The notes beneath the pieces are model-generated. The model was given only the letters and a program-made list of their open reading frames with translations. It did not search any database and was not told where the DNA came from. A stretch of DNA of 64,000 nt, taken from contig CP154954.1 in NCBI GenBank assembly GCA_039621445.1, positions 34,891,703-34,955,702 of the forward strand. Reading direction: 5' to 3'. Below are positions 1 to 64,000 of this stretch, piece by piece. Within the stretch, counting starts at the first letter, position 1. Each line of letters begins with the position of its first letter. The stretch is from Euglena gracilis. Taxonomy: Eukaryota. Made by a program: the position numbers and the translations under genes.

Positions 1-1
1 A

Positions 2-701
2 GTTTTGGATCGTATTCATGACAACAAGGAGGAGAGTGGTTTTAGTCCTTACGACAGTTTGTTCGGAAGGGATAGACCCATTGGGGGGATACCCTATGAA
101 CCAACAAAGGAGTGTGAGGACGCTCAAAGAGCCGAATGAGGGAGATGGATGAGAAAGTTGCAAAAGTTCTCAACCACACACATTGGGTTCAGGCGAGTTG
201 GTCAACCAAGGGAGGAGGGAGTTGGTACCCTTAAAATTAGGAACCCAAGTGTGGTATAGCAGACCCGAAGGATCCGGCGAAAAATTGGATTCCAGATGGA
301 TTGGACCTGGGATTATCAAAGCCCGGGAGCGGGAGAGGAGTTACCTTATTGAAAATAAGCCCGGGGTGGAAATTAAGACTCACCGTAGTTTCCTTAAGGA
401 GTACAAAGAACCTGAAGTTTTTGGTGAGGGGGTTCCTTTGTTCTTTTTCAAAAGAACCGAAAAAGAGGAAGAAGCAATGCCTGCTGAGTGAGAGGTGGAA
501 AAAATTATCAATCATTGCAAGAGGGGGGGAACCTGGGAGTTCCTCACAAAATGGGTTGGATATAATGATGGGGAGGAAACTTGGGAGCCGGTGGGAAATT
601 TTATATACCGGTTTAGTGAGGAGTTGGTAAGGTATTGCTCGAAGAAAAATCTAGGGGTCGATTTGATGTCGGAATTAAAAAAATCTTTGAAACCCTGGTG
701 A
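2..701 (+). pseudogene. 3' end of a Ty3/gypsy pol (family A): integrase C-terminus plus chromodomain, degraded
   Basis: The frame from nt 2 reads VLDRIHDNKEESGFSPYDSLFGRDRP, which is homologous to the integrase at 19.2 kb. It continues KLDSRWIGPG (GPY/F-like region) and E*EVEKIINH..EFLTKWVGY..ETWEP (chromodomain). There is a frameshift near 130-190 and an in-frame TGA at 489-491. Confidence 0.9.
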
Positions 702-1292
702 GCCAAAAGTTGAAGGCTCGGTTCATTTTGCTTTTTTTGGATGGGGGAGCCCAAATGTTTGAGGCTCTTGTTTTGAATCGGGCCAAGTGCTGTTTCGGCG
801 AGTTATATGTGTGCTATATATGCATTGCTTGTGCATCGCATGTTTTGTTTTTGAATACACGATTCTCATGTGTTTTGATTTCTCGAGCATATGATGAATT
901 CTCTCTCTTTCTCTCTCTCTCTCTTTCCCTGCATATTTTGTGCTTGCTCTTCTCTTTCGCTTTGCTCTCACAGGTTTTGAGGACTTGGAGGCTCCAAGCA
1001 CACCCAAGGGAGCCCCAAGGGAAAAGTGCGAGCACACCACCGCAAGGAGGCGACGCAAGCAAGGAGGCGAGGCAAGGAGCGAGGAGACGAAGCAAGGAGC
1101 GAGGAGACGAGGCAAGGAGCGAGGAGACGAGGAGATGTTACACAACCAACCGAATGCACCACAACCCAATTTGTCCATAGCCCAGCCCCGTTGGGGCTTT
1201 CCTCTTTATAAACGGCCCCATCACACGCTACCCGAGCCCCGAGCCCCGCTGCCCATATTCCTCACACAAACCTCACCACTCCTTGCCATACC

Positions 1293-1751
1293 GTGAATGG
1301 AAAGGATGACCGCAGGATTTGGATTTTTTTTCAATGTCGAGCCATAGCCCCTGTAGGAGAGCGGCCCAAGGTGTATGGAGTTTCGATGATTTATTTGGAT
1401 ACCGAGTCATTGGTGAATGTTGCGGGGGGGAAGAAGCCTCGCCTTCTCCGTGGGAGCTGGGGGGGGCTGAATTTTCTCCGATGTTTGGGTGAGCTCCCTA
1501 CAAAAGTGTTTTGATCGAGGGGGGGGGCGCCCATTCCCATTCCCATGTCCAAAGGATGGTGTTATGGAGACCGCCTAATTTTTCAGTTGATGTATGATAC
1601 ACCGCGCGACGACCCTGTGAATTGTTATTTTTTTGAATTTCACCGGATGTCATTCATGAAGGGTTGGTTGCGTTTCGGATGTCCGCAAGGAGTGGGTCAT
1701 GCAAGAGAACGCCTGACAATCCAAGAACCCGATTTTTTTGGTATGCCATGA
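1293..1751 (+). pseudogene. Possible accessory ORF of unknown function in the 3' internal region of gypsy family A
   Basis: ORFs 1293-1514 and 1545-1751 are in the same frame with one TGA between them. The sequence is complex and protein-like but has no recognisable domain. Confidence 0.3.
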
Positions 1752-2252
1752 GAAAGGGAGACACAAGCGCCCGGGGGGGGTGCTGTCCGAACTCTCCCCA
1801 AAGCGGTCAAACCGAACGTTCGGGGGGGATTCTCCCTCCAAAATTATCCCTCCGGGTGCAAAAGGTCAGAACGCTCCCCACGATAGGTTTTCGATGGGGG
1901 GGGGGCTAGCCAAGTTTTTGTTTAATTTTCAATGGATTTCACAGAGTTCGTGGCAATTTTTTCTGTTGGCAGCTTTTTTTATTCCCCCAACCTGTGGGGG
2001 GGGGCATGTATTTTCGGATTTTTTTTGGGAGGGGACGTTTTCGCACATTTCTGTGCAGCCGCTAAGTGGTGCCGTGTACCTTGTTTTTGTGGCAAGGGTA
2101 CACAAGCGAGGGGCATAGGCATTCCCTTTCATTCCCTTTATCAAAACATTAGTGAAGGATTCTCGATTTCTTTCGGGTTTCGTTCTGATTTTTGGATTTC
2201 TTCAATTTTTTTTGTTCAATTTTCATTTTTTTGGGGGTCCGACTAATGTCGC

Positions 2253-2263
2253 AAGAGAGGGGG
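2253..2263 (+). other. Polypurine tract of gypsy family A
   Basis: AAGAGAGGGGG lies immediately before the TGT start of the LTR. Confidence 0.8.
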
Positions 2264-2916
2264 TGTCGACTGTCGGGGGCGTCCGACAGTCAAAAATGGT
2301 AGGGCGGAGGCTTTTGAAAACACGGAATTTTCATTCCGCACAGAAGGCGCATTCAATAGGAAAAGCCTAATTTGAGGTTCTAATTTAACACAATTTGCTC
2401 CCGCAGACCTTTGTGGGTTTTTTGTGATTGATATCAATCAACAATTGAATTGGAGAATTGAATTCAAGGCAAGTTGCATTGTTTGGAAGAATTGTCAATT
2501 TCAGGTCCCTCTTCCCACTTTCACGGTGTGTGCGTGTTTCTGTTGTCTTTTACCACCATCCATTGCACCAAAACACCCACACTGACCATTTCCAGTGTTT
2601 TTGCAAACTTAAGAAAGGGTTGGTGAAATGGATTTGTGGGGACTGAAATTTGGACTACATTTTTAAAGGAAGAGAATTTTGACTTTGTGCAAGTTTTCAG
2701 GGGAAAAGCAAATTTGATCCTACGCACACGCCTCTGGTCGGGGGGTACACCAGTTGGCGAAACGGGGGGTGGCCTGAGCCGTCCACCAGCCAGAAAAACA
2801 CTGGCCCCGGGACAGGGAACAACAGCCCCAAGGGTGGGTGTCAGGGACGAGGCAGCCGGCCGGGGGGGCTGGGGTATCGGGTCCGACACTCGCAGGGGGG
2901 GCGCCGGGTGTGAACA
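2264..2916 (+). mobile_element. 3' LTR of gypsy family A (653 bp)
   Basis: TGT...ACA ends, preceded by a PPT and followed by TTGG of the satellite. Repeated three more times downstream. A 9-bp-stem hairpin GACTGTCGG/CCGACAGTC sits near the start. Confidence 0.85.
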
Positions 2917-3772
2917 TTGGGCCTTACTCCGAGTAACCGAATGGGTGTTCCAGGAGGCCTCCAACGTCGGGGGACCCGTTGGTTTCGTGATTGTCGTGGT
3001 TTAATGGTAAGAAAAACATGCAGCGGGAATGTTGGTTGCAAGAAATGAGCACATTTAGATGGGTGCATTCGACCATTCCGGGGGACATTTACCAGGTCAG
3101 CCCAGGTTACCACGTAAAAATGGACCAAATTGGGCCTTACTCCGAGTAACCGAAGGGGTGTTTCAGGAGGCCTGCAAAGTCAAGGGACCCGTTGGTTTCA
3201 TGATTTTCGTGGTTTAATGGTAAGAAAAACATGCAGCGGAATGTTGGTTGCAAGAAATGAGCACATTTAGATGGGTGCATTCGACCATTCCGGGGGACAT
3301 TTACCAGGTCAGCCCAGGTTACCATGTAAAAATGGACCAAATTGGGCCTTACTCCGAGTAACCGAATGGGTGTTACAGGAGGCCTCCAAAGTCAGGGGAC
3401 CCGTTGGTTTCATGATTGTCGTGGTTTAATGGTAAGAAAAGCATGCAGCGGGAATGTTGGTTGCAAGAAATGAGCACATTTCGATGGGTGCATTCGACCA
3501 TTCCGGGGGACATTTACCAGGTCAGCCCAGGTTACCATGTAAAAATGGACCAAATTGGGCCTTACTCCGAGTAACCGAATGGGTTTTACAGGAGGCCTCC
3601 AAAGTCAGGGGACCCGTTGGTTTCATGATTGTCGTGGTTTAATGGTAAGAAAAACATGCAGCGGGAATGTTGGTTGCAAGAAATGAGCACATTTAGATGG
3701 GTGCATTCGACCATTCCGGGAGAACATTTACCAGGTCAGCCCAGGTTACCATGTAAAAATGGACCAAGTTGG

Positions 3773-4425
3773 TGTCGACTGTCGGGGGCGTCCGACAGTC
3801 AAAAATGGTAGGGCGGAAGCTTTTGAAAACACGGAATTTTCATTCCGCGCAGAACGCGCATTCAATAGGAAAAGCCTAATTTGAGGTTCTAATTTAACAC
3901 AATTTGCTTCCGCAGACCTTTGTGGGTTTTTTGTGATTGGCATCAATCAACAATTGAATTGGAGAATTGAATTCAAGGCAAGTTGCATTGTTTGGAAGAA
4001 TTGTCAATTTCAGGTCCCTCTTCCCACTTTCACGGTGTGTGCGTGTTTCTGTTGTCTTTTACCACCATCCATTGCACCAAAACACCCACCCTGACCATTT
4101 CCAGTGTTTTTGCAAACATAAGAAAGGGTTGGTGAAATGGATTTGTGGGGACTGAAATTTGGACTACATTTTTAAAGGAAGAGAATTTTGACTTTGTGCA
4201 AGTTTTCAGGGGAAAAGCAAATTTGATCCTACGCACACGCCTCTGGTCGGGGGGTACACCAGTTGGCGAAACGGGGGGTGGCCTGAGCCGTCCACCAGCC
4301 AGAAAAACACTGGCCCCGGGACAGGGAACAACAGCCCCAAGGGTGGGTGTCAGGGACGAGGCAGCCGGCCGGGGGGGCTGGGGTATCGGGTCCGACACTC
4401 GCAGGGGGGGCGCCGGGTGTGAACA
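3773..4425 (+). mobile_element. Family A LTR copy 2 (solo-like)
   Basis: Near-identical to 2264-2916 and flanked by TTGG on both sides. Confidence 0.85.
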
Positions 4426-5281
4426 TTGGGCCTTACTCCGAGTAACCGAATGGGTGTTCCAGGAGGCCTCCAACGTCGGGGGACCCGTTGGTTTCGTGAT
4501 TGTCGTGGTTTAATGGTAAGAAAAACATGCAGCGGGAATGTTGGTTGCAAGAAATGAGCACATTTAGATGGGTGCATTCGACCATTCCGGGGGACATTTA
4601 CCAGGTCAGCCCAGGTTACCACGTAAAAATGGACCAAATTGGGCCTTACTCCGAGTAACCGAAGGGGTGTTTCAGGAGGCCTGCAAAGTCAAGGGACCCG
4701 TTGGTTTCATGATTTTCGTGGTTTAATGGTAAGAAAAACATGCAGCGGAATGTTGGTTGCAAGAAATGAGCACATTTAGATGGGTGCATTCGACCATTCC
4801 GGGGGACATTTACCAGGTCAGCCCAGGTTACCATGTAAAAATGGACCAAATTGGGCCTTACTCCGAGTAACCGAATGGGTGTTACAGGAGGCCTCCAAAG
4901 TCAGGGGACCCGTTGGTTTCATGATTGTCGTGGTTTAATGGTAAGAAAAACATGCAGCGGGAATGTTGGTTGCAAGAAATGAGCACATTTCGATGGGTGC
5001 ATTCGACCATTCCGGGGGACATTTACCAGGTCAGCCCAGGTTACCATGTAAAAATGGACCAAATTGGGCCTTACTCCGAGTAACCGAATGGGTTTTACAG
5101 GAGGCCTCCAAAGTCAGGGGACCCGTTGGTTTCATGATTGTCGTGGTTTAATGGTAAGAAAAACATGCAGCGGGAATGTTGGTTGCAAGAAATGAGCACA
5201 TTTAGATGGGTGCATTCGACCATTCCGGGAGAACATTTACCAGGTCAGCCCAGGTTACCATGTAAAAATGGACCAAATTGG

Positions 5282-5934
5282 TGTCGACTGTCGGGGGCGT
5301 CCGACAGTCAAAAATGGTAGGGCGGAAGCTTTTGAAAACACGGAATTTTCATTCCGCGCAGAACGCGCATTCAATAGGAAAAGCCTAATTTGAGGTTCTA
5401 ATTTAACACAATTTGCTTCCGCAGACCTTTGTGGGTTTTTTGTGATTGGCATCAATCAACAATTGAATTGGAGAATTGAATTCAAGGCAAGTTGCATTGT
5501 TTGGAAGAATTGTCAATTTCAGGTCCCTCTTCCCACTTTCACGGTGTGTGCGTGTTTCTGTTGTCTTTTACCACCATCCATTGCACCAAAACACCCACAC
5601 TGACCATTTCCAGTGTTTTTGCAAACTTAAGAAAGGGTTGGTGAAATGGATTTGTGGGGACTGAAATTTGGACTACATTTTTAAAGGAAGAGAATTTTGA
5701 CTTTGTGCAAGTTTTCAGGGGAAAAGCAAATTTGATCCTACGCACACTCGTCTGGGGTGGGGGTACACCAGTTGGCGAAACGGGGGGTGGCCTGAGCCGT
5801 CCACCAGCCAGAAAAACACTGGCCCCGGGACAGGGAACAACAGCCCCAAGGGTGGGTGTCAGGGACGAGGCAGCCGGCCGGGGGGGCTGGGGTATCGGGT
5901 CCGACACTCGCAGGGGGGGCGCCGGGTGTGAACA
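5282..5934 (+). mobile_element. Family A LTR copy 3 (solo-like)
   Basis: Near-identical copy with TTGG on both sides. Confidence 0.85.
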
Positions 5935-6790
5935 TTGGGCCTTACTCCGAGTAACCGAATGGGTGTTCCAGGAGGCCTCCAACGTCGGGGGACCCGTTGG
6001 TTTCGTGATTGTCGTGGTTTAATGGTAAGAAAAACATGCAGCGGGAATGTTGGTTGCAAGAAATGAGCACATTTAGATGGGTGCATTCGACCATTCCGGG
6101 GGACATTTACCAGGTCAGCCCAGGTTACCACGTAAAAATGGACCAAATTGGGCCTTACTCCGAGTAACCGAAGGGGTGTTTCAGGAGGCCTGCAAAGTCA
6201 AGGGACCCGTTGGTTTCATGATTTTCGTGGTTTAATGGTAAGAAAAACATGCAGCGGAATGTTGGTTGCAAGAAATGAGCACATTTAGATGGGTGCATTC
6301 GACCATTCCGGGGGACATTTACCAGGTCAGCCCAGGTTACCATGTAAAAATGGACCAAATTGGGCCTTACTCCGAGTAACCGAATGGGTGTTACAGGAGG
6401 CCTCCAAAGTCAGGGGACCCGTTGGTTTCATGATTGTCGTGGTTTAATGGTAAGAAAAACATGCAGCGGGAATGTTGGTTGCAAGAAATGAGCACATTTC
6501 GATGGGTGCATTCGACCATTCCGGGGGACATTTACCAGGTCAGCCCAGGTTACCATGTAAAAATGGACCAAATTGGGCCTTACTCCGAGTAACCGAATGG
6601 GTTTTACAGGAGGCCTCCAAAGTCAGGGGACCCGTTGGTTTCATGATTGTCGTGGTTTAATGGTAAGAAAAACATGCAGCGGGAATGTTGGTTGCAAGAA
6701 ATGAGCACATTTAGATGGGTGCATTCGACCATTCCGGGAGAACATTTACCAGGTCAGCCCAGGTTACCATGTAAAAATGGACCAAATTGG

Positions 6791-7443
6791 TGTCGACTGT
6801 CGGGGGCGTCCGACAGTCAAAAATGGTAGGGCGGAAGCTTTTGAAAACACGGAATTTTCATTCCGCGCAGAACGCGCATTCAATAGGAAAAGCCTAATTT
6901 GAGGTTCTAATTTAACACAATTTGCTTCCGCAGACCTTTGTGGGTTTTTTGTGATTGGCATCAATCAACAATTGAATTGGAGAATTGAATTCAAGGCAAG
7001 TTGCATTGTTTGGAAGAATTGTCAATTTCAGGTCCCTCTTCCCACTTTCACGGTGTGTGCGTGTTTCTGTTGTCTTTTACCACCATCCATTGCACCAAAA
7101 CACCCACCCTGACCATTTCCAGTGTTTTTGCATACTTAAGAAAGGGTGGGTGAAATGGCTTCGTGGGGACTGAAATTTGGGACTACATTTTTAAAGGAAG
7201 AGAATTTTGACTTTGTGCAAGTTTTCAGGGGAAAAGCAAATTCGATCCTACGCGCTCCCCTCTGGTTCGGGGGTACACCAGTGGGCGAAACGGGGGGTGG
7301 CCTGAGCCCTCCACCACCCAGAAAAACACTGGCCCCGGGCCAGGGAACGGCAGCCCCAAGGGTGGGTGTCAGGGACGAGGCAGCCGGCCGGGGGGCTGGG
7401 GTATCGGGTCCGACACTCGCAAGGGGGGAGCCGGGTGTGAACA
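6791..7443 (+). mobile_element. Family A LTR copy 4 (solo LTR, more divergent 3' half)
   Basis: TGT...ACA ends with TTGG on both sides. The 3' half differs from copies 1-3. Confidence 0.85.
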
Positions 7444-8721
7444 TTGGGCCTTACTCCGAGTAACCGAATGGGTGTTCCAGGACGCCTCCAAAGTCAGGGG
7501 ACCCGTTGGTTTCATGATTGTCGTGGTTTAATGGTAAGAAAAACATGCAGCGGGAATGTTGGTTGCAAGAAATGAGCACATTTAGATGGGTGCTTTCGAC
7601 CATTCCGGGAGGTTTACCAGGTCAGCCCAGGTTACCCTGTAAAAATGGACCAAATTGGGCCTTACTCCGAGTAACCGAATGGGTGTTCCAGGAGGCCTCC
7701 AAAGTCAGGGCACCCGTTGGTTTCATGACTGTCGTGGTTTAATTGTAAGAAAAACATGCAGCGGGAATGTTGTTTGCAAGAATGAGCACATTCAGATGAG
7801 TGCATTCCACCATTCCGGGGGACACTTACCAGGTCAGCCCAGGTTACCATGTAAAAAAGGACCCAATTGGGCCTAGCTCCGAGTAACCGAATGGGTGTTC
7901 CAGGAGGCCTTTGAAGTCAGGGGACCCGTTGGTTTCAGGATTGTCGAGGTTAAATTGTAAGCAAAATATGCAGCGGGAATGTTGGTTGCAAGAAATGAGC
8001 ACATTTAGATGGGTGCATTCGACAATTCCGGGGGACATTTACCAGGTCAGCCCAGGTTACCATGTAAAAATGGACCCAATTGAGCCTAACTCCGAGTAAC
8101 CGAATGGGTGTTCCAGGAGGCCTTCAGAGTCAGGGGACCCGTTGGTTTCAGGATTGTCGTGGTTTAATGGTAAGAAAAACATGCAGCGGGAGTGTTGGTT
8201 GCAAGGCACGAGCACATTTAGATGGGTACATTCGACCATTCCGGGGGACATTTACCAGGTCAGCCCAGGTTACCCTGTAAAAATGGACCAAAATGGGCCT
8301 TATTCCGAGTAACCGAATGGGTGTTCCAGAAGGCCTCCAACGTCGGGGGACCCGTTGGTTTCATGATTGTCGTGGTTTAATTGTAAAAAAAACATGCAGC
8401 GGGAATGTTGGTTGCAAGACACGAGCACATTTAGATGGGTGCATTCGACCATTCCGGGGGACATTTACCAGGTCAGCCCAGGTTACCATGTAAAATGGAC
8501 CAAAATGGGCCTTACTCCGGGTAACCGAATGGGTGTTCCAGGAGGCCTCCAAAGTCAGGGGACCCGTTGGTTTCATGATTGTCGTGGTTTAATGGTAAGA
8601 AAAACATGCAGCGGGAATGTTGGTTGCAAGAAATGAGCACATTTAGATGGGTGCATTCGAAAATTCCAGGGGACATTTACAGGTCAGCCCCGGTTACCAT
8701 GTAAAAATGGACCAAGTGACC

Positions 8722-9405
8722 TGTGCGCGGTCCGAGGGTTCCCGCCCCAAGGAGGGGTCCCAAGGGGGCCAAAAGGGGCCACGAAGGGCCGCGAGGTGGC
8801 TCCAAGGCCCCCAAGGGCCTTTTGAGGCCCCACTGGCCCCCAAGGCGGCCCCACAGCCCATTGTGAGCAAGCCAAGGGAAGGTAAAGGAGGCGGCAGTTT
8901 GAGGGGGCCAACAGGCAACCCCCAAGGGGATGCGCAAGCCCTACAGGGCTTTGCACAAGCATGCGCACCCCCTTGGTCAGCGCTTGCGATGGCGCAATTC
9001 ATTATGAATTGCGCAGAGTATACCAAGTAGCCCCCCCAGCTGTAGCCCCCCTCCAATTGTACATTTTCTGTTCAAAGGGCTCTGTTTACACTCTGTTCAC
9101 ATACTGCTCTTTGTTTGGCATTCAACTGTGGTTTTGCATTTGGCAATCGACAAACAATCAAACGAGTTCAAGCAAACAAGTCCAAGTCATTGACCAGGTT
9201 ATTCATTCAAGTTCAATTGAGTGGACCCAAAAAGTACGTATTTTTCCAATTCTGCAGCTTCACCTACACCAACACCAACCCCTACCCCACTTTTTCACCA
9301 AGGGAAAAACCCTGTGGGCCCGACGGGCTCAAATCTAAACGATCCTACGCGGGTTGCGCCGCCAGGGGTCCCTTCGCAGGGACCACAGGAGGGGAAACCC
9401 CTACA
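8722..9405 (+). mobile_element. 5' LTR, family B (684 bp)
   Basis: TGTGCGCGG...CTACA. Roughly 90-94% identical by eye to 22179-22857. Confidence 0.92.
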
Positions 9406-9424
9406 TGGTAGCAGAGGGGGGTTT
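9406..9424 (+). other. Primer-binding site complementary to the 3' end of initiator tRNA-Met
   Basis: TGGTAGCAGAG(GGGGGTTT) directly follows the LTR CA and matches the ...CUCUGCUACCA end of eukaryotic tRNA-iMet. Confidence 0.85.
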
Positions 9425-10683
9425 GAGCCCTCTGGGCTCACACTATGTGAGCCTGGGGAAGTCCCAGAATACCAGGAGGAGGACGAGGACGACACCCGCC
9501 ACAGCCATGGCAGCCCCAGCCATTACGGCCAGGGCCAGGAGCTCCTGGCCATTGCTGGGCCAGCCCAGCCGGACCCCCAGCAGCAACAATCGTCTGGGTC
9601 GGGCTTGGCACTACCCGGCAGCCTGGGACTGCTATCCGGCATGCCCAGCTTGGTCATGCCAGAGTTTGTGCATGATATGACCAGGCAGCTCATGTGGCAG
9701 TTCGCCATGCGGGGGAAGATCAAAGAAGAAGAACAAGAACCAGAAGAAGAAGACGAAGAAGAATTTGCAAGCCAGACCCAGCCACCTTTACTGGAAGGGG
9801 GGCCCTGGAAGACGAAGAAGAATTTGCAAGTCAGACCCAGCCACTTTTACTGGAAGGGGGGCCCTGGCAAAACCCTGAGAGTGCCGGGCCGGCACATGCG
9901 CCGGTGGGCCATGTCGGGTCTGGGCATTTCCCAGCCGGACCCGACCATTGCTCGTTGGTGCATGCTGGTCCCGGGCATGATGGGCCCCAAGGACATGCCC
10001 CAGACCCAGCCACTCAGTGGCAGCTGCAGGAGCTGCCCCCAGCAGGGGATTTGATGGAGGACGAGGACCAGACATCCCAGGGGGGGGTTGGTGCCAGAAC
10101 AGAGCCCGAAGGGGAGGCACCCCCCTCACCCCCCTCAGAGGCTGTGGGAGGAGGCGGAGGTACACGCCGCTGCCTCAGTGGTTCTGGGGCAGGAGATCCA
10201 GAGGTTGGACGGTTGGGTTGGCGACCTGCAAAGTCGGCTCGCTGAAGCGGGGGCCACCACAGCTGCTTCAGTTAGCCGCCTGGAGCAGTTGGTGTCCCTG
10301 CAGTTTCAGCGGGTCATTGAAAATTTTTAAGGAGTGGTGCAGCAAATGGAAAGAACCCTGGCTGGGCTAGCGTCCCAGCTGGCTGACAATTTTCAAAATC
10401 TGCAGCAGAAGCAGATGGAAATTTTTTTTGGGGGGATGACAGCTTTGAGCGAGCTGGTGACCACACGGCTGGGCGAAAGCCTCGGGACTGTGGCCCTACT
10501 AGCACAGAGGGTCCAGGGGCTCGAGGCCATCGCCAGCCAGGGTCACCAGCCAGCTGAGGGGCAGGGGTTTAACGAGGCGATGACTGGGCGAGTAAAAAAC
10601 ATGGAAGAGCTCCTTGTCACCTCCGTCCGCACCACGGAGGAGGTGATGAGGAGCCAGGAGCTGGCCAGCGGGCGGGGAGGCTG
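9425..10683 (+). pseudogene. N-terminal low-complexity/coiled-coil part of the family B gag ORF (frameshifted, cut by the inversion)
   Basis: Overlapping ORFs 9221-10054, 10088-10330 and 10334-10684 with heptad-like helices. Contains a ~57-bp tandem duplication at ~9750-9870. Confidence 0.6.
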
Positions 10684-11110
10684 ATGTCGGCAAATACCTT
10701 GGAGGCAGGATATGCCCATCTGCTGAGGGCATCCGCCACCACGTTTTCCTTTCCCGGAATGTAGACCACGTGAAGGTCAAACCGGGAGAACATTTCATGC
10801 CAGCGGCCCCGCCTTCCCGCAGGTCCGCTGGGCGTGTCCAGGGTTTCCTTGGCCCAGGCCTCCAGGGACTTATGGTCCGTGAGGACCAACACCGGCTGCA
10901 GGCCGATGTAGGTGGCCCATTTTTGGAGGGCCAGGATGATGGCGTAAGTCTCCTTCTCTCGCGGAGACCAGCTCTTCACCTGCCCTTCCTGGAGCAGAAG
11001 GCCACCGGCACGGTTTTCCGTGTGGTGGCCTCCACGGCTGTGGGCATCCCCTCCGTTGGCTCCAAAAACTGTTCAAGGGCTGCCCTCACCGCCTTGTCGC
11101 TCGCATCAAC
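10684..11110 (-). pseudogene. RNase H of family B pol
   Basis: LLVDASD, PVAFCSRK, WSPREKETYAII, LTDHKSL, NVVADALSR. Frameshift near 10980. Confidence 0.92.
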
Positions 11111-12202
11111 CAGGAGAATGAACGGCTGGTCCAGGTTGATGGTGTGGAGCTCGAATCCCCGGAGGAGCTCCTGCTTCAGGGCGCTGAAGGCCTCCCGTTC
11201 CACTTGGCCGACTTTCACAGGTTTTTTGCTGCCTTTTTTCCCTTCCACACGTCCCACCTTTAGGAGTTCCATCAGGGGGGCTGCATACCGGGCATACTCC
11301 TTCACGTATCTGGAGTAGTAGTTGGAGAAGCCCAGAAAGCCCCTGAGGGCTGCGATCGTGCGGGGCTCCTCCCACTTCTCCAGCGCCATGAGTTTGCCCG
11401 GGGCTGGCCTCCGTTTTCCTCCCCCCAGGATGTGGCCACAGAACTCCACTTCTCTTACGAAGAAGCGGCACTTGTTTTTGTCCACGACCAGGCGGTGTCC
11501 CCGCAGTGCCCCCAACACTCGCCTTATGTCCTGGTCGTGTGCATCCAGGGTAGCTTCCTCCGTGCCACACCACTCGGTCCCCACGATGATGTCGTCAACG
11601 TATGGGTTGGTGACATCAGCCACATCCCTCAGCGAGTAGTCGATCACCCGCTGAAAAATGGCCACTCCGTTTTTCAGGCCCATCACGACCACACACCACT
11701 GCTTGGACCCTCGGGGGGTGCTGCTGCAGGTGTATGGGCGTGAGTCTTCGTGCAGGGGCACCTGATGGAAGGCATCCTTGGGATCAAGGACGGAGAACAG
11801 GTACCTCCGTCCCTGGTTCACCAGGATGTCTTCAATCCTGGGGAGGGGGTAAGCATCCGTCACTGTGGCCTCGTTTAATGCCCGGAAATCGACAACCCCA
11901 CGCCACTTCCCCTGTTTCTCGGCCACCACGGATGTGGGGCTGCTCCAGGCACTTGGCACCCCCTCCTCCACCTTCTTGTCCCGAACCGACTCATCCACCA
12001 GGTCACACAAGGCCCTGTGCCTCTCCCCTGTCAGGAGGATGGGCCTCTGTTTCTTTGCCACAGATCCCGGTTTTAATTCGATTTTCCCTTCCCCCAGGGG
12101 CCCCCGGACGATTATTTTCTCCCAAATCCTGTCCCGGAGAGCTTCCCCCTCGAAATCCTTTCGCAGGGCTGCCCGGAGCTCCTCAGCACGCTGGCTGGTC
12201 AC
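11111..12202 (-). pseudogene. Reverse transcriptase (Ty3/gypsy type)
   Basis: KWRGVVDFRALN, YPLPRIED, DAFHQV, MGLKNG, YVDD (11591-11602), FCGHI, LRGFLG. Confidence 0.95.
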
Positions 12203-12529
12203 CTGTTCCCCCTCGGGAACAAGGATGACCCCTTGGGCTGCCCGTCACTCGACCTCCCGGGCTGCCCGCAGGAATTCCTTGGCCATTGTCTCCTGGGTCG
12301 CCTCATCCTCGTGCAAGGAATTTTCCTCCCACTCAGGCTCCTCGGTGTCCTCCCCGAGGGCTGCCTCTGGCAAAGCAAGCCGCAGTGCTCTGACGTTTCC
12401 CACCATTTTCAGGTATCTCACTCGCTTTTGTGCGTTTTTGTGGGCTGCTGGCTGAACTTGCTCACCCTCCGCATCATGTCCCCGAAGGAGGACCACCTGC
12501 TCTCCCCTCAATGCCAAGGATCAGGGATG

Positions 12530-12880
12530 TGCAAACACCCCGAGCTGGTTTTCCTCCAGCCACGGGAACCCGACGATGGCCTCCACGTTGATGTCAGCCT
12601 CATAGAAGGAGGCTGGGGCCGTCCACAGGGCCCCCTCCCCCTGACCCGGCCCCCCCCCTCCCGCCGGAGGACCTGGTCTAGGGTTGCCTCACGTTCCCCC
12701 CCTTCCATCTTGGCGCCACTGGCCGTCACCAGGGACAGGGGCTTGGGGGCAGGCAGGAGGTATGTGCTGGGTAGCATGCCTCTTCGGACCAGGTTCACCT
12801 CTGCCCCTGTGTCAATGAGGGCGTTGACGAAGTGGGTCTGTCTGTCTGGCCCCCTGGCCTGCACCCGCATCAGCAGCTGC
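12530..12880 (-). pseudogene. Retropepsin-like aspartic protease
   Basis: ALIDTGAEVNLV (DTG at 12805-12813). The C-terminal AIVGFPWL motif lies in a shifted frame. Confidence 0.88.
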
Positions 12881-13004
12881 TGTTCACTGGCACCCTGCCC
12901 CACCTCACGGAGCAATACCGAGGGCACCCCTCGCTCTCTCTGGGGGTCCCGCTCTGGCTCCGGAGACCCGGCAGCGTGGGCCTCCGGTGCCGGTGCTGTG
13001 GCCA

Positions 13005-13605
13005 GGTCACGGATGAGCGCCTCTGGGATCCGATATTTCAGGTGCCGGGGCAGGTTTTGGTGTTTGCTGCCTAGCCAAATTTTGTGCCGTCCCTTCCGTC
13101 CCCCCTCAGGTACCGGGGTTTCCAGGTTGGAGCAGGTCCGGCCGTCACACACCCGTGGCTGGAGACCCAGTACATGGGGGCTGCCCCATATCCTGGTGGG
13201 CTTCTGGTAGCCCCAGTCTGCATACTGGCAGTAATCCACGTCCACGTGTGGGATCCCTTCCATGTACCTGCGGGTCCGCAGGTACCCGTACCGGGGGTTT
13301 TCCAGCCACCACCGCTGTGGGCAGAGGTACCTGATGATGGCCAGGGCCCGCCGCACCAGCCGATCAGCCAATTTTAAATCTCGTTCCCTGGTGGTCAGCG
13401 CCAGGCTGAATTCGGTGCAGGGGACCCCGCACACCACCACCTCAAAATCCCCAGGCTGGAACTGTTTTTTAAAATTCCATTTCAGCACGTCAACACAAAT
13501 GTCTGGCCGCCACCTGGGGTCCACGTCCACCGATGTGACCTGGTAACCCAGGCTGCGGTAGACGTCCCCTACTGAACCTATCCCGCAGAACAGGTCCAGC
13601 ATCCG
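13005..13605 (-). CDS. C5-cytosine DNA methyltransferase domain within the retrotransposon polyprotein
   Basis: Motif I MLDLFCGIGS, motif II VDVD, motif IV GVPCTEFS (PC at 13417-13422), motif VI WLENP (13294-13302), YCQY..YQKPTRIW and a motif X-like YRIPEAL. The frame is open and continuous with the protease. Confidence 0.9.
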
Positions 13606-13769
13606 CCTGGGCTGGTCCGCTCTCCCCACCTGCCCCAGGTGTGCCGGCTTGACCTCCCCTGTGCCCCACCCGGTCCCTGGGGGTGGCCCTGAAAAATTTG
13701 TCCCGAACCTGGTTTTTTTCTCCCTCCCCCTTCGTGTCACCTCCTCCAGCGTGCACCGGTCTGGGTGCC

Positions 13770-14145
13770 CACACAGCAAAAAGGCAGTGATGGGCCACTT
13801 GGTCCCCCGGCACAACTCCTCCCCTCTGCCGAAAAATCGTGTTCCCTGAGGGAACGTGACTTGGCGCACTGCCAAGCCCCTGGCCTCCTGTACCAACGCC
13901 GCCCCGGCCACCTGGGGATAACCAAGATGGCGTGGGCCTGATCCCTCCTGATTTTTTCGAGAACTTCCTGTAATTTTTTATAAGGTGGGTTGATCCACAA
14001 AACCTCCCTGCCCCAGTCCTGTTTGAAGGCATCTTCCCCTTCCCCACTCCCTGGCCCCCACCAGCGGACAAACCTGCGGTTTTCTTTGGCAGAAAAGGCG
14101 TCGACCTCCGGCTGGACCCCCTCCCGGACGTGGTAGTCCTGGGAG
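13770..14145 (-). pseudogene. Dam-like amino-methyltransferase domain (N6-adenine type, similar to the DIRS1/phage MT domain)
   Basis: DY..PEVDAFSAKENRRF..W..DAFKQDW..LWINPPY (NPPY at 13980-13991)..LEKIRRD..ILVIPRWP..W. One frameshift near 13890. Confidence 0.85.
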
Positions 14146-14882
14146 ATCCACCGGGAGGGCGACCTCCCAAACCCTGAGGAACGGGCTGGGAGTGGTGCTG
14201 GGGCTGGCTGTGGTGTGGGGGCTGAGGTGGAAGGTGCGGCCCTGACGCACCTCACCTGGCTAATCGAAAAACCTGAATCCCTTTCCGTGCTGGGGGCGGT
14301 TTCATCCGTGCCTTTGCTGGTTTAGGGAACGTTGATGACCTCCCTCGCTGCCTCCCTGATTGATGCCTGTGAGAGCGTTTTGTCTTTTTCTTTTTCATTT
14401 TTTTGTTTTATGTTTTTCTCCTCCCTTCCTGGTGTCGTGATCTGCGGTAGACCGGGTGTGTTGGAACCCGAAGACCCCTGGGCGGCCTGCCCGCGGAGGG
14501 CCAGCCGCCTTGTGTCCCTTCCCCTTTTGTCCCGAATCTGAACTCCGACCCGAGCCCCCCCCTGGCCTGCCCTCACTGGTGAAAAGCGCAGACCAGGGGT
14601 TTGCAGAGTCGAATGAGAGGGCCTGATGGCCCCCCCACCCCCTTTTTGTGTCTCAGTCAGGGGGGGCTGGGGGGACCGTGCAGGTCCAGGTCCGGATCTG
14701 CCTTTGGACCTTCCCTTGACCAAAACCCAACCCTCTGTGTGAACCCTTTCCTTACCCCCCTTCCGAGGGCCGTGCTGGGGGTACCCTGGGCCCCCGTCCC
14801 CTCCCTTCTGGACCCCGCTTTTTCAGGCACTCCTCCGCCGTGGGGGTGTGGACGCCTCCTTCCCCTTTCCCTTTCTCCACCA

Positions 14883-14978
14883 GCAATATCGTGCCAGATG
14901 TCCCGTTTTCCCACACTCATAACATTTTTTTCCAGGGCATTCCCGAGACCAGTGATCTGTGGCCCCGCACTGGCCGCA
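14883..14978 (-). pseudogene. Two CCHC zinc knuckles of Gag
   Basis: CGQCGATDHWSREC and CYECGKTGHLARYC. Confidence 0.92.
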
Positions 14979-15386
14979 AGGCTGGTCCACCGAGGGGCCA
15001 CTCCGGGGGCTCATCGGGGGGGTTTGTTCCCTGTTGGTGGCAGGGTGAGGGGTTGGGGACCTGGCTGGGCGAGACTCTGGGGCGCCCTTGCCAGCTCCCT
15101 TGCCGAACCCCTTCCCCTTTGGCCCCGGGCTACATGACCTGCGTCCATCCCGTCCCTTTCCAGGTGACCTGCCCCGGTGCTGTGATTGCCTGTCCTGTGG
15201 CCCCTCGGGGCCTTGGGGGGTCCTGCCTTTGCTCCTCCCTCAGCCTCAACAATTTTTCAGTCTCTGAGGTAAAATCCCAGGAAGCCAGGCCAGCCCAGCC
15301 CCAGAAAACGGTTTCAAAGCCAGCTCCCCCTTCCACCCCAAGAAAGGCCATAGCTGTCAGACCGTTCCCGGCACCGCAGCTCATTT

Positions 15387-16100
15387 TCAGCGTGTCGAAA
15401 AACGTCTTCCAATCCCAGCTTTGTATTGCCCCCCTGCAGCGTGGCCCCGTTCCTCATCATCAGCCTCTCCAGCGCCCGCTGGCTGTAGAGCTTGATGAGA
15501 AAGGAGTCCCGGTGTGCCCTGACTGTCACCGCTCCCCTCACCCACAGCCTCCTGGGCGAATTGTGTTGCCTTTTCCGCCGTCAACCCAGGGATGTGCAAC
15601 AGCCGCACTGTGGGTGCATCCTGATTTTTTCGGGTCTGCTCCATGATTATTGCCCTACGCATGGAATCTGGGAGCTGCTGCAGAACCAGAGCCTGTGCTT
15701 CCTCCTCAGAGGGGTTTTCCATCCGGCAGAAAATGATTTAAACTGGCTTTCACATTCACGCCACGCTGGGAGGGTTAACTTGCCCGTGTTTGCCGGCCTG
15801 AGGGCCCTGAGCTGCTCATGCAGCGAGGCCTGGATGTCACAGCCGTATTTCTGGGCCAGCCAGTTCCAGAAATCCTGCAACATGACTCGTTCCCCAATCT
15901 CCTGTCGCCGCTGGAGTTCCAGCCGGCTGCTGTGGTCCAGGCAGCCGGTCAGAACTAGCATTTTAAATTCCTCCCCCACTGGCTGTCCCATGGAAACCTG
16001 CTGCATGTAAAGCTTAAATTTTACTGAAAAATCATGAAAATCCCCTTTCAGCTCTGGTTTTACAAGGTCTTTGATGAGGAGTGTTGCCAGCGGCCCCAAA
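15387..16100 (-). pseudogene. Gag capsid-like core of family B (frameshifted)
   Basis: KPELKGDFHDFSVKFKLY..LTGCLD..FWNWLAQKYG..QALVLQQLPDSMRRAI, positioned upstream of the zinc knuckles. Confidence 0.7.
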
Positions 16101-17039
16101 AACATGCTGGCTGCTGGGCTGGGGGCTGCTGGCGCCACGTGGACCGGAGCTGCCTGGACCCCCCGGACCCAGGCTCCCGTGTCCTGGGACCCGAAGGCCA
16201 GAGGGGCAGCGCTGCACGATGCTGCCCCAGCCTCAGGGGCCCAGGCGAAAGGGTCCATTGCCCACGTGAACTCCCGTCCTGCGGGGAACCCACGGGGCTG
16301 GGGGGGCCACTGGTGCTCGGCTGATTTCACCTCAGGTTGATCCCTGCCCTGGCCCTGTAGATCTGCTGTGCCTGCTGCCTGTGGTTTCGCTGTGCCGGAC
16401 TGTCCCGTTGTTCGTGAATTTTACTGAGACTGTTGCTGCTGCTCCTGGGCTCCCAACCTGGCCAAAAACTTAAAAAATCCGTGAGCCTTAATCTGGTGTT
16501 CCGCTTCCTCCCAATCCACCCCCTGGAACCTGAACGTGCCAGGTGTCTGGGCAGCTGGGGTCCCTCCAGCAGCGGGGACCCGGACCGGACTGCCCCTCAC
16601 AGTCCTGGGACCCTGGGGCTGGCTGCCCCCCGCAGCCGTGGGGCCCTGGGGCAGGCTGCCCCCCGCAGCCATGGGACCCGGGGGCTGGCTGCCCCTTGGT
16701 TTCTGGGGGCCAGAACCTGAAAACGCATTGGGGAAAACTGCAGTCATAGAATCTGGGCCCGGGGATACCACTTCCCCGGGAATTTGGGTCACTGTCTCCG
16801 CTGCCCCGCTGCTGGGGCCCCTGGAGGGCCACGGGCCCCTTGCCTCCCAACACGCTGGGATGGACTGGGAGCTGGTGCTGGGGGCCAGGAGGCATATTGC
16901 CCCCCGCGGCACCCGAGCCATTGGTACTCTGGGCCCCCGGCGTGTACTGGGTCTGGGGGTCTGTGGTTGCCGGGGGCACTCTGGCTTCGGGGCCTCGGGG
17001 GTCCTCGCTCTCCGGCCCCACTCCTCTTGGTGGCTGCGG

Positions 17040-17452
17040 TAAACCCCCCCCAAATAATACCCCCCCCCAAATAATACACCCCCCCCAAATAATCCCCCTC
17101 CCTTGGGGTCCGACTTCGGCCGCCGAAATAATATACCCCCCGGTTTCGGGCCGAAGGCCCGGATTTTTGACCTGAAAATGTAGGTAAAAATCACAATTTC
17201 TGTCAACAAATTATGAAGAAAATGGATTTTTCTGGCTCATCTGGCCTCCAAAAATGGTAAATTTCACAAGAAAGTGCAAAAAATGACCCCAAAGGGCGGT
17301 TTTGGGTGCTATTTTGGGTTTTACGGGACTTCGAAAAATTTCGAAAATTTTGGAAAAATAATACCTCCCCCAAATAATACCCCCCCCCTCGGGCCGGGAC
17401 TTCGGGCGAAAAAATAATACCCCTGGGGGGCATTATTTGGGGGGGTGGTTTA
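17040..17452. mobile_element. MITE nested in family B gag
   Basis: Imperfect TIRs TAAACC(A)CCCCCCCAAATAAT / ATTATTTGGGGGGGTGGTTTA with an AT-rich core. Possibly a TA TSD. Confidence 0.65.
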
Positions 17453-18295
17453 GCTCCTGGATGGGGGCAACAAAATTCAAAATTTTCGATTTTCTTTTCC
17501 AAAACGAAAAGCCGATTTTTTATTTCGGCATTTTCTTTTGGTGCCCCCTTTTTTGTTGAGTCCACCTCCAGGAGCAGGGCGTTGTGGGCCTGGATCACCT
17601 TCGTGGGTAGTGATCTCGGCCCACAGCTCCTGCAGGCTGTGGCCCTGCCCCTCAGACCCTGGTCCTCAGCTCTCTTATCTCCTCCTTTATGGCCCCTTGT
17701 TGTTCGGCGATAATTGAGGCCTGGCTGTCCAGTTCGGCCCGAAAATTTTGCAGGGCATGTGCACTCCCTGCTTTTCTTTCTCGCAGCCACCCGAGTTCAC
17801 CCGTCAGCTGGTTTAATTTTTGGTCCAAGGCCTCGGCGTGAGCCTGCTGCAGAACTGCTGCAGAACAGCTGGGAACGAGGGGGATGATGAGGCAATGAGG
17901 GCCGTGATCGAAGAAGAACGGAGGGAAGAGCGAGAATGCGGCACACCGCACGGGGGGGGGAGGAACTCCACGTGGCGGTAACAACACGCAGTGGGAGAGA
18001 CACAGCAGCACAGCACAGACCTGGCCCCAGCCCCACAGAGGGGGAGGGGGCTGAGGATTCAGTGCCAGGGGGCCCTGGCCCTGACCCCACAGGGGGGGGG
18101 AGGGGCTTGTGGACGCCCCCTCGGGAGGTTCGGGTCCTATCCTCAAAGGAGGGGAGGGACCTGGGGTACCTAAGTTGGACACGATGGAGACAAGGGGTTC
18201 CACACGTGCCCATCAGTTTGTGGATGAATTCGGGAATGAACAACCGGCAGGAGGGGGGGGACCTGAGGAACACTAACCGGGGCGAAGAGTTCTGA

Positions 18296-19704
18296 GTGAG
18301 GACCTGCAGTCGACACCCCCATCAACGATCCCCACGGGGGGATCTGGGGGAATTTGAGGGGGAACCAATTTCACTTTCTCCAGACACGGGGGTGCACACC
18401 CAGGAGGAGGTGGAGGAGGATCCCTCCATCCTAGTGATGGACAGGGATTGGTCTCGGGCACACGGGATGTGCCCGGTGTGGGGGCCTGTTTATGCAAGTG
18501 TACAGGCCCCTGCGGGAGATTGGCCCGAAGGAGTCCGTTTGTACGGGGACAAAATGTACACGGACGGGCTCCTCTGTGTGCCCACCAGCCTGATGGGGCT
18601 GGTTGTGCGGGCCCACCATGGGGACGCGGGCCACCCAGGTGCCTCAAGGCTATGGCACCAGATGGGGCGGTGGTATAGGTTTGCAGATCCAAGGGGGGCA
18701 GAGAAAATCACCCAAGGCATCCAGCGGCAATGTGAAATCTGCCAAGCAGGTGAACCCTCTCGAGCACCTTTCAAGTGTGCTCTCGAAGCCACCCCTGTGC
18801 CGCCGTTCCTCATGGACAGTGTGTCAGTGGACCTGTTCGCCATGCCTGAGGTGACCCACGAGGGCCAGGTGTATGATTACCTGGCCCTGTGCGTGGACCG
18901 TGAGAGTGGGTGGACAGTGGCCACCACCCACAAGTACAAGGGCCTGACAGGTGAGGTGGTGGCCAAGGCCATGTTCCGCCACTGGGACATGTTCGGGTTG
19001 CCCTCTGTGGTGATCTCGGACCGTGGCCCCCACTTCGCTTCGGCTTGGTGCAAACAATGTGCGCCGCCATGGGGGTGAGGCGTGCCTATGGGCAGGCCTA
19101 CCACCACCAGGCCAACGGTCGGGCAGAGGTGGCAGGCCAACGGGTGATGAACACCCTGTCCAAGCTCATCGCTGACCTGTCGGAGAAGGAGGACTCATGG
19201 GTGGTGCTGTTACCCAAGGCCCTCCGGCACCTGCACGATGTGCCAGGGGAGTCCGGCCTGTCGCCCTACGAGGTGGTCTTCGGGCGGCACCGGCCACTCC
19301 AAGGCCTGCCCCACCAGCCCCCACGAGAGGCCGAGGGGGCAGCCGACTTCATGGCACGGATGCGGGCTATGGACGAGAAGGTGGCCTCAACCTTGAATGC
19401 CTTGCACGCCAAACGGTGGGCTTCCATAAACGCCAAGAGAAGGGACCAACCTCCCATGGAGGTCGGTGCCAAGGTGTGGTACCGTCCCGAGACACAGCCG
19501 GGCACGGACAAGTTGGCCACCAAGTAGAAGAGGGGGACTGTGGTGGCCCGCCGGGGTCGCCACTCATATGTGGTGGAGCTGGCCCCGGGGGCCCGCCAAG
19601 AGACACACCGGAGCCAACTCAAGCTCCAAGCGGAAGACGAGTTCTCCACCGACCACCTCCCACTGTTCTATTTCAATGACAAGGCGGCCCCCCTAGAGGT
19701 GTGA
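18296..19704 (+). pseudogene. Integrase of family B
   Basis: HHCC zinc domain (AHHGDAGHPG..CEIC), DDE core (SVDLF, VISDRG, QANGRAE) and SPYEVVFG. Frameshift near 19050 and stops at 19525 and 19702. Confidence 0.93.
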
Positions 19705-19890
19705 CCGGATGAGTGGGTCGTGGAGGAGATTGTGGACAGCCGGAACCACCCGGAAACGGGGGTCCCGGAATTTCAGGTGAGGTGGAAAAATTGGGATCCG
19801 ACGGATCTCCAATGGCTGCCTTGGTCGGATTTCTTCCCCTCCTACAACGAGGATGTGGTGGATTATTGTGCAGCCAAGGGGATTCCGTTG
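19705..19890 (+). pseudogene. Chromodomain at the integrase C-terminus
   Basis: EWVVEEIVDSR..EFQVRWKNWDPTDLQWLP, in frame with the integrase. Confidence 0.88.
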
Positions 19891-20045
19891 GAGGTGGTGG
19901 GACTTCTTCGCCCCGGGAAGAGGGGGGGGGGCGGGGACGGGGTCAATAAGGAGGGAGAGGGGAGGAGGTGGAGGCGAGGGGACGGCGGGTGCGGGGATTG
20001 TGGTGGTGGCGGAACACACACACATCCTTCGCTCTTGTGCGTAGG

Positions 20046-20570
20046 ATGCAGCGCTACGTGCCCCGTCGCCCCTACGTCCCTGGACCTCTCCCCGTCGTCC
20101 CCCCGCCCCCATCGGCCGCCGAGGCGGAGGCCGCCCTCCTCACCCTCTTGCCCGCCCCCAAGCGCCCCCGCCTGGACACCCCCGCGGAACCTACCCAGCC
20201 GGCCGACTCCCCCCGACCACCGTCCCCCACACGCCCGCAGGACATCCGCTCCGTGCTGGCCTACCTCCAGGGGCTGGTGGCGGAGGTGGTGCACCTCAGG
20301 AGCGTGGTGGGGCGGTTGGTGGGCGAGGGAGCGCCGCAGCGGGTGGATGCGGAGGTGCAGGCGGAGGCGCCTGGCGAAGGGTACGACCAGGTGAGCGAGG
20401 AGGAGGCAAGCGAGTCGGGGTCGTTGGACCTCCTCGCCGCGGCTGCCACGGCCGGGGACCCCGAGGCCGAGGACGCCGCAGGGGACCAGGTCGGGGAGCC
20501 CGGCGGGGTGCTCAAACTGCTCCTCGCGGAGTTCGAGCCCTTGTGGCCCGGCTCCGATGAGGACCCCTAA
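20046..20570 (+). CDS. Possible 174-aa accessory ORF in the 3' region of family B
   Basis: ATG-to-TAA uninterrupted. Pro-rich with a PAPKRPRL NLS-like motif, an amphipathic helix and an acidic tail. No recognisable domain, and the DNA is GC-rich so a chance ORF is possible. Confidence 0.4.
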   Translation: MQRYVPRRPYVPGPLPVVPPPPSAAEAEAALLTLLPAPKRPRLDTPAEPTQPADSPRPPSPTRPQDIRSVLAYLQGLVAEVVHLRSVVGRLVGEGAPQRVDAEVQAEAPGEGYDQVSEEEASESGSLDLLAAAATAGDPEAEDAAGDQVGEPGGVLKLLLAEFEPLWPGSDEDP

Positions 20571-22167
20571 GCCTCCCCCCCCCCCCGCCGACCCAGACGT
20601 AGCCCGGGCCGGCTTACCTGTGGAGGCTAGCCCACCGGGTGGGGGGGAGAAGAAAATGGGGTTGGTGCGGGAAAACTAGGAGGGACCGAGCTGATTTCCT
20701 TTGTTTGTTGTTGTTGTTGTGTTTCGCAGGTTCAATCTCAATTTCAATTTCAGCGAAGTCAACCCCAGAGTGCCCCTTGGCTACGGGCGAGGGGGCCAGG
20801 AGGGGCGACGGGACGCCCGGGTGGGGCGAGGAGGCCACAGGAGCACACCGGGGGGGGGGTCCCAAGGGTTGAGGGGGCCCACAGCCCCCCGCAAGGCTGG
20901 CCTCGCCCACCACCCGCGGCACACATAGCGCCCCGAGGGGCAAGCTCCCCACGAGACGAGGCGCCCCACGCGCCGCACGTGGACCACACCGCACGGTGCG
21001 GCGCCCGAGGTGCCAACAGGGGGTCCACAGGCGCCTGCGGGCCCGAGAGCCCACAGGGCCAAGGAGGCCCAACGGGTGCCTCGAGCCCCCGGGGGTGCAT
21101 GTTTTTTGAGCCCTTCAAGTGTTCGGTCGATCTCCATTTCATTTTCGTGTTGTGTTGTCATTAGGCGGTGGAGGTGCCCCGTGGCCAAGTTGGCTCCGGG
21201 GGGGGGGCACCTGCTATTTTAACCAACTTTTGAAGGTTGGCCACACTCATCTTTGGCCCACCGTGCCGAGGTAGGGGGGGGCGCCTGCCAATTCTTCCCG
21301 ATTTTTGACGGTTGGCTGCCCCCTCATCAGCCAACCGTGCCGACAGAAAGGGGGGGGGGCGCCTGGGCGCCTGCCGTTTTTTTTTTGCGGTCGTCCACAC
21401 CCCTCCTCGGCCCACCATGTCGGGGGAGGGGGGGGGGAGGCGCCTGCCGATTTTCCATCTTTTTTAAAAAATACAACCCGTCGGCCATTTTTTGATGTTA
21501 AGCACGCCAAGGGGGGGGCAAGTGCCAACCCCCCTCCACACCGGAAGGAGCGGGGGGGGGCAGCCCCAAGCCCCCCCTCTCAAGAGGACGGGCCACGGCC
21601 AAGGCGGCCCAGCCCACAACGCGGGGGGGGGCAGCCCCGACCCCCTCCACGGGAGGGGGGGGGGCAGCCCCCTCCTCCAAGGAACGGGCCCCACCCAAGG
21701 CGCCTCCCCGGCGCCCCCTCCAGCACGCACCCCTGCCAAGCCCCCGGGGGCCTTTGGCCCCGGGAAACCGGGCAAGGCGTGGCGGCCCTGCTGGGTTTGT
21801 CAAATGTTTCCTTCCGAACATGCAGGAGCTTTCCATGCAGGGCCTGGGAGGGGAATCACAATTACATAGTGGTATCGAGTGTTTCGGGGGGGGGGCAGTC
21901 CGCCCCTACCCATGGGCCAGGAAGGCTCACGGGACCGGAGAGGGAGAGGAGGTTCCCCAAGCGGTGCCTCCCCGGGTCACGAGCCCGGAGGCGCCCGTCA
22001 CCCTTCTCGCCCCTCCCTTGTACCCCCTCCCCGACAGCATGCGCCGCGGCACGTGGCGCCACCGCTTGTGCGTTTCAACAAAAAAAGGCGGGAAAGCAAA
22101 AGGGAGGGGGGGGGCGGCACCTCGGACCGGCAAAGGAGTCCAATTTAAATTGCACGGCAGTTTTTTT

Positions 22168-22178
22168 GAGGAGGGGAG
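22168..22178 (+). other. Polypurine tract of family B
   Basis: GAGGAGGGGAG directly before the 3' LTR. Confidence 0.85.
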
Positions 22179-22857
22179 TGTGCGCGGTCCGAGGGTGCCC
22201 GCCCCAAGGAGGAGTCCCAAGGGGGCCCAAAGGGGCCACGAAGGACCGCGAGGGGGCTCCAAGGCCCCCAAGGGCCTTTTGAGGCTCCACTGGCCCCCAA
22301 GGGGGCCCCACAGCCCATTTTGAGCAATCCAAGGTAAAGGAGGGGGCAGTTCGAGGGGGCCAACAGGCAACCCCCAAGGGGATGCGCAAGCCCTGCAGGG
22401 CTTTGCGCAAGCATGCGCACCCCCTTGGTTGGCGCTTGGGATGGCGCAATTCATTAAGAATTGCGCAGAGTATACCAAGTAGCCCCCCCAGCTGCAGCCC
22501 CGTTCCAGTTGTACATTTTCTGTTCACAGGGCTCTGTTTACACTCTGTTCACATACTGTTCTTTGTTTGGCATTCAATCGGGTTTTTGCATTTCCCAATG
22601 AACAAACAATCAAACAAGTTCAAGCAAACAAGTCCAAGTCATTGACCAGATTATTCATTCACGTTCAATTGAGTGGACCCCAAAAGCATGTATTTTTCCA
22701 ATTCTGCAGCTTCACCTACATTAACACCAACCCCTACCCCACGTTTTCACCAAGGGGAAAACCCTGTGGGCCCGACGGGCTCAAACTTAAACGATCCTAC
22801 GCGGGTTGAGCCTCCAGAAGTCTCTTCGCAGGGACCTCAGGAGGGGCAACCCCTACC
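22179..22857 (+). mobile_element. 3' LTR, family B
   Basis: Direct repeat of 8722-9405. The terminal CA reads CC, and the satellite resumes at AACCGAATGGG. Confidence 0.9.
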
Positions 22858-25800
22858 AACCGAATGGGTGTTCCAGGACGCCTCCAAAGTCAGGACACCC
22901 GTTGGTTTCATGACTGTCGTGGTTTAATGGTAAGAAAAACATGCAGCGTGAATGTTGTTGCCAGAAATTAGCACACTTAGATGGGTGCATTCGACCATTC
23001 TGGGGGACATTTACCAGTTCAGCCCAGGTTACCATGTAAAAATGGACCAAATTGGGCCTTACTCCGAGTAACCGAATGGGTGTTCCAGGAGGCCTGCAAA
23101 GTCAGGGGACCCGTTGTTTTCATGATTGTCGTGTTTTAATGGTAAAGAAAACATGCAGCGGGAATGTTGGTTGCAAGAAATGAGCACATTTAGATGGGTG
23201 CCTTCGACCATTCCGGGGGACATTTACCAGGTCAGCCCAGGTTACCATGTAAAAATGGACCAAATTGGGCCTTACTCCGAGTAACCGAATGGGTGTTCCA
23301 GGAGGACTCCAAAGTCAGGGGACCCGTTGGTTTCCTGATTGTAGTGGTTTAATGGTAAGAAAAACATGCAGCGGGAATGTTCGTTGCAAGAAATGAGCAC
23401 ATTTAGATGGGTGCATTCGACCATTGCGGGGGACATTTACCAGGTCAGCCCAGGTTACCATGTAAAAATGGACCAAATTGGGCCATACTCCAAGTAACTG
23501 AATGGGTGTTCCAGGAGGCTTCCAAAGTCTGGGGACCCGTTGGTTTCATGCTTGTCGTGGTTTAATGGTAAGAAAAACATGCAGCGGGAATGTTGGTTGC
23601 AAGAAATGAGCACATTTAGATGGTTGCATTCGACCATTCCGGGGGACATTTACCAGGTCAGCCCAGGTTACCATGTAAAAATGGACCAAATCGGCCCTTA
23701 CTCCAAGTAACCGAATGGGCGTTCCAGGAGGCTTCCAAAGTCTGGGGACCCGTTGGTTTCATGATTGTCGTGGTTTAATGGTAAGAAAAACATGCAGCGG
23801 GAATGTTGGTTGCAAGAAATGAGCACATTTAGATGGGTGCATTCGACCATTCCGGGAGACATTTACCAGGTCAGCCCAGGTTACCACGTAAAAATGGACC
23901 AAATCGGGCCTTACTCCGAGTAACCGAATGGGTGTTCCAGGAGGCCTCCAAAGTCAGGGGACTCGTTGGTTTCATGATTGTCGTGGTTTAATGGTAAGAA
24001 AAACATGCAGCGGGAATGTTGGTTGCAAGGCACGAGCACATTTAGATGGGTGCATTCGAGCATTCCGCGGGACATTTACCAGGTCAGCCCAGGTTACCAT
24101 GTAAAAATGGACCAAATTGGGCCTTACTCCGAGTAACCGAATGGGTGTTCCAGGAGGCCTCCAAAGGCAGGGGACCCGTTGGTTTCATGATTGTCGTGGT
24201 TTAATGGTAAGAAAAACATGCAGCGGGAATGTTGGTTGCAAGACACGAACACATTTAGATGGGTGCATTCGACCATTCCGGGGGACATTTACCAGGTCAG
24301 CCCAGGTTACCATGTAAAAAGGCACCAAATTGGGCCTTACTCCGAGTAACCGAATGGGTGTTCCAGGAGGCCTCCACAGTCAGGGGACGCGTTGGTTTCA
24401 TGATTGTCGTGGTTTAATGGTAAGAAAAATATGCAGCGTGAATGTTGGTTGCAAGAAATGAGCACATTTAGATGGGTGCATTCGAGCATTCCGGGGAACA
24501 TTTACCAGGTCAGCCCAGGTTACCATGTAAAAATGGACCAAATTGGGCCTTACTCCGAGTAACCGACTGGGTGTTCCAGGAGGCCTCCAAAGTCAGGGGA
24601 CCCGTTGGTTTCATGATTGTCGTGGTTTAATGGTAAGAAAAATATGCAGCGTGAATGTTGGTTGCAAGAAATGAGCACATTTAGATGGGTGCATTCGAGC
24701 ATTCCGGGGGACATTGACCAGGTCAGCCCAGGTTACCATGTAAAAATGGACCAAATTGGGCCTTACTCCGAGTAACCGACTGGGTGTTCCAGGAGGCCTC
24801 CAAAGTCAGGGGACCCGTTGGTTTCATGATTGTCGTGGTTTAATGGTAAGAAAAATATGCAGCGGGAATGTTGGTTGCAAGAAATGAGCACATTTAGATG
24901 GGTGCATTCGAGCATTCCGGGGGACATTGACCAGGTCAGCCCAGGTTACCATGTAAAAATGGACCAAATTGGGCCTTACTCCGAGTAACCGAGTGGGTGT
25001 TCCAGGAGGCCTCCAAAGTCAGGGGACCCGTTGGTTTCATGATTGTCGTGGTTTAATGGTAAGAAAAACATGCAGCGGGAATGTTGGTTGCAGGAACTGA
25101 GCACATTTAGATGGGTGCATTCGACCATTCCGGGGGACATTTACCAGGTCAGCCCAGGTTACCATGTAAAAATGGACCAAAATGGGCCTTACTCCGAGTA
25201 ACCGAATGGGTGTTCCACGAGGCCTCCAAAGTCTGGGGACCCGTTGGCTTCATGATTGTCGTGGTTTAATGGCAAGAAAAACATGCAGCGGGAATGTTGG
25301 TTGCAAGAAATGAGCACATTTAGATGGGTGCATTCGACCATTCCGGGGGACATTTACCAGGTCAGCCCAGGTTACCATGTAAAAATGGACCAAAATGGGC
25401 CTTACTCCGAGTAACCAAATGGGTGTTCCAGGAGGCCTCCTAAGTCAGGGGACCCGTTGGTTTCAGGATTGTCGTGGTTTAATGGTAGGAAAAACATGCA
25501 GCGGGAATGTTGGTTGCAAGAAACGGGCACATTTAAATGGGTGCATTCGACCATTCCGGGGGACATTTACCAGGTCAGCCCAGGTTACCATGTTAAAATG
25601 GACCAAAATGGGCCTTACTCCGAGTAACCAAATGTGTGTTCCAGGAGGCCTCCAAAGTCAGGGGACCCGTTGGTTTCATGATTGTCGTGGTTTAATGGTA
25701 AGAAAACCATGCAGCGGGAATGTAGGTTGCAAGACACGAGCACACTTAGATGGGTGCATTCGACCATTCCGGGGGACATTTACCAGGTCAGCCCAGGTTA

Positions 25801-28800
25801 CCATGTAAAAATGACCAAAATGTGCCTTACTCCGAGTAACCGAATGGGTGTTCCAGGACGCCTCCAAAGTCAGGGGACCCGTTGGTTTCATGATTGTCGT
25901 GGTTTAATGGTAAGAAAAACATGCAGCGGGAACGTTGGTTGCAAGAAATGAGCACATTCAGATGGGTGCATTCGACCATTCCGGTGGACATTTACCCGGT
26001 CAGCCCAGGTTACCATGTTAAAATGGACCAATATGGGCCTTACTCCGACTAACCGAATGGGTGTTCCAGGAGGCCTCCAAAGTCAGGGGACCCGTTGGTT
26101 TCATGATTGTCGTGGTTTAATGGTAAGAAAAACATGCAGCGGGAACGTTGGTTGCAAGTAATGAGCACATTTAGATGGGTGTGTTCGACCATTCCGGGGG
26201 ACATTTACCAGGTCAGCCCAGGTTACCATGTAAAAATGGACCAAATTGGGCCTTACTCCGAGTAACCGGATGGGTGTTCCAGGAGGCCTCCAAAGTCAGG
26301 GGACCCGTTGGTTTCATGATTGTCGTGGTCTAATGGTAAGAGAAACATGCAGCGGGAACGTTGGTTGCAAGTAATGAGCACATTTAGATGGGTGCGTTCG
26401 ACCATTCCGGGGGACATTTACCAGGTCAGCCCAGGTTACCATGTTAAAATGGACCAAAATGGGCCTTACTCCGACTAAACGAATGGGTGTTCCAGGAGGC
26501 CTCCAAAGTCAGGGGACCCGTTGGTTTCATGATTGTCGTGGTTTAATGGTAAGACAAGCATGCAGCGGGAATGTTGGTTGCAAGAAATGAGCACATTTAG
26601 ATGGGTGCATTCGACCAATCTGGGGGACATTTACCTGATCAGCCCAGGTCACCATGTAAAAATGGACCAAAATGGGCCTTACTCCGACTAACCGAATGGG
26701 TGTTCCAGGAGGCCTCCAAAGTCAGGGGACCCGTTGGTTTCATGATTGTCGTGGTATAATGGTAAGAGAAACATGCAGCGGGAATGTTGTTTGAAAGAAA
26801 TGAGCACATTTAGATGGGTGCATTCGACCATTCCGGGGACATTTACCAGGTCAGCCCGGGTTACTATGTAAAAATGGACCAAAATGGGCCTTACTCTGAG
26901 TAACCGAATGGGTGTTCCACGAGGCCTCCAAAGTCAGGGGACCCGTTGGTTTCCTGATTGTCGTGGTTTAGTGGTAAGAAAAACATGCAGCGGGAATGTT
27001 GGTTGCAAGGAATGAGCACATTTAGATGGGTGCATTCGACCATTCCGGGGGACATTTACCAGGTCAGCCCAGGTTACCATGTAAAAATGGACCAAAATGG
27101 GCCTTGCTCCGACTAACCGAATGGGTGTTCCAGGAGGCCTCCAAAGTCAGGGGACCCGTTGGTTTCATGATTGTCGTGGTCTAATGGTAAGAAAAACATG
27201 CAGCGGGAATGTTGTTTGAAAGAAATGAGCACATTTAGATGGGTGCATTCGACCATTCCGGGGGACATTTACCAGGTCAGCCCAGGTTACAATGTAAAAA
27301 TGGACCAAATTGGGCCTTACTCCGAGTTACCGAATGGGTGTTCCAGGAGGCCTCCAAAGTCAGGGGACGCGTTGGTTTCATGATTGTCGTGGTTGAATGG
27401 TAAGAAAAACATGCAGCGGGAACGTTGGTTGCAAGAAAGGAGCACATTTAGATGGGTGCATTCGACCATTCCGGGGGACATTTACCAGGTCAGCCCAGGT
27501 TACCATGTAAAAATGGACCAAATTGGGCCTTACTCCGAGTAACCGAATGGGTGTTCCAGGAGGCCTCCAAAGTCAGGGGACCCGTTGGTTTCATGATTGT
27601 CGTGGTCTAATGGTAAGAAAAACATGCAGCGGGAATGTTGGTTGCAAGAAATGAGCACATTTAGATGGGTGCATTCGACCATTCCGGGGGACATTTACCA
27701 GGTCAGCCCAGGTTACAATGTAAAAATGGACCAAATTGGGCCTTACTCCGAGTAACCGAATGGTGTGTTCTAGGAGGCCTCCAAAGTCAGGGGACCCGTT
27801 GGTTTCATGATTGTCGTGGTCTAATGGTAAGAAAAACATGCAGCGGGAATGTTGGTTGCAAGAAATGAGCACATTTAGATGGGTGCATTCGACCATTCCG
27901 GGGGACATTTACCAGGTCAGCCCAGGTTACAATGTAAAAATGGACCAAATTGGGCCTTACTCCGAGTAACCGAATGGGTGTTCCAGGAGGCGTCCAAAGT
28001 CAGGGGACACGTTATTTTCATGATTGTCGTGGTTGAATGGTAAGAAAAACATGCAGCGGGAACGTTGGTTGCAAGAAATGAGCACATTTAGATGGGTGCA
28101 TTCGACCATTCCGGGGGACATTTACCAGGTCAGCCCAGGTTACCATGTAAAAATGGACCAAATTGGGCCTTACACCGAGTAACCGAATGGGTGTTCCAGG
28201 AGGCCTCCAAAGTCAGGGGACCCGTTGGTTTCATGATTGTCGTGGTCTAATGGTAAGAAAAACATGCAGCGGGAATGTTGGTTGCAAGAAATGAGCACAT
28301 TTAGATGGGTGCATTCGACCATTCCGGGGGACATTTACCAGGTCAGCCCAGGTTACAATGTAAAAATGGACCAAAATGGGCCTTACACCGAGTAACCGAA
28401 TGGGTGTTCCAGGAGGCCTCCAAAGTCAGGGGACGCGATGGTTTCCTGATTGTCGTGGTTTAATGGTAAGAAAAACATGCAGCGGGAATGTTGGTTGCAA
28501 GACACGAGCACATTTAGAGGGGTGCATTCGACCATTCCGGGGGACATTTACCAGGTCAGCCCAGGTTTCCATGTAAAAATGGACCAATTTGGGCCTTACT
28601 CCGAGTAACCGAATGGGTGTTCCAGGAGGCCTCCAAAGTCAGGGGACCCGTTTTTTTCACGATTGTCGTGGATTAATGGTAATGAAAACATGCAGCGGGA
28701 ATGTTGGTTGCAAGACACGAGCACATTTAGATGGGTGCATTCGACCATTCCGGGGGACATTTACCAGGTCTGCCCAAGTTACAATGTAAAAATGGACCAA

Positions 28801-29813
28801 ATCGGGCCTTACTCCCAGTAACCGAATGGGTGTTCCAGGAGGCCTCCAAAGTCAGGGGACCCGTTGGTTTCATGATTGTAGTGGTTGAATGGTAAGAAAA
28901 ACGTGCAGCGGGAATGTTGGTTGCAAGTAATGAGCACATTTAGATGGGTGCATTCGACCATTCCGGGGGACATTTACCAGGTCAGCCCAGGTTACCATGT
29001 AAAAATGGACCAAATTGGGCCTTACTCCGAGTAACCGAATGGGTGTTCCAGGAGGCCTCCAAAGTCAGGGGACCCGTTGGTTTCATGATTGTCGTGGTTT
29101 AATGGTAAGAAAAACGTGCAGCGGGAATGTTGGTTGCAAGAAATGAGCACATTTAGATGGTTGCATTCGACCATTCCGGGGGACATTTACCAGGTCAGCC
29201 CAGGTTACCATGTAAAAATGGACCAAATTGGGCCTTACTCCGAGTAACCGAATGGGTGTTCCAGGAGGCCTCCAAAGTCAGGGGACCCGTTGGTTTCATG
29301 ATTGTCGTGGTTTAATGGTAAGAAAAACGTGCAGCGGGAATGTTGGTTGCAAGAAATGAGCACATTTAGATGGGTGCATTCGACCATTCCGGGGGACATT
29401 TACCAGGTCAGCCCAGGTTTCCATGTAAAAATGGACCAATTTGGGCCTTACTCCGAGTAACCGAATGGGTGTTCCAGGAGGCCTCCAAAGTCTGGGGACC
29501 CGTTTTTTTCACGATTGTCGTGGATTAATGGTAATGAAAACATGCAGCGGGAATGTTGGTTGCAAGACACGAGCACATTTAGATGGGTGCGTTCGACCAA
29601 TCTGGGGGACATTTACCAGGTCAGCCCAAGTTACAATGGGCCTTACTCCGACTAACCGAATGGGTGTTCCAGGAGGCCTCCAAAGTCAGGGGACCCGTTT
29701 GTTTCATGATTGTCGTGGTTTAATGGTAAGAAAAACATGCAGCGGGAATGTTGGTTGCAAGACACGAGCACATTTAGATGGGTGCATTCGACCATTCCGG
29801 GGGACATTTACCA
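22858..29813 (+). repeat. ~213-bp satellite, array 2 (~32-33 monomers)
   Basis: Uninterrupted tandem monomers with scattered substitutions. Confidence 0.97.
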
Positions 29814-31504
29814 GTGCCACGCACTGAATGATTGCCCCCTCACGAGGAAAAACCTTTTCTCATCCACTGCCTCACAGGCTGAATTGGCTGTGCCGACCCT
29901 ACCCCAGAGGGGGGGGTCGCCTGCCTGGGCAGGCGCTCCAGGCACCCAGATCCAACCCCCCCCCGGGGGGAGGGGAGTATGGCACATGGCCAAAAGTGCC
30001 TGGGCACTGAGCCAAGGCACCGAGAAAACACCATGTTTGGGCACTTATTGGTGAAGGCATGACCCCCCCCCCCCGGAGAGGGATCCAACCCGCCCCCAGA
30101 TTCCCCTGTACAGCCATTATTTGAACAACCTCAAATATTCCTTTCTCCCAAGTTTTTTGCATTGCAAATGAGAAAAATTACCGTCCATTTCCCCTGAAAT
30201 ATTGCATTATCCCAACTCAAAAAAATGGGTAACAATTTAGGCACAAACAGCCCGAAGGTTTGGAGACTTTGGTAATAAACACCCAGGAAACGCCTCTTTC
30301 TGCTCCGCCCGGCCATCTCGGTCCTCAAAGACGACCAGCCTGGGTCACCGTTTATGGGGCTCCAACCCACCAGCCCACTTGTCCTAATTGTTATGAAGGG
30401 CGGCGGGGTGACAGGCACAATTCTACCTGCGGCAGGCGCCGGCGGAAAGCAGCAATTACCGCTCGAGATGCAAAAAACCACTTTGGCGATGGACACCCCA
30501 CTCCTATTTTCGGGGGGGGGGGGTTCAAATGTTCTGCAAGCCTCTTAAAAAACACTGAAACGGGCTGTTTTCAACGGTGGGCAGGGTTGTGCCAATCAAT
30601 CGTTACAGGTGGCCGAGCGATTCATAACAGGTCTCAGATGATTAACCATTGACTGGCCTTTGAAGGATTGTTTGGAGAAACCAAACAAAACAATTCAAGC
30701 GTCTCCCTCTCTGTGGAGGCTCCATGGAGGCTCCGCGGAGCCTCCCGGCAACCAGCCTCTGTGGAGGCTCTGCAGAGGATCTGAGCAACTAGCGTTCGCG
30801 AAAGCTCTGGGTAACCAGCCTCGGCGCAGTTTTCATTTGAGGGGGGTGCGGAGAAAAAAAATATTATTAAAAAATATTATTCTTTTGAGGGGTGGTGTGG
30901 GCATTTATTGTCAGTTCTCCCCCGGCACCCTCCCTGTCTGGGGCCCTGGGGGGTCCTGGGGGGTCCAATCGGGGGGGGCATTACTCAACATGAAACCCAA
31001 GAAGGAGTCTTAAAAGTAAAAACTCCCACAAGGGGTCCTGGGGGGATAAAAAGGAATTTATATTTTTTGACATTTTATTTTGACATTGACAAAAAAGGGG
31101 CAATTTGCCTGTAAAGGCCAATTCTTTGAAATGGCTTCCCACAGGCCACACCTTTTCTTAGCGTGCTCAGTGAAAAAAAATTGTGTATTGTGTGCATCGG
31201 CAAAAAAAAATGTGTACCGGTGTGTATCAGCAAAAAAAATTCTGTGTCAGTGTGCAGCAGCGAATTTTTTTTCGATCAAATTTATTAGAAATTTTTCTGA
31301 ATCCAAAAAAATTGACTGTTGTGCTTCGACACCAAGCAGATTTTCACATTCCTCACGGTTGATAACATCCAGGGGGAAATGTGTTTCGCATTTTTTCGCA
31401 TTTTTCCAAAAAAATGCACATCTTTGCACATTCTTTCGCATTTTTTTTGAAAAATCACGAAAATGCAAAGATTGTCCAAAAACATGCAAAAATGGCACCA
31501 AATT

Positions 31505-31685
31505 TACCTCCCCCTCCCCAAGCCCAATGAACACTAAAGTGACAATCTAGACGGTCCGAACGGGGGGCGTTCATTGGGCTTGAAATGTGCTTTCTGTGTA
31601 GATAAGGTATATGGTGACAATCTAGACGGTCCGAACACCCCCTGTTCATTGGGCAAGGGTGTTCATTAGGCATGGGGGGAGGTAC
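31505..31685. mobile_element. Small foldback MITE
   Basis: Ends TACCTCCCCC..GCCCAATGAACAC / GTGTTCATTAGGCATGGGGGGAGGTA. Internal direct repeat GTGACAATCTAGACGGTCCGAAC. Confidence 0.55.
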
Positions 31686-32037
31686 AACAATTATAGGGAA
31701 TTCGTGAAGATAATGTTAGTTTCAAAAAAATCAAAAAATTAAAGCATTGCAAAATTTGCAATTTCGGTCAAAAAAACGCGGGAATTTCGAGCATTTTTGC
31801 GCAATTTTTGCGCATTTTTTTTTCGAGGGGTCTGGCACATTTCCTTTAAAAAAACAACCAAAGCCAAAAAAAATGTATGGACGCATGTATGGGCAAATGC
31901 AACCAGGGATCTGAATTTGCCATGTGGGGAGCAGAGAGAGATTCTTTTTAATTTCGTTTTTTGGTGGCACTTCTTTGCAAATTTCTCCCCGGTGTGGATT
32001 TGTAATGGGTGTAGGCAGTGCAATGTGACAAGCACAC

Positions 32038-32198
32038 CAGGAGGCATCCCACGCGGAAACATTGGGGGCATCGGCATCGGGGTCATTGCAGCCATTGCGG
32101 GGCCTCCCACACCCTTTGTGGGGCCAGTCAGACCTCTTGCAGCGCCAGTTGCCTGCCCCGGGCCTGGCAAGCCTTGGCCTTTTTCTTGCTGCTTGAAT
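32038..32198 (-). CDS. SmB: Exon of host snRNP protein SmB (Gly/Pro-rich C-terminal region)
   Basis: Bounded by a TCATCAG acceptor and a GTGTGC donor. Encodes (R)FKQQEKGQGLPGPGQATGAARGLTGPTKGVGGPAMAAMTPMPMPPMFPRGMPP, which resembles the SmB GLAGPVRGVGGP motif. Its phase matches the exon at 43599-43772. Confidence 0.75.
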
Positions 32199-32325
32199 CT
32201 GATGAGAATTCCAGGCATTGAAAACACTTTGATATATGTGTGCTCCTGGAACATTTGTCTCCATTTTTTTTGCTTATTACTTTAGGGTGTCAGCACATTC
32301 CACCCCCCCCCTGTCCTTGAAACAG

Positions 32326-32820
32326 CAACAGCTGCAGGGGGGGGGGGATGCGCTTGCCCGGCCTCGGAAAAAAATGCGCAAAAATGCGCAAAAATGCGCA
32401 AAAAAATGCGCAAAAAATGCGCATTTTTGGAAAAAATGCGCAAAAATGTGCAAAATCCAAGAAAAAAAATGCGCAAAATCACGAAAATGCAAAAATTACC
32501 CAAAAACATGCAAAAATGGCACCAAATTTGAAGAAATTATGTAGAATAATGAGGAAAATGTAAGTTTCAAAAAAAGTCGAAAATTTCAAATTTTTGCAAA
32601 AAAAATTGCAAAAATGGTCAAAAAATGCGAAAATTTTGGAAAATGACGAAAAAATGTGCCAAAAAGTAAAAAAATGCGCTGAAAAAAACAAAAAATGCGC
32701 AAAAAAAATGCGATAAAATGCGCAAAAATGCGCATTTTGGAAAATTTGAAAAAATGCGCAAAAAAATGAGCAAAAATGCGAAAAAATGCGAAACGCATTT
32801 CCCCCCCCCTGCAGCTGTTG
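32326..32820. mobile_element. MITE with CAACAGCTGCAG(G)n TIRs and internal AAAATGCGC repeats
   Basis: ~20-bp TIRs. Related sequence occurs at ~31365-31810 and ~48820-49080. Confidence 0.7.
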
Positions 32821-33451
32821 ACACATGTGTCATGGACGGTGCATGCCACACCCCCTGTGTCAACCGCAATTCTCCTGTCCCAAAATGCCATTTTCTTTAT
32901 GCTGCAATGCATGTCACACGGTGTGTCCATGACACCCCGATGGAAGAGCTGGGGATTGCTTAGAGAAGTGGGCAGGATGGGAGGCGGGTGCAGTGGGGGG
33001 AGGGGGCAGCCGGCTGACAACCTGTTAAGCGGCCAACCATGCACTTAACCACTGAGGTAGATTGGGCCATTTGTGCAATTGCGTAAATGGTGCTTTTTTG
33101 AAAATCGATGTTTCAGTCCCAACCCCTGTCCTTGAGATGTCAAAATATGGGGAAAATGCGGCTGACATGGGGGGCCACTGTTTACCGACCCCCCCCCCGG
33201 GTCACTTTCCTCTTTCAAAGACTTTTGGAAACCAATCACCCACTTCCAACCCCCTGACCCCACCCCGGCGTTCACTCTCGCCACTCGGTCAAAAATGGCC
33301 TACAATCAAATTCCATACCAAAATACCCAAAACATTTCTGGAGCCTCCGGCAACAGGTGGCCACTCTCGGCTGTTAGTTGGCTGGACCTTTGGGGGGGTC
33401 CCAAAGCCTGGCGGAATAGGTCAAATGCAGCTGAGTTGGAGTGTTTTAGGC

Positions 33452-33751
33452 GGCAGCCACACTCTAAATGGATCCCCCCCCCGAGGGGGGTCCATTAAGA
33501 GTGTCCAGGGGGGGGGTCCACAAAGAGTGGCGCGCGTCCGACTTTTGGACTGTTTTGGTCCCGCGGCGCCGGGAAAACGCGCGGACTCCAGGTGACCATC
33601 GGCGGATTCGGGGAGGATTCCCACTTAATTTTCGGGATAGGGTTAGGGTGAGGATGGGTCGGACGCGGGCCACTCTTAATGGACCCCCCCCCCTGGACAC
33701 TCTAAATGGACCCCCTCGGGGGGGGGGGGGTCCATTTAGAGTAAAGCTGCC
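33452..33751. mobile_element. 300-bp MITE with GGCAGC TIRs and an 8-bp TSD (Merlin-like by termini)
   Basis: TIR GGCAGC..ACTCTAAATGGA. TTTTAGGC flanks both sides (33444-33451 and 33752-33759). Confidence 0.8.
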
Positions 33752-36627
33752 TTTTAGGCATAAATATGTACCCCTTTTAAAGGGGGGGAGGTCCAGCCAG
33801 CCAGCACCTATTCTTCAGGGCCGACTTCGGGGAAAGAAATGTTTTCTGGCATTGGTGGACCATGATCCATCCACCCAAAATGCTGAAAAATGGGTTTTCC
33901 GACTTCTTGATTTTTGATCCCGTGGGTGTTGAACCGGTTCGGCCCTTGGCCGTCCCTTGGGACCAAGGGGCGTTCTGTAAGGGGAAAAAAAACTGCCCGC
34001 CCTGGAAAGAACACCCTGAACGCCCATTCTACAATCCGGGGAAATTTGACACAAAAATGAAGCAATTAAAATTGAAAAAAATTCGGTGCCTTTGGCGCGC
34101 GCCGCGTCACTTTGGATAGGGAGGAGGAAAACATGCAACAAGGCTCCTCAAAATATGCCATGCAAAAAAATGCCATGCAAAAAAATGTAAAAAATGCAAA
34201 AAAAATTGCAGCTTGCATGTAAATTCCTTCAGTAGCTCCCCGAGCAGGGTATTAAATGAGGGGGGGGGGGTAGGCGGGGGGACCCAGAAAATTTTCATTG
34301 AGAATGGCCTTTTCAATGAAAATTTTCTGGGTACCCCCCCCCGGCTCCTGGTGCCTTCGGCGACGGGGTCGGAGGGGGGGTGCCTGCTGTGGGCAGGCAC
34401 CCCCAAAAACCCTACCCCCCTCCCCCGGAGGGTCGGATGGAGGCTGTGGGGTGCCTGCCCCTGTATCCCCCCCGTGGGGTAGGCACCCGACCAAGCACAA
34501 GCCTGCCCCGGACCCTCCTCGGCCCTGAGGGGGGAGGTGCTCTGGACCAGAGGTTTTAGGACCTGGGGGGGGGGTCCGGATCCACCCACCCACCCACCCC
34601 CTGAGGGGAGGGGGGGGCAGGGGGACCAACCTCATCACTTTGCAAATTTGTACAACATGTTCCTTTGGTGTTGCATTTTGGCAGGCACCCCCCCCCGGGG
34701 TGGGGTCGGCATCACCTTAAAAAGAAACCTGCTCGAACCCCCGAGGGGGTCCTGGCCTGGATGGGACTGCTGGCTGGAAAGCAAAAGGTGCCGGCTGGCT
34801 GGACCCCCCCCCAGGGATAGAGGGAAGCTCTTCGGACATGAGGCAGGTGGTTGCAGGGGGGTCCGGACCCCCCCTGGGGGGAAGATGGTGGGGGGGTCGC
34901 TGAGCTCTTATCCGTTTGTGGGTAAGAGCGAAGCTTACCCCTGGGGAAAAGGGGAGGGGTCGAACCCCCCCCCCTGGGTCGGGGCCACCTCGGGAACCGG
35001 CGGATCATCACCATGATCCTGGCTCCATTCCCGGGTTTTTTTTTTCCCAGCCGCGAGCGACTGGATTTCTACTTTCCGAATCACCTGACCCCCAACTCCC
35101 TGCCAGGCCCGAGTTATCCAGCCGCAAAGGGGTCCAAACTGGGTGGGATTGCCCCTCCCCCTCTTCCGACTCTGCCATTTCGCCGGGGTCCAAAAATCAG
35201 TCAAAAAAATCGATTTTTCGAAAATATCTCGAGAAAATGTACATTATCTCCGGATTGGAATGCCCTATCCAACCATAGTTTTTCTATTCCCCCAACCCTT
35301 CGTGTAGCCCGTGTTGCGGCCATTTTTCGGCCAATTTTGGCCCAATTCTGGGGCCATTTTGGGCTGTTTTTTGGGGGGGCCGAGAATCGATCTTTCCAGA
35401 ATATCTCGGAAATGAAGCAAAATCAAAGGAATTGTCCGAAAGACCTCATTTGAAGCCCTTGTGATACCCAATTCAACGGTATTTTGATTTCCCCGCAACT
35501 CCCCGCCTAGCCCGAAATATGGCCGATTTACGGACCAAAACAGCGCGGCAGGCTTGCGACTTGGCCATTTTCGGCCGTTATTTGGCTCAAAAAATCTCTC
35601 GAAAAAATCTCGAAAATTTCTCAAAAATTGTGGGGAATCAAAGGAAATGTCCGGAGACCTAAATTGAAGCCCTATCTGACAGTATTTTGGTTTCCCCGCA
35701 ACTCCCCGCCTAGCCCGAGTTACGGCCATTTTTCGGCCGATTTTGGCCATTTTGTACAGTTTTGGCCTGTTTTGACTAAGCGGTTTCGGCCATTTTTGGG
35801 TCAAAAAAGTCGAATAAAATCGGGAAAAAAACTTTGCCCGAAACGATGCTTTTTGGCCTCCCGGGGCCCCGAGCGAGAAATTGGTAATGGACTTTTTGAT
35901 GGTCGCCAGCGACCATTGGTGATCTGGCGACTAGGTCAATTTGCAAAAAAAGAATTGGGTAATATCTTCTCTTTGCGCCTGTTCTGTGAAACCAAAGCCA
36001 AAGCAGCCCCCCCCCCCCCCCGGGAGTGGGAAGAGGCCGAAGGCCAACTGAGTTCATTAAGTTCCATCCTTGCCTTGCACACACAAGGGGATTTTGTTAT
36101 TGCAAATTAACCCCCAAATGGGGGTTTTGGAAGGCATTTGGGTGGGTTTTGAGTCATCTTCCTTCATATATGAATGAATTCTTTTGGAGGGGGGGGGCTT
36201 AAAAATTGTTTTAGGGGGGGGTGGACTTGTTATTGCTGGTCAGATTGGCCACCAATGGTCGAGCGACCTCCAAAAAAACCATCACCAATTTCCCGCAATG
36301 AGCTGCCTCCCGGACCTGGAAAAAAAATGTTTTTGAGCCCGAAATCAGCGTTTTTCGCCCCGCCAGCACCCCGTTTTTGGACCAAATCCCATGGAATTTG
36401 GGTCAAAATGGGTCAAAAACAGTCGAAAAAATCGAAAAGATTTTTTCTGTTTGAAACGATGCTTTTTGGCCTCCCAGACCAGGAAAACCTGTTTTTGAGC
36501 CCAAAATGAGCATTTTTCAACCCCCCCCCCCGGTGCCCCGTTTTTGGCCGAAACCCATGGATTTTGGATCATTTCCGGGTCAAAACAATCAAAGAAATGC
36601 AAGAAAACGGGGATGGGGGATATGGGG

Positions 36628-36788
36628 GGTCGCTGAGCTCTTATCTCTTTAGAGTAAGAGCGAAGCTTACCACCGGGGCCGGAGGGGGGTCGGATTCGAC
36701 CACCAGCAACCTCAACCCCCCCCACCACCCCATTGGGGTTCCCACCCCCCCCCCCCGCCCCCCCCCCCCCCTCCCCCCCCCCCCCCCG

Positions 36789-36833
<45 letters not shown>

Positions 36834-39800
36834 ACCCCCCCCCGCCCCCCCGCCCCCCCGCCCTCCCCCCCCTGGGTAGGTCCGGAAACCCCGGGATTAT
36901 CGATGTGACTGGATTTCCGGGCCCCCAAAGTGAATGGCCTATAGGTTAGGAAACGATCCCTAGTACCTCCAGAGCCCTTCGGTTACCCGCAACTCCCCGC
37001 CAGTCCGGAGATATGGCCCGAGCAAAAAAGTTGTCTACCGTTTTTTTTCTGGGGAAATTGCAGGGTCATTTTGGGACATTTCAAAAAATCGAAAATTTCA
37101 AAATATCTCGAAAACGCCGCAGAGTTGAGAAAAAGTGAAGAGGACGTCGTTCCACAACTTTGGGACGCCTGATCGATCGGTATGCGCGGTTTGGGCCAAC
37201 TCCCCGCCTAGCCCGAGATACGGCCGTTTTGTGGTTTTGGGCCAGTTTGGCCAGTTTTGGCCGTTTCGGGCCCGTTCGGGGCCCGAAACCATAAATTGCC
37301 CATATCTCGGGCTAGACGGGGAGTTGGGACCCAAACCAGGGGGTCAAACATTAGGTTTAGGGGGGGGGGTTGACCCCCTAACCAAAGTGGAGTACGTGCC
37401 TGGCGGGCGCTTGGTGGCCGGCGTCGTAAACAAGGTAAGTCCCGCCAGGCTCCGGCCACCTCCACATACACAGACAAAATGAGCCAGAGGCGAACAACAG
37501 CGCCAGGCCAGAAGAAGGGATAAAAGGCACCAAAAAAACAGCCACAGTGCACACAGGGGGGTTTTGACCGTTTTTTGGGGTTCCCGGGGTCTGGTTGCGC
37601 CATTTTGGGCCAGTTTTGGGTGTTCGGGGACCCATGCGGGGGTTCGAGGGCAGCCGGGCTGGGGTCCAAAAATCGAAAAATTCAGAATATCTCGAAAACG
37701 CTGCGGAGTTGAGGAAAAGTGATGGCGACCTTATTTAACGACCTTGGAACGCCCGATCGATCGGTATGCGCGGTTTGGGCCAACTCCTCGCCTAGCCCGA
37801 GATACGGCCGTTTTGGGGTTTTTGGGCCAGTTTGGCCAGTTCTGGCCATTTCGGGGCCGAAACCGTAAATTGGCCGTATCTCGGGCTAGACGGGGAGTTG
37901 GAACCCAAACCAGGGGGTCAAACATTAGGTTTAGGGGGAGGGTTTGACCGTTTTTTGGGGTTCCCGGGGTCTGGTTGCGCGATTTTGGGCCAGTTTTGGG
38001 TATTCGGGGACCCCTGCAGGCACCGTGAGGGCAGCTGGGCGAGGGGGGTCGGGTGGCAGGTCGGGACCCAAAATTTTGAAAAAAATTTTTCGCCCAAAAA
38101 CACTTTTTTCACTTCAGAACATCAAAAAAAGTGTTTTTGGGCGAAAAAAATTTTCCGCCCCGGCCCCCCCCCCAAGCCCCCCCCCCCCCCGCCACCCCCC
38201 CCCCCCCTGGCCGGCCCGCCCCCTGGCCGGTGGACTTAGCCATTTTTGGGTCAAAAAGTCAAAAAAATTTGAAAAAAAATTTTGCCCCAAAACGATGTTT
38301 TTTGGCCTCCCGGACCCGGAAAGCCTGTGTTTGAGCCCAAAATGAGCGTTTTTTCCCGGGCCGGGCCGGGGTGGTCTCCCAAAGAGCTCAGCTCTACGTC
38401 ACACCCTGGTCGCTGAGCTCTTATCTCTTTAGAGTAAGAGCGAAGCTTACCACCCCGGCGATGGGGGGGGTCGGACCCCCCCCCCCCCCCCCCCCCCCCC
38501 CGCCCTCCCCCCCCCCTGGGTAGGTCCGGAAACCCCGGGATTATCGATGTGAGTGGATTTCGTGGCCCCCAAAATGAATGGCCTATAGGTTAGGGGACGA
38601 TCCCTAGTACCTCCAGAGCCCTTCGGTTACCCACAACTCCCCGCCAGTCCGGAGATGTGGCCCGAGCAAAAAAGTTGTCTACCGTTTTTTTTTCTGGGGA
38701 AATTGCAGGGTCATTTTGGGGTCAAAAAATCGAAAATTTCAAAATATCTCGAAAACGCCGCAGAGTTGAGAAAAAGTGAAGAGGATGTCGTTCCACAACT
38801 TTGGGACGCCCGATCGATCGGTATGCGCGGTTTGGGCCGACTCCTCGCCTAGCCCAAGATACGGCCGTTTTGCGGTTTTTGGGCCAGTTTTGCCATTTTT
38901 GGCCATTTCGGGCCCGTTCGGGACCCGAAACCGTAATTTGCCCGTATCTCGGGCTAGATGAGGAGTTGGAACCCAAACCAGTGGGTCAATCATTAGGTTT
39001 AGGGGGGGGGTTGACCGTTTTTTGGGGTTCCCGGGGTCTGGTTGTGCGATTTTGGGCCATTTTTAGGTATTCGGGGACAGGGCTGCCGGGCTGGGGTCAA
39101 AAAATCGAAAAATTCAAAATATCTCGAAAACGCTGTGGAGTTGAGGAAAAGTAAAGCGGACATCCCTCCACAACTTTTGGACGCCCTATCGATCGGTGTG
39201 CGCGGTTTGGGCCGACTCCTCGCCTAGCCCGAGATATGGCCGTTTTGGGGTTTTGGGCCAGTTTTGGCCATTTTGGGCCTGTTTGGGCTCGAAACCGTAC
39301 ATTGGCCGTATCTCGGGCTAGACGAGGAGTTGGGACCCAAACCAGGGGTCAATCATTAGGTTTAGGGGGGGTTTTGACCGTTTTTTGGGGTTCCCGGGGT
39401 CTGGTTGCGCGATTTTGGGCCAGTTTTGGGTATTCGGGGACCCCTGCAGGCGCCGTGAGGGCGGCTGGGCGAGGGGGGGTCGGGAGGCAGGTCGGGACCC
39501 AAAAGTTTGAAAAAAAAATTTTCGCTCAAAAATACTTTTTTTCACTTCAGAACATCAAAAAAAGTGTTTTTGAGCGAAAAAAAATTTTCCGACCCGGACC
39601 CCCCCCCCATTCCCCCCGTGGCTGCGGCCCACCCGTCTGGCCGGTGGACTTAGCCACTTTTGGGTCAAAAAGTCAAAAAAATTCAAAAAAAATTTTGCCC
39701 AAAAACATGTTTTTTGACCTCCCGGACCCGGAAAAAGTGTTTTCGAGCCAAAAATGAACGTTTTTCGACCCGCCAGCCCCCCGTTTTGGTCCGCCAACCC

Positions 39801-40230
39801 ATTGACTTTGGGTCAAAACCGGGTCAAAAAAGTCGAAAAAAAATCGAAAAAAATTTTTGCCCAAAACGCTGTTTTTTTGGCCTCCGGAACCCAGAAACCC
39901 CGTTTTTTTTAGCCAAAAATGAGCGATTTTTGACCCCTTGGCCTCTCGTTTCGGGCCCAAAACCTTTGCATTTCAGTCCAAAGAGCTTTTACGGAGTGGC
40001 TGGGCCGGGCCGCCGGGTCGCCGGCCGGGCCGAGCCGGGCCGGGCCGCCGGGCCGCCGAGCCGGGCCGGGCCGTCGGACCGCCGGGCCGCCTGGCCAGAC
40101 CGCCGGGCCGCCTGGCCGGGCCGGGCCGCCGTGCCGCCGGGCCGCCGGCCGGGCCGGGCCGGGACGGGCCGCCGAGCCGGGGTGGTCTTCCAAAGAGCTC
40201 AGCTCTACGTCACACCCTGGTCTCTGAGCT
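36628..40230 (+). mobile_element. Two head-to-tail diverged ~1.8-kb non-coding elements with hairpin-bearing asymmetric ends
   Basis: Units start at 36628 and 38408 with GGTCGCTGAGCTCTTA..TAAGAGCGAAGCTTACCACC and end with CCGGGGTGGT..AAGAGCTCAGCTCTACGTCACACCCT. Internal subrepeats contain GATCGATCGGTATGCGCGG. Confidence 0.65.
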
Positions 40231-40366
40231 GTGAACAGGGTTCTTTTAGTCGTGGACCCCCCCCCGGGGGGTGGGTGGGTCCGGCCAAGCCCCCCCCAGG
40301 GCAGAACGGGAACGCCTGGTGGGGGGGGGGGGGGGCCGCCCCCCCCTACCCGGGAGGTGGGGGGAC

Positions 40367-40790
40367 CAGGCTTTTGCTTAAGGACCCCGGGGGGGGGGTA
40401 CTGACTAGCCAATCGACTAGACACTGGAAAAATGGACCAGCTAGACCCCCTCCCCGGGGGGGGGGGGGGTCCGGGGTCCCCCCAAAAAAATTTTCCTCCA
40501 GCGCTGCGCGCCGGAGGAAAAATGAGGTTTTTAACAGGTTTTTGGCTGATTTTGTTCCAAAAAAATCCCAAAAATGGCCAAAAACGGCCATTTTTGGCCA
40601 TTTTTGGGGGTCCCAAAAATTTTTTGGCGCTTCGCGCCGGTCACTGGAAAAAAAAATTTCCACTAGCTAGCCCTGCTAGCAGACCCCTCCCGGGGGGGTC
40701 TGCTAGAAAACCCACTAGCCAAATTTGGACCAGCTGCAGTCCAGCCCCCCCCCCCCCGGGGGGTACTGCAATCCCTTAAGCAAAAGCCTG
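40367..40790. mobile_element. hAT-like MITE
   Basis: TIR CAGGCTTTTGCTTAAGG with an 8-bp TSD GGGGGGAC. Confidence 0.85.
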
Positions 40791-41606
40791 GGGGGGACCC
40801 CCCCCCCACCCACCACAGCATTTTCACCGATTTCAGGAAACGGCCGATGTCAGGAAAACGGGGGTTTTGGCCAGAAATTTTTTGAATTTTTTTTGAAAAA
40901 TGAACCCAAAACACATGATTTTTTGATGGAAAACCACATTTTTTTCACAAAAAAAACTCAAAAATTTCAGGATTAAAAATTGGTAGGTTTTAGGAGGGGG
41001 GTGAAAAAAACGAAGATCAAAAAAAGTGTACCAATTTTGGCACAGTCAAATTTTACTGACATTTTTTTCTCGTTGAATTTTTTTGGACTTCCAATGGCAT
41101 TTTTTGCTTCAAAAACCTCTCAAAATCAACATTTTGAGAAAGTGTTGAATTTTTGGAAGGTGTGAAAAAATGGGGTTTTGGGTGGTTTTGGGGGGGGGGC
41201 ACCCTTTTTGGGTCCCAAAATGGGTCAAAAAAAAAACACCCAGCGCCGAAGGCACCAGAAAAATTCTTTCGGGTCCAAAAGTTGGTGCTCCCGGAAATAC
41301 GGGAAGAGGTGGTGGGGGGGTCAACCCCCCCACCCAACATGCAGGGGGTGGGGAGGGGGTCGACCCCCTCCCTGGCTGTTCGGCCGATTCCCGTTCTGCC
41401 CTGCCCCCCTCCCCTGGGGGAGTTCCCCCAGGGGGGAGTGGGATTAACCTCCCCCCTGTGCTGTGCCCCCAGTGCTGCGGGGCCAACAGAGCTGCGGGTG
41501 CAACTAGTGCTGCACCCCCCGCCGGATAAAGCGAGCGTCCAACAGTGCTGCACCCCACCCCAAATCACAGCAATGTGAAATGCGTAGAATCTGGTGCAAC
41601 CTACTG

Positions 41607-42714
41607 CAGGGTTTCCCTCCCATTCGTGGTGGGGACCGCCATTTCTGATTCGTGATTATTCGTGATTATTCGTGATTATTCGTGATTATTCGTGATTATT
41701 CGTGGTTCCAAAAAATCCGCCCGGTTTTCAGCTAAATGATGGACTGCTGAGATGCCCGCAGGAAGCAGGGCGGTCCTTAAGCAAAAAAAAAATCCCGCCC
41801 CGACACATCCAATGAAAAATCCATAGGGAAAAATGACCAAAAAAAGTGGCGCTATTTTGGCAAAAAAACGGGTCGACTTCGGGAAAAAAAGTGATTTCTG
41901 ACACCCTTGAATCGTCGTCCATCCACCCAAAACGTTAAAAAGTGTGTGTTTCGACTTTTTGAATTTGGACTCCGTTCAAATCCCTGGTCGCCCTTCGCCG
42001 GCCTTGGTCGACCCTTAGGCCGGGGGGTGGTCCTTAACAGGAAAAAAAAACTTCCCGTCCCTTATGGACCGCCCTAGCAGCAGGGCGTTGCTTAAGGACC
42101 CCCTTTGGCCCATTTTTGGCCCCTTTGGGCAATTTTTGGTGACTTTTGGCCATTTTTGCCCTTCTTTTGCCAATTTTTTTTGGCTTTTGGCCATTTTGGG
42201 CCACCTTTGGCCATTTTTAGGCCATTTTTGGTCATTTTTGACTGTTTTTGGCCAACTTTTAGCAAGTTTGGCCGAACCAACATCGTATGTATACAAAAAG
42301 ATCACCTCTGACTGGGGGAGAGGGTGGTCGTCAGACAAGCCCAGTCGTTGGACAAGGGGGGGTACACATAGTTGACAACATTGTACCTTTGCATCATCAT
42401 TGTGTGAGCGTTCCATTGTCCAAACAAACCCTTTTTTTGGCTGGAAACATGATTCATCACAGTAGCAGAAAGCAAAGTCGCTCGCGGCCGTGTTGTTGCG
42501 CAACAGTGAAGCGGTCCCCAACCTCATCATCAGAATCCAAAGAAGCGAATGATGAATGACTGCATTTGTCAAGAAAAATAGTTCCCAGGAAAAAAATCTC
42601 ATTCGTGGTTATTCGTGATATTCGTGATTATTCGTGATTTTCGAAAAATTTGAAATTCGTGGTGATTCGTGATTATTTGTGATTATTCGTGCCACGAATC
42701 AGAGGGAATCCCTG
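41607..42714. mobile_element. hAT-like non-autonomous element with (TTCGTGATTA)n subterminal repeats
   Basis: TIR CAGGG(T/A)TTCCCTC. CCTACTG is duplicated on both sides. Confidence 0.75.
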
Positions 42715-43598
42715 CCTACTGCAGGCACCGGAGAGGGGAAAGGGGGAAAATTCCCACCCGAACAACTCATAGAAGTCGTCCGAAGATGAATCACACGACC
42801 TCACTAGCCTCAGAGAGGACATTGAACAGGCAACCAGGGTGCCTGTGGTGATAGGCCGGGACTAAGAGGCACCCAGTCCAATAGTGCGGCGGGTCCAAAT
42901 AATGCTGCACCTCGCCACCGGAGGCGGTCGTCCAATAGAGCTGCGGGTGCAATACTATTTGGGGGGTTATACTTTTCAGCACCGAAGGCGCCGAAAAATT
43001 TTGAAAACCGTGCTATTTTTGGCATTTTTCGCATTTTTTGGCCATTTCAGGAAAATTGAGTGGGTATCCCGGGACCCCCGGGGGGCCCCCAGGGGGTGGG
43101 TGGGTGGGTGGGCCCCCGGTCTTGAAAAAACCCTCCGTTAACATTTCAGAAATTACTGTAAAATACCTGAAAATTACCGCAAATTGCAGGTATAATTTGT
43201 AAATCTCAAATTTCGCCAAATTTGCGATCCTAGTCTTTTCGGCCTTCCATTACGAGCAAGTCCCATTCAGGGCTCAGCATATTCAAAACCTGGTCCAGAC
43301 CCCCTCCGTGTTGGAGTCTGAGCCCCCCCCCCCCAAGGCTTCCAGTAGGGTCCAGCTTAAGAAATAACCTGCAACCCCCCCCGAACCAAGAGGGTGGCGA
43401 ACCCCATCCTTGGGGGCTGAACCTGGGGTGCAATTTAATGTAATAGGGCTGTCACATGCTTCCCGATACCAACTTCAGACTCTGGCTGTCACAATTTAGA
43501 CCTGCAACACCAATTGTTTTTGAGAAAAGGGGGGGGAAGAGAAAAGGCCAACCCACCTTGATTCACCAAAGGATAAAAACAATTCCAGGCAAAAGCAC

Positions 43599-43772
43599 CT
43601 TTCTGTGTTCTGAGCTTGCTTGTTCAATGCTCCATCAACTGTAATGACAATCACAGTTTCCCCCCTCAACAAAACCAGGCCAAGTGTGCGCTTCTCCTCC
43701 TTCTCTTCTTTTGTACCTTTTGAAACGATGGTGCGGAACTCATCAGTATCGGCAAGGACAAGGTTCATATGC
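43599..43772 (-). CDS. SmB: Exon of host snRNP protein SmB (end of Sm1, loop and Sm2 motif)
   Basis: CACTTCAG acceptor and AG|GTGC donor. Encodes [47 protein letters not shown]..., where HMNLVL..EFR and [14 protein letters not shown] are SmB signatures. Confidence 0.85.
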
Positions 43773-43797
43773 CTGAAGTGAGATGGTTGGGGGGGGC

Positions 43798-44264
43798 CAG
43801 GCTTTTGCTTAAGAACCCCGGGGGGGGGGGGGGTACTGGCTAGCCAATCGGCTAGACACTGGAAAAAACAGACTAGCTAGAACCCCCTCCCGGGGGGGGG
43901 GGGGGTCCGGGGGTCCCCCGAACTGGAAAAAAAAATTTTCCTCCAGCGCTGCGCGCCGGAGGAAAAATGAGGTTTTTAATAGGTTTTTGGCTGATTTTGT
44001 TCCAAAAATTCCCAAAAATGGCCAAAAAACGGGCATTTTTGGCCATTTTGGGGGTGCATTTTTGGCCATTTTCGGGGGTCTCCAAAAAAAATTTTCGGCG
44101 CTTCGCACCGGTCACTGGAAAAAAATTCTCCACTAGCTAGCCCTGCTAGCAGACCCCCCCGGGGGGGGTCTGCTAGAAATCCCACTAGCCAAATTTGGAC
44201 TAGCTGCAGTCCAGCCCCCCCCCCCCACTACTGGGGGCACTGCAATCCCTTAAGCAAATGCCTG
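43798..44264. mobile_element. hAT-like MITE, same family as 40367-40790
   Basis: Same CAGGCTTTTGCTTAAG TIR and similar internal sequence. The TSD is not clean. Confidence 0.8.
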
Positions 44265-45587
44265 GAGAGGCAGATGGAAAGAGCAAGTGAGCAAGCAAGC
44301 AAGCAAAAAAAGAGGGAGAGAGACAAAATTCGAAGCCAGCGGGAACAAAATATTTCCGGCGCGAAGCTCCGAATTTGGACCCGAAAAACTGACCCCAAAG
44401 GTGGACTCCAGAGGTGGTCTGGTGGACTCTGGACGCCCAGGTTCCTAAAAAACCCTCTGGTCAACCAGGATTCGCATTTGGATTTGTGTTAAATTTCTCC
44501 CCAAAATTTCTGAGTTCACGAATTTTTTCTGGTCAGAATTATCCTTCAGTGCCAAAAGCATTGAAAGAATTTTTTTTTACGTGGCGCTTCTGGGGGGAGG
44601 GTGTACCCACTCAGCTTGACCCCCCCCCCAGGGGGGACCAACCCACCCACCCACCAACCCACCCACCTCAATCACCAAACTTAAAAAAAATTCTGGGGTC
44701 GTCCTAACCCACCACAGGGGTTTCCTGTACAGCACCAATCAAAACCGGCTGGAAAGTCGCTCGTGTTTTGAAAAAATTCTTCTGGAAATGGGGCTGGGAT
44801 CTGAGCTTCTCATTGTTCGGATGCCCCGTTTTCCCCGGTGGAAAGCTTCGCCCTTATACTGAGGAGATAAAAGTTCAGCGACCCCCCTCCACTTCTGGCT
44901 GGCCCCGGCTTTCCACTGTGCCCGGAACATAGATTCACTTAACACCTGTGTGATCCCTCCCCCGTATGGGTAAGAGCGAAGCTTACCACCTTTTTGACCC
45001 CCCCCCCTGCTTGCCACCCCCTCTCAGGGGCACCTCGGGAGAACCAAGGTTTCCGGTGTGAACCGACTCCCGCCGCGTTGTCGAAATTATCTTGGAGAGA
45101 AATATCCCCCATGGTCTCCCGCATCTGTTGATATATGACATATGAATCCTAATTTTAAATCTGGCCTGTCTTACGCCTGTTTTACTGGGCCCAGGTCCAA
45201 AAAAAAGGGACCGTAAAAAAGGGCGTACTTGCCAACAAGACCCTGCTCCTATTCCTCACGTCGGTTTGGCCAGCTGGGGGGGATGCGCGGTTTGCCCCTC
45301 GCCGTTATGCTAATGCCCACGTACCAGGTATCATACACATAGCACACATTGCAAAGGCACGCTGATCCTGAATTACTTTTTCAGACCGACAGGACCGTAC
45401 TTTTTCACTAACTCCACCGGCATGCCGAGTCGTCCAATGGGCCAGGGAGAAGGACCTGGGGGGTCCGGATTCACCCACCCCTTGAAAGAGGGGGGGCTCG
45501 AGGGGACCACTTTTGGGCTGTCAACTTTGGGGTCCAAAATTTTTTGACTGCTTTGCGCTGAGAATAGAGGAAATCCCTGCCTCTGTA

Positions 45588-45722
45588 TCCCTAACCCTGA
45601 CCCTGACCCTAACCCTAACTCTGGCCCCGACCCTATCCAAAACCGTCTCCCTGACACCCTGACCCTGACTCCATCCATAACCGTATCCCTGACCCTGACT
45701 CAAAGCCTGACCTAAACCTAAA
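45588..45722 (+). repeat. Degenerate interstitial telomere-like repeat (CCCTAA/CCCTGA)n
   Basis: CCCTAACCCTGACCCTGACCCTAACCCTAA followed by decayed hexamers. Confidence 0.65.
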
Positions 45723-45744
45723 GCAAAGCCTCCATGGGGTAAAC

Positions 45745-46092
45745 CAGGGTTCGATATAAGGACAGGGGGGGGGTGGGGGACACCCCCCCACCTAAACAGT
45801 TGCGCGGTCTGGGTTACCGAAATTTTTTGACCCCCCAAAACGACCAAAAGTGCCATTTTGGGCACTTTTTGGGCAAAAATGTGCCAAAAATGCAAAAAAA
45901 ATTCGGCGCGAAGCGCCGGAGGAAAAAAATTGACCCTTTTTGGGGGGGTCCCGGGAACCCCCCGAGGGTCGGTCCGGACCCCCCTGGCAGGTGGGGGGGG
46001 GTCCAGACCCCCCCCTGCGGGCCAGGAGGGGGGGGGGTGGGGGGGGACCCCCCCCACCTAAACCATGTACGCCCTCCTTAAATCAAACCCTG
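45745..46092. mobile_element. hAT-like MITE
   Basis: TIR CAGGGTT(C/T)GAT(A/T)TAAGGA with an 8-bp TSD GGGTAAAC/GCGTAAAC. Confidence 0.75.
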
Positions 46093-47914
46093 GCGTAAAC
46101 ACCACAAGCAAATTTCCTGGATAGACCAAATCTCTAACCCTGACCCGACAGCCAAAAGAAAAAATGACCCACGGGAGGAGCGTTGTTCATTTTTTTTGAC
46201 TTCAGATTTTTATATTGGGTGTATTTCTACTCATGTTCATTTGGGCACTGTTCTCACCACAAAAAAAATCAAATTTAAGCTTATTTAAGGTTTTGCAAAT
46301 GATGGGGACATCGCTCCCACCTGTCGAAAAATACCCTTAACAACTGATTTTGGCAGTGTCCACTGCCAGAAAACATGCTAAATTGGACGTTTCCGATGTA
46401 ATTGCATGCGTCAAAGAGAGATGGCACAGAAACCTGCGAAAATCCCAGAGAAGACACATTGTCCATCGTGCAATCACTTCCAGCCGAAACCCAGATGAGA
46501 CATCTGCTTTTTTCATCAACTTTAAAATTCATGATGACTCACTGCCAGTGTTCAAGGAAAGAGATTGGTTATTTGTTGCACAGATTATATACAACCTCAC
46601 AGAAGAAATGACCGATGGGACCGTCGGTCAAGATGATCGCTTTGATCCTTGAGGAGGTGTTTTGTGAGCCCCTTCTGAGTGGTCATTCCAGGGTGCCCCA
46701 TATACTGTACCAACTGATTACTGCCCAGCATTTGTCCTGGGGCACAGAACACACAGGTGGATTTGGAAAATATGCTGCCTGGATTCCAGAATACATATAA
46801 TACGTCACAGATTTGACACATCCTTTCCTTCACACTCATGAGGAATGTGCTAAAGCATTCTTGATGGCATACTGGCATGCCAGCAAGAATTACATTACTC
46901 AGAAGCACTAGAATTACATTACTCAGAAGCACTGAGAATCAATCATGGCCATGAAGACTGATGGTTTCTTACTGATGACTTACTTGCAGAGGCTCCCAAA
47001 GAGCAGTGTGTGCAACTGGGCCTGCATTGCGTGGCGTGAACCTGCTCACAGTGTTCAAGAAGCTCAAAAAGACTCCAACAAACATGCCATTGTTTGTCAT
47101 ATCTGATGATGATGGCAATAAACAATTTCATTTCAAAAATTTCAACTTTCAAACAGGCTGCACTGAGAGGGGCAAGCTGTGTTTTGATGCTTATGATTCA
47201 AACAAAACATATGCTGAGTTGGAAACAATATTGGAATCCATGTTTTCACATGGGTCATTATCTGCATTGTGGCTGAAGAGAAGAGCACGTGGTCAGAAAA
47301 CAGACTGCGACCAGTAAGACGTTGGTTTCTTAAGTTTGTCGGAAATTGCCACGGAGTCTCAAGATATCAAATTCTTTCAAAAGATTGATATGCTCGCCCA
47401 CACAATATTTCCTCACAGACAATGTTTTGAAACAACTACGACAGGTTAAAGCACGATACCGTTATTTGGGTGCGGTTTTGATGGGGCTGTTGCATCGTGT
47501 ATTGAATATTATTTGTTCATGGGAAACCGGGAAATTAATGCACGCGTTGTGGGATCAGTCGGTTGATTGAAGATGGGAAATCAAACACACATATGGATGT
47601 TGTGGTGGTGGCATCAAAAAACAGGCCATGTTTCTGTTGTGTTTGTTTCCATGTTTCTGCAGCTCTCATTCCAATCACAGCTTCTTGTTGCAATGTCGAG
47701 CATAAAGGGAGAAAGCACTCTTCGGCATTTGCCAAGCGATGTCCTCTGTGTTACTTCTCCCTTCCCTGCGTTTTGATTTTCCCAGAGGGGTTCTATTTCC
47801 CAGGCTAGCACAAGTTGTATGAGTATGTGAAAGTCTTCATCATTTGCAAGTTTGCCAGCCATGATGGTCAGAAAGGTGGGCTGGGGTGGCATTGTTTTGA
47901 GATTATTGAGAATA

Positions 47915-48185
47915 TTGAGAATGTGTGGGCCCTCCGTGAGAGTCCAGGACAGCCACAATGCGGCTGGGCATGTATTCACACAAAACCCCAATTTGCTGGG
48001 GAGCAACATCTGTGAAAGCGCACTGGAGTGTAGACCACAGTGTGCTTCGGTTAGAAAAATGAAGCTTTCCAGCTTTTGGTCACCAACGGCCACATGTGCT
48101 TGGGTTCAGGTAGGGGTTCATCGGAGGCCATGTGCCAGGTTCGTTTTTTTCCAGACCCTACAAGGGTAAAATTGGTGTGGGGGAG
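47915..48185 (-). pseudogene. Tc1/mariner (IS630 superfamily) transposase C-terminal remnant
   Basis: Degenerate WPPMNPYLNP..HMWPLV and MPSRIVAVLDSHGGPTH. Confidence 0.7.
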
Positions 48186-48389
48186 TTCATGCACACATAC
48201 ACACATGCAAACATCACGCACACCCCCACATGCACGCACATCACGCACACACAGTCGCACATGCACGCACAAGCACACATGCCTGCCTGCACGCATTCAT
48301 AAACCTACAGATCGCATATTGACACATTCTTTTTTACAACTGAATGCATTTGTTGCTGGTGACCAAATTATCGCAGCCATGAGATTGCT

Positions 48390-48614
48390 GAACACCCCCA
48401 CACCAATTTTACCCTTATGAGCCCCGACCTGAACCCAATCGAGCACAAATGGCCGTTGGTGACCAAAGCCGGAAAGTTTCATTTTCTCCAACCGAAACAC
48501 ACTGTGGTCTGCACTCCAGTGCGCTTTCACAGCAAATTGGGGTTTTGTGTGAATCCATATTCAGCCGCATTGTGGCTGTCGTGGACTCTCTATGGAGGGC
48601 CCACACATTATTGA
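48390..48614 (+). pseudogene. Tc1/mariner transposase C-terminal remnant (inverted second copy)
   Basis: SPDLNPIEHKW signature and terminal SRIVAVVD..GGPTHY*. Confidence 0.8.
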
Positions 48615-49780
48615 AGCCTTCCTCCAATGGCAAAAGCCAGTAATTATTCATGCGAGAACAATAAACACCGTAATCCTTGCAGCTTAAAAAAAATGTGTGC
48701 AGTTCGAGTCAGTTTCGGGGGGAACTTCGTTTTTCGAGTGTCCCACTATTTAGTTCCGGTGGACTGTCCCACTATTTAGTTCTCCTACTGTAACCTCACC
48801 CATATCGTAACCAGTGAGGTGAAATGTGTTTCGCATTTTTTTGCGCATTTTTTTTTCAAATCTTCGAAAAATGCACATTTTGTTGTCCATTATTTTCGCT
48901 TTTTTCCGCGAATTTTTTGAGGCAATTTTTGAGCCGTTTTGTGAGCAACTTTTTTCTGCGCATTTTTCGCGATTCCCCCAAAGGAATTTTCGCATTTTTT
49001 TGACACTCTTGCATTTTTGGCATTTTTTGGTTTTTCAATTTTTTTTGAAACTGACATTTTCTGTAAAATTCCATATTTCTGCAAATTTACCATGCCCCCC
49101 CGAGCCAACATTCCCACAGGGGGGCAGGGATAACACCACTCCCATAAAAAAAGACATTCAGAAGATCATGTCCAGTACAGAAAAACGAAAGACAACACTG
49201 CCAAACCTTTTTTTGAATGACAAAGATCCTCAATCAAAAGCTCTTTTCATCAGACGTACTCTTATTTCCTTTCACTGGGAAATCCCAATTTTCACAATTC
49301 TTGTACCCCCCTGGACCCCCCAGGTCGTCGACTTGAAGAGGAAAATCGTTTCTGCATGGTTCATCATGCTTCTTAAACCAAACTGGACCCAAAATCACCG
49401 CAAATTTCGACTCAGATTCTGGCCGATCCGACGATCGCGAGCGTATCTCTGGCTGCATGCAACGTTAGGGTACCAAGTTACCCCTCGATTGAAAGCTCCT
49501 TTCAACAGACAACCAGCGGTGATTTTTTCACGCATTTCCACTCTATTTCCAAAACAGGGCCAATTTCCCCCAAATTTCTCTTCAAATTGACCACTTGAAG
49601 GTTCCAGGGGGGTGCCAAAATTGCGGGTTTAGGATTTCTCTTGGACACAAAATAAGATTACCGAGCAGCGTGGCTGAGTTTGGTGGTCATCACTGGTCGT
49701 CTGATGAAAAGAGGTTTTGATCGAGGTTTGAGTTTGCACCTGAATGGATAGAGCCAGAGACACATTCACGACCGTCGGAA

Positions 49781-49957
49781 TTACCCCCCCCCTTATTGTC
49801 CCACCGAACTGCCCCCAGGGCCCGATCAGACAATGAGGGGGGGGGGGGGATAAGACCGTACCAAAGGAATTTCATTGGCCGGGCCAAAAAACCACCTGTC
49901 GTCCGGGGCCCAGGGACAACAAGGGGGGGGCGGGGACAATAAGAGGGGGGGGTGGTA
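49781..49957. mobile_element. Small MITE
   Basis: TIR TTACC(C)nTTATTGTCCC / GGGACAATAAGAG(G)nTGGTAA. Confidence 0.55.
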
Positions 49958-50007
49958 AAGCAGCGGTAGAAAAGTAGCAGAAAAGGGTCACAGATTAGTC
50001 CTGGGAG

Positions 50008-50501
50008 CAGGGAATTTCTTAAGGACCCCGGGGGGGGGGGGTCCAGCCTCCGGCTGGCAAAAAGGCTGCTGGCTGGATTTGAGATGCTGGCTGACCCCCC
50101 CCCCCTAGGGGGGGGGGGGGGGGGGGGGTGCGGGGCTGGAGGGGGCTGGGCTGGGCTGGGTCGGTGAAAAACAAAATTTTCTGAAACATTTTTGGCATTT
50201 TCGACATTTTGGTGGATGGAGCTAGATCAAGGCGGGGGGCTGTGATGGAGGAAGCTGTGGTGAGGGGGAAAATGCAGGGATAGGTGAGCTGGGCAGCCCA
50301 GTTGGCTGGCCAGCCTGCGGCCGGCTGGCCCGGCCTTCGGCCGGCTGGCCCGGCCGGGCTGGACCCGACTTTATTTCAGTCGACCCCCGGGGGGGAGGGG
50401 GCTCCCAGCCCGAGTTTGGGCTGCTGGCTGGATTTGAGCTGGCTGGCTGGCTGGACCCTCCCCCGGGGGGTAGGGTACCCTCCGGCTTAAGAAATTCCCT
50501 G
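50008..50501. mobile_element. hAT-like MITE
   Basis: Perfect 16-bp TIR CAGGGAATTTCTTAAG with an 8-bp TSD CCTGGGAG. Confidence 0.88.
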
Positions 50502-50812
50502 CCTGGGAGTGTCCTTTGACCGAAAGTTTGGTAACGCCGGTTCTGTCGTGAACCCAGCGGGCTTGAAAATCCCGGTTTACAGCTAACTGCCTACTTTGGC
50601 GCCGTGGCCAAAACCATGGCCCGTGGCGGCCAGTAATTTGGCCTAGATTGCCAAACCCCAGGCATTCTGGCTCGTGGTGGCCAGAACTTTGGCACCGAGT
50701 GGCCGGTACAAGCTTCAGGAGGCTCTGGGCAGTATACGCTGCAATATCCTTCTAAGTTTTTTCCTTTGCTTACCTTTTTAGGTTTGCTTGTGTTTTTTCT
50801 GCAAATATAAAT

Positions 50813-53800
50813 ATGCAGAGCTCAAGCACCAACACACTCACTGACTACCAAGAATTGATTGGTTCTTTGAGAAGCACTTCACATGAATTGTCAGAAGAGG
50901 AGTATATGCTCCAATCAAGGTATACCCCCAGCTCTATTGAGCATCCCCCCACACAAGTCCTCAGCTCTATTGAGCATCCCCCCACACAAATCCGCGGCTC
51001 TATTGAGCATCCCCCCAACCAAATCCCCAGCTCTATTGAGCATCCCCCCACCCAAATCCCCAGCTCCATTGAGCATCCCCCCACCCAAATTAACAGCTCT
51101 ATTGAGCACCCCCCCACCCAATTGTCCAGCTCTATCGAGCATTCCCAACCCCAACAGGGTGCAAACCTAATGGTGCCTCATCCCCCCGCCCAATGGGCTC
51201 CCCCACACCTATCGGTGTCCAGCAGCTCTATCGAGCTGCCCATAGGCCAACAGGCTCAACCACTTTTGGTGGAAAGCCGATTGGCTGACAGTTTTACCAC
51301 CCAGCGAGATATCGAACCAATGCCGATAGGCACATTTGATTCTGAGGCGGTTGCGCCACATCCACTTTTTGTTGAGGTTGGGTTAGAAATACCAAATTTT
51401 TCCCCGCCCCCCCATGTGCTCCCATGTTCAAGACAATTTATCACACTGCAGCAGTTTTCCACCCTTGCAACTGATTTCCAGAAAGCGCAACAGCGCATTC
51501 TCCAATTGAGCGGTGATTCCGCGAATTTTGCACAAGTTTCTGCCCAAGCACATGAAAGTTTTGCAACCCGCACTTATGTGCAACAATTGGAGGCCAGACT
51601 TTCTCAATTGGAGCAGAAATCTCGTCATCCTGCTGAATTTACTGCTGAAATTGCAAGTTTTCACACCCAAATCGCAAATATTGCGAGTAGGTTTGAGAAT
51701 TTGCAACAACAGCGGCAAAGTGACATGGTAGAAATTGAAGCCGCTTTGGCTAAGTTTCATGCCCGCTGTGCGGAAACAAGTGGCAAAATTACGGATGTAA
51801 CCGTAATTCAAAACGCGATAGCGGATTTGCAGATGTACATGCAAGAATTAAGCACAAAATTGCTTCAGGTGCAATCACCAACCCCGAACGCAGTGCCGTC
51901 GACCACACCCATACCCACACTCACATCCCTACACTTGAAGCAGTTTTGCGCTGAAATGCGCGCGGAAAATCACGAAATTATGCAAGGATTTTGTGATAAT
52001 CTCATGAACACCGAGAAAACTGTGAAGCAGGATGTCACAAAACTGCAAAATGACATTATCGCGCTATCCGCGCAAGTTTCGGTCTTGATGGAACAGCCAA
52101 AGGCTGAAATAGTCAAAAGTCCGAGATCATTTCCAGTGCGATACGCACTTTAGAAGTACGAGTTCAAGAATTGGACACTGTTTTTGGTGCAATTTCGCAG
52201 GATTTCCTGTTGATTTCTGACAAAATCCCTCTTCTGGACGATATGTCCAAACACCGCTGGCATATTAAGCGTTTGCAGGAAGATATTGGTACAATCACTG
52301 ATCGTCTGAAAATTCTCGATGATTTGGAGAAAAATTTTCGTGACTTTACAGAAAATTTGGATCAAGTACACACACAATTGCGTTTTTTACAACAAAAACC
52401 CGATATGGGTGTTGTAGGCACACTTGCCGCAGATTCCAGCTTCAAAAGCGCTAATAGCACACCTGTGGCAGAGCCTGTTGGCACATTGCCACAAAATTAC
52501 GATTCTGCTCATGCAGTGGTCCCTCCCCCAGCGGTACCAGTCCCAATGGACAATTTTTTGGATGATGGGGTTGGTTTTCAAGATAAAGCCAAGCGAAACC
52601 CTCAAAGAAGTCGAAATTTTTGGGAATATGAACTTTGTCGCGGTATGAGCCGCACTCCCGCACATGGTACTGATCCTGAGATGCATCAGTATCACCATTC
52701 GCGCATTCGCGATTCACCATGTTTGCAAGGTACCTATGGTACACCAAGTGGAATAGTGAATGCGCACTCCCAAAATACACCCAAAAGTACACATGGTGCA
52801 ACCACCGAGGTACCCGCGCATGGTGCGGTTTTGCGCCCAGGCCCAACCTCCTTGAATACCACCGAAGGGCCATGGGAGTCTCAGAAAGATATAAAAGGAA
52901 TCATCGCTATCGCGAAAAAGGTAAAGCCCCAATGGGACGGTGACCCAACAACATGGAAACAGTTTTTCCGTGATTGGGAATATTATTGGGATCTGAAAGG
53001 ATCAACCCACAACGGAAACCCGGAGGTGATCAAAATCGAATTCATAGATTGTCTACCAAAGGACGAAAAGGAACGCGCCAGACAATTGGTCATACGCGGG
53101 CGCATTTCTTTTCAGGATTTGGTTGAGCAATATGCTTCATCATGTTCCAGTTTAGTTTCCAGAATCACTCTGGACAAAAAATGGCGGCAATATGCCCCCC
53201 ATGACCGAAAATGGAGGTCGATAGACCTATGGTACTCAAAATGGGTTTCTTTGGCAGCCGAAGTAGACGAGTTAGGCGAAAACCAAATGAAAGAGCAATT
53301 TGACGCAGTATTACTGCACTTTATACCCAAACTCATCAAAGAAATTCACCGCGAGGAACTCGCAGGACATATTTTGACGCTCGATGAGCGATGGAACTAT
53401 GTTTCCAAACAGTTGAATCTATCACTTTTGGGACAAATCCAGTCGGCTTATACGAGCCACCCCACAGCAGGAATACCCGCTATACAAGTCAGTTCCGTGA
53501 AAAAAGTGTCACGCTTATCACATACCGCTATGGCGGAATCCAAATAGCGCAATTCGCGCTCTTCAGAAGAATTTTCAGACAAATTGTGCTTTTTGTGTAA
53601 CAAAAATGGTCATATATCTTGCCATTGTCCAAATCCCGCAGTGCAAAAGCGCAACACAATCCCAAGAGGATCAGCCTCACCATGCAGTTCTCGTTTTTCA
53701 CAAAATGCGCATTCGCAAAATTCAAAATATCAATCACGGTCCACATGTTCACCGTGCGGATCCACCAACCACCCCTCACCCAAATGTCGCTATGCGACCC

Positions 53801-54048
53801 CTCCCCACCCAAGCCAGAGTCATCGCGATATGAGTCGCAGTTCAAAAGATCATACTTCAGCGAAAAGGCATGAGGCAGGTCAAAGAACAACCTCAATCGA
53901 GGATTATCACCCGGCTTCGGGCAGGGAGGGGGATGATACCCCACGTAACCAAAGGGATCATCCCTGCTTTAGCGCTCATAAATTCAGAGACGTATATGCG
54001 GCAAGAAAGTCAATGGCTGATATGGCCATTGGTTCGGATTTTGAGTAA
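50813..54048 (+). pseudogene. Long Gag-like ORF of another retroelement (frameshifted; no pol visible downstream)
   Basis: About 7 SSIEHPPTQI repeats, a coiled coil, a capsid-like KPQWDGDPTTWKQFFRDWEYYW..FIDCLP, and CCHC knuckles CFLCNKNGHISCHC and CSPCGSTNHPSPKC. Frameshifts near 52115 and ~53400-53550. Confidence 0.75.
50929..51150 (+). repeat. 33-bp coding tandem repeat (~7 copies)
   Basis: CAGCTCTATTGAGCATCCCCCCACCCAAATCCC units. Confidence 0.9.
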
Positions 54049-57000
54049 AGACACGCGAAACCCAGGAATGCGGACTACAGAGGCTACTAGAAAGGAGGTG
54101 ACAGGAGTCATGACCCTAGTCATCCCCTGCCCAGTACCCTCTCTGGTCATTGTTCCAGGATTTTTCCGGTGTCCCCGCTCAAAATCCTGCCAAACGTTTG
54201 ACATATAGACAGTTTTGTGTTTCCGGTTGTGGTGTATCATGGGATACCCCATGAATGTCCATGTGGTTGAGTGGATTCCCGCTCCAAGAATGCACACAAC
54301 ACCGCAAAATTCTTTCCCCCCCAAAACTTCCTCTAATCATCACTTTTACATACCGTTTTCGATGACAGCAACACCGTTTTCAACAACACCAACACCGTTT
54401 TCAACCCGGGGTAAAGATGAAGTGCCCCCCCTACCCACCGCATACTCACAAACGTTCCACATGCGGTCGGGGTAACAAGTAGCTTAACCCCCCATCGTTT
54501 CACTGGGTTCCAAGACGAAAGCCCTAAGGCCCGAAATTGGAATGGTGTCGAGTATTCGCCCAGCTGCTTTCATTTTTCGTTTACCACCAGGTTTGTCGAT
54601 TGCAGACAATCCAGTACACCCCCCGCAGCTCAAATTCGCATACAATTTTTCTTACACACTCCACCACCTCCAGACCAACATGCGCGACAAGGACCACTAC
54701 TCAGCACCTCCCCCCAAGGTGTGCACTCTAGGAGAAATTTCCACACAACCAACAACCAAACACAAAAGGAAATAACCGAAACCAAACTAACCACCACCCC
54801 CGCGCCTATGGCGTCCTCCAGTCAAGCGCCTATGGCGCCACCCACCCTCGCGCATAGTGCAAATCTTGCGCATAATGCCCCCCCCCCACCCGCGCTATAA
54901 GGCGCCCCCAACCACCGCGCCTATGTCGCTCAAAACCCGCGCATATTGCGCTCCCCACGCGCATAGCGCTCATCGCGTGCATATTGTTTTGCACACCGCG
55001 CATAGCGCACACCTCCCCACTGCGCATATTGCGCAGCCCGCAAACAGCCCCACCCCCCACAAGATGCGCCCGCCCGCCCCCCACCCGTGCATAGCGCAAA
55101 TCTTGCACAACTGCATATATCTTACAAATGGGTATCTGCCCAACCCAACCATATTCTTTTGGGAATAAATCCCAAAGATGTTTGTATACATATTTCACAA
55201 TGGCATTTTTGTTGCTGATTTGCAAACCACATGCTCAAAATGCAGATTTGGTTTACTTCAGCAACAAAAGTAGCCCCCCTCCTCTTTGACCACGAACTTG
55301 TTGGTCAAATTGGCGAACACCAAAGGTGTTTTGATCATTCAAGCGCACAATTGCGCCCACTTCAAAGTTTTTTTTGCAAAAACACAAGGTGTGTGATAAG
55401 TTTTTGGGATACATTGGAAATACTGCATTTTTCACATGAACTTGCACAGCTTTGTGAAGAACAGCTACTTTGTAAACAAAATGTCCTTTTTCTTATTGCA
55501 GAAGTGAATCCCGATAGGGAAATAAGTTGAATTCCTTGATGGAATCTGCAACGTAGTTGCCCCCCCCCCAAAAAAAAAGAAGAAAATTCATTCAAACATG
55601 CATTTTTGTGGAATTGACCACTTAGCCTTAGGTCTATGTGACCAATACACCCCATGATGTGCAAGGCCTATGGGCCATTACCCATGTGGTCCATGGGTCC
55701 ATGGGACCAATTTGCACAAAATGCAAGGACCAAAAGGACCAAAGGCCCACAAATCCATATTATAAAGTGAAAACTCCATAGGACCTCAAAAAATGGCACA
55801 AAATGCCATATTACATTGCTGAAAGTGGCTGAATTGGCCAAAACAAGCCAAATAGGCTAGTTTTATGCAGACTTGCATAAGTGTCACTTTGGCATAGCCT
55901 CAAAACCACCACAAAAGCTTCAAAATTTCTGGCACCTCGTCCCATGAGGTTTTGACTGTATGTAGTAGTGCGTATGATATAGAAACCAAAAGTTGTCTTT
56001 GTAGAATAAATTATGGGAGCTTATAGCAAAAGCTCACTCACACAGGCAAAAGATCAAAGACTTATCTCAGCGCCTGTAGCTGGTCGATAGGCCATGTTAC
56101 CCCTCATTCGAAAGCTCGTTCGATGAGCCGTCCAGCGGTGCAAACAAATTGAAGCAGATCTTGTACGATCGTGTACCAGACTGGCAAATCAGCCTTGAAG
56201 GCTTCTATACTGTTCCCTACATCGTTTCTGATGGCTAATTACCATTGGCTACCAGATTGGCTAATGGCCATTTTTTTTAATACCTTTGGCAGCATTCTGC
56301 CCATTACCCACTCTGTATGGGCTATTAGGCCTGGTACAGTTCAGAGCGCTATAGCCCACAATTTGGAGTCATTTCGACTCACTAGAACCATTTTTAGGAG
56401 CACTTATGTTCAAATTTTCATTTAAATCATTGACTTTCTGCAATTTTTGGTGATTTTTCCCTATTCTGGCACTCATATCCCAAATGGGAGTGATCTTGAG
56501 GCGTTATGCCCGAATTGAATGCAAAGGGATATGCTGATAATGGCAATTTTTCCTTTGCTCAAGATGTCATAGACATGTTTTACTTGTGTTTTCAAGCGTA
56601 TTTCTGCTTTTTTTGCAATATGTTTGCACAATTTTACAGCTTTTGGGGTGATGTGGTGTTATTAGACACCCAAAACCCAAAATCTGTAAAAACAACAGCA
56701 AACATGCAGTGTTATTGGACACTCTCAACAACACTATGTGCACTTGGCAAATTTGCAGTCTTAAATGACTCAAAATGCAACAAAGTTGCACTTTTGGTTG
56801 CAAAAATGCAACTCTCGACGAAGAATCTGCATTTCTGCCCTAAATCCTGATAGGGATTTCCCTAAAAATCTGACAAAAGTCAGTATTTCTCAGTGGCATA
56901 GTCACAAATGATGAGATTTTATCATATTTGCAGTATTTTTTTCTGCTTACCACACTAACGGCATTCTTGCCACACACCCCCCTCACTTTATTCCGTGGGA

Positions 57001-58234
57001 CCCCCTTACCGATATAATGCGGACCCCGCCCCACTTTATTCAGTGGGACCCCCTTAACGATATAATTCGGAGGACCCAATGGTCATCATGCAACACCAAT
57101 GGTGTCATTCAGCAAGGTTTATAAGAACCATAGCTCAAAAATGGTGAAATCCAGCTTTTTGTGATGAATTTCACCGCACTGGAACAATGTTCCATTCTTT
57201 TATGTGCATTCACAGTTCATTTGCGGTTTTTCAAAGTGGTATAAGCCACACCAACCACAGTTGTTCTGTGAATTGGCAGCAGCCTGCCACAATTCCGCAT
57301 TTTTTTCTGCGGTTGTACACCTCAATATGATCTTTTTGGCAGTATGCCGAATTTTTTTGATACGGGTATACACCCAGTAGTATTTTTGTGCCATGCATAT
57401 TCCGCAAGGCAATGTTTCTGGGCGATAAAGCCTACCCCCCCATTATTTTTGGCGAATGCCAACCCTTCAACCTACAGGCTGCACACCAAAGGCACAAATG
57501 CCAAATCTACAGTTTTCAGGGCTACTGCCCGCTATTCTGAGGTATACGCCTCTGGGGATACCCCATCGACAACACCGTGCTCGCGCTGCACTGTGAAGAC
57601 TTCACAGCGGTATATGCCGCCAGTAAGAAGACGCACAGCGTACAGCGCGCACACCGCAATAATAGCCCCAACTTGTTACTTTTCGGCCTTAAGGCCCCCA
57701 TAAGACTGCCAGACAGCAAAAATTCTTTGTAAGGTCTTTAGACCAACCCCCACTCCTCTCCTCTTTCCCCCCCCGGGCAAAATCGCTGTCGCCGGCAGTT
57801 GGTTTTGTAAATAGGTCTTTCTCCCTGGTCAGATATGACTGGCCAGGTGCCCCCTCCTTCCACACCCTACCCTTCAATATTTTCCGATTATGGAATGAGA
57901 CCTCCCCGCGTGTCATAGACACACCCCAAACCGGGTGGACGGGACTTTCTGGAATGAAAACCTTCCAGCCGCACTTTCTAAGCGGGCTCTTCCACTTCCA
58001 CCCCTTTACCGCAATAAGTAGGTAGCCGCATAAGCGGGTAACCTCTTTTGCGCGTTTTGGGTTTTTTGGGTTCCCCTCTCTTCCTTCCTTCCCTTTCTGG
58101 TTTTTTACCTTGTGATGGAGAAGCAGACCCAAGATATGCTTTCCTGGTGTACATTCCTCAGTCTTAGAGCTATGCTTGAATCCTTGCTGGCCTGGTCCAG
58201 TAAGGAAATCGGGCAAAGCCCTGGGAGGGGGATG

Positions 58235-58663
58235 TGTACCAGGCAGCATGAACATGGCACTGTGCATAGCAGCAATCTGCAGAATGTACAGTGGCATGCC
58301 AGATAGTATCATTCCAGGTTCTGCAATACAAATTGCAGAATTAGGAATGGCCTATCCTATTTCGGATCTGCCTTCTCTTTTCACAGGTGGTATTATTTTA
58401 TTCCATTCTGGTCTTTGATTCAAGACTTGAGTTTCAAGTTTGATTTTTCTGATTTAAAGTCCTGAAAGGACAGCCAAGAACTTGGCATCGATTTCCCTAG
58501 CCCATAGGGCTCCTCCACCTGCCTTGTGCTCTGCATAAGCCCAAAGGCAATAAAAACTAATAGTTAAGTAAAAGATTTTCTTTTTGTTACTCTCCTGGTT
58601 CTGTTCCCACGGGAGGGTGTAAGTAGGCCGACAGGCAGTGGGAATAGAGTCAGGGGACGTACA
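58235..58663 (+). mobile_element. Putative 3' LTR of a third family abutting the satellite
   Basis: PPT-like GGGAGGGGGA just upstream, TGTAC...GTACA inverted termini and an internal AATAAA. No second copy in the window. Confidence 0.45.
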
Positions 58664-59671
58664 CTTTACTCCGAGTAACCGAATGGGTGTTCCAGGAGGC
58701 CTCCAAAGTCAGAGGGCCCGTTGGTTTCATGATTGTCGTGGTTTAATGGTAAGAGAAACATGCAGCTGGAATGTTGGTTGCAAGAAATGAGCACATTTAA
58801 ATGGGTGCATTCGACCACTTCGGGGGACTTTTAACAGGTCAGCCCAGGTTACCGTGTAAAAATGGACCAAATTGGGCCTTACTCCGAGCATCCGAATGGG
58901 TGTTCCAGGAGGCCTCCAAAGTCAGGGGACCCGTTGGTTTCATGATTGTCGTGGTTTAATGGTAAGAAAAACATGCGGCGGGAATGTTGGTTGCAAGAAA
59001 TGAGCACATTTAGATGGGTGCATTCGACCATTTCGGGGGACGTTTACCAGGTCAGCCCAGGTTACCGTGTAAAAATGGACCAAATTGGGCCTTACTCCGA
59101 GCAACCGAATGGGTGTTCCAGGAGGCCTCCAAAGTCCAGGGACCCGGTGGTTTCATGACTGTCGTGGTTTCATGGTAAGAGAGACATGCAGCGGGAATGT
59201 TGGTTGCAAGAAATGAGCACATTTAGATGGGTGCATTCGACCATTCCGGGGGACCTTTACCAGGTCAGCCCAGGTTACCGTGTAAAAATGGACCAAATTG
59301 GGCCTTACTCCGAGTAACCAAATGGGTGTTCCAGGAGGCCTCCAAAGTCAGGGGACCCGTTGTTTTCATGGTTGTCGTGGTTTAATGGTAAGAAAAACGT
59401 GCAGCAGGAATGTTGGTTGCAAGAAATGAGCACGTTTAGATGGGTGCATTCGACCATTCCGGGGGACGTTTACCAGGTCAGCCCAGGTTACCATGTAAAA
59501 ATGGACCAAATTGGGCCTTACTCCGAGTAACTGAATGGGTGTTCCAGAAGGCCTCCAAAGTCAGGGGACCCGTTGGTTTCATGATTGTCGTGGTTTAATG
59601 GTAAGAAAAACATGCAACGGGAATGTTGGTTGCAAGAAATGAGCACATTTAGATGGGTGCATTCGACCATT
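58664..59671 (+). repeat. ~213-bp satellite, array 3 (forward part)
   Basis: About 4.7 monomers in the same orientation as arrays 1 and 2. Confidence 0.95.
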
Positions 59672-62600
59672 AAACCACGACAATCATGAAACCAACGGGT
59701 CCCCTGACTTTGGAGGCCTCCTGGAACACCCATTTAGTTACTCGGAGTAAGGCCCAATTTGGTCCATTTTTACATGGTAACCAGGGCTGACCTGGTAAAC
59801 GTCCCCCGGAATGGTCGAATGCACCCATCTAAATGTGCTCATTTCTTGCAACCAACATTCCCGTTGCATGTTTTTCTTACCATTAAACCACGACAATCAT
59901 GAAACCAACGGGTCCCCTGACTTTGGAGGCCTTCTGGAACACCCATTCAGTTACTCGGAGTAAGGCCCAATTTGGTCCATTTTTACATGGTAACCTGGGC
60001 TGACCTGGTAAACGTACCCCGGAATGGTGGAACCATCTGAATGTGCTCCTTTCTTGCAACCAACATTCCTGCTGCATGTTTTTCTTACCACTAAACCACG
60101 ACAGTCATGAAACCAACGGGTCCCTTGACTTGGGAGGCCTCCTGGAACACCCATTCGGTTACTCGGAGTAAGGCCCAATTTGGTCCATTTTTACATGGTA
60201 ACCTGGGCTGACCTGGTAAACGTCCACCGGAATGGTCGAATGCACCCATCTAAATGTGCTCCTTTCTTGCAACCAACATTCCGGCAGCATGTTTTTCTTA
60301 TTATTAAACCACGACAATCATGAAACCAACGGGTCCCCTGACTTTGGAGGCCTCCCGGAACACCCATTTAGTTACTCGGAGTAAGGCCCAATTTGGTCCA
60401 TTTTTACATGGTAACCAGGGCTGACCTGGTAAACGTCCCCCGGAATGGTCGAATGCACCCATCTAAATGTGCTCATTTATTGCAACCAACATTCCCGTTG
60501 CATGTTTTTCTTACCATTAAACCACGACAATCATGAAACCAACGGGTCCCCTGACTTTGGAGGCCTTCTGGAACACCCATTCAGTTACTCGGAGTAAGGC
60601 CCAATTTGGTCCATTTTTACACGGTAACCTGGGCTGACCTGGTAAATGTCCCCCGGAATGGTCGAATGCACCCATCTAAATGTGCTCATTTCTTGCAACC
60701 AACATACCCGCTGCTTGTTTTACTTACCATTAAACCACGACAATCATTAAACCAACGGGTCCCCTGACTTTGGAGGCCTTCTGGAACACCCATTCAGTTA
60801 CTCGGAGTAAGGCCCAATTTGGTCCATTTTTACATGGTAACCAGGGCTGACCTGGTAAACGTCCCCCGGAATGGTCGAAGGCACCCATCTAAATGTGCTG
60901 ATTTCTTGCAACCAAAATTCCCGCTGCATGTTTTTCTTACCATTAAACCACGACAATCATGAAACCAACGGGTCCCCTGACTTTGGAGGCCTCCCGGAAC
61001 ACCCATTCGGTTACTGGGAGTAAGGCCCAATTTGGTTCCTTTTTACACGGTAACCTGGGCTTGACCTGGTAAATGTCCCCCAAAATGGTCGAATGCACCC
61101 ATCTAAATGTGCTCATTTCTTGCAACCAACATTCCCGCGGCATGTTTTTCTTACCATTAAACCACGACAATCATGAAACCAACGGGTCCCCTGACTTTGG
61201 AGGCCTCCTGGAACACCCATTCGGTTACTCGGAGTAAGGCCCAATTTGGTCCATTTATACACGGTAACCTGGGATGACCTGGTAAACATCCCCCAAAATG
61301 GTCGAATGCACCCATCTAAATGTGCTCATTTATTGCAACCAACATTCCCGCTGCATGTTTTTTTTACCATTAAACCACGACAATCATGAAACCAACGGGT
61401 CCCCTGACTTTGGAGGCCTCCTGGAACACCCATTCAGTTACTCGGAGTAAGGTCCAATTTGGTCCATTTTTACATGCTAACCTGGGCTGACCTGGTAAAC
61501 GTCCCCCGAAATGGTCGAATGCACCCATCTAAATGTGCTCATTTCTTGCAACCAACACTCCCGCTGCATGTTTTTCTTACCATTAAACCACGACAATCAT
61601 GAAACCAACGGGTCCCCTGACTTTGGAGGCCTCCTGGAACACCCATTCGGTTACTCGGAGTAAGGCCCAATTTGGTCCATTTTTACATGGTAACCTGGGC
61701 TGACCTGGTAAATGTCCCCCGAAATGGTCGAGTGCACCCATCTAAATGTCCTCATTTCTTGCAACCAACATTCCCGCGGCATGTTTTTCTTACCATTAAA
61801 CCACGACAATCATGAAACCAACGGGTCCCCTGACTTTGGAGGCCTTCTGGCACACCCATTCAGTTACTCGGAGTAAGGCCCAATTTGGTCCATTTTTACA
61901 TGGTAACCTGGGCTGACCTGGTAAATTTCCCCCGGAATGGTCGAATGCACCCATCTAAATGTGCTCATTTCTTGCAACCAACATTCCCGCTGCATGTTTT
62001 TATTACCATTAAACCACGACAATCATGAAACCAACGGGTCCCCTGACTTTGGAGGCCTCCTGGAACACCCATTTAGTTACTCGGAGTAAGGCCCAATTTG
62101 GTCCATTTTTACACGGTAACCTGGGCTGACCTGGTAAATGTCCCCCGAAATGGTCGAATGCACCCATCTAAATGTGCTCATTTCTTGCAACCAACATTCC
62201 CGCGGCATGTTTTTCTTACCATTAAACCACGACAATCATGAAACCAACGGGTCCCCTGACTTTGGAGGCCTCCTGGAACACCCATTCAGTTACTCGGAGT
62301 AAGGCCCAATTTGGTCCATTTTTACATGGTAGCCAGGGCTGACCTGGTAAACGTCCCCCGGAATGGTCGAAGGCACCCATCTAAATGTGCTCATTTCTTG
62401 CAACCAACATTCCCGTTCCATGTTTTTCTTACCATTAAACCACGACAATCATGAAACCAACGGGTCCCCTGACTTTGGAGGCCTCCTGGAACACCCATTC
62501 AGTTACTCGGAGTAAGGTCCAATTTGGTCCATTTTTACAATCTAACCTGGGCTGACCTGGTAAACGTCCCCCGAAATGGTCGAATGCACCCATCTAAATG

Positions 62601-64000
62601 TGCTCATTTCTTGCAACCAACATTCCCGCTGCATGTTTTTCTTACCATTAAACCACGACAATCATGAAACCAACGGGTCCCCTGACTTTGGAGGCCTCCT
62701 GGAACACCCATTTAGTTACTCGGAGTAAGGCCCAATTTGGTCCATTTTTACACGGTAACCTGGGCTGACCTGGTAAATGTCCCCCGAAATGGTCGAATGC
62801 ACCCATCTAAATGTGCTCATTTCTTGCAACCAACATTCCCGCGGCATGCTTTTCTTACCATTAAACCACGACAATCATGAAACCAACGGTTCCCCTGACT
62901 TTGGAGGCCTCCTGGAACACCCATTCAGTTACTCGGAGTAAGGCCCAATTTGGTCCATTTTTACATGGTAGCCAGGGCTGACCTGGTAAACGTCCCCAAA
63001 ATGGTCGAATGCACCCATCTAAATGTGCTCATTTCTTGCAACCAACATTCCCGTTGCATTTTTTTATTACCATTAAACCACGACAATCATGAAACCAACG
63101 GGTCCCCTGACTTTGGAGGCCTCCTGGAACACCCATTCAGTTACTCGGAGTAAGGCCCAATTTGGTCCATTTTTACAATCTAACCTGGGCTGACCTGGTA
63201 AACGTCCCCCGGAATGGTCGAATGCACCCATCTAAATGTGCTCATTTCTTGCAACCAACATTCCCGCTGCATGTTTTTCTTACCATTAAACCACGACAAT
63301 CATGAAACCAACGGGTCCCCTGACTTTGGAGGCCTCCTGGAACACCCATTCGGTTACTCGAAGTAAGGCCCAATTTGGTCCATTTTTACACGGTAACCTG
63401 GGCTGACCTGGTAAACGTCCCCGGAAGTGGTCGAATGCACCCATCTAAATGTGCTCATTTCTTGCAACCAACATTCTTGCTGCATTTTTTTCTTACAATT
63501 AAACGAAGACAATCATGAAACTAACGGGTCCCCTGACTTTGGAGGCCTCCTGGAACACCCATTCGGTTACTCGGAGTAAGGCCCAATTTGGTCCATTTTT
63601 ACATGGTAACCTGGGCTGACCTGGTAAACGTCCCCCGGAGTGGTCGAATGCACCCCTCTAAATGTGCTCATTTCTTGCAACCAACATTCCCGCTGCATGT
63701 TTTTCTTACCATTAAACCACGACAATCATGAAACCAACGGGTCCCCTGACTTTGAAGGCCTCCTGGAACACCCATTCGGTTACTCGGAGTAAGGCCCAAT
63801 TTGGTCCATTTTTACACGGTAACCTGGGCTGACCTGGTAAACGTCCCCCAAAATGGTCGAATGCACCCATCTAAATGTGCTCATTTCTTGCAACCAAAAT
63901 TCCCGCTGCATGTTTTTCTTACCATTAAACCACGACAATCATGAAACCAACGGGTCCCCTGAATTTGGAGGCCTCCTGGAACACCCATTCGGTTACTCGG
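59666..64000 (-). repeat. ~213-bp satellite, array 3 (reverse part, runs off the window)
   Basis: About 20 reverse-complement monomers. Confidence 0.97.

Follow-up and report, generated by a model that had tools for sequence, protein, structure and literature searches.

LTR retrotransposons that join a Dam-like domain (DAM), a cytosine methyltransferase (DNMT) and a chromodomain have been described under the name EpiLTRs from Euglena gracilis and Cymbomonas tetramitiformis, in a preprint that places their DNMT as sister to DNMT4 (Fernandez-Moreno et al., bioRxiv 10.64898/2026.05.21.726589, May 2026). The dual-methyltransferase chromovirus architecture is therefore already known (10.64898/2026.05.21.726589), and our literature search on DAM, DNMT and chromodomain within an LTR element found this preprint alone. 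Two other retrotransposons with captured cytosine methyltransferases had been reported earlier (de Mendoza et al. 2018, PMC5890265). The first, KnitGypsy-Dnmt3 of Klebsormidium nitens, is a Gypsy element that carries a DNMT3 domain inside Pol, under purifying selection and, as described there, with no Dam-like domain beside it. The second, SymbioLINE-Dnmt of Symbiodinium, is a LINE whose DNMT is a separate ORF1 and which, in the same account, lacks LTRs, integrase and Dam. The novelty that the initial annotation had claimed for the present locus is thus outdated by the EpiLTR preprint and, with the architecture in print, the window analysed here (the whole stretch of 64,000 nucleotides) serves mainly as an independent confirmation.

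The window contains a 14.1 kb LTR retrotransposon (8722-22857) embedded in a 213-bp satellite array. In our assessment this is very probably a Ty3/Gypsy chromovirus of the EpiLTR kind, present as a dead and rearranged copy of a very abundant family in which both methyltransferases (MTases) are inherited parts of the polyprotein. Its features, with Pfam searches run on stop-to-stop ORFs of both strands, are the following:

8722-9405, plus strand: 5' LTR, starting with TGTG and ending in CTACA (blastn against the 3' LTR)
9406-9417, plus strand: PBS-like sequence TGGTAGCAGAGG, directly 3' of the 5' LTR, read from the sequence
9418-10676, plus strand: 5' leader and first part of gag, with helical Q/E/L-rich ORFs, ending at the left inversion breakpoint
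10677-17871, minus strand: inverted segment (gag, nucleocapsid, Dam-like domain, C5-MTase, protease, RT and RNase H), in the orientation opposite to that of the LTRs and integrase
10677-12244, minus strand: RT and RNase H, with YVDD at 11591-11602 and a frame change near 10980 (Pfam and tblastn)
12667-12900, minus strand: aspartic protease (PR), with DTG at 12805-12813 (translation, and tblastn with the protease regions of relatives)
12958-13608, minus strand: compact C5-cytosine DNA methyltransferase with FCGIG (motif I), PC (motif IV) and ENP (motif VI), frame intact
13750-14156, minus strand: Dam-like (DIRS-type) N6-adenine-MTase-like domain, with NPPY at 13980-13991 and one frameshift near 13886-13905
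14883-14978, minus strand: nucleocapsid (NC) with two CCHC knuckles (PF00098, E 5.5e-8, two stretches)
15647-16420, minus strand: putative capsid-like part of Gag, a 257-aa open frame preceding the knuckles, assigned by position only
18320-19560, plus strand: integrase (IN), comprising an H2C2 zinc domain and a DDE core; the frame changes near 19050 (Pfam and tblastn)
19714-19830, plus strand: chromodomain (PF00385, E 8.2e-6)
22168-22178, plus strand: polypurine tract (PPT) GAGGAGGGGAG, directly 5' of the 3' LTR, read from the sequence
22179-22857, plus strand: 3' LTR (blastn against the 5' LTR), with satellite again from 22858

blastn aligned the two LTRs over 683 bp at 91.9% identity (8722-9404 against 22179-22856); both start with TG and the 5' LTR ends with CA. 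The target-site duplication is imperfect, since the flanks GACC and AACC agree at only 3 of 4 positions. We take the PBS-like TGGTAGCAGAGG to be the complement of the 3' end of initiator tRNA-Met. Pfam identified RVT_1 (E 8.3e-28) and RT_RNaseH_2 (E 1.5e-6) in the minus-strand ORF 10976-12244, and rve (E 9.3e-6) and Integrase_H2C2 (E 5e-4) in the plus-strand ORF 18296-19078, the tblastn match to the integrase being split at 19048-19063. C-terminal to the integrase, the chromodomain scores 26.1 bits against a cut-off of 25.1 (ORF 19705-20394, plus strand). Both zf-CCHC knuckles (14937-14978 and 14883-14924) lie in the minus-strand ORF 14823-15239; no Pfam family matched the leader and first gag part (9418-10676), nor did any match the 257-aa capsid-like frame at E<=0.01. 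Once the inversion is accounted for, the Pol order PR-RT-RNase H-IN holds and the canonical order of the element reads LTR-PBS-Gag-NC (2x CCHC)-Dam-like-compact C5-MTase-PR-RT-RNase H-IN-chromodomain-PPT-LTR. Pfam and blastn thereby bear out the annotated Gypsy chromovirus with a Dam-like domain and a C5-MTase between nucleocapsid and protease, all within one LTR pair. Elsewhere in the window, blastn of the element against the remaining DNA showed no second copy of the family, and Pfam gave 0 families for the 10 longest ORFs there; Rfam gave 0 matches over the whole window.

The internal inversion, which had also been annotated, is supported from two sides. In tblastn with 8 relatives, the match to their RNase H breaks off at 10677-10680, and the match to integrase restarts on the plus strand at 18320-18450. 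The un-inverted joint, which connects 10676 and 17871 on opposite strands, is present in 4 of 4 public runs compared (X1, X2, X15 and X18, with 2, 3, 1 and 1 contigs, respectively), and because of these contigs we consider the canonical family to be colinear. The inversion of 10677-17871 could then be an assembly error and the true copy at this locus colinear as well, given that, of the two arrangements, only the canonical joint occurs among the joints listed (15 of 323) and that, among the 32 pieces listed, no contig spans 10676/10677 or 17871/17872 in the window arrangement. However, the junction of a single copy would drown in a high-copy family, so its absence among the joints listed means little, and the breakpoints are base-exact and were found to have no inverted repeats able to mislead an assembler. 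We regard an assembly error as rather unlikely and continue with a genuine inversion. The window copy is dead: it shows 8% divergence between its LTRs, the inversion, 2 in-frame stops (14823-14825 and 14322-14324) on the stretch from the knuckles to the Dam-like domain, further breaks in pol, and frameshifts, including one that falls within the Dam-like domain. Neither the stops nor the pol breaks had been mentioned in the annotation. After inserting into the 213-bp satellite, this copy acquired its LTR divergence, the inversion of 10677-17871, the stops and the frameshifts.

Within the C5 module, on the minus strand, FCGIG is located at 13576-13590, PC at 13417-13422 and ENP at 13294-13302. 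Translation agreed with the annotated intact frame continuous with the protease, the C5-MTase and the protease DTG sharing one uninterrupted open frame. The match to PF00145 DNA_methylase (E 0.006, 16.5 bits; minus-strand ORF 12508-13977) is under the cut-off of 22 bits, but the low Pfam scores of the MTases in the window are backed by phmmer relatives, by a DNMT1 profile match and by a confident C5 fold. Specifically, phmmer with the C5 region retrieved 2961 representatives at E<=1e-3 (best 5.7e-93), the C5 family profile matches DNMT1 motifs I-VI (E 1e-5), and the AF2 model reaches a pLDDT of 89.2 and a pTM of 0.84. Foldseek matched this fold to DNMT3A/B, DNMT1, DIM-2 and M.HhaI (E about 5e-8, probability 1.00), the best viral structural match being the cytosine MTase of Tetraselmis virus 1 (E 4e-22, 33% identity, TM 0.70/0.79); with only 16-21% identity to DNMT3 chains, the module is not of DNMT3 type. 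All 36 C5 sequences compared, at 34-63% identity, keep the catalytic cysteine of PC (C88) as well as E127 and P129 of ENP. Canonical C5-MTases have characteristic forms of motifs VIII (QxRxR), IX and X; the window enzyme has QKPTR where QxRxR is expected and RIPEAL at the usual place of motif X. Its variable region comprises about 50 residues with conserved C151, C178, C183 and H199, apparently without a canonical target-recognition domain. Between L005 and L006, two LTR-type C5 domains of a sister clade, dN/dS is 0.07 over 165 codons (substitutions being saturated in the remaining 20 of the 21 pairs), which points to purifying selection on the LTR-type C5 domain in that sister-clade pair.

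The Dam-like domain was annotated correctly as regards its NPPY motif and its family (PF05869 Dam, E 9.4e-5, 22.6 bits, under the cut-off of 28.1; minus-strand ORF 13737-14321), but it is split by one frameshift that the annotation did not mention. The Dam-like family HMM accordingly aligns in two frames, with 99.2 bits for HMM positions 9-105 and 32.7 bits for positions 101-149, and NPP[YWF] is kept in 18 of 18 aligned Dam-like relatives. Because the domain is frame-broken in the window copy, its structural model is partial (mean pLDDT 66, core 86-95). The matches of this model are weak, all below Z 8, from a cap adenosine N6-MTase (7.9) to T4 Dam (5.8), EcoDam (5.1) and DpnM (4.9). A PDB sequence search with P0003 returned only three unrelated methyltransferases (E 0.37-0.99), none of them matching the Dam-like part. 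In the 7 metagenome loci with a TE context, which are mostly short, the Dam-like HMM detected no such domain.

Both modules recur in related proteins. The C5 region is matched at 44-64% identity by 27 proteins of 857-2445 aa, and a near-length protein search gave a best match of 62%, except for P0232, which is 95% identical over 15% of the query. Dam and C5 occur together in 16 of the 31 relatives that reach 850 aa or more, and C5 alone in the other 15; as five of these C5-only proteins are full-length chromodomain-bearing ORFs, Dam is dispensable. Five chromodomain-bearing ORFs of 1763-1911 aa (P0011, P0014, P0020, P0022 and P0026) contain both MTase modules, and these intact relatives also encode RT, RNase H and integrase. 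While the MTases of the window stay below the Pfam cut-offs, P0011, P0022 and P0026 exceed the gathering scores (Dam 33.5-45.3 bits, DNA_methylase 26.4-28.2 bits), the DNA_methylase scores of relatives spanning 25.3-28.2 bits. In the public runs, the contig of X15 record 12 (13538-14016) spans the Dam/C5 boundary and X15 record 11 spans the PR/RT boundary, and contigs cover 26 of 30 element bins in X18 (RNA-labelled) and 30 of 30 in X15 (guessed to be RNA), a coverage that cannot show transcription. One contig each in X1 and X2 jumps over 12506-13172, so some copies are without part of PR and C5.

Since the window copy is rearranged by the inversion and lies in repeat-rich DNA prone to misassembly, its MTase region might have come from a single nested insertion, or be a chimera of the assembly, and so be foreign to the retrotransposon family. 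The relatives, the run contigs and the trees already contradict this: intact relatives hold the same modules within a single ORF, contigs of 4 independent runs cover and bridge the MTase region, the C5 frame continues directly into the protease, and the clade of the window agrees between the C5 and RT trees. A one-off insertion or chimera is highly improbable, and both MTase modules are inherited polyprotein parts of the lineage. None of the findings that the annotation had named as refuting it was obtained, since both domains occur in relatives, the HMMs do match, and NPP[YWF] and PC are conserved.

In the RT tree, the window forms a clade with P0232 and P0004 (support 100/99), and in the C5 tree with P0003 and P0004 (support 98). 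The C5 tree comprises 76 rows (all LTR-context proteins of at least 850 aa, all loci with a domain match and 13 short standalone proteins) and leaves out about 146 short fragments; in it, LTR-borne domains stand apart from standalone and viral enzymes (support 96-98). At least four domain orders exist in the clade, each of them forming its own RT clade, and the C5 module seems to have been inherited vertically with RT. New in this analysis is the identification of the C5 module as the compact type common to a giant virus, virophage contigs and a Symbiodinium-annotated cluster. Tentatively, and as a possibility we would not yet favour, the lineage and host of the element may be other than the two species of the preprint, and dual-MTase chromoviruses may constitute a large, old and mostly uncultured clade. 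In such a clade the compact C5 of giant-virus/virophage type would be inherited vertically with RT, the DIRS-type Dam-like domain would be gained or lost beside it, and Dam and C5 would have changed place together, taking up at least three arrangements with respect to the protease (NC-Dam-C5-PR, PR-Dam-C5-RT and C5-Dam-PR). If true, this would imply a viral source for the cytosine writer and selection to retain both writers within the packaged Gag-Pol.

As for function, the MTase modules are always inside Gag-Pol and would thus be made as part of it and carried into the particle. Either inside the particle or within the pre-integration complex, the modules may methylate the reverse-transcribed DNA of the element itself, the C5 module depositing 5mC and the Dam-like module 6mA, and the chromodomain would guide integration toward the chromatin so marked. 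The element family could in this manner act as a write-and-read cassette marking its own cDNA, of which the window copy itself is incapable in methylation, packaging and targeting alike. The modules could also be MTase folds that do not write DNA marks, serving for nucleic-acid binding, for methylation of RNA (the genomic RNA or the tRNA primer) or for RNA:DNA hybrids only. Reported heterologous assays were negative, with no rise of 6mA in E. coli for the expressed eukaryotic DAMs, DAM-LTR ones included (10.64898/2026.05.21.726589), and no DNA methylation in yeast for the one SymbioLINE-Dnmt reported as tested (de Mendoza et al. 2018, PMC5890265). The preprint further reports that the Dam-like domain aligns with part of prokaryotic Dam only (10.64898/2026.05.21.726589). 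In our own data, the top match of the partial Dam-like model is an enzyme acting on the RNA cap, and the C5 module has the short variable region and Cys/Cys/Cys/His set described above, apparently in place of a canonical target-recognition domain. Against this, in three species DAM-LTR insertions are reported to carry more 6mA than other LTRs do (10.64898/2026.05.21.726589), the C5 module is structurally closest to DNA C5-MTases, and retention of the catalytic Cys, ENP and NPP[YWF] over deep divergence favours catalysis of some kind. We lean against modules that leave DNA unmarked, and keep the marking of element cDNA as a proposal. Retrotransposons equipped with their own writers of DNA marks and a chromatin reader would mean that mobile elements can themselves act on the epigenome of the host, beyond being silenced by it. 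To this the present analysis adds C5 catalytic residues kept across a clade with thousands of representatives and modules at several Pol positions, each fixed per RT lineage, and these points sharpen and make testable the question of whether the MTase domains methylate the cDNA of the element.

Compared with the described systems, the window element is most like the EpiLTRs, as both are LTR elements of Ty3/Gypsy type whose single polyprotein combines a Dam-like domain, a C5-MTase and a chromodomain, and it may be the Euglena EpiLTR family itself. It differs in that its C5 module lies between NC and PR whereas the Cymbomonas DNMT lies at the 3' end of pol, a comparison which rests on the Cymbomonas order, as the Euglena domain order is absent from the main text of the preprint. 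KnitGypsy-Dnmt3 is alike in being a Gypsy element with a selected C5-MTase inside Pol, but the window domain is compact, of about 210 residues, accompanied by a Dam-like domain, and nearest to giant-virus and virophage enzymes. In contrast to SymbioLINE-Dnmt, the window element has LTRs, a DDE integrase, a protease and a DNMT fused into the polyprotein. The 213-aa C5 homologue P0129 (E 1.8e-39, 43% identity) is at most a candidate for the SymbioLINE ORF1; its 90% cluster also includes proteins whose annotation reads Symbiodinium microadriaticum putative DNA cytosine-5 MTase. This cluster belongs to the same compact C5 superfamily as the window enzyme and groups in the C5 tree with standalone and viral-like enzymes, not with LTR-borne ones. 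DIRS1-type retroelements share the Dam-like family (PF05869 match, NPP[YWF]) but rely on a tyrosine recombinase and have repeats that are split or inverted; in the window element the integrase is of DDE type, the LTRs are direct, and both a PBS and a PPT are present. Lastly, the compact C5-MTases of giant viruses and virophages (e.g., Tetraselmis virus 1; on contig L019 a C5 homologue adjoins Sputnik-type capsid genes) are standalone genes of AT-rich viral genomes, in a clade separate from the LTR-borne domains, but resemble the window module in size, in fold and in the WGYxKPT and ENPRxG motifs.

Judging from comparison with its relatives, both methyltransferases (MTases) belong to the family of the Gypsy-type element that splits the satellite array. 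Its LTRs (8722-9404 and 22179-22856) share 91.9% identity over 683 bp and start with TG, and the 5' LTR ends in CA. TGGTAGCAGAGG, which is presumably complementary to initiator tRNA-Met, lies directly 3' of the 5' LTR and the purine run GAGGAGGGGAG adjoins the 3' LTR, so that both ends set the plus strand as the sense strand. The flanking bases (GACC and AACC) are identical at three of four positions and the target duplication is thus not clean.

Features of the element and its setting
2916-8715 and 22858-29638: 213-bp satellite array, split by the element
8722-22857, plus strand: LTR retrotransposon, 14.1 kb, with two direct LTRs
Minus strand: two CCHC knuckles (Pfam, E 5.5e-8)
Minus strand: Dam-like domain, PF05869 (Pfam, E 9.4e-5; 22.6 bits, below the cut-off of 28.1)
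13980-13991, minus strand: NPPY motif (Dam-like)
Minus strand: DNA_methylase, PF00145 (Pfam, E 0.006; 16.5 bits, below the cut-off of 22)
13576-13590, minus strand: FCGIG motif (C5)
13417-13422, minus strand: PC motif (C5)
13294-13302, minus strand: ENP motif (C5)
12805-12813, minus strand: DTG motif (protease)
Minus strand: reverse transcriptase (RT), RVT_1 (Pfam, E 8e-28)
Minus strand: RNase H (Pfam)
Plus strand: integrase zinc and core domains (Pfam)
Plus strand: chromodomain (Pfam, 26.1 bits, above the cut-off of 25.1)

The initial annotation had read this anatomy correctly from the sequence; Pfam domains, motifs and LTR pair were all recovered, including the NPPY, FCGIG, PC and ENP motifs that it had named. 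Pfam finds both MTase families, each below cut-off in this copy, and a single 489-codon open frame (12508-13977) spans the C5 domain and the protease, as had been proposed for an intact and continuous C5 frame. Between chromodomain and 3' LTR, a GC-rich stretch (19823-21325, up to 0.69) is without Pfam match and was matched by fewer family contigs than elsewhere in the element, and could be a variable 3' segment. Inside the gag region, 16817-17818 holds C-rich 'CCCCCCCCAAATAATA'-like repeats, with a summed contig depth about 3 times that of adjacent bins in both DNA runs and depths of 754 and 361 in the presumed RNA run, against at most 29 in all its remaining bins, and may represent a different high-copy repeat that has inserted into the element or that the element shares.

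Elsewhere in the window, further 213-bp arrays lie at 58666-59671 and 59666-64000, the latter reversed relative to the other arrays; the satellite makes up a large share of the window, whose GC skew takes strong positive or negative values following array orientation. A 132-base C run with 86% matches occupies 36741-36872. Two long overlapping plus-strand frames of 465 and 479 aa (50756-53547) gave no Pfam match; the first carries a 33-bp tandem repeat with SSIEHPPTQI-like units followed by coiled-coil-like sequence and the second is Gag-like by eye, and this lower-GC region is probably another retroelement.

The inversion claimed initially is supported by a break in homology to eight long relatives, in which RNase H ends at 10677-10680 on the minus strand and integrase restarts at 18320-18450 on the plus strand. 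Contigs of all four public sequencing runs (2, 3, 1 and 1 contigs; region compared 8300-23300) join 10676 to 17871 on opposite strands, indicating that the canonical family is colinear and that the window copy, as assembled, is inverted at 10677-17871. The partner joint was absent from the 15 of 323 joints listed, and a search for inverted repeats at the breakpoints found none. The inversion may belong to the organism or to the assembly alone.

Whichever applies, the window copy is dead, a fossil with 8% divergence between its LTRs. Two in-frame stops (14823-14825 and 14322-14324) lie between knuckles and Dam-like domain, the former of which could be the natural gag end. A frameshift near 13886-13905 breaks the Dam-like domain, the frame changes from protease to RT with a stop at 12245-12247, and it changes again near 10980 (RNase H) and near 19050 (integrase). 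The Dam and integrase breaks are specific to this copy, since there most DNA-run family contigs are one base longer or shorter than the window. The element has an observed/expected CpG ratio of 0.50-0.52, versus 0.62-0.71 for the satellite, and the window has T/A where the family has C/G at 101 + 88 positions (run X1) against 71 + 56 in reverse, a pattern that fits decay by cytosine deamination without proving it.

An exhaustive search returned 2961 representative homologues at E<=1e-3, of which 185 reach E<=1e-30, and a search for longer ones gave 27 proteins (857-2445 aa) that are 44-64% identical to the C5 region. Relatives without the domains had been named as evidence against the initial reading; local HMMs sorted 31 relatives with a length of 850 aa or more into 16 that carry Dam-like and C5 domains and 15 that have C5 alone. 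Dam, C5, RT, RNase H and integrase are combined in five ORFs (1763-1911 aa) extending to the chromodomain (P0011, P0014, P0020, P0022, P0026), and P0011, P0022 and P0026 exceed Pfam gathering scores for both MTase families; five other chromodomain-reaching ORFs have C5 and no Dam. Contigs of other runs bridge the Dam/C5 and protease/RT boundaries, and 12506-13172 is missing from one X1 contig and one X2 contig, implying a deletion there in some copies. At 2-695 (plus strand) lies the 3' end of another chromovirus, with 62-70% protein identity to P0022 and P0026 across integrase C-terminus and chromodomain; at the nucleotide level it does not resemble the main element.

Four groups emerge from the RT-RNase H tree (28 rows). 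The window, P0232 (92% identity) and P0004 form the first (support 100/99; Dam-C5-protease-RT); 15 rows form the second (100/100), with protease-Dam-C5-RT, or protease-C5-RT in P0024, in all rows complete enough to show order; eight rows the third (100/99; C5-(Dam)-protease-RT); and two rows the fourth (C5-protease-RT). The window's clade was also recovered in the C5 tree (support 98), an agreement indicating that domain order is stable per lineage and that the C5 module travelled with RT.

A metagenome scan gave 37 loci with C5 homologues. Seven, with GC 0.46-0.58, were counted as transposable-element context, and three of these (L001, L004, L007) also match P0022 protease or RT; L037 (GC 0.53) has a very long branch in the C5 tree. 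The 29 AT-rich loci (GC 0.24-0.37) carry a standalone homologue at 26-44% identity. In the 76-row C5 tree the 25 AT-rich rows group together (support 96), in a clade which with 11 short standalone proteins is separate from LTR-borne C5 domains (support 98); one of these standalone proteins, P0129, falls in the same 90% cluster as proteins of Symbiodinium microadriaticum whose annotation is putative cytosine-5 MTase. L019, a virophage-like contig, encodes a C5 homologue (6447-7226) and Sputnik-type major and minor capsid genes (E 4e-86 and 2e-36), AT-rich L018 and L024 with compact homologues encode a D5-like primase-helicase, and L010 and L013 gave weak capsid matches.

The catalytic conservation that the initial annotation had set as a check was found in both modules. 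In a 36-sequence C5 alignment (34-63% identity to the window), the invariant residues are the PC catalytic Cys, Glu and Pro of ENP, and ten more, and all 18 Dam-like domains aligned carry NPP[YWF]. C151, C178, C183 and H199 of the 246-aa query (window 13132-13236 and 13081-13083), in a short variable region, are invariant or nearly so across the 36 sequences and form a putative zinc site, which may replace the canonical target-recognition domain. A dN/dS below 1 was obtained for C5 in one pair, two metagenome loci of a sister clade (dN 0.083, dS 1.19, ratio 0.07, 165 codons), the other 20 of the 21 pairs being saturated.

The C5 model (pLDDT 89.2, pTM 0.84) matches DNMT3A/B, DNMT1, DIM-2 and M.HhaI in Foldseek (E ~5e-8), and the family profile aligns DNMT1 motifs I-VI (E 1e-5); among viral models the putative cytosine MTase (218 aa) from Tetraselmis virus 1 matches best by a wide margin (E 4e-22, 33% identity). 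A frame break interrupts the Dam-like domain in this copy, which makes its model partial; the weak top matches of that model, all under the search tool's safe level, are N6-adenine enzymes (cap adenosine MTase Z 7.9, T4 Dam 5.8, EcoDam 5.1, DpnM 4.9).

With architecture, inheritance and catalytic-residue conservation established, a role can be proposed. Because they always lie inside Gag-Pol, the MTase modules would be expected to be co-packaged with the RNA; they could then mark nascent cDNA ahead of integration, at a site that the chromodomain might guide. A 2026 preprint (bioRxiv May 2026, 10.64898/2026.05.21.726589) reports higher 6mA on DAM-LTR insertions than on other LTRs. The main rival explanation holds that the modules keep the MTase fold and act on RNA or hybrids, or purely structurally, and it is favoured by negative heterologous assays, expressed eukaryotic DAMs not having raised 6mA in E. 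coli in the same source.

The initial annotation had known of no precedent for the arrangement; the dual-MTase chromodomain LTR design is, in fact, already in print. SymbioLINE-Dnmt, SymbioDIRS-Dnmt3 and KnitGypsy-Dnmt3 were described by de Mendoza et al. 2018 (PMC5890265). The 2026 preprint (10.64898/2026.05.21.726589) places Dam-like domains in non-DIRS LTR elements and describes, from Cymbomonas tetramitiformis and Euglena gracilis, chromovirus-like 'EpiLTRs' that combine DAM, DNMT and a chromodomain; in the literature searched, no other description of this combination was found. All EpiLTR features examined are present in the window element. The preprint's main text does not give the Euglena order; in the Cymbomonas EpiLTR the DNMT lies at the 3' end of pol, and from this the order of the window element differs.
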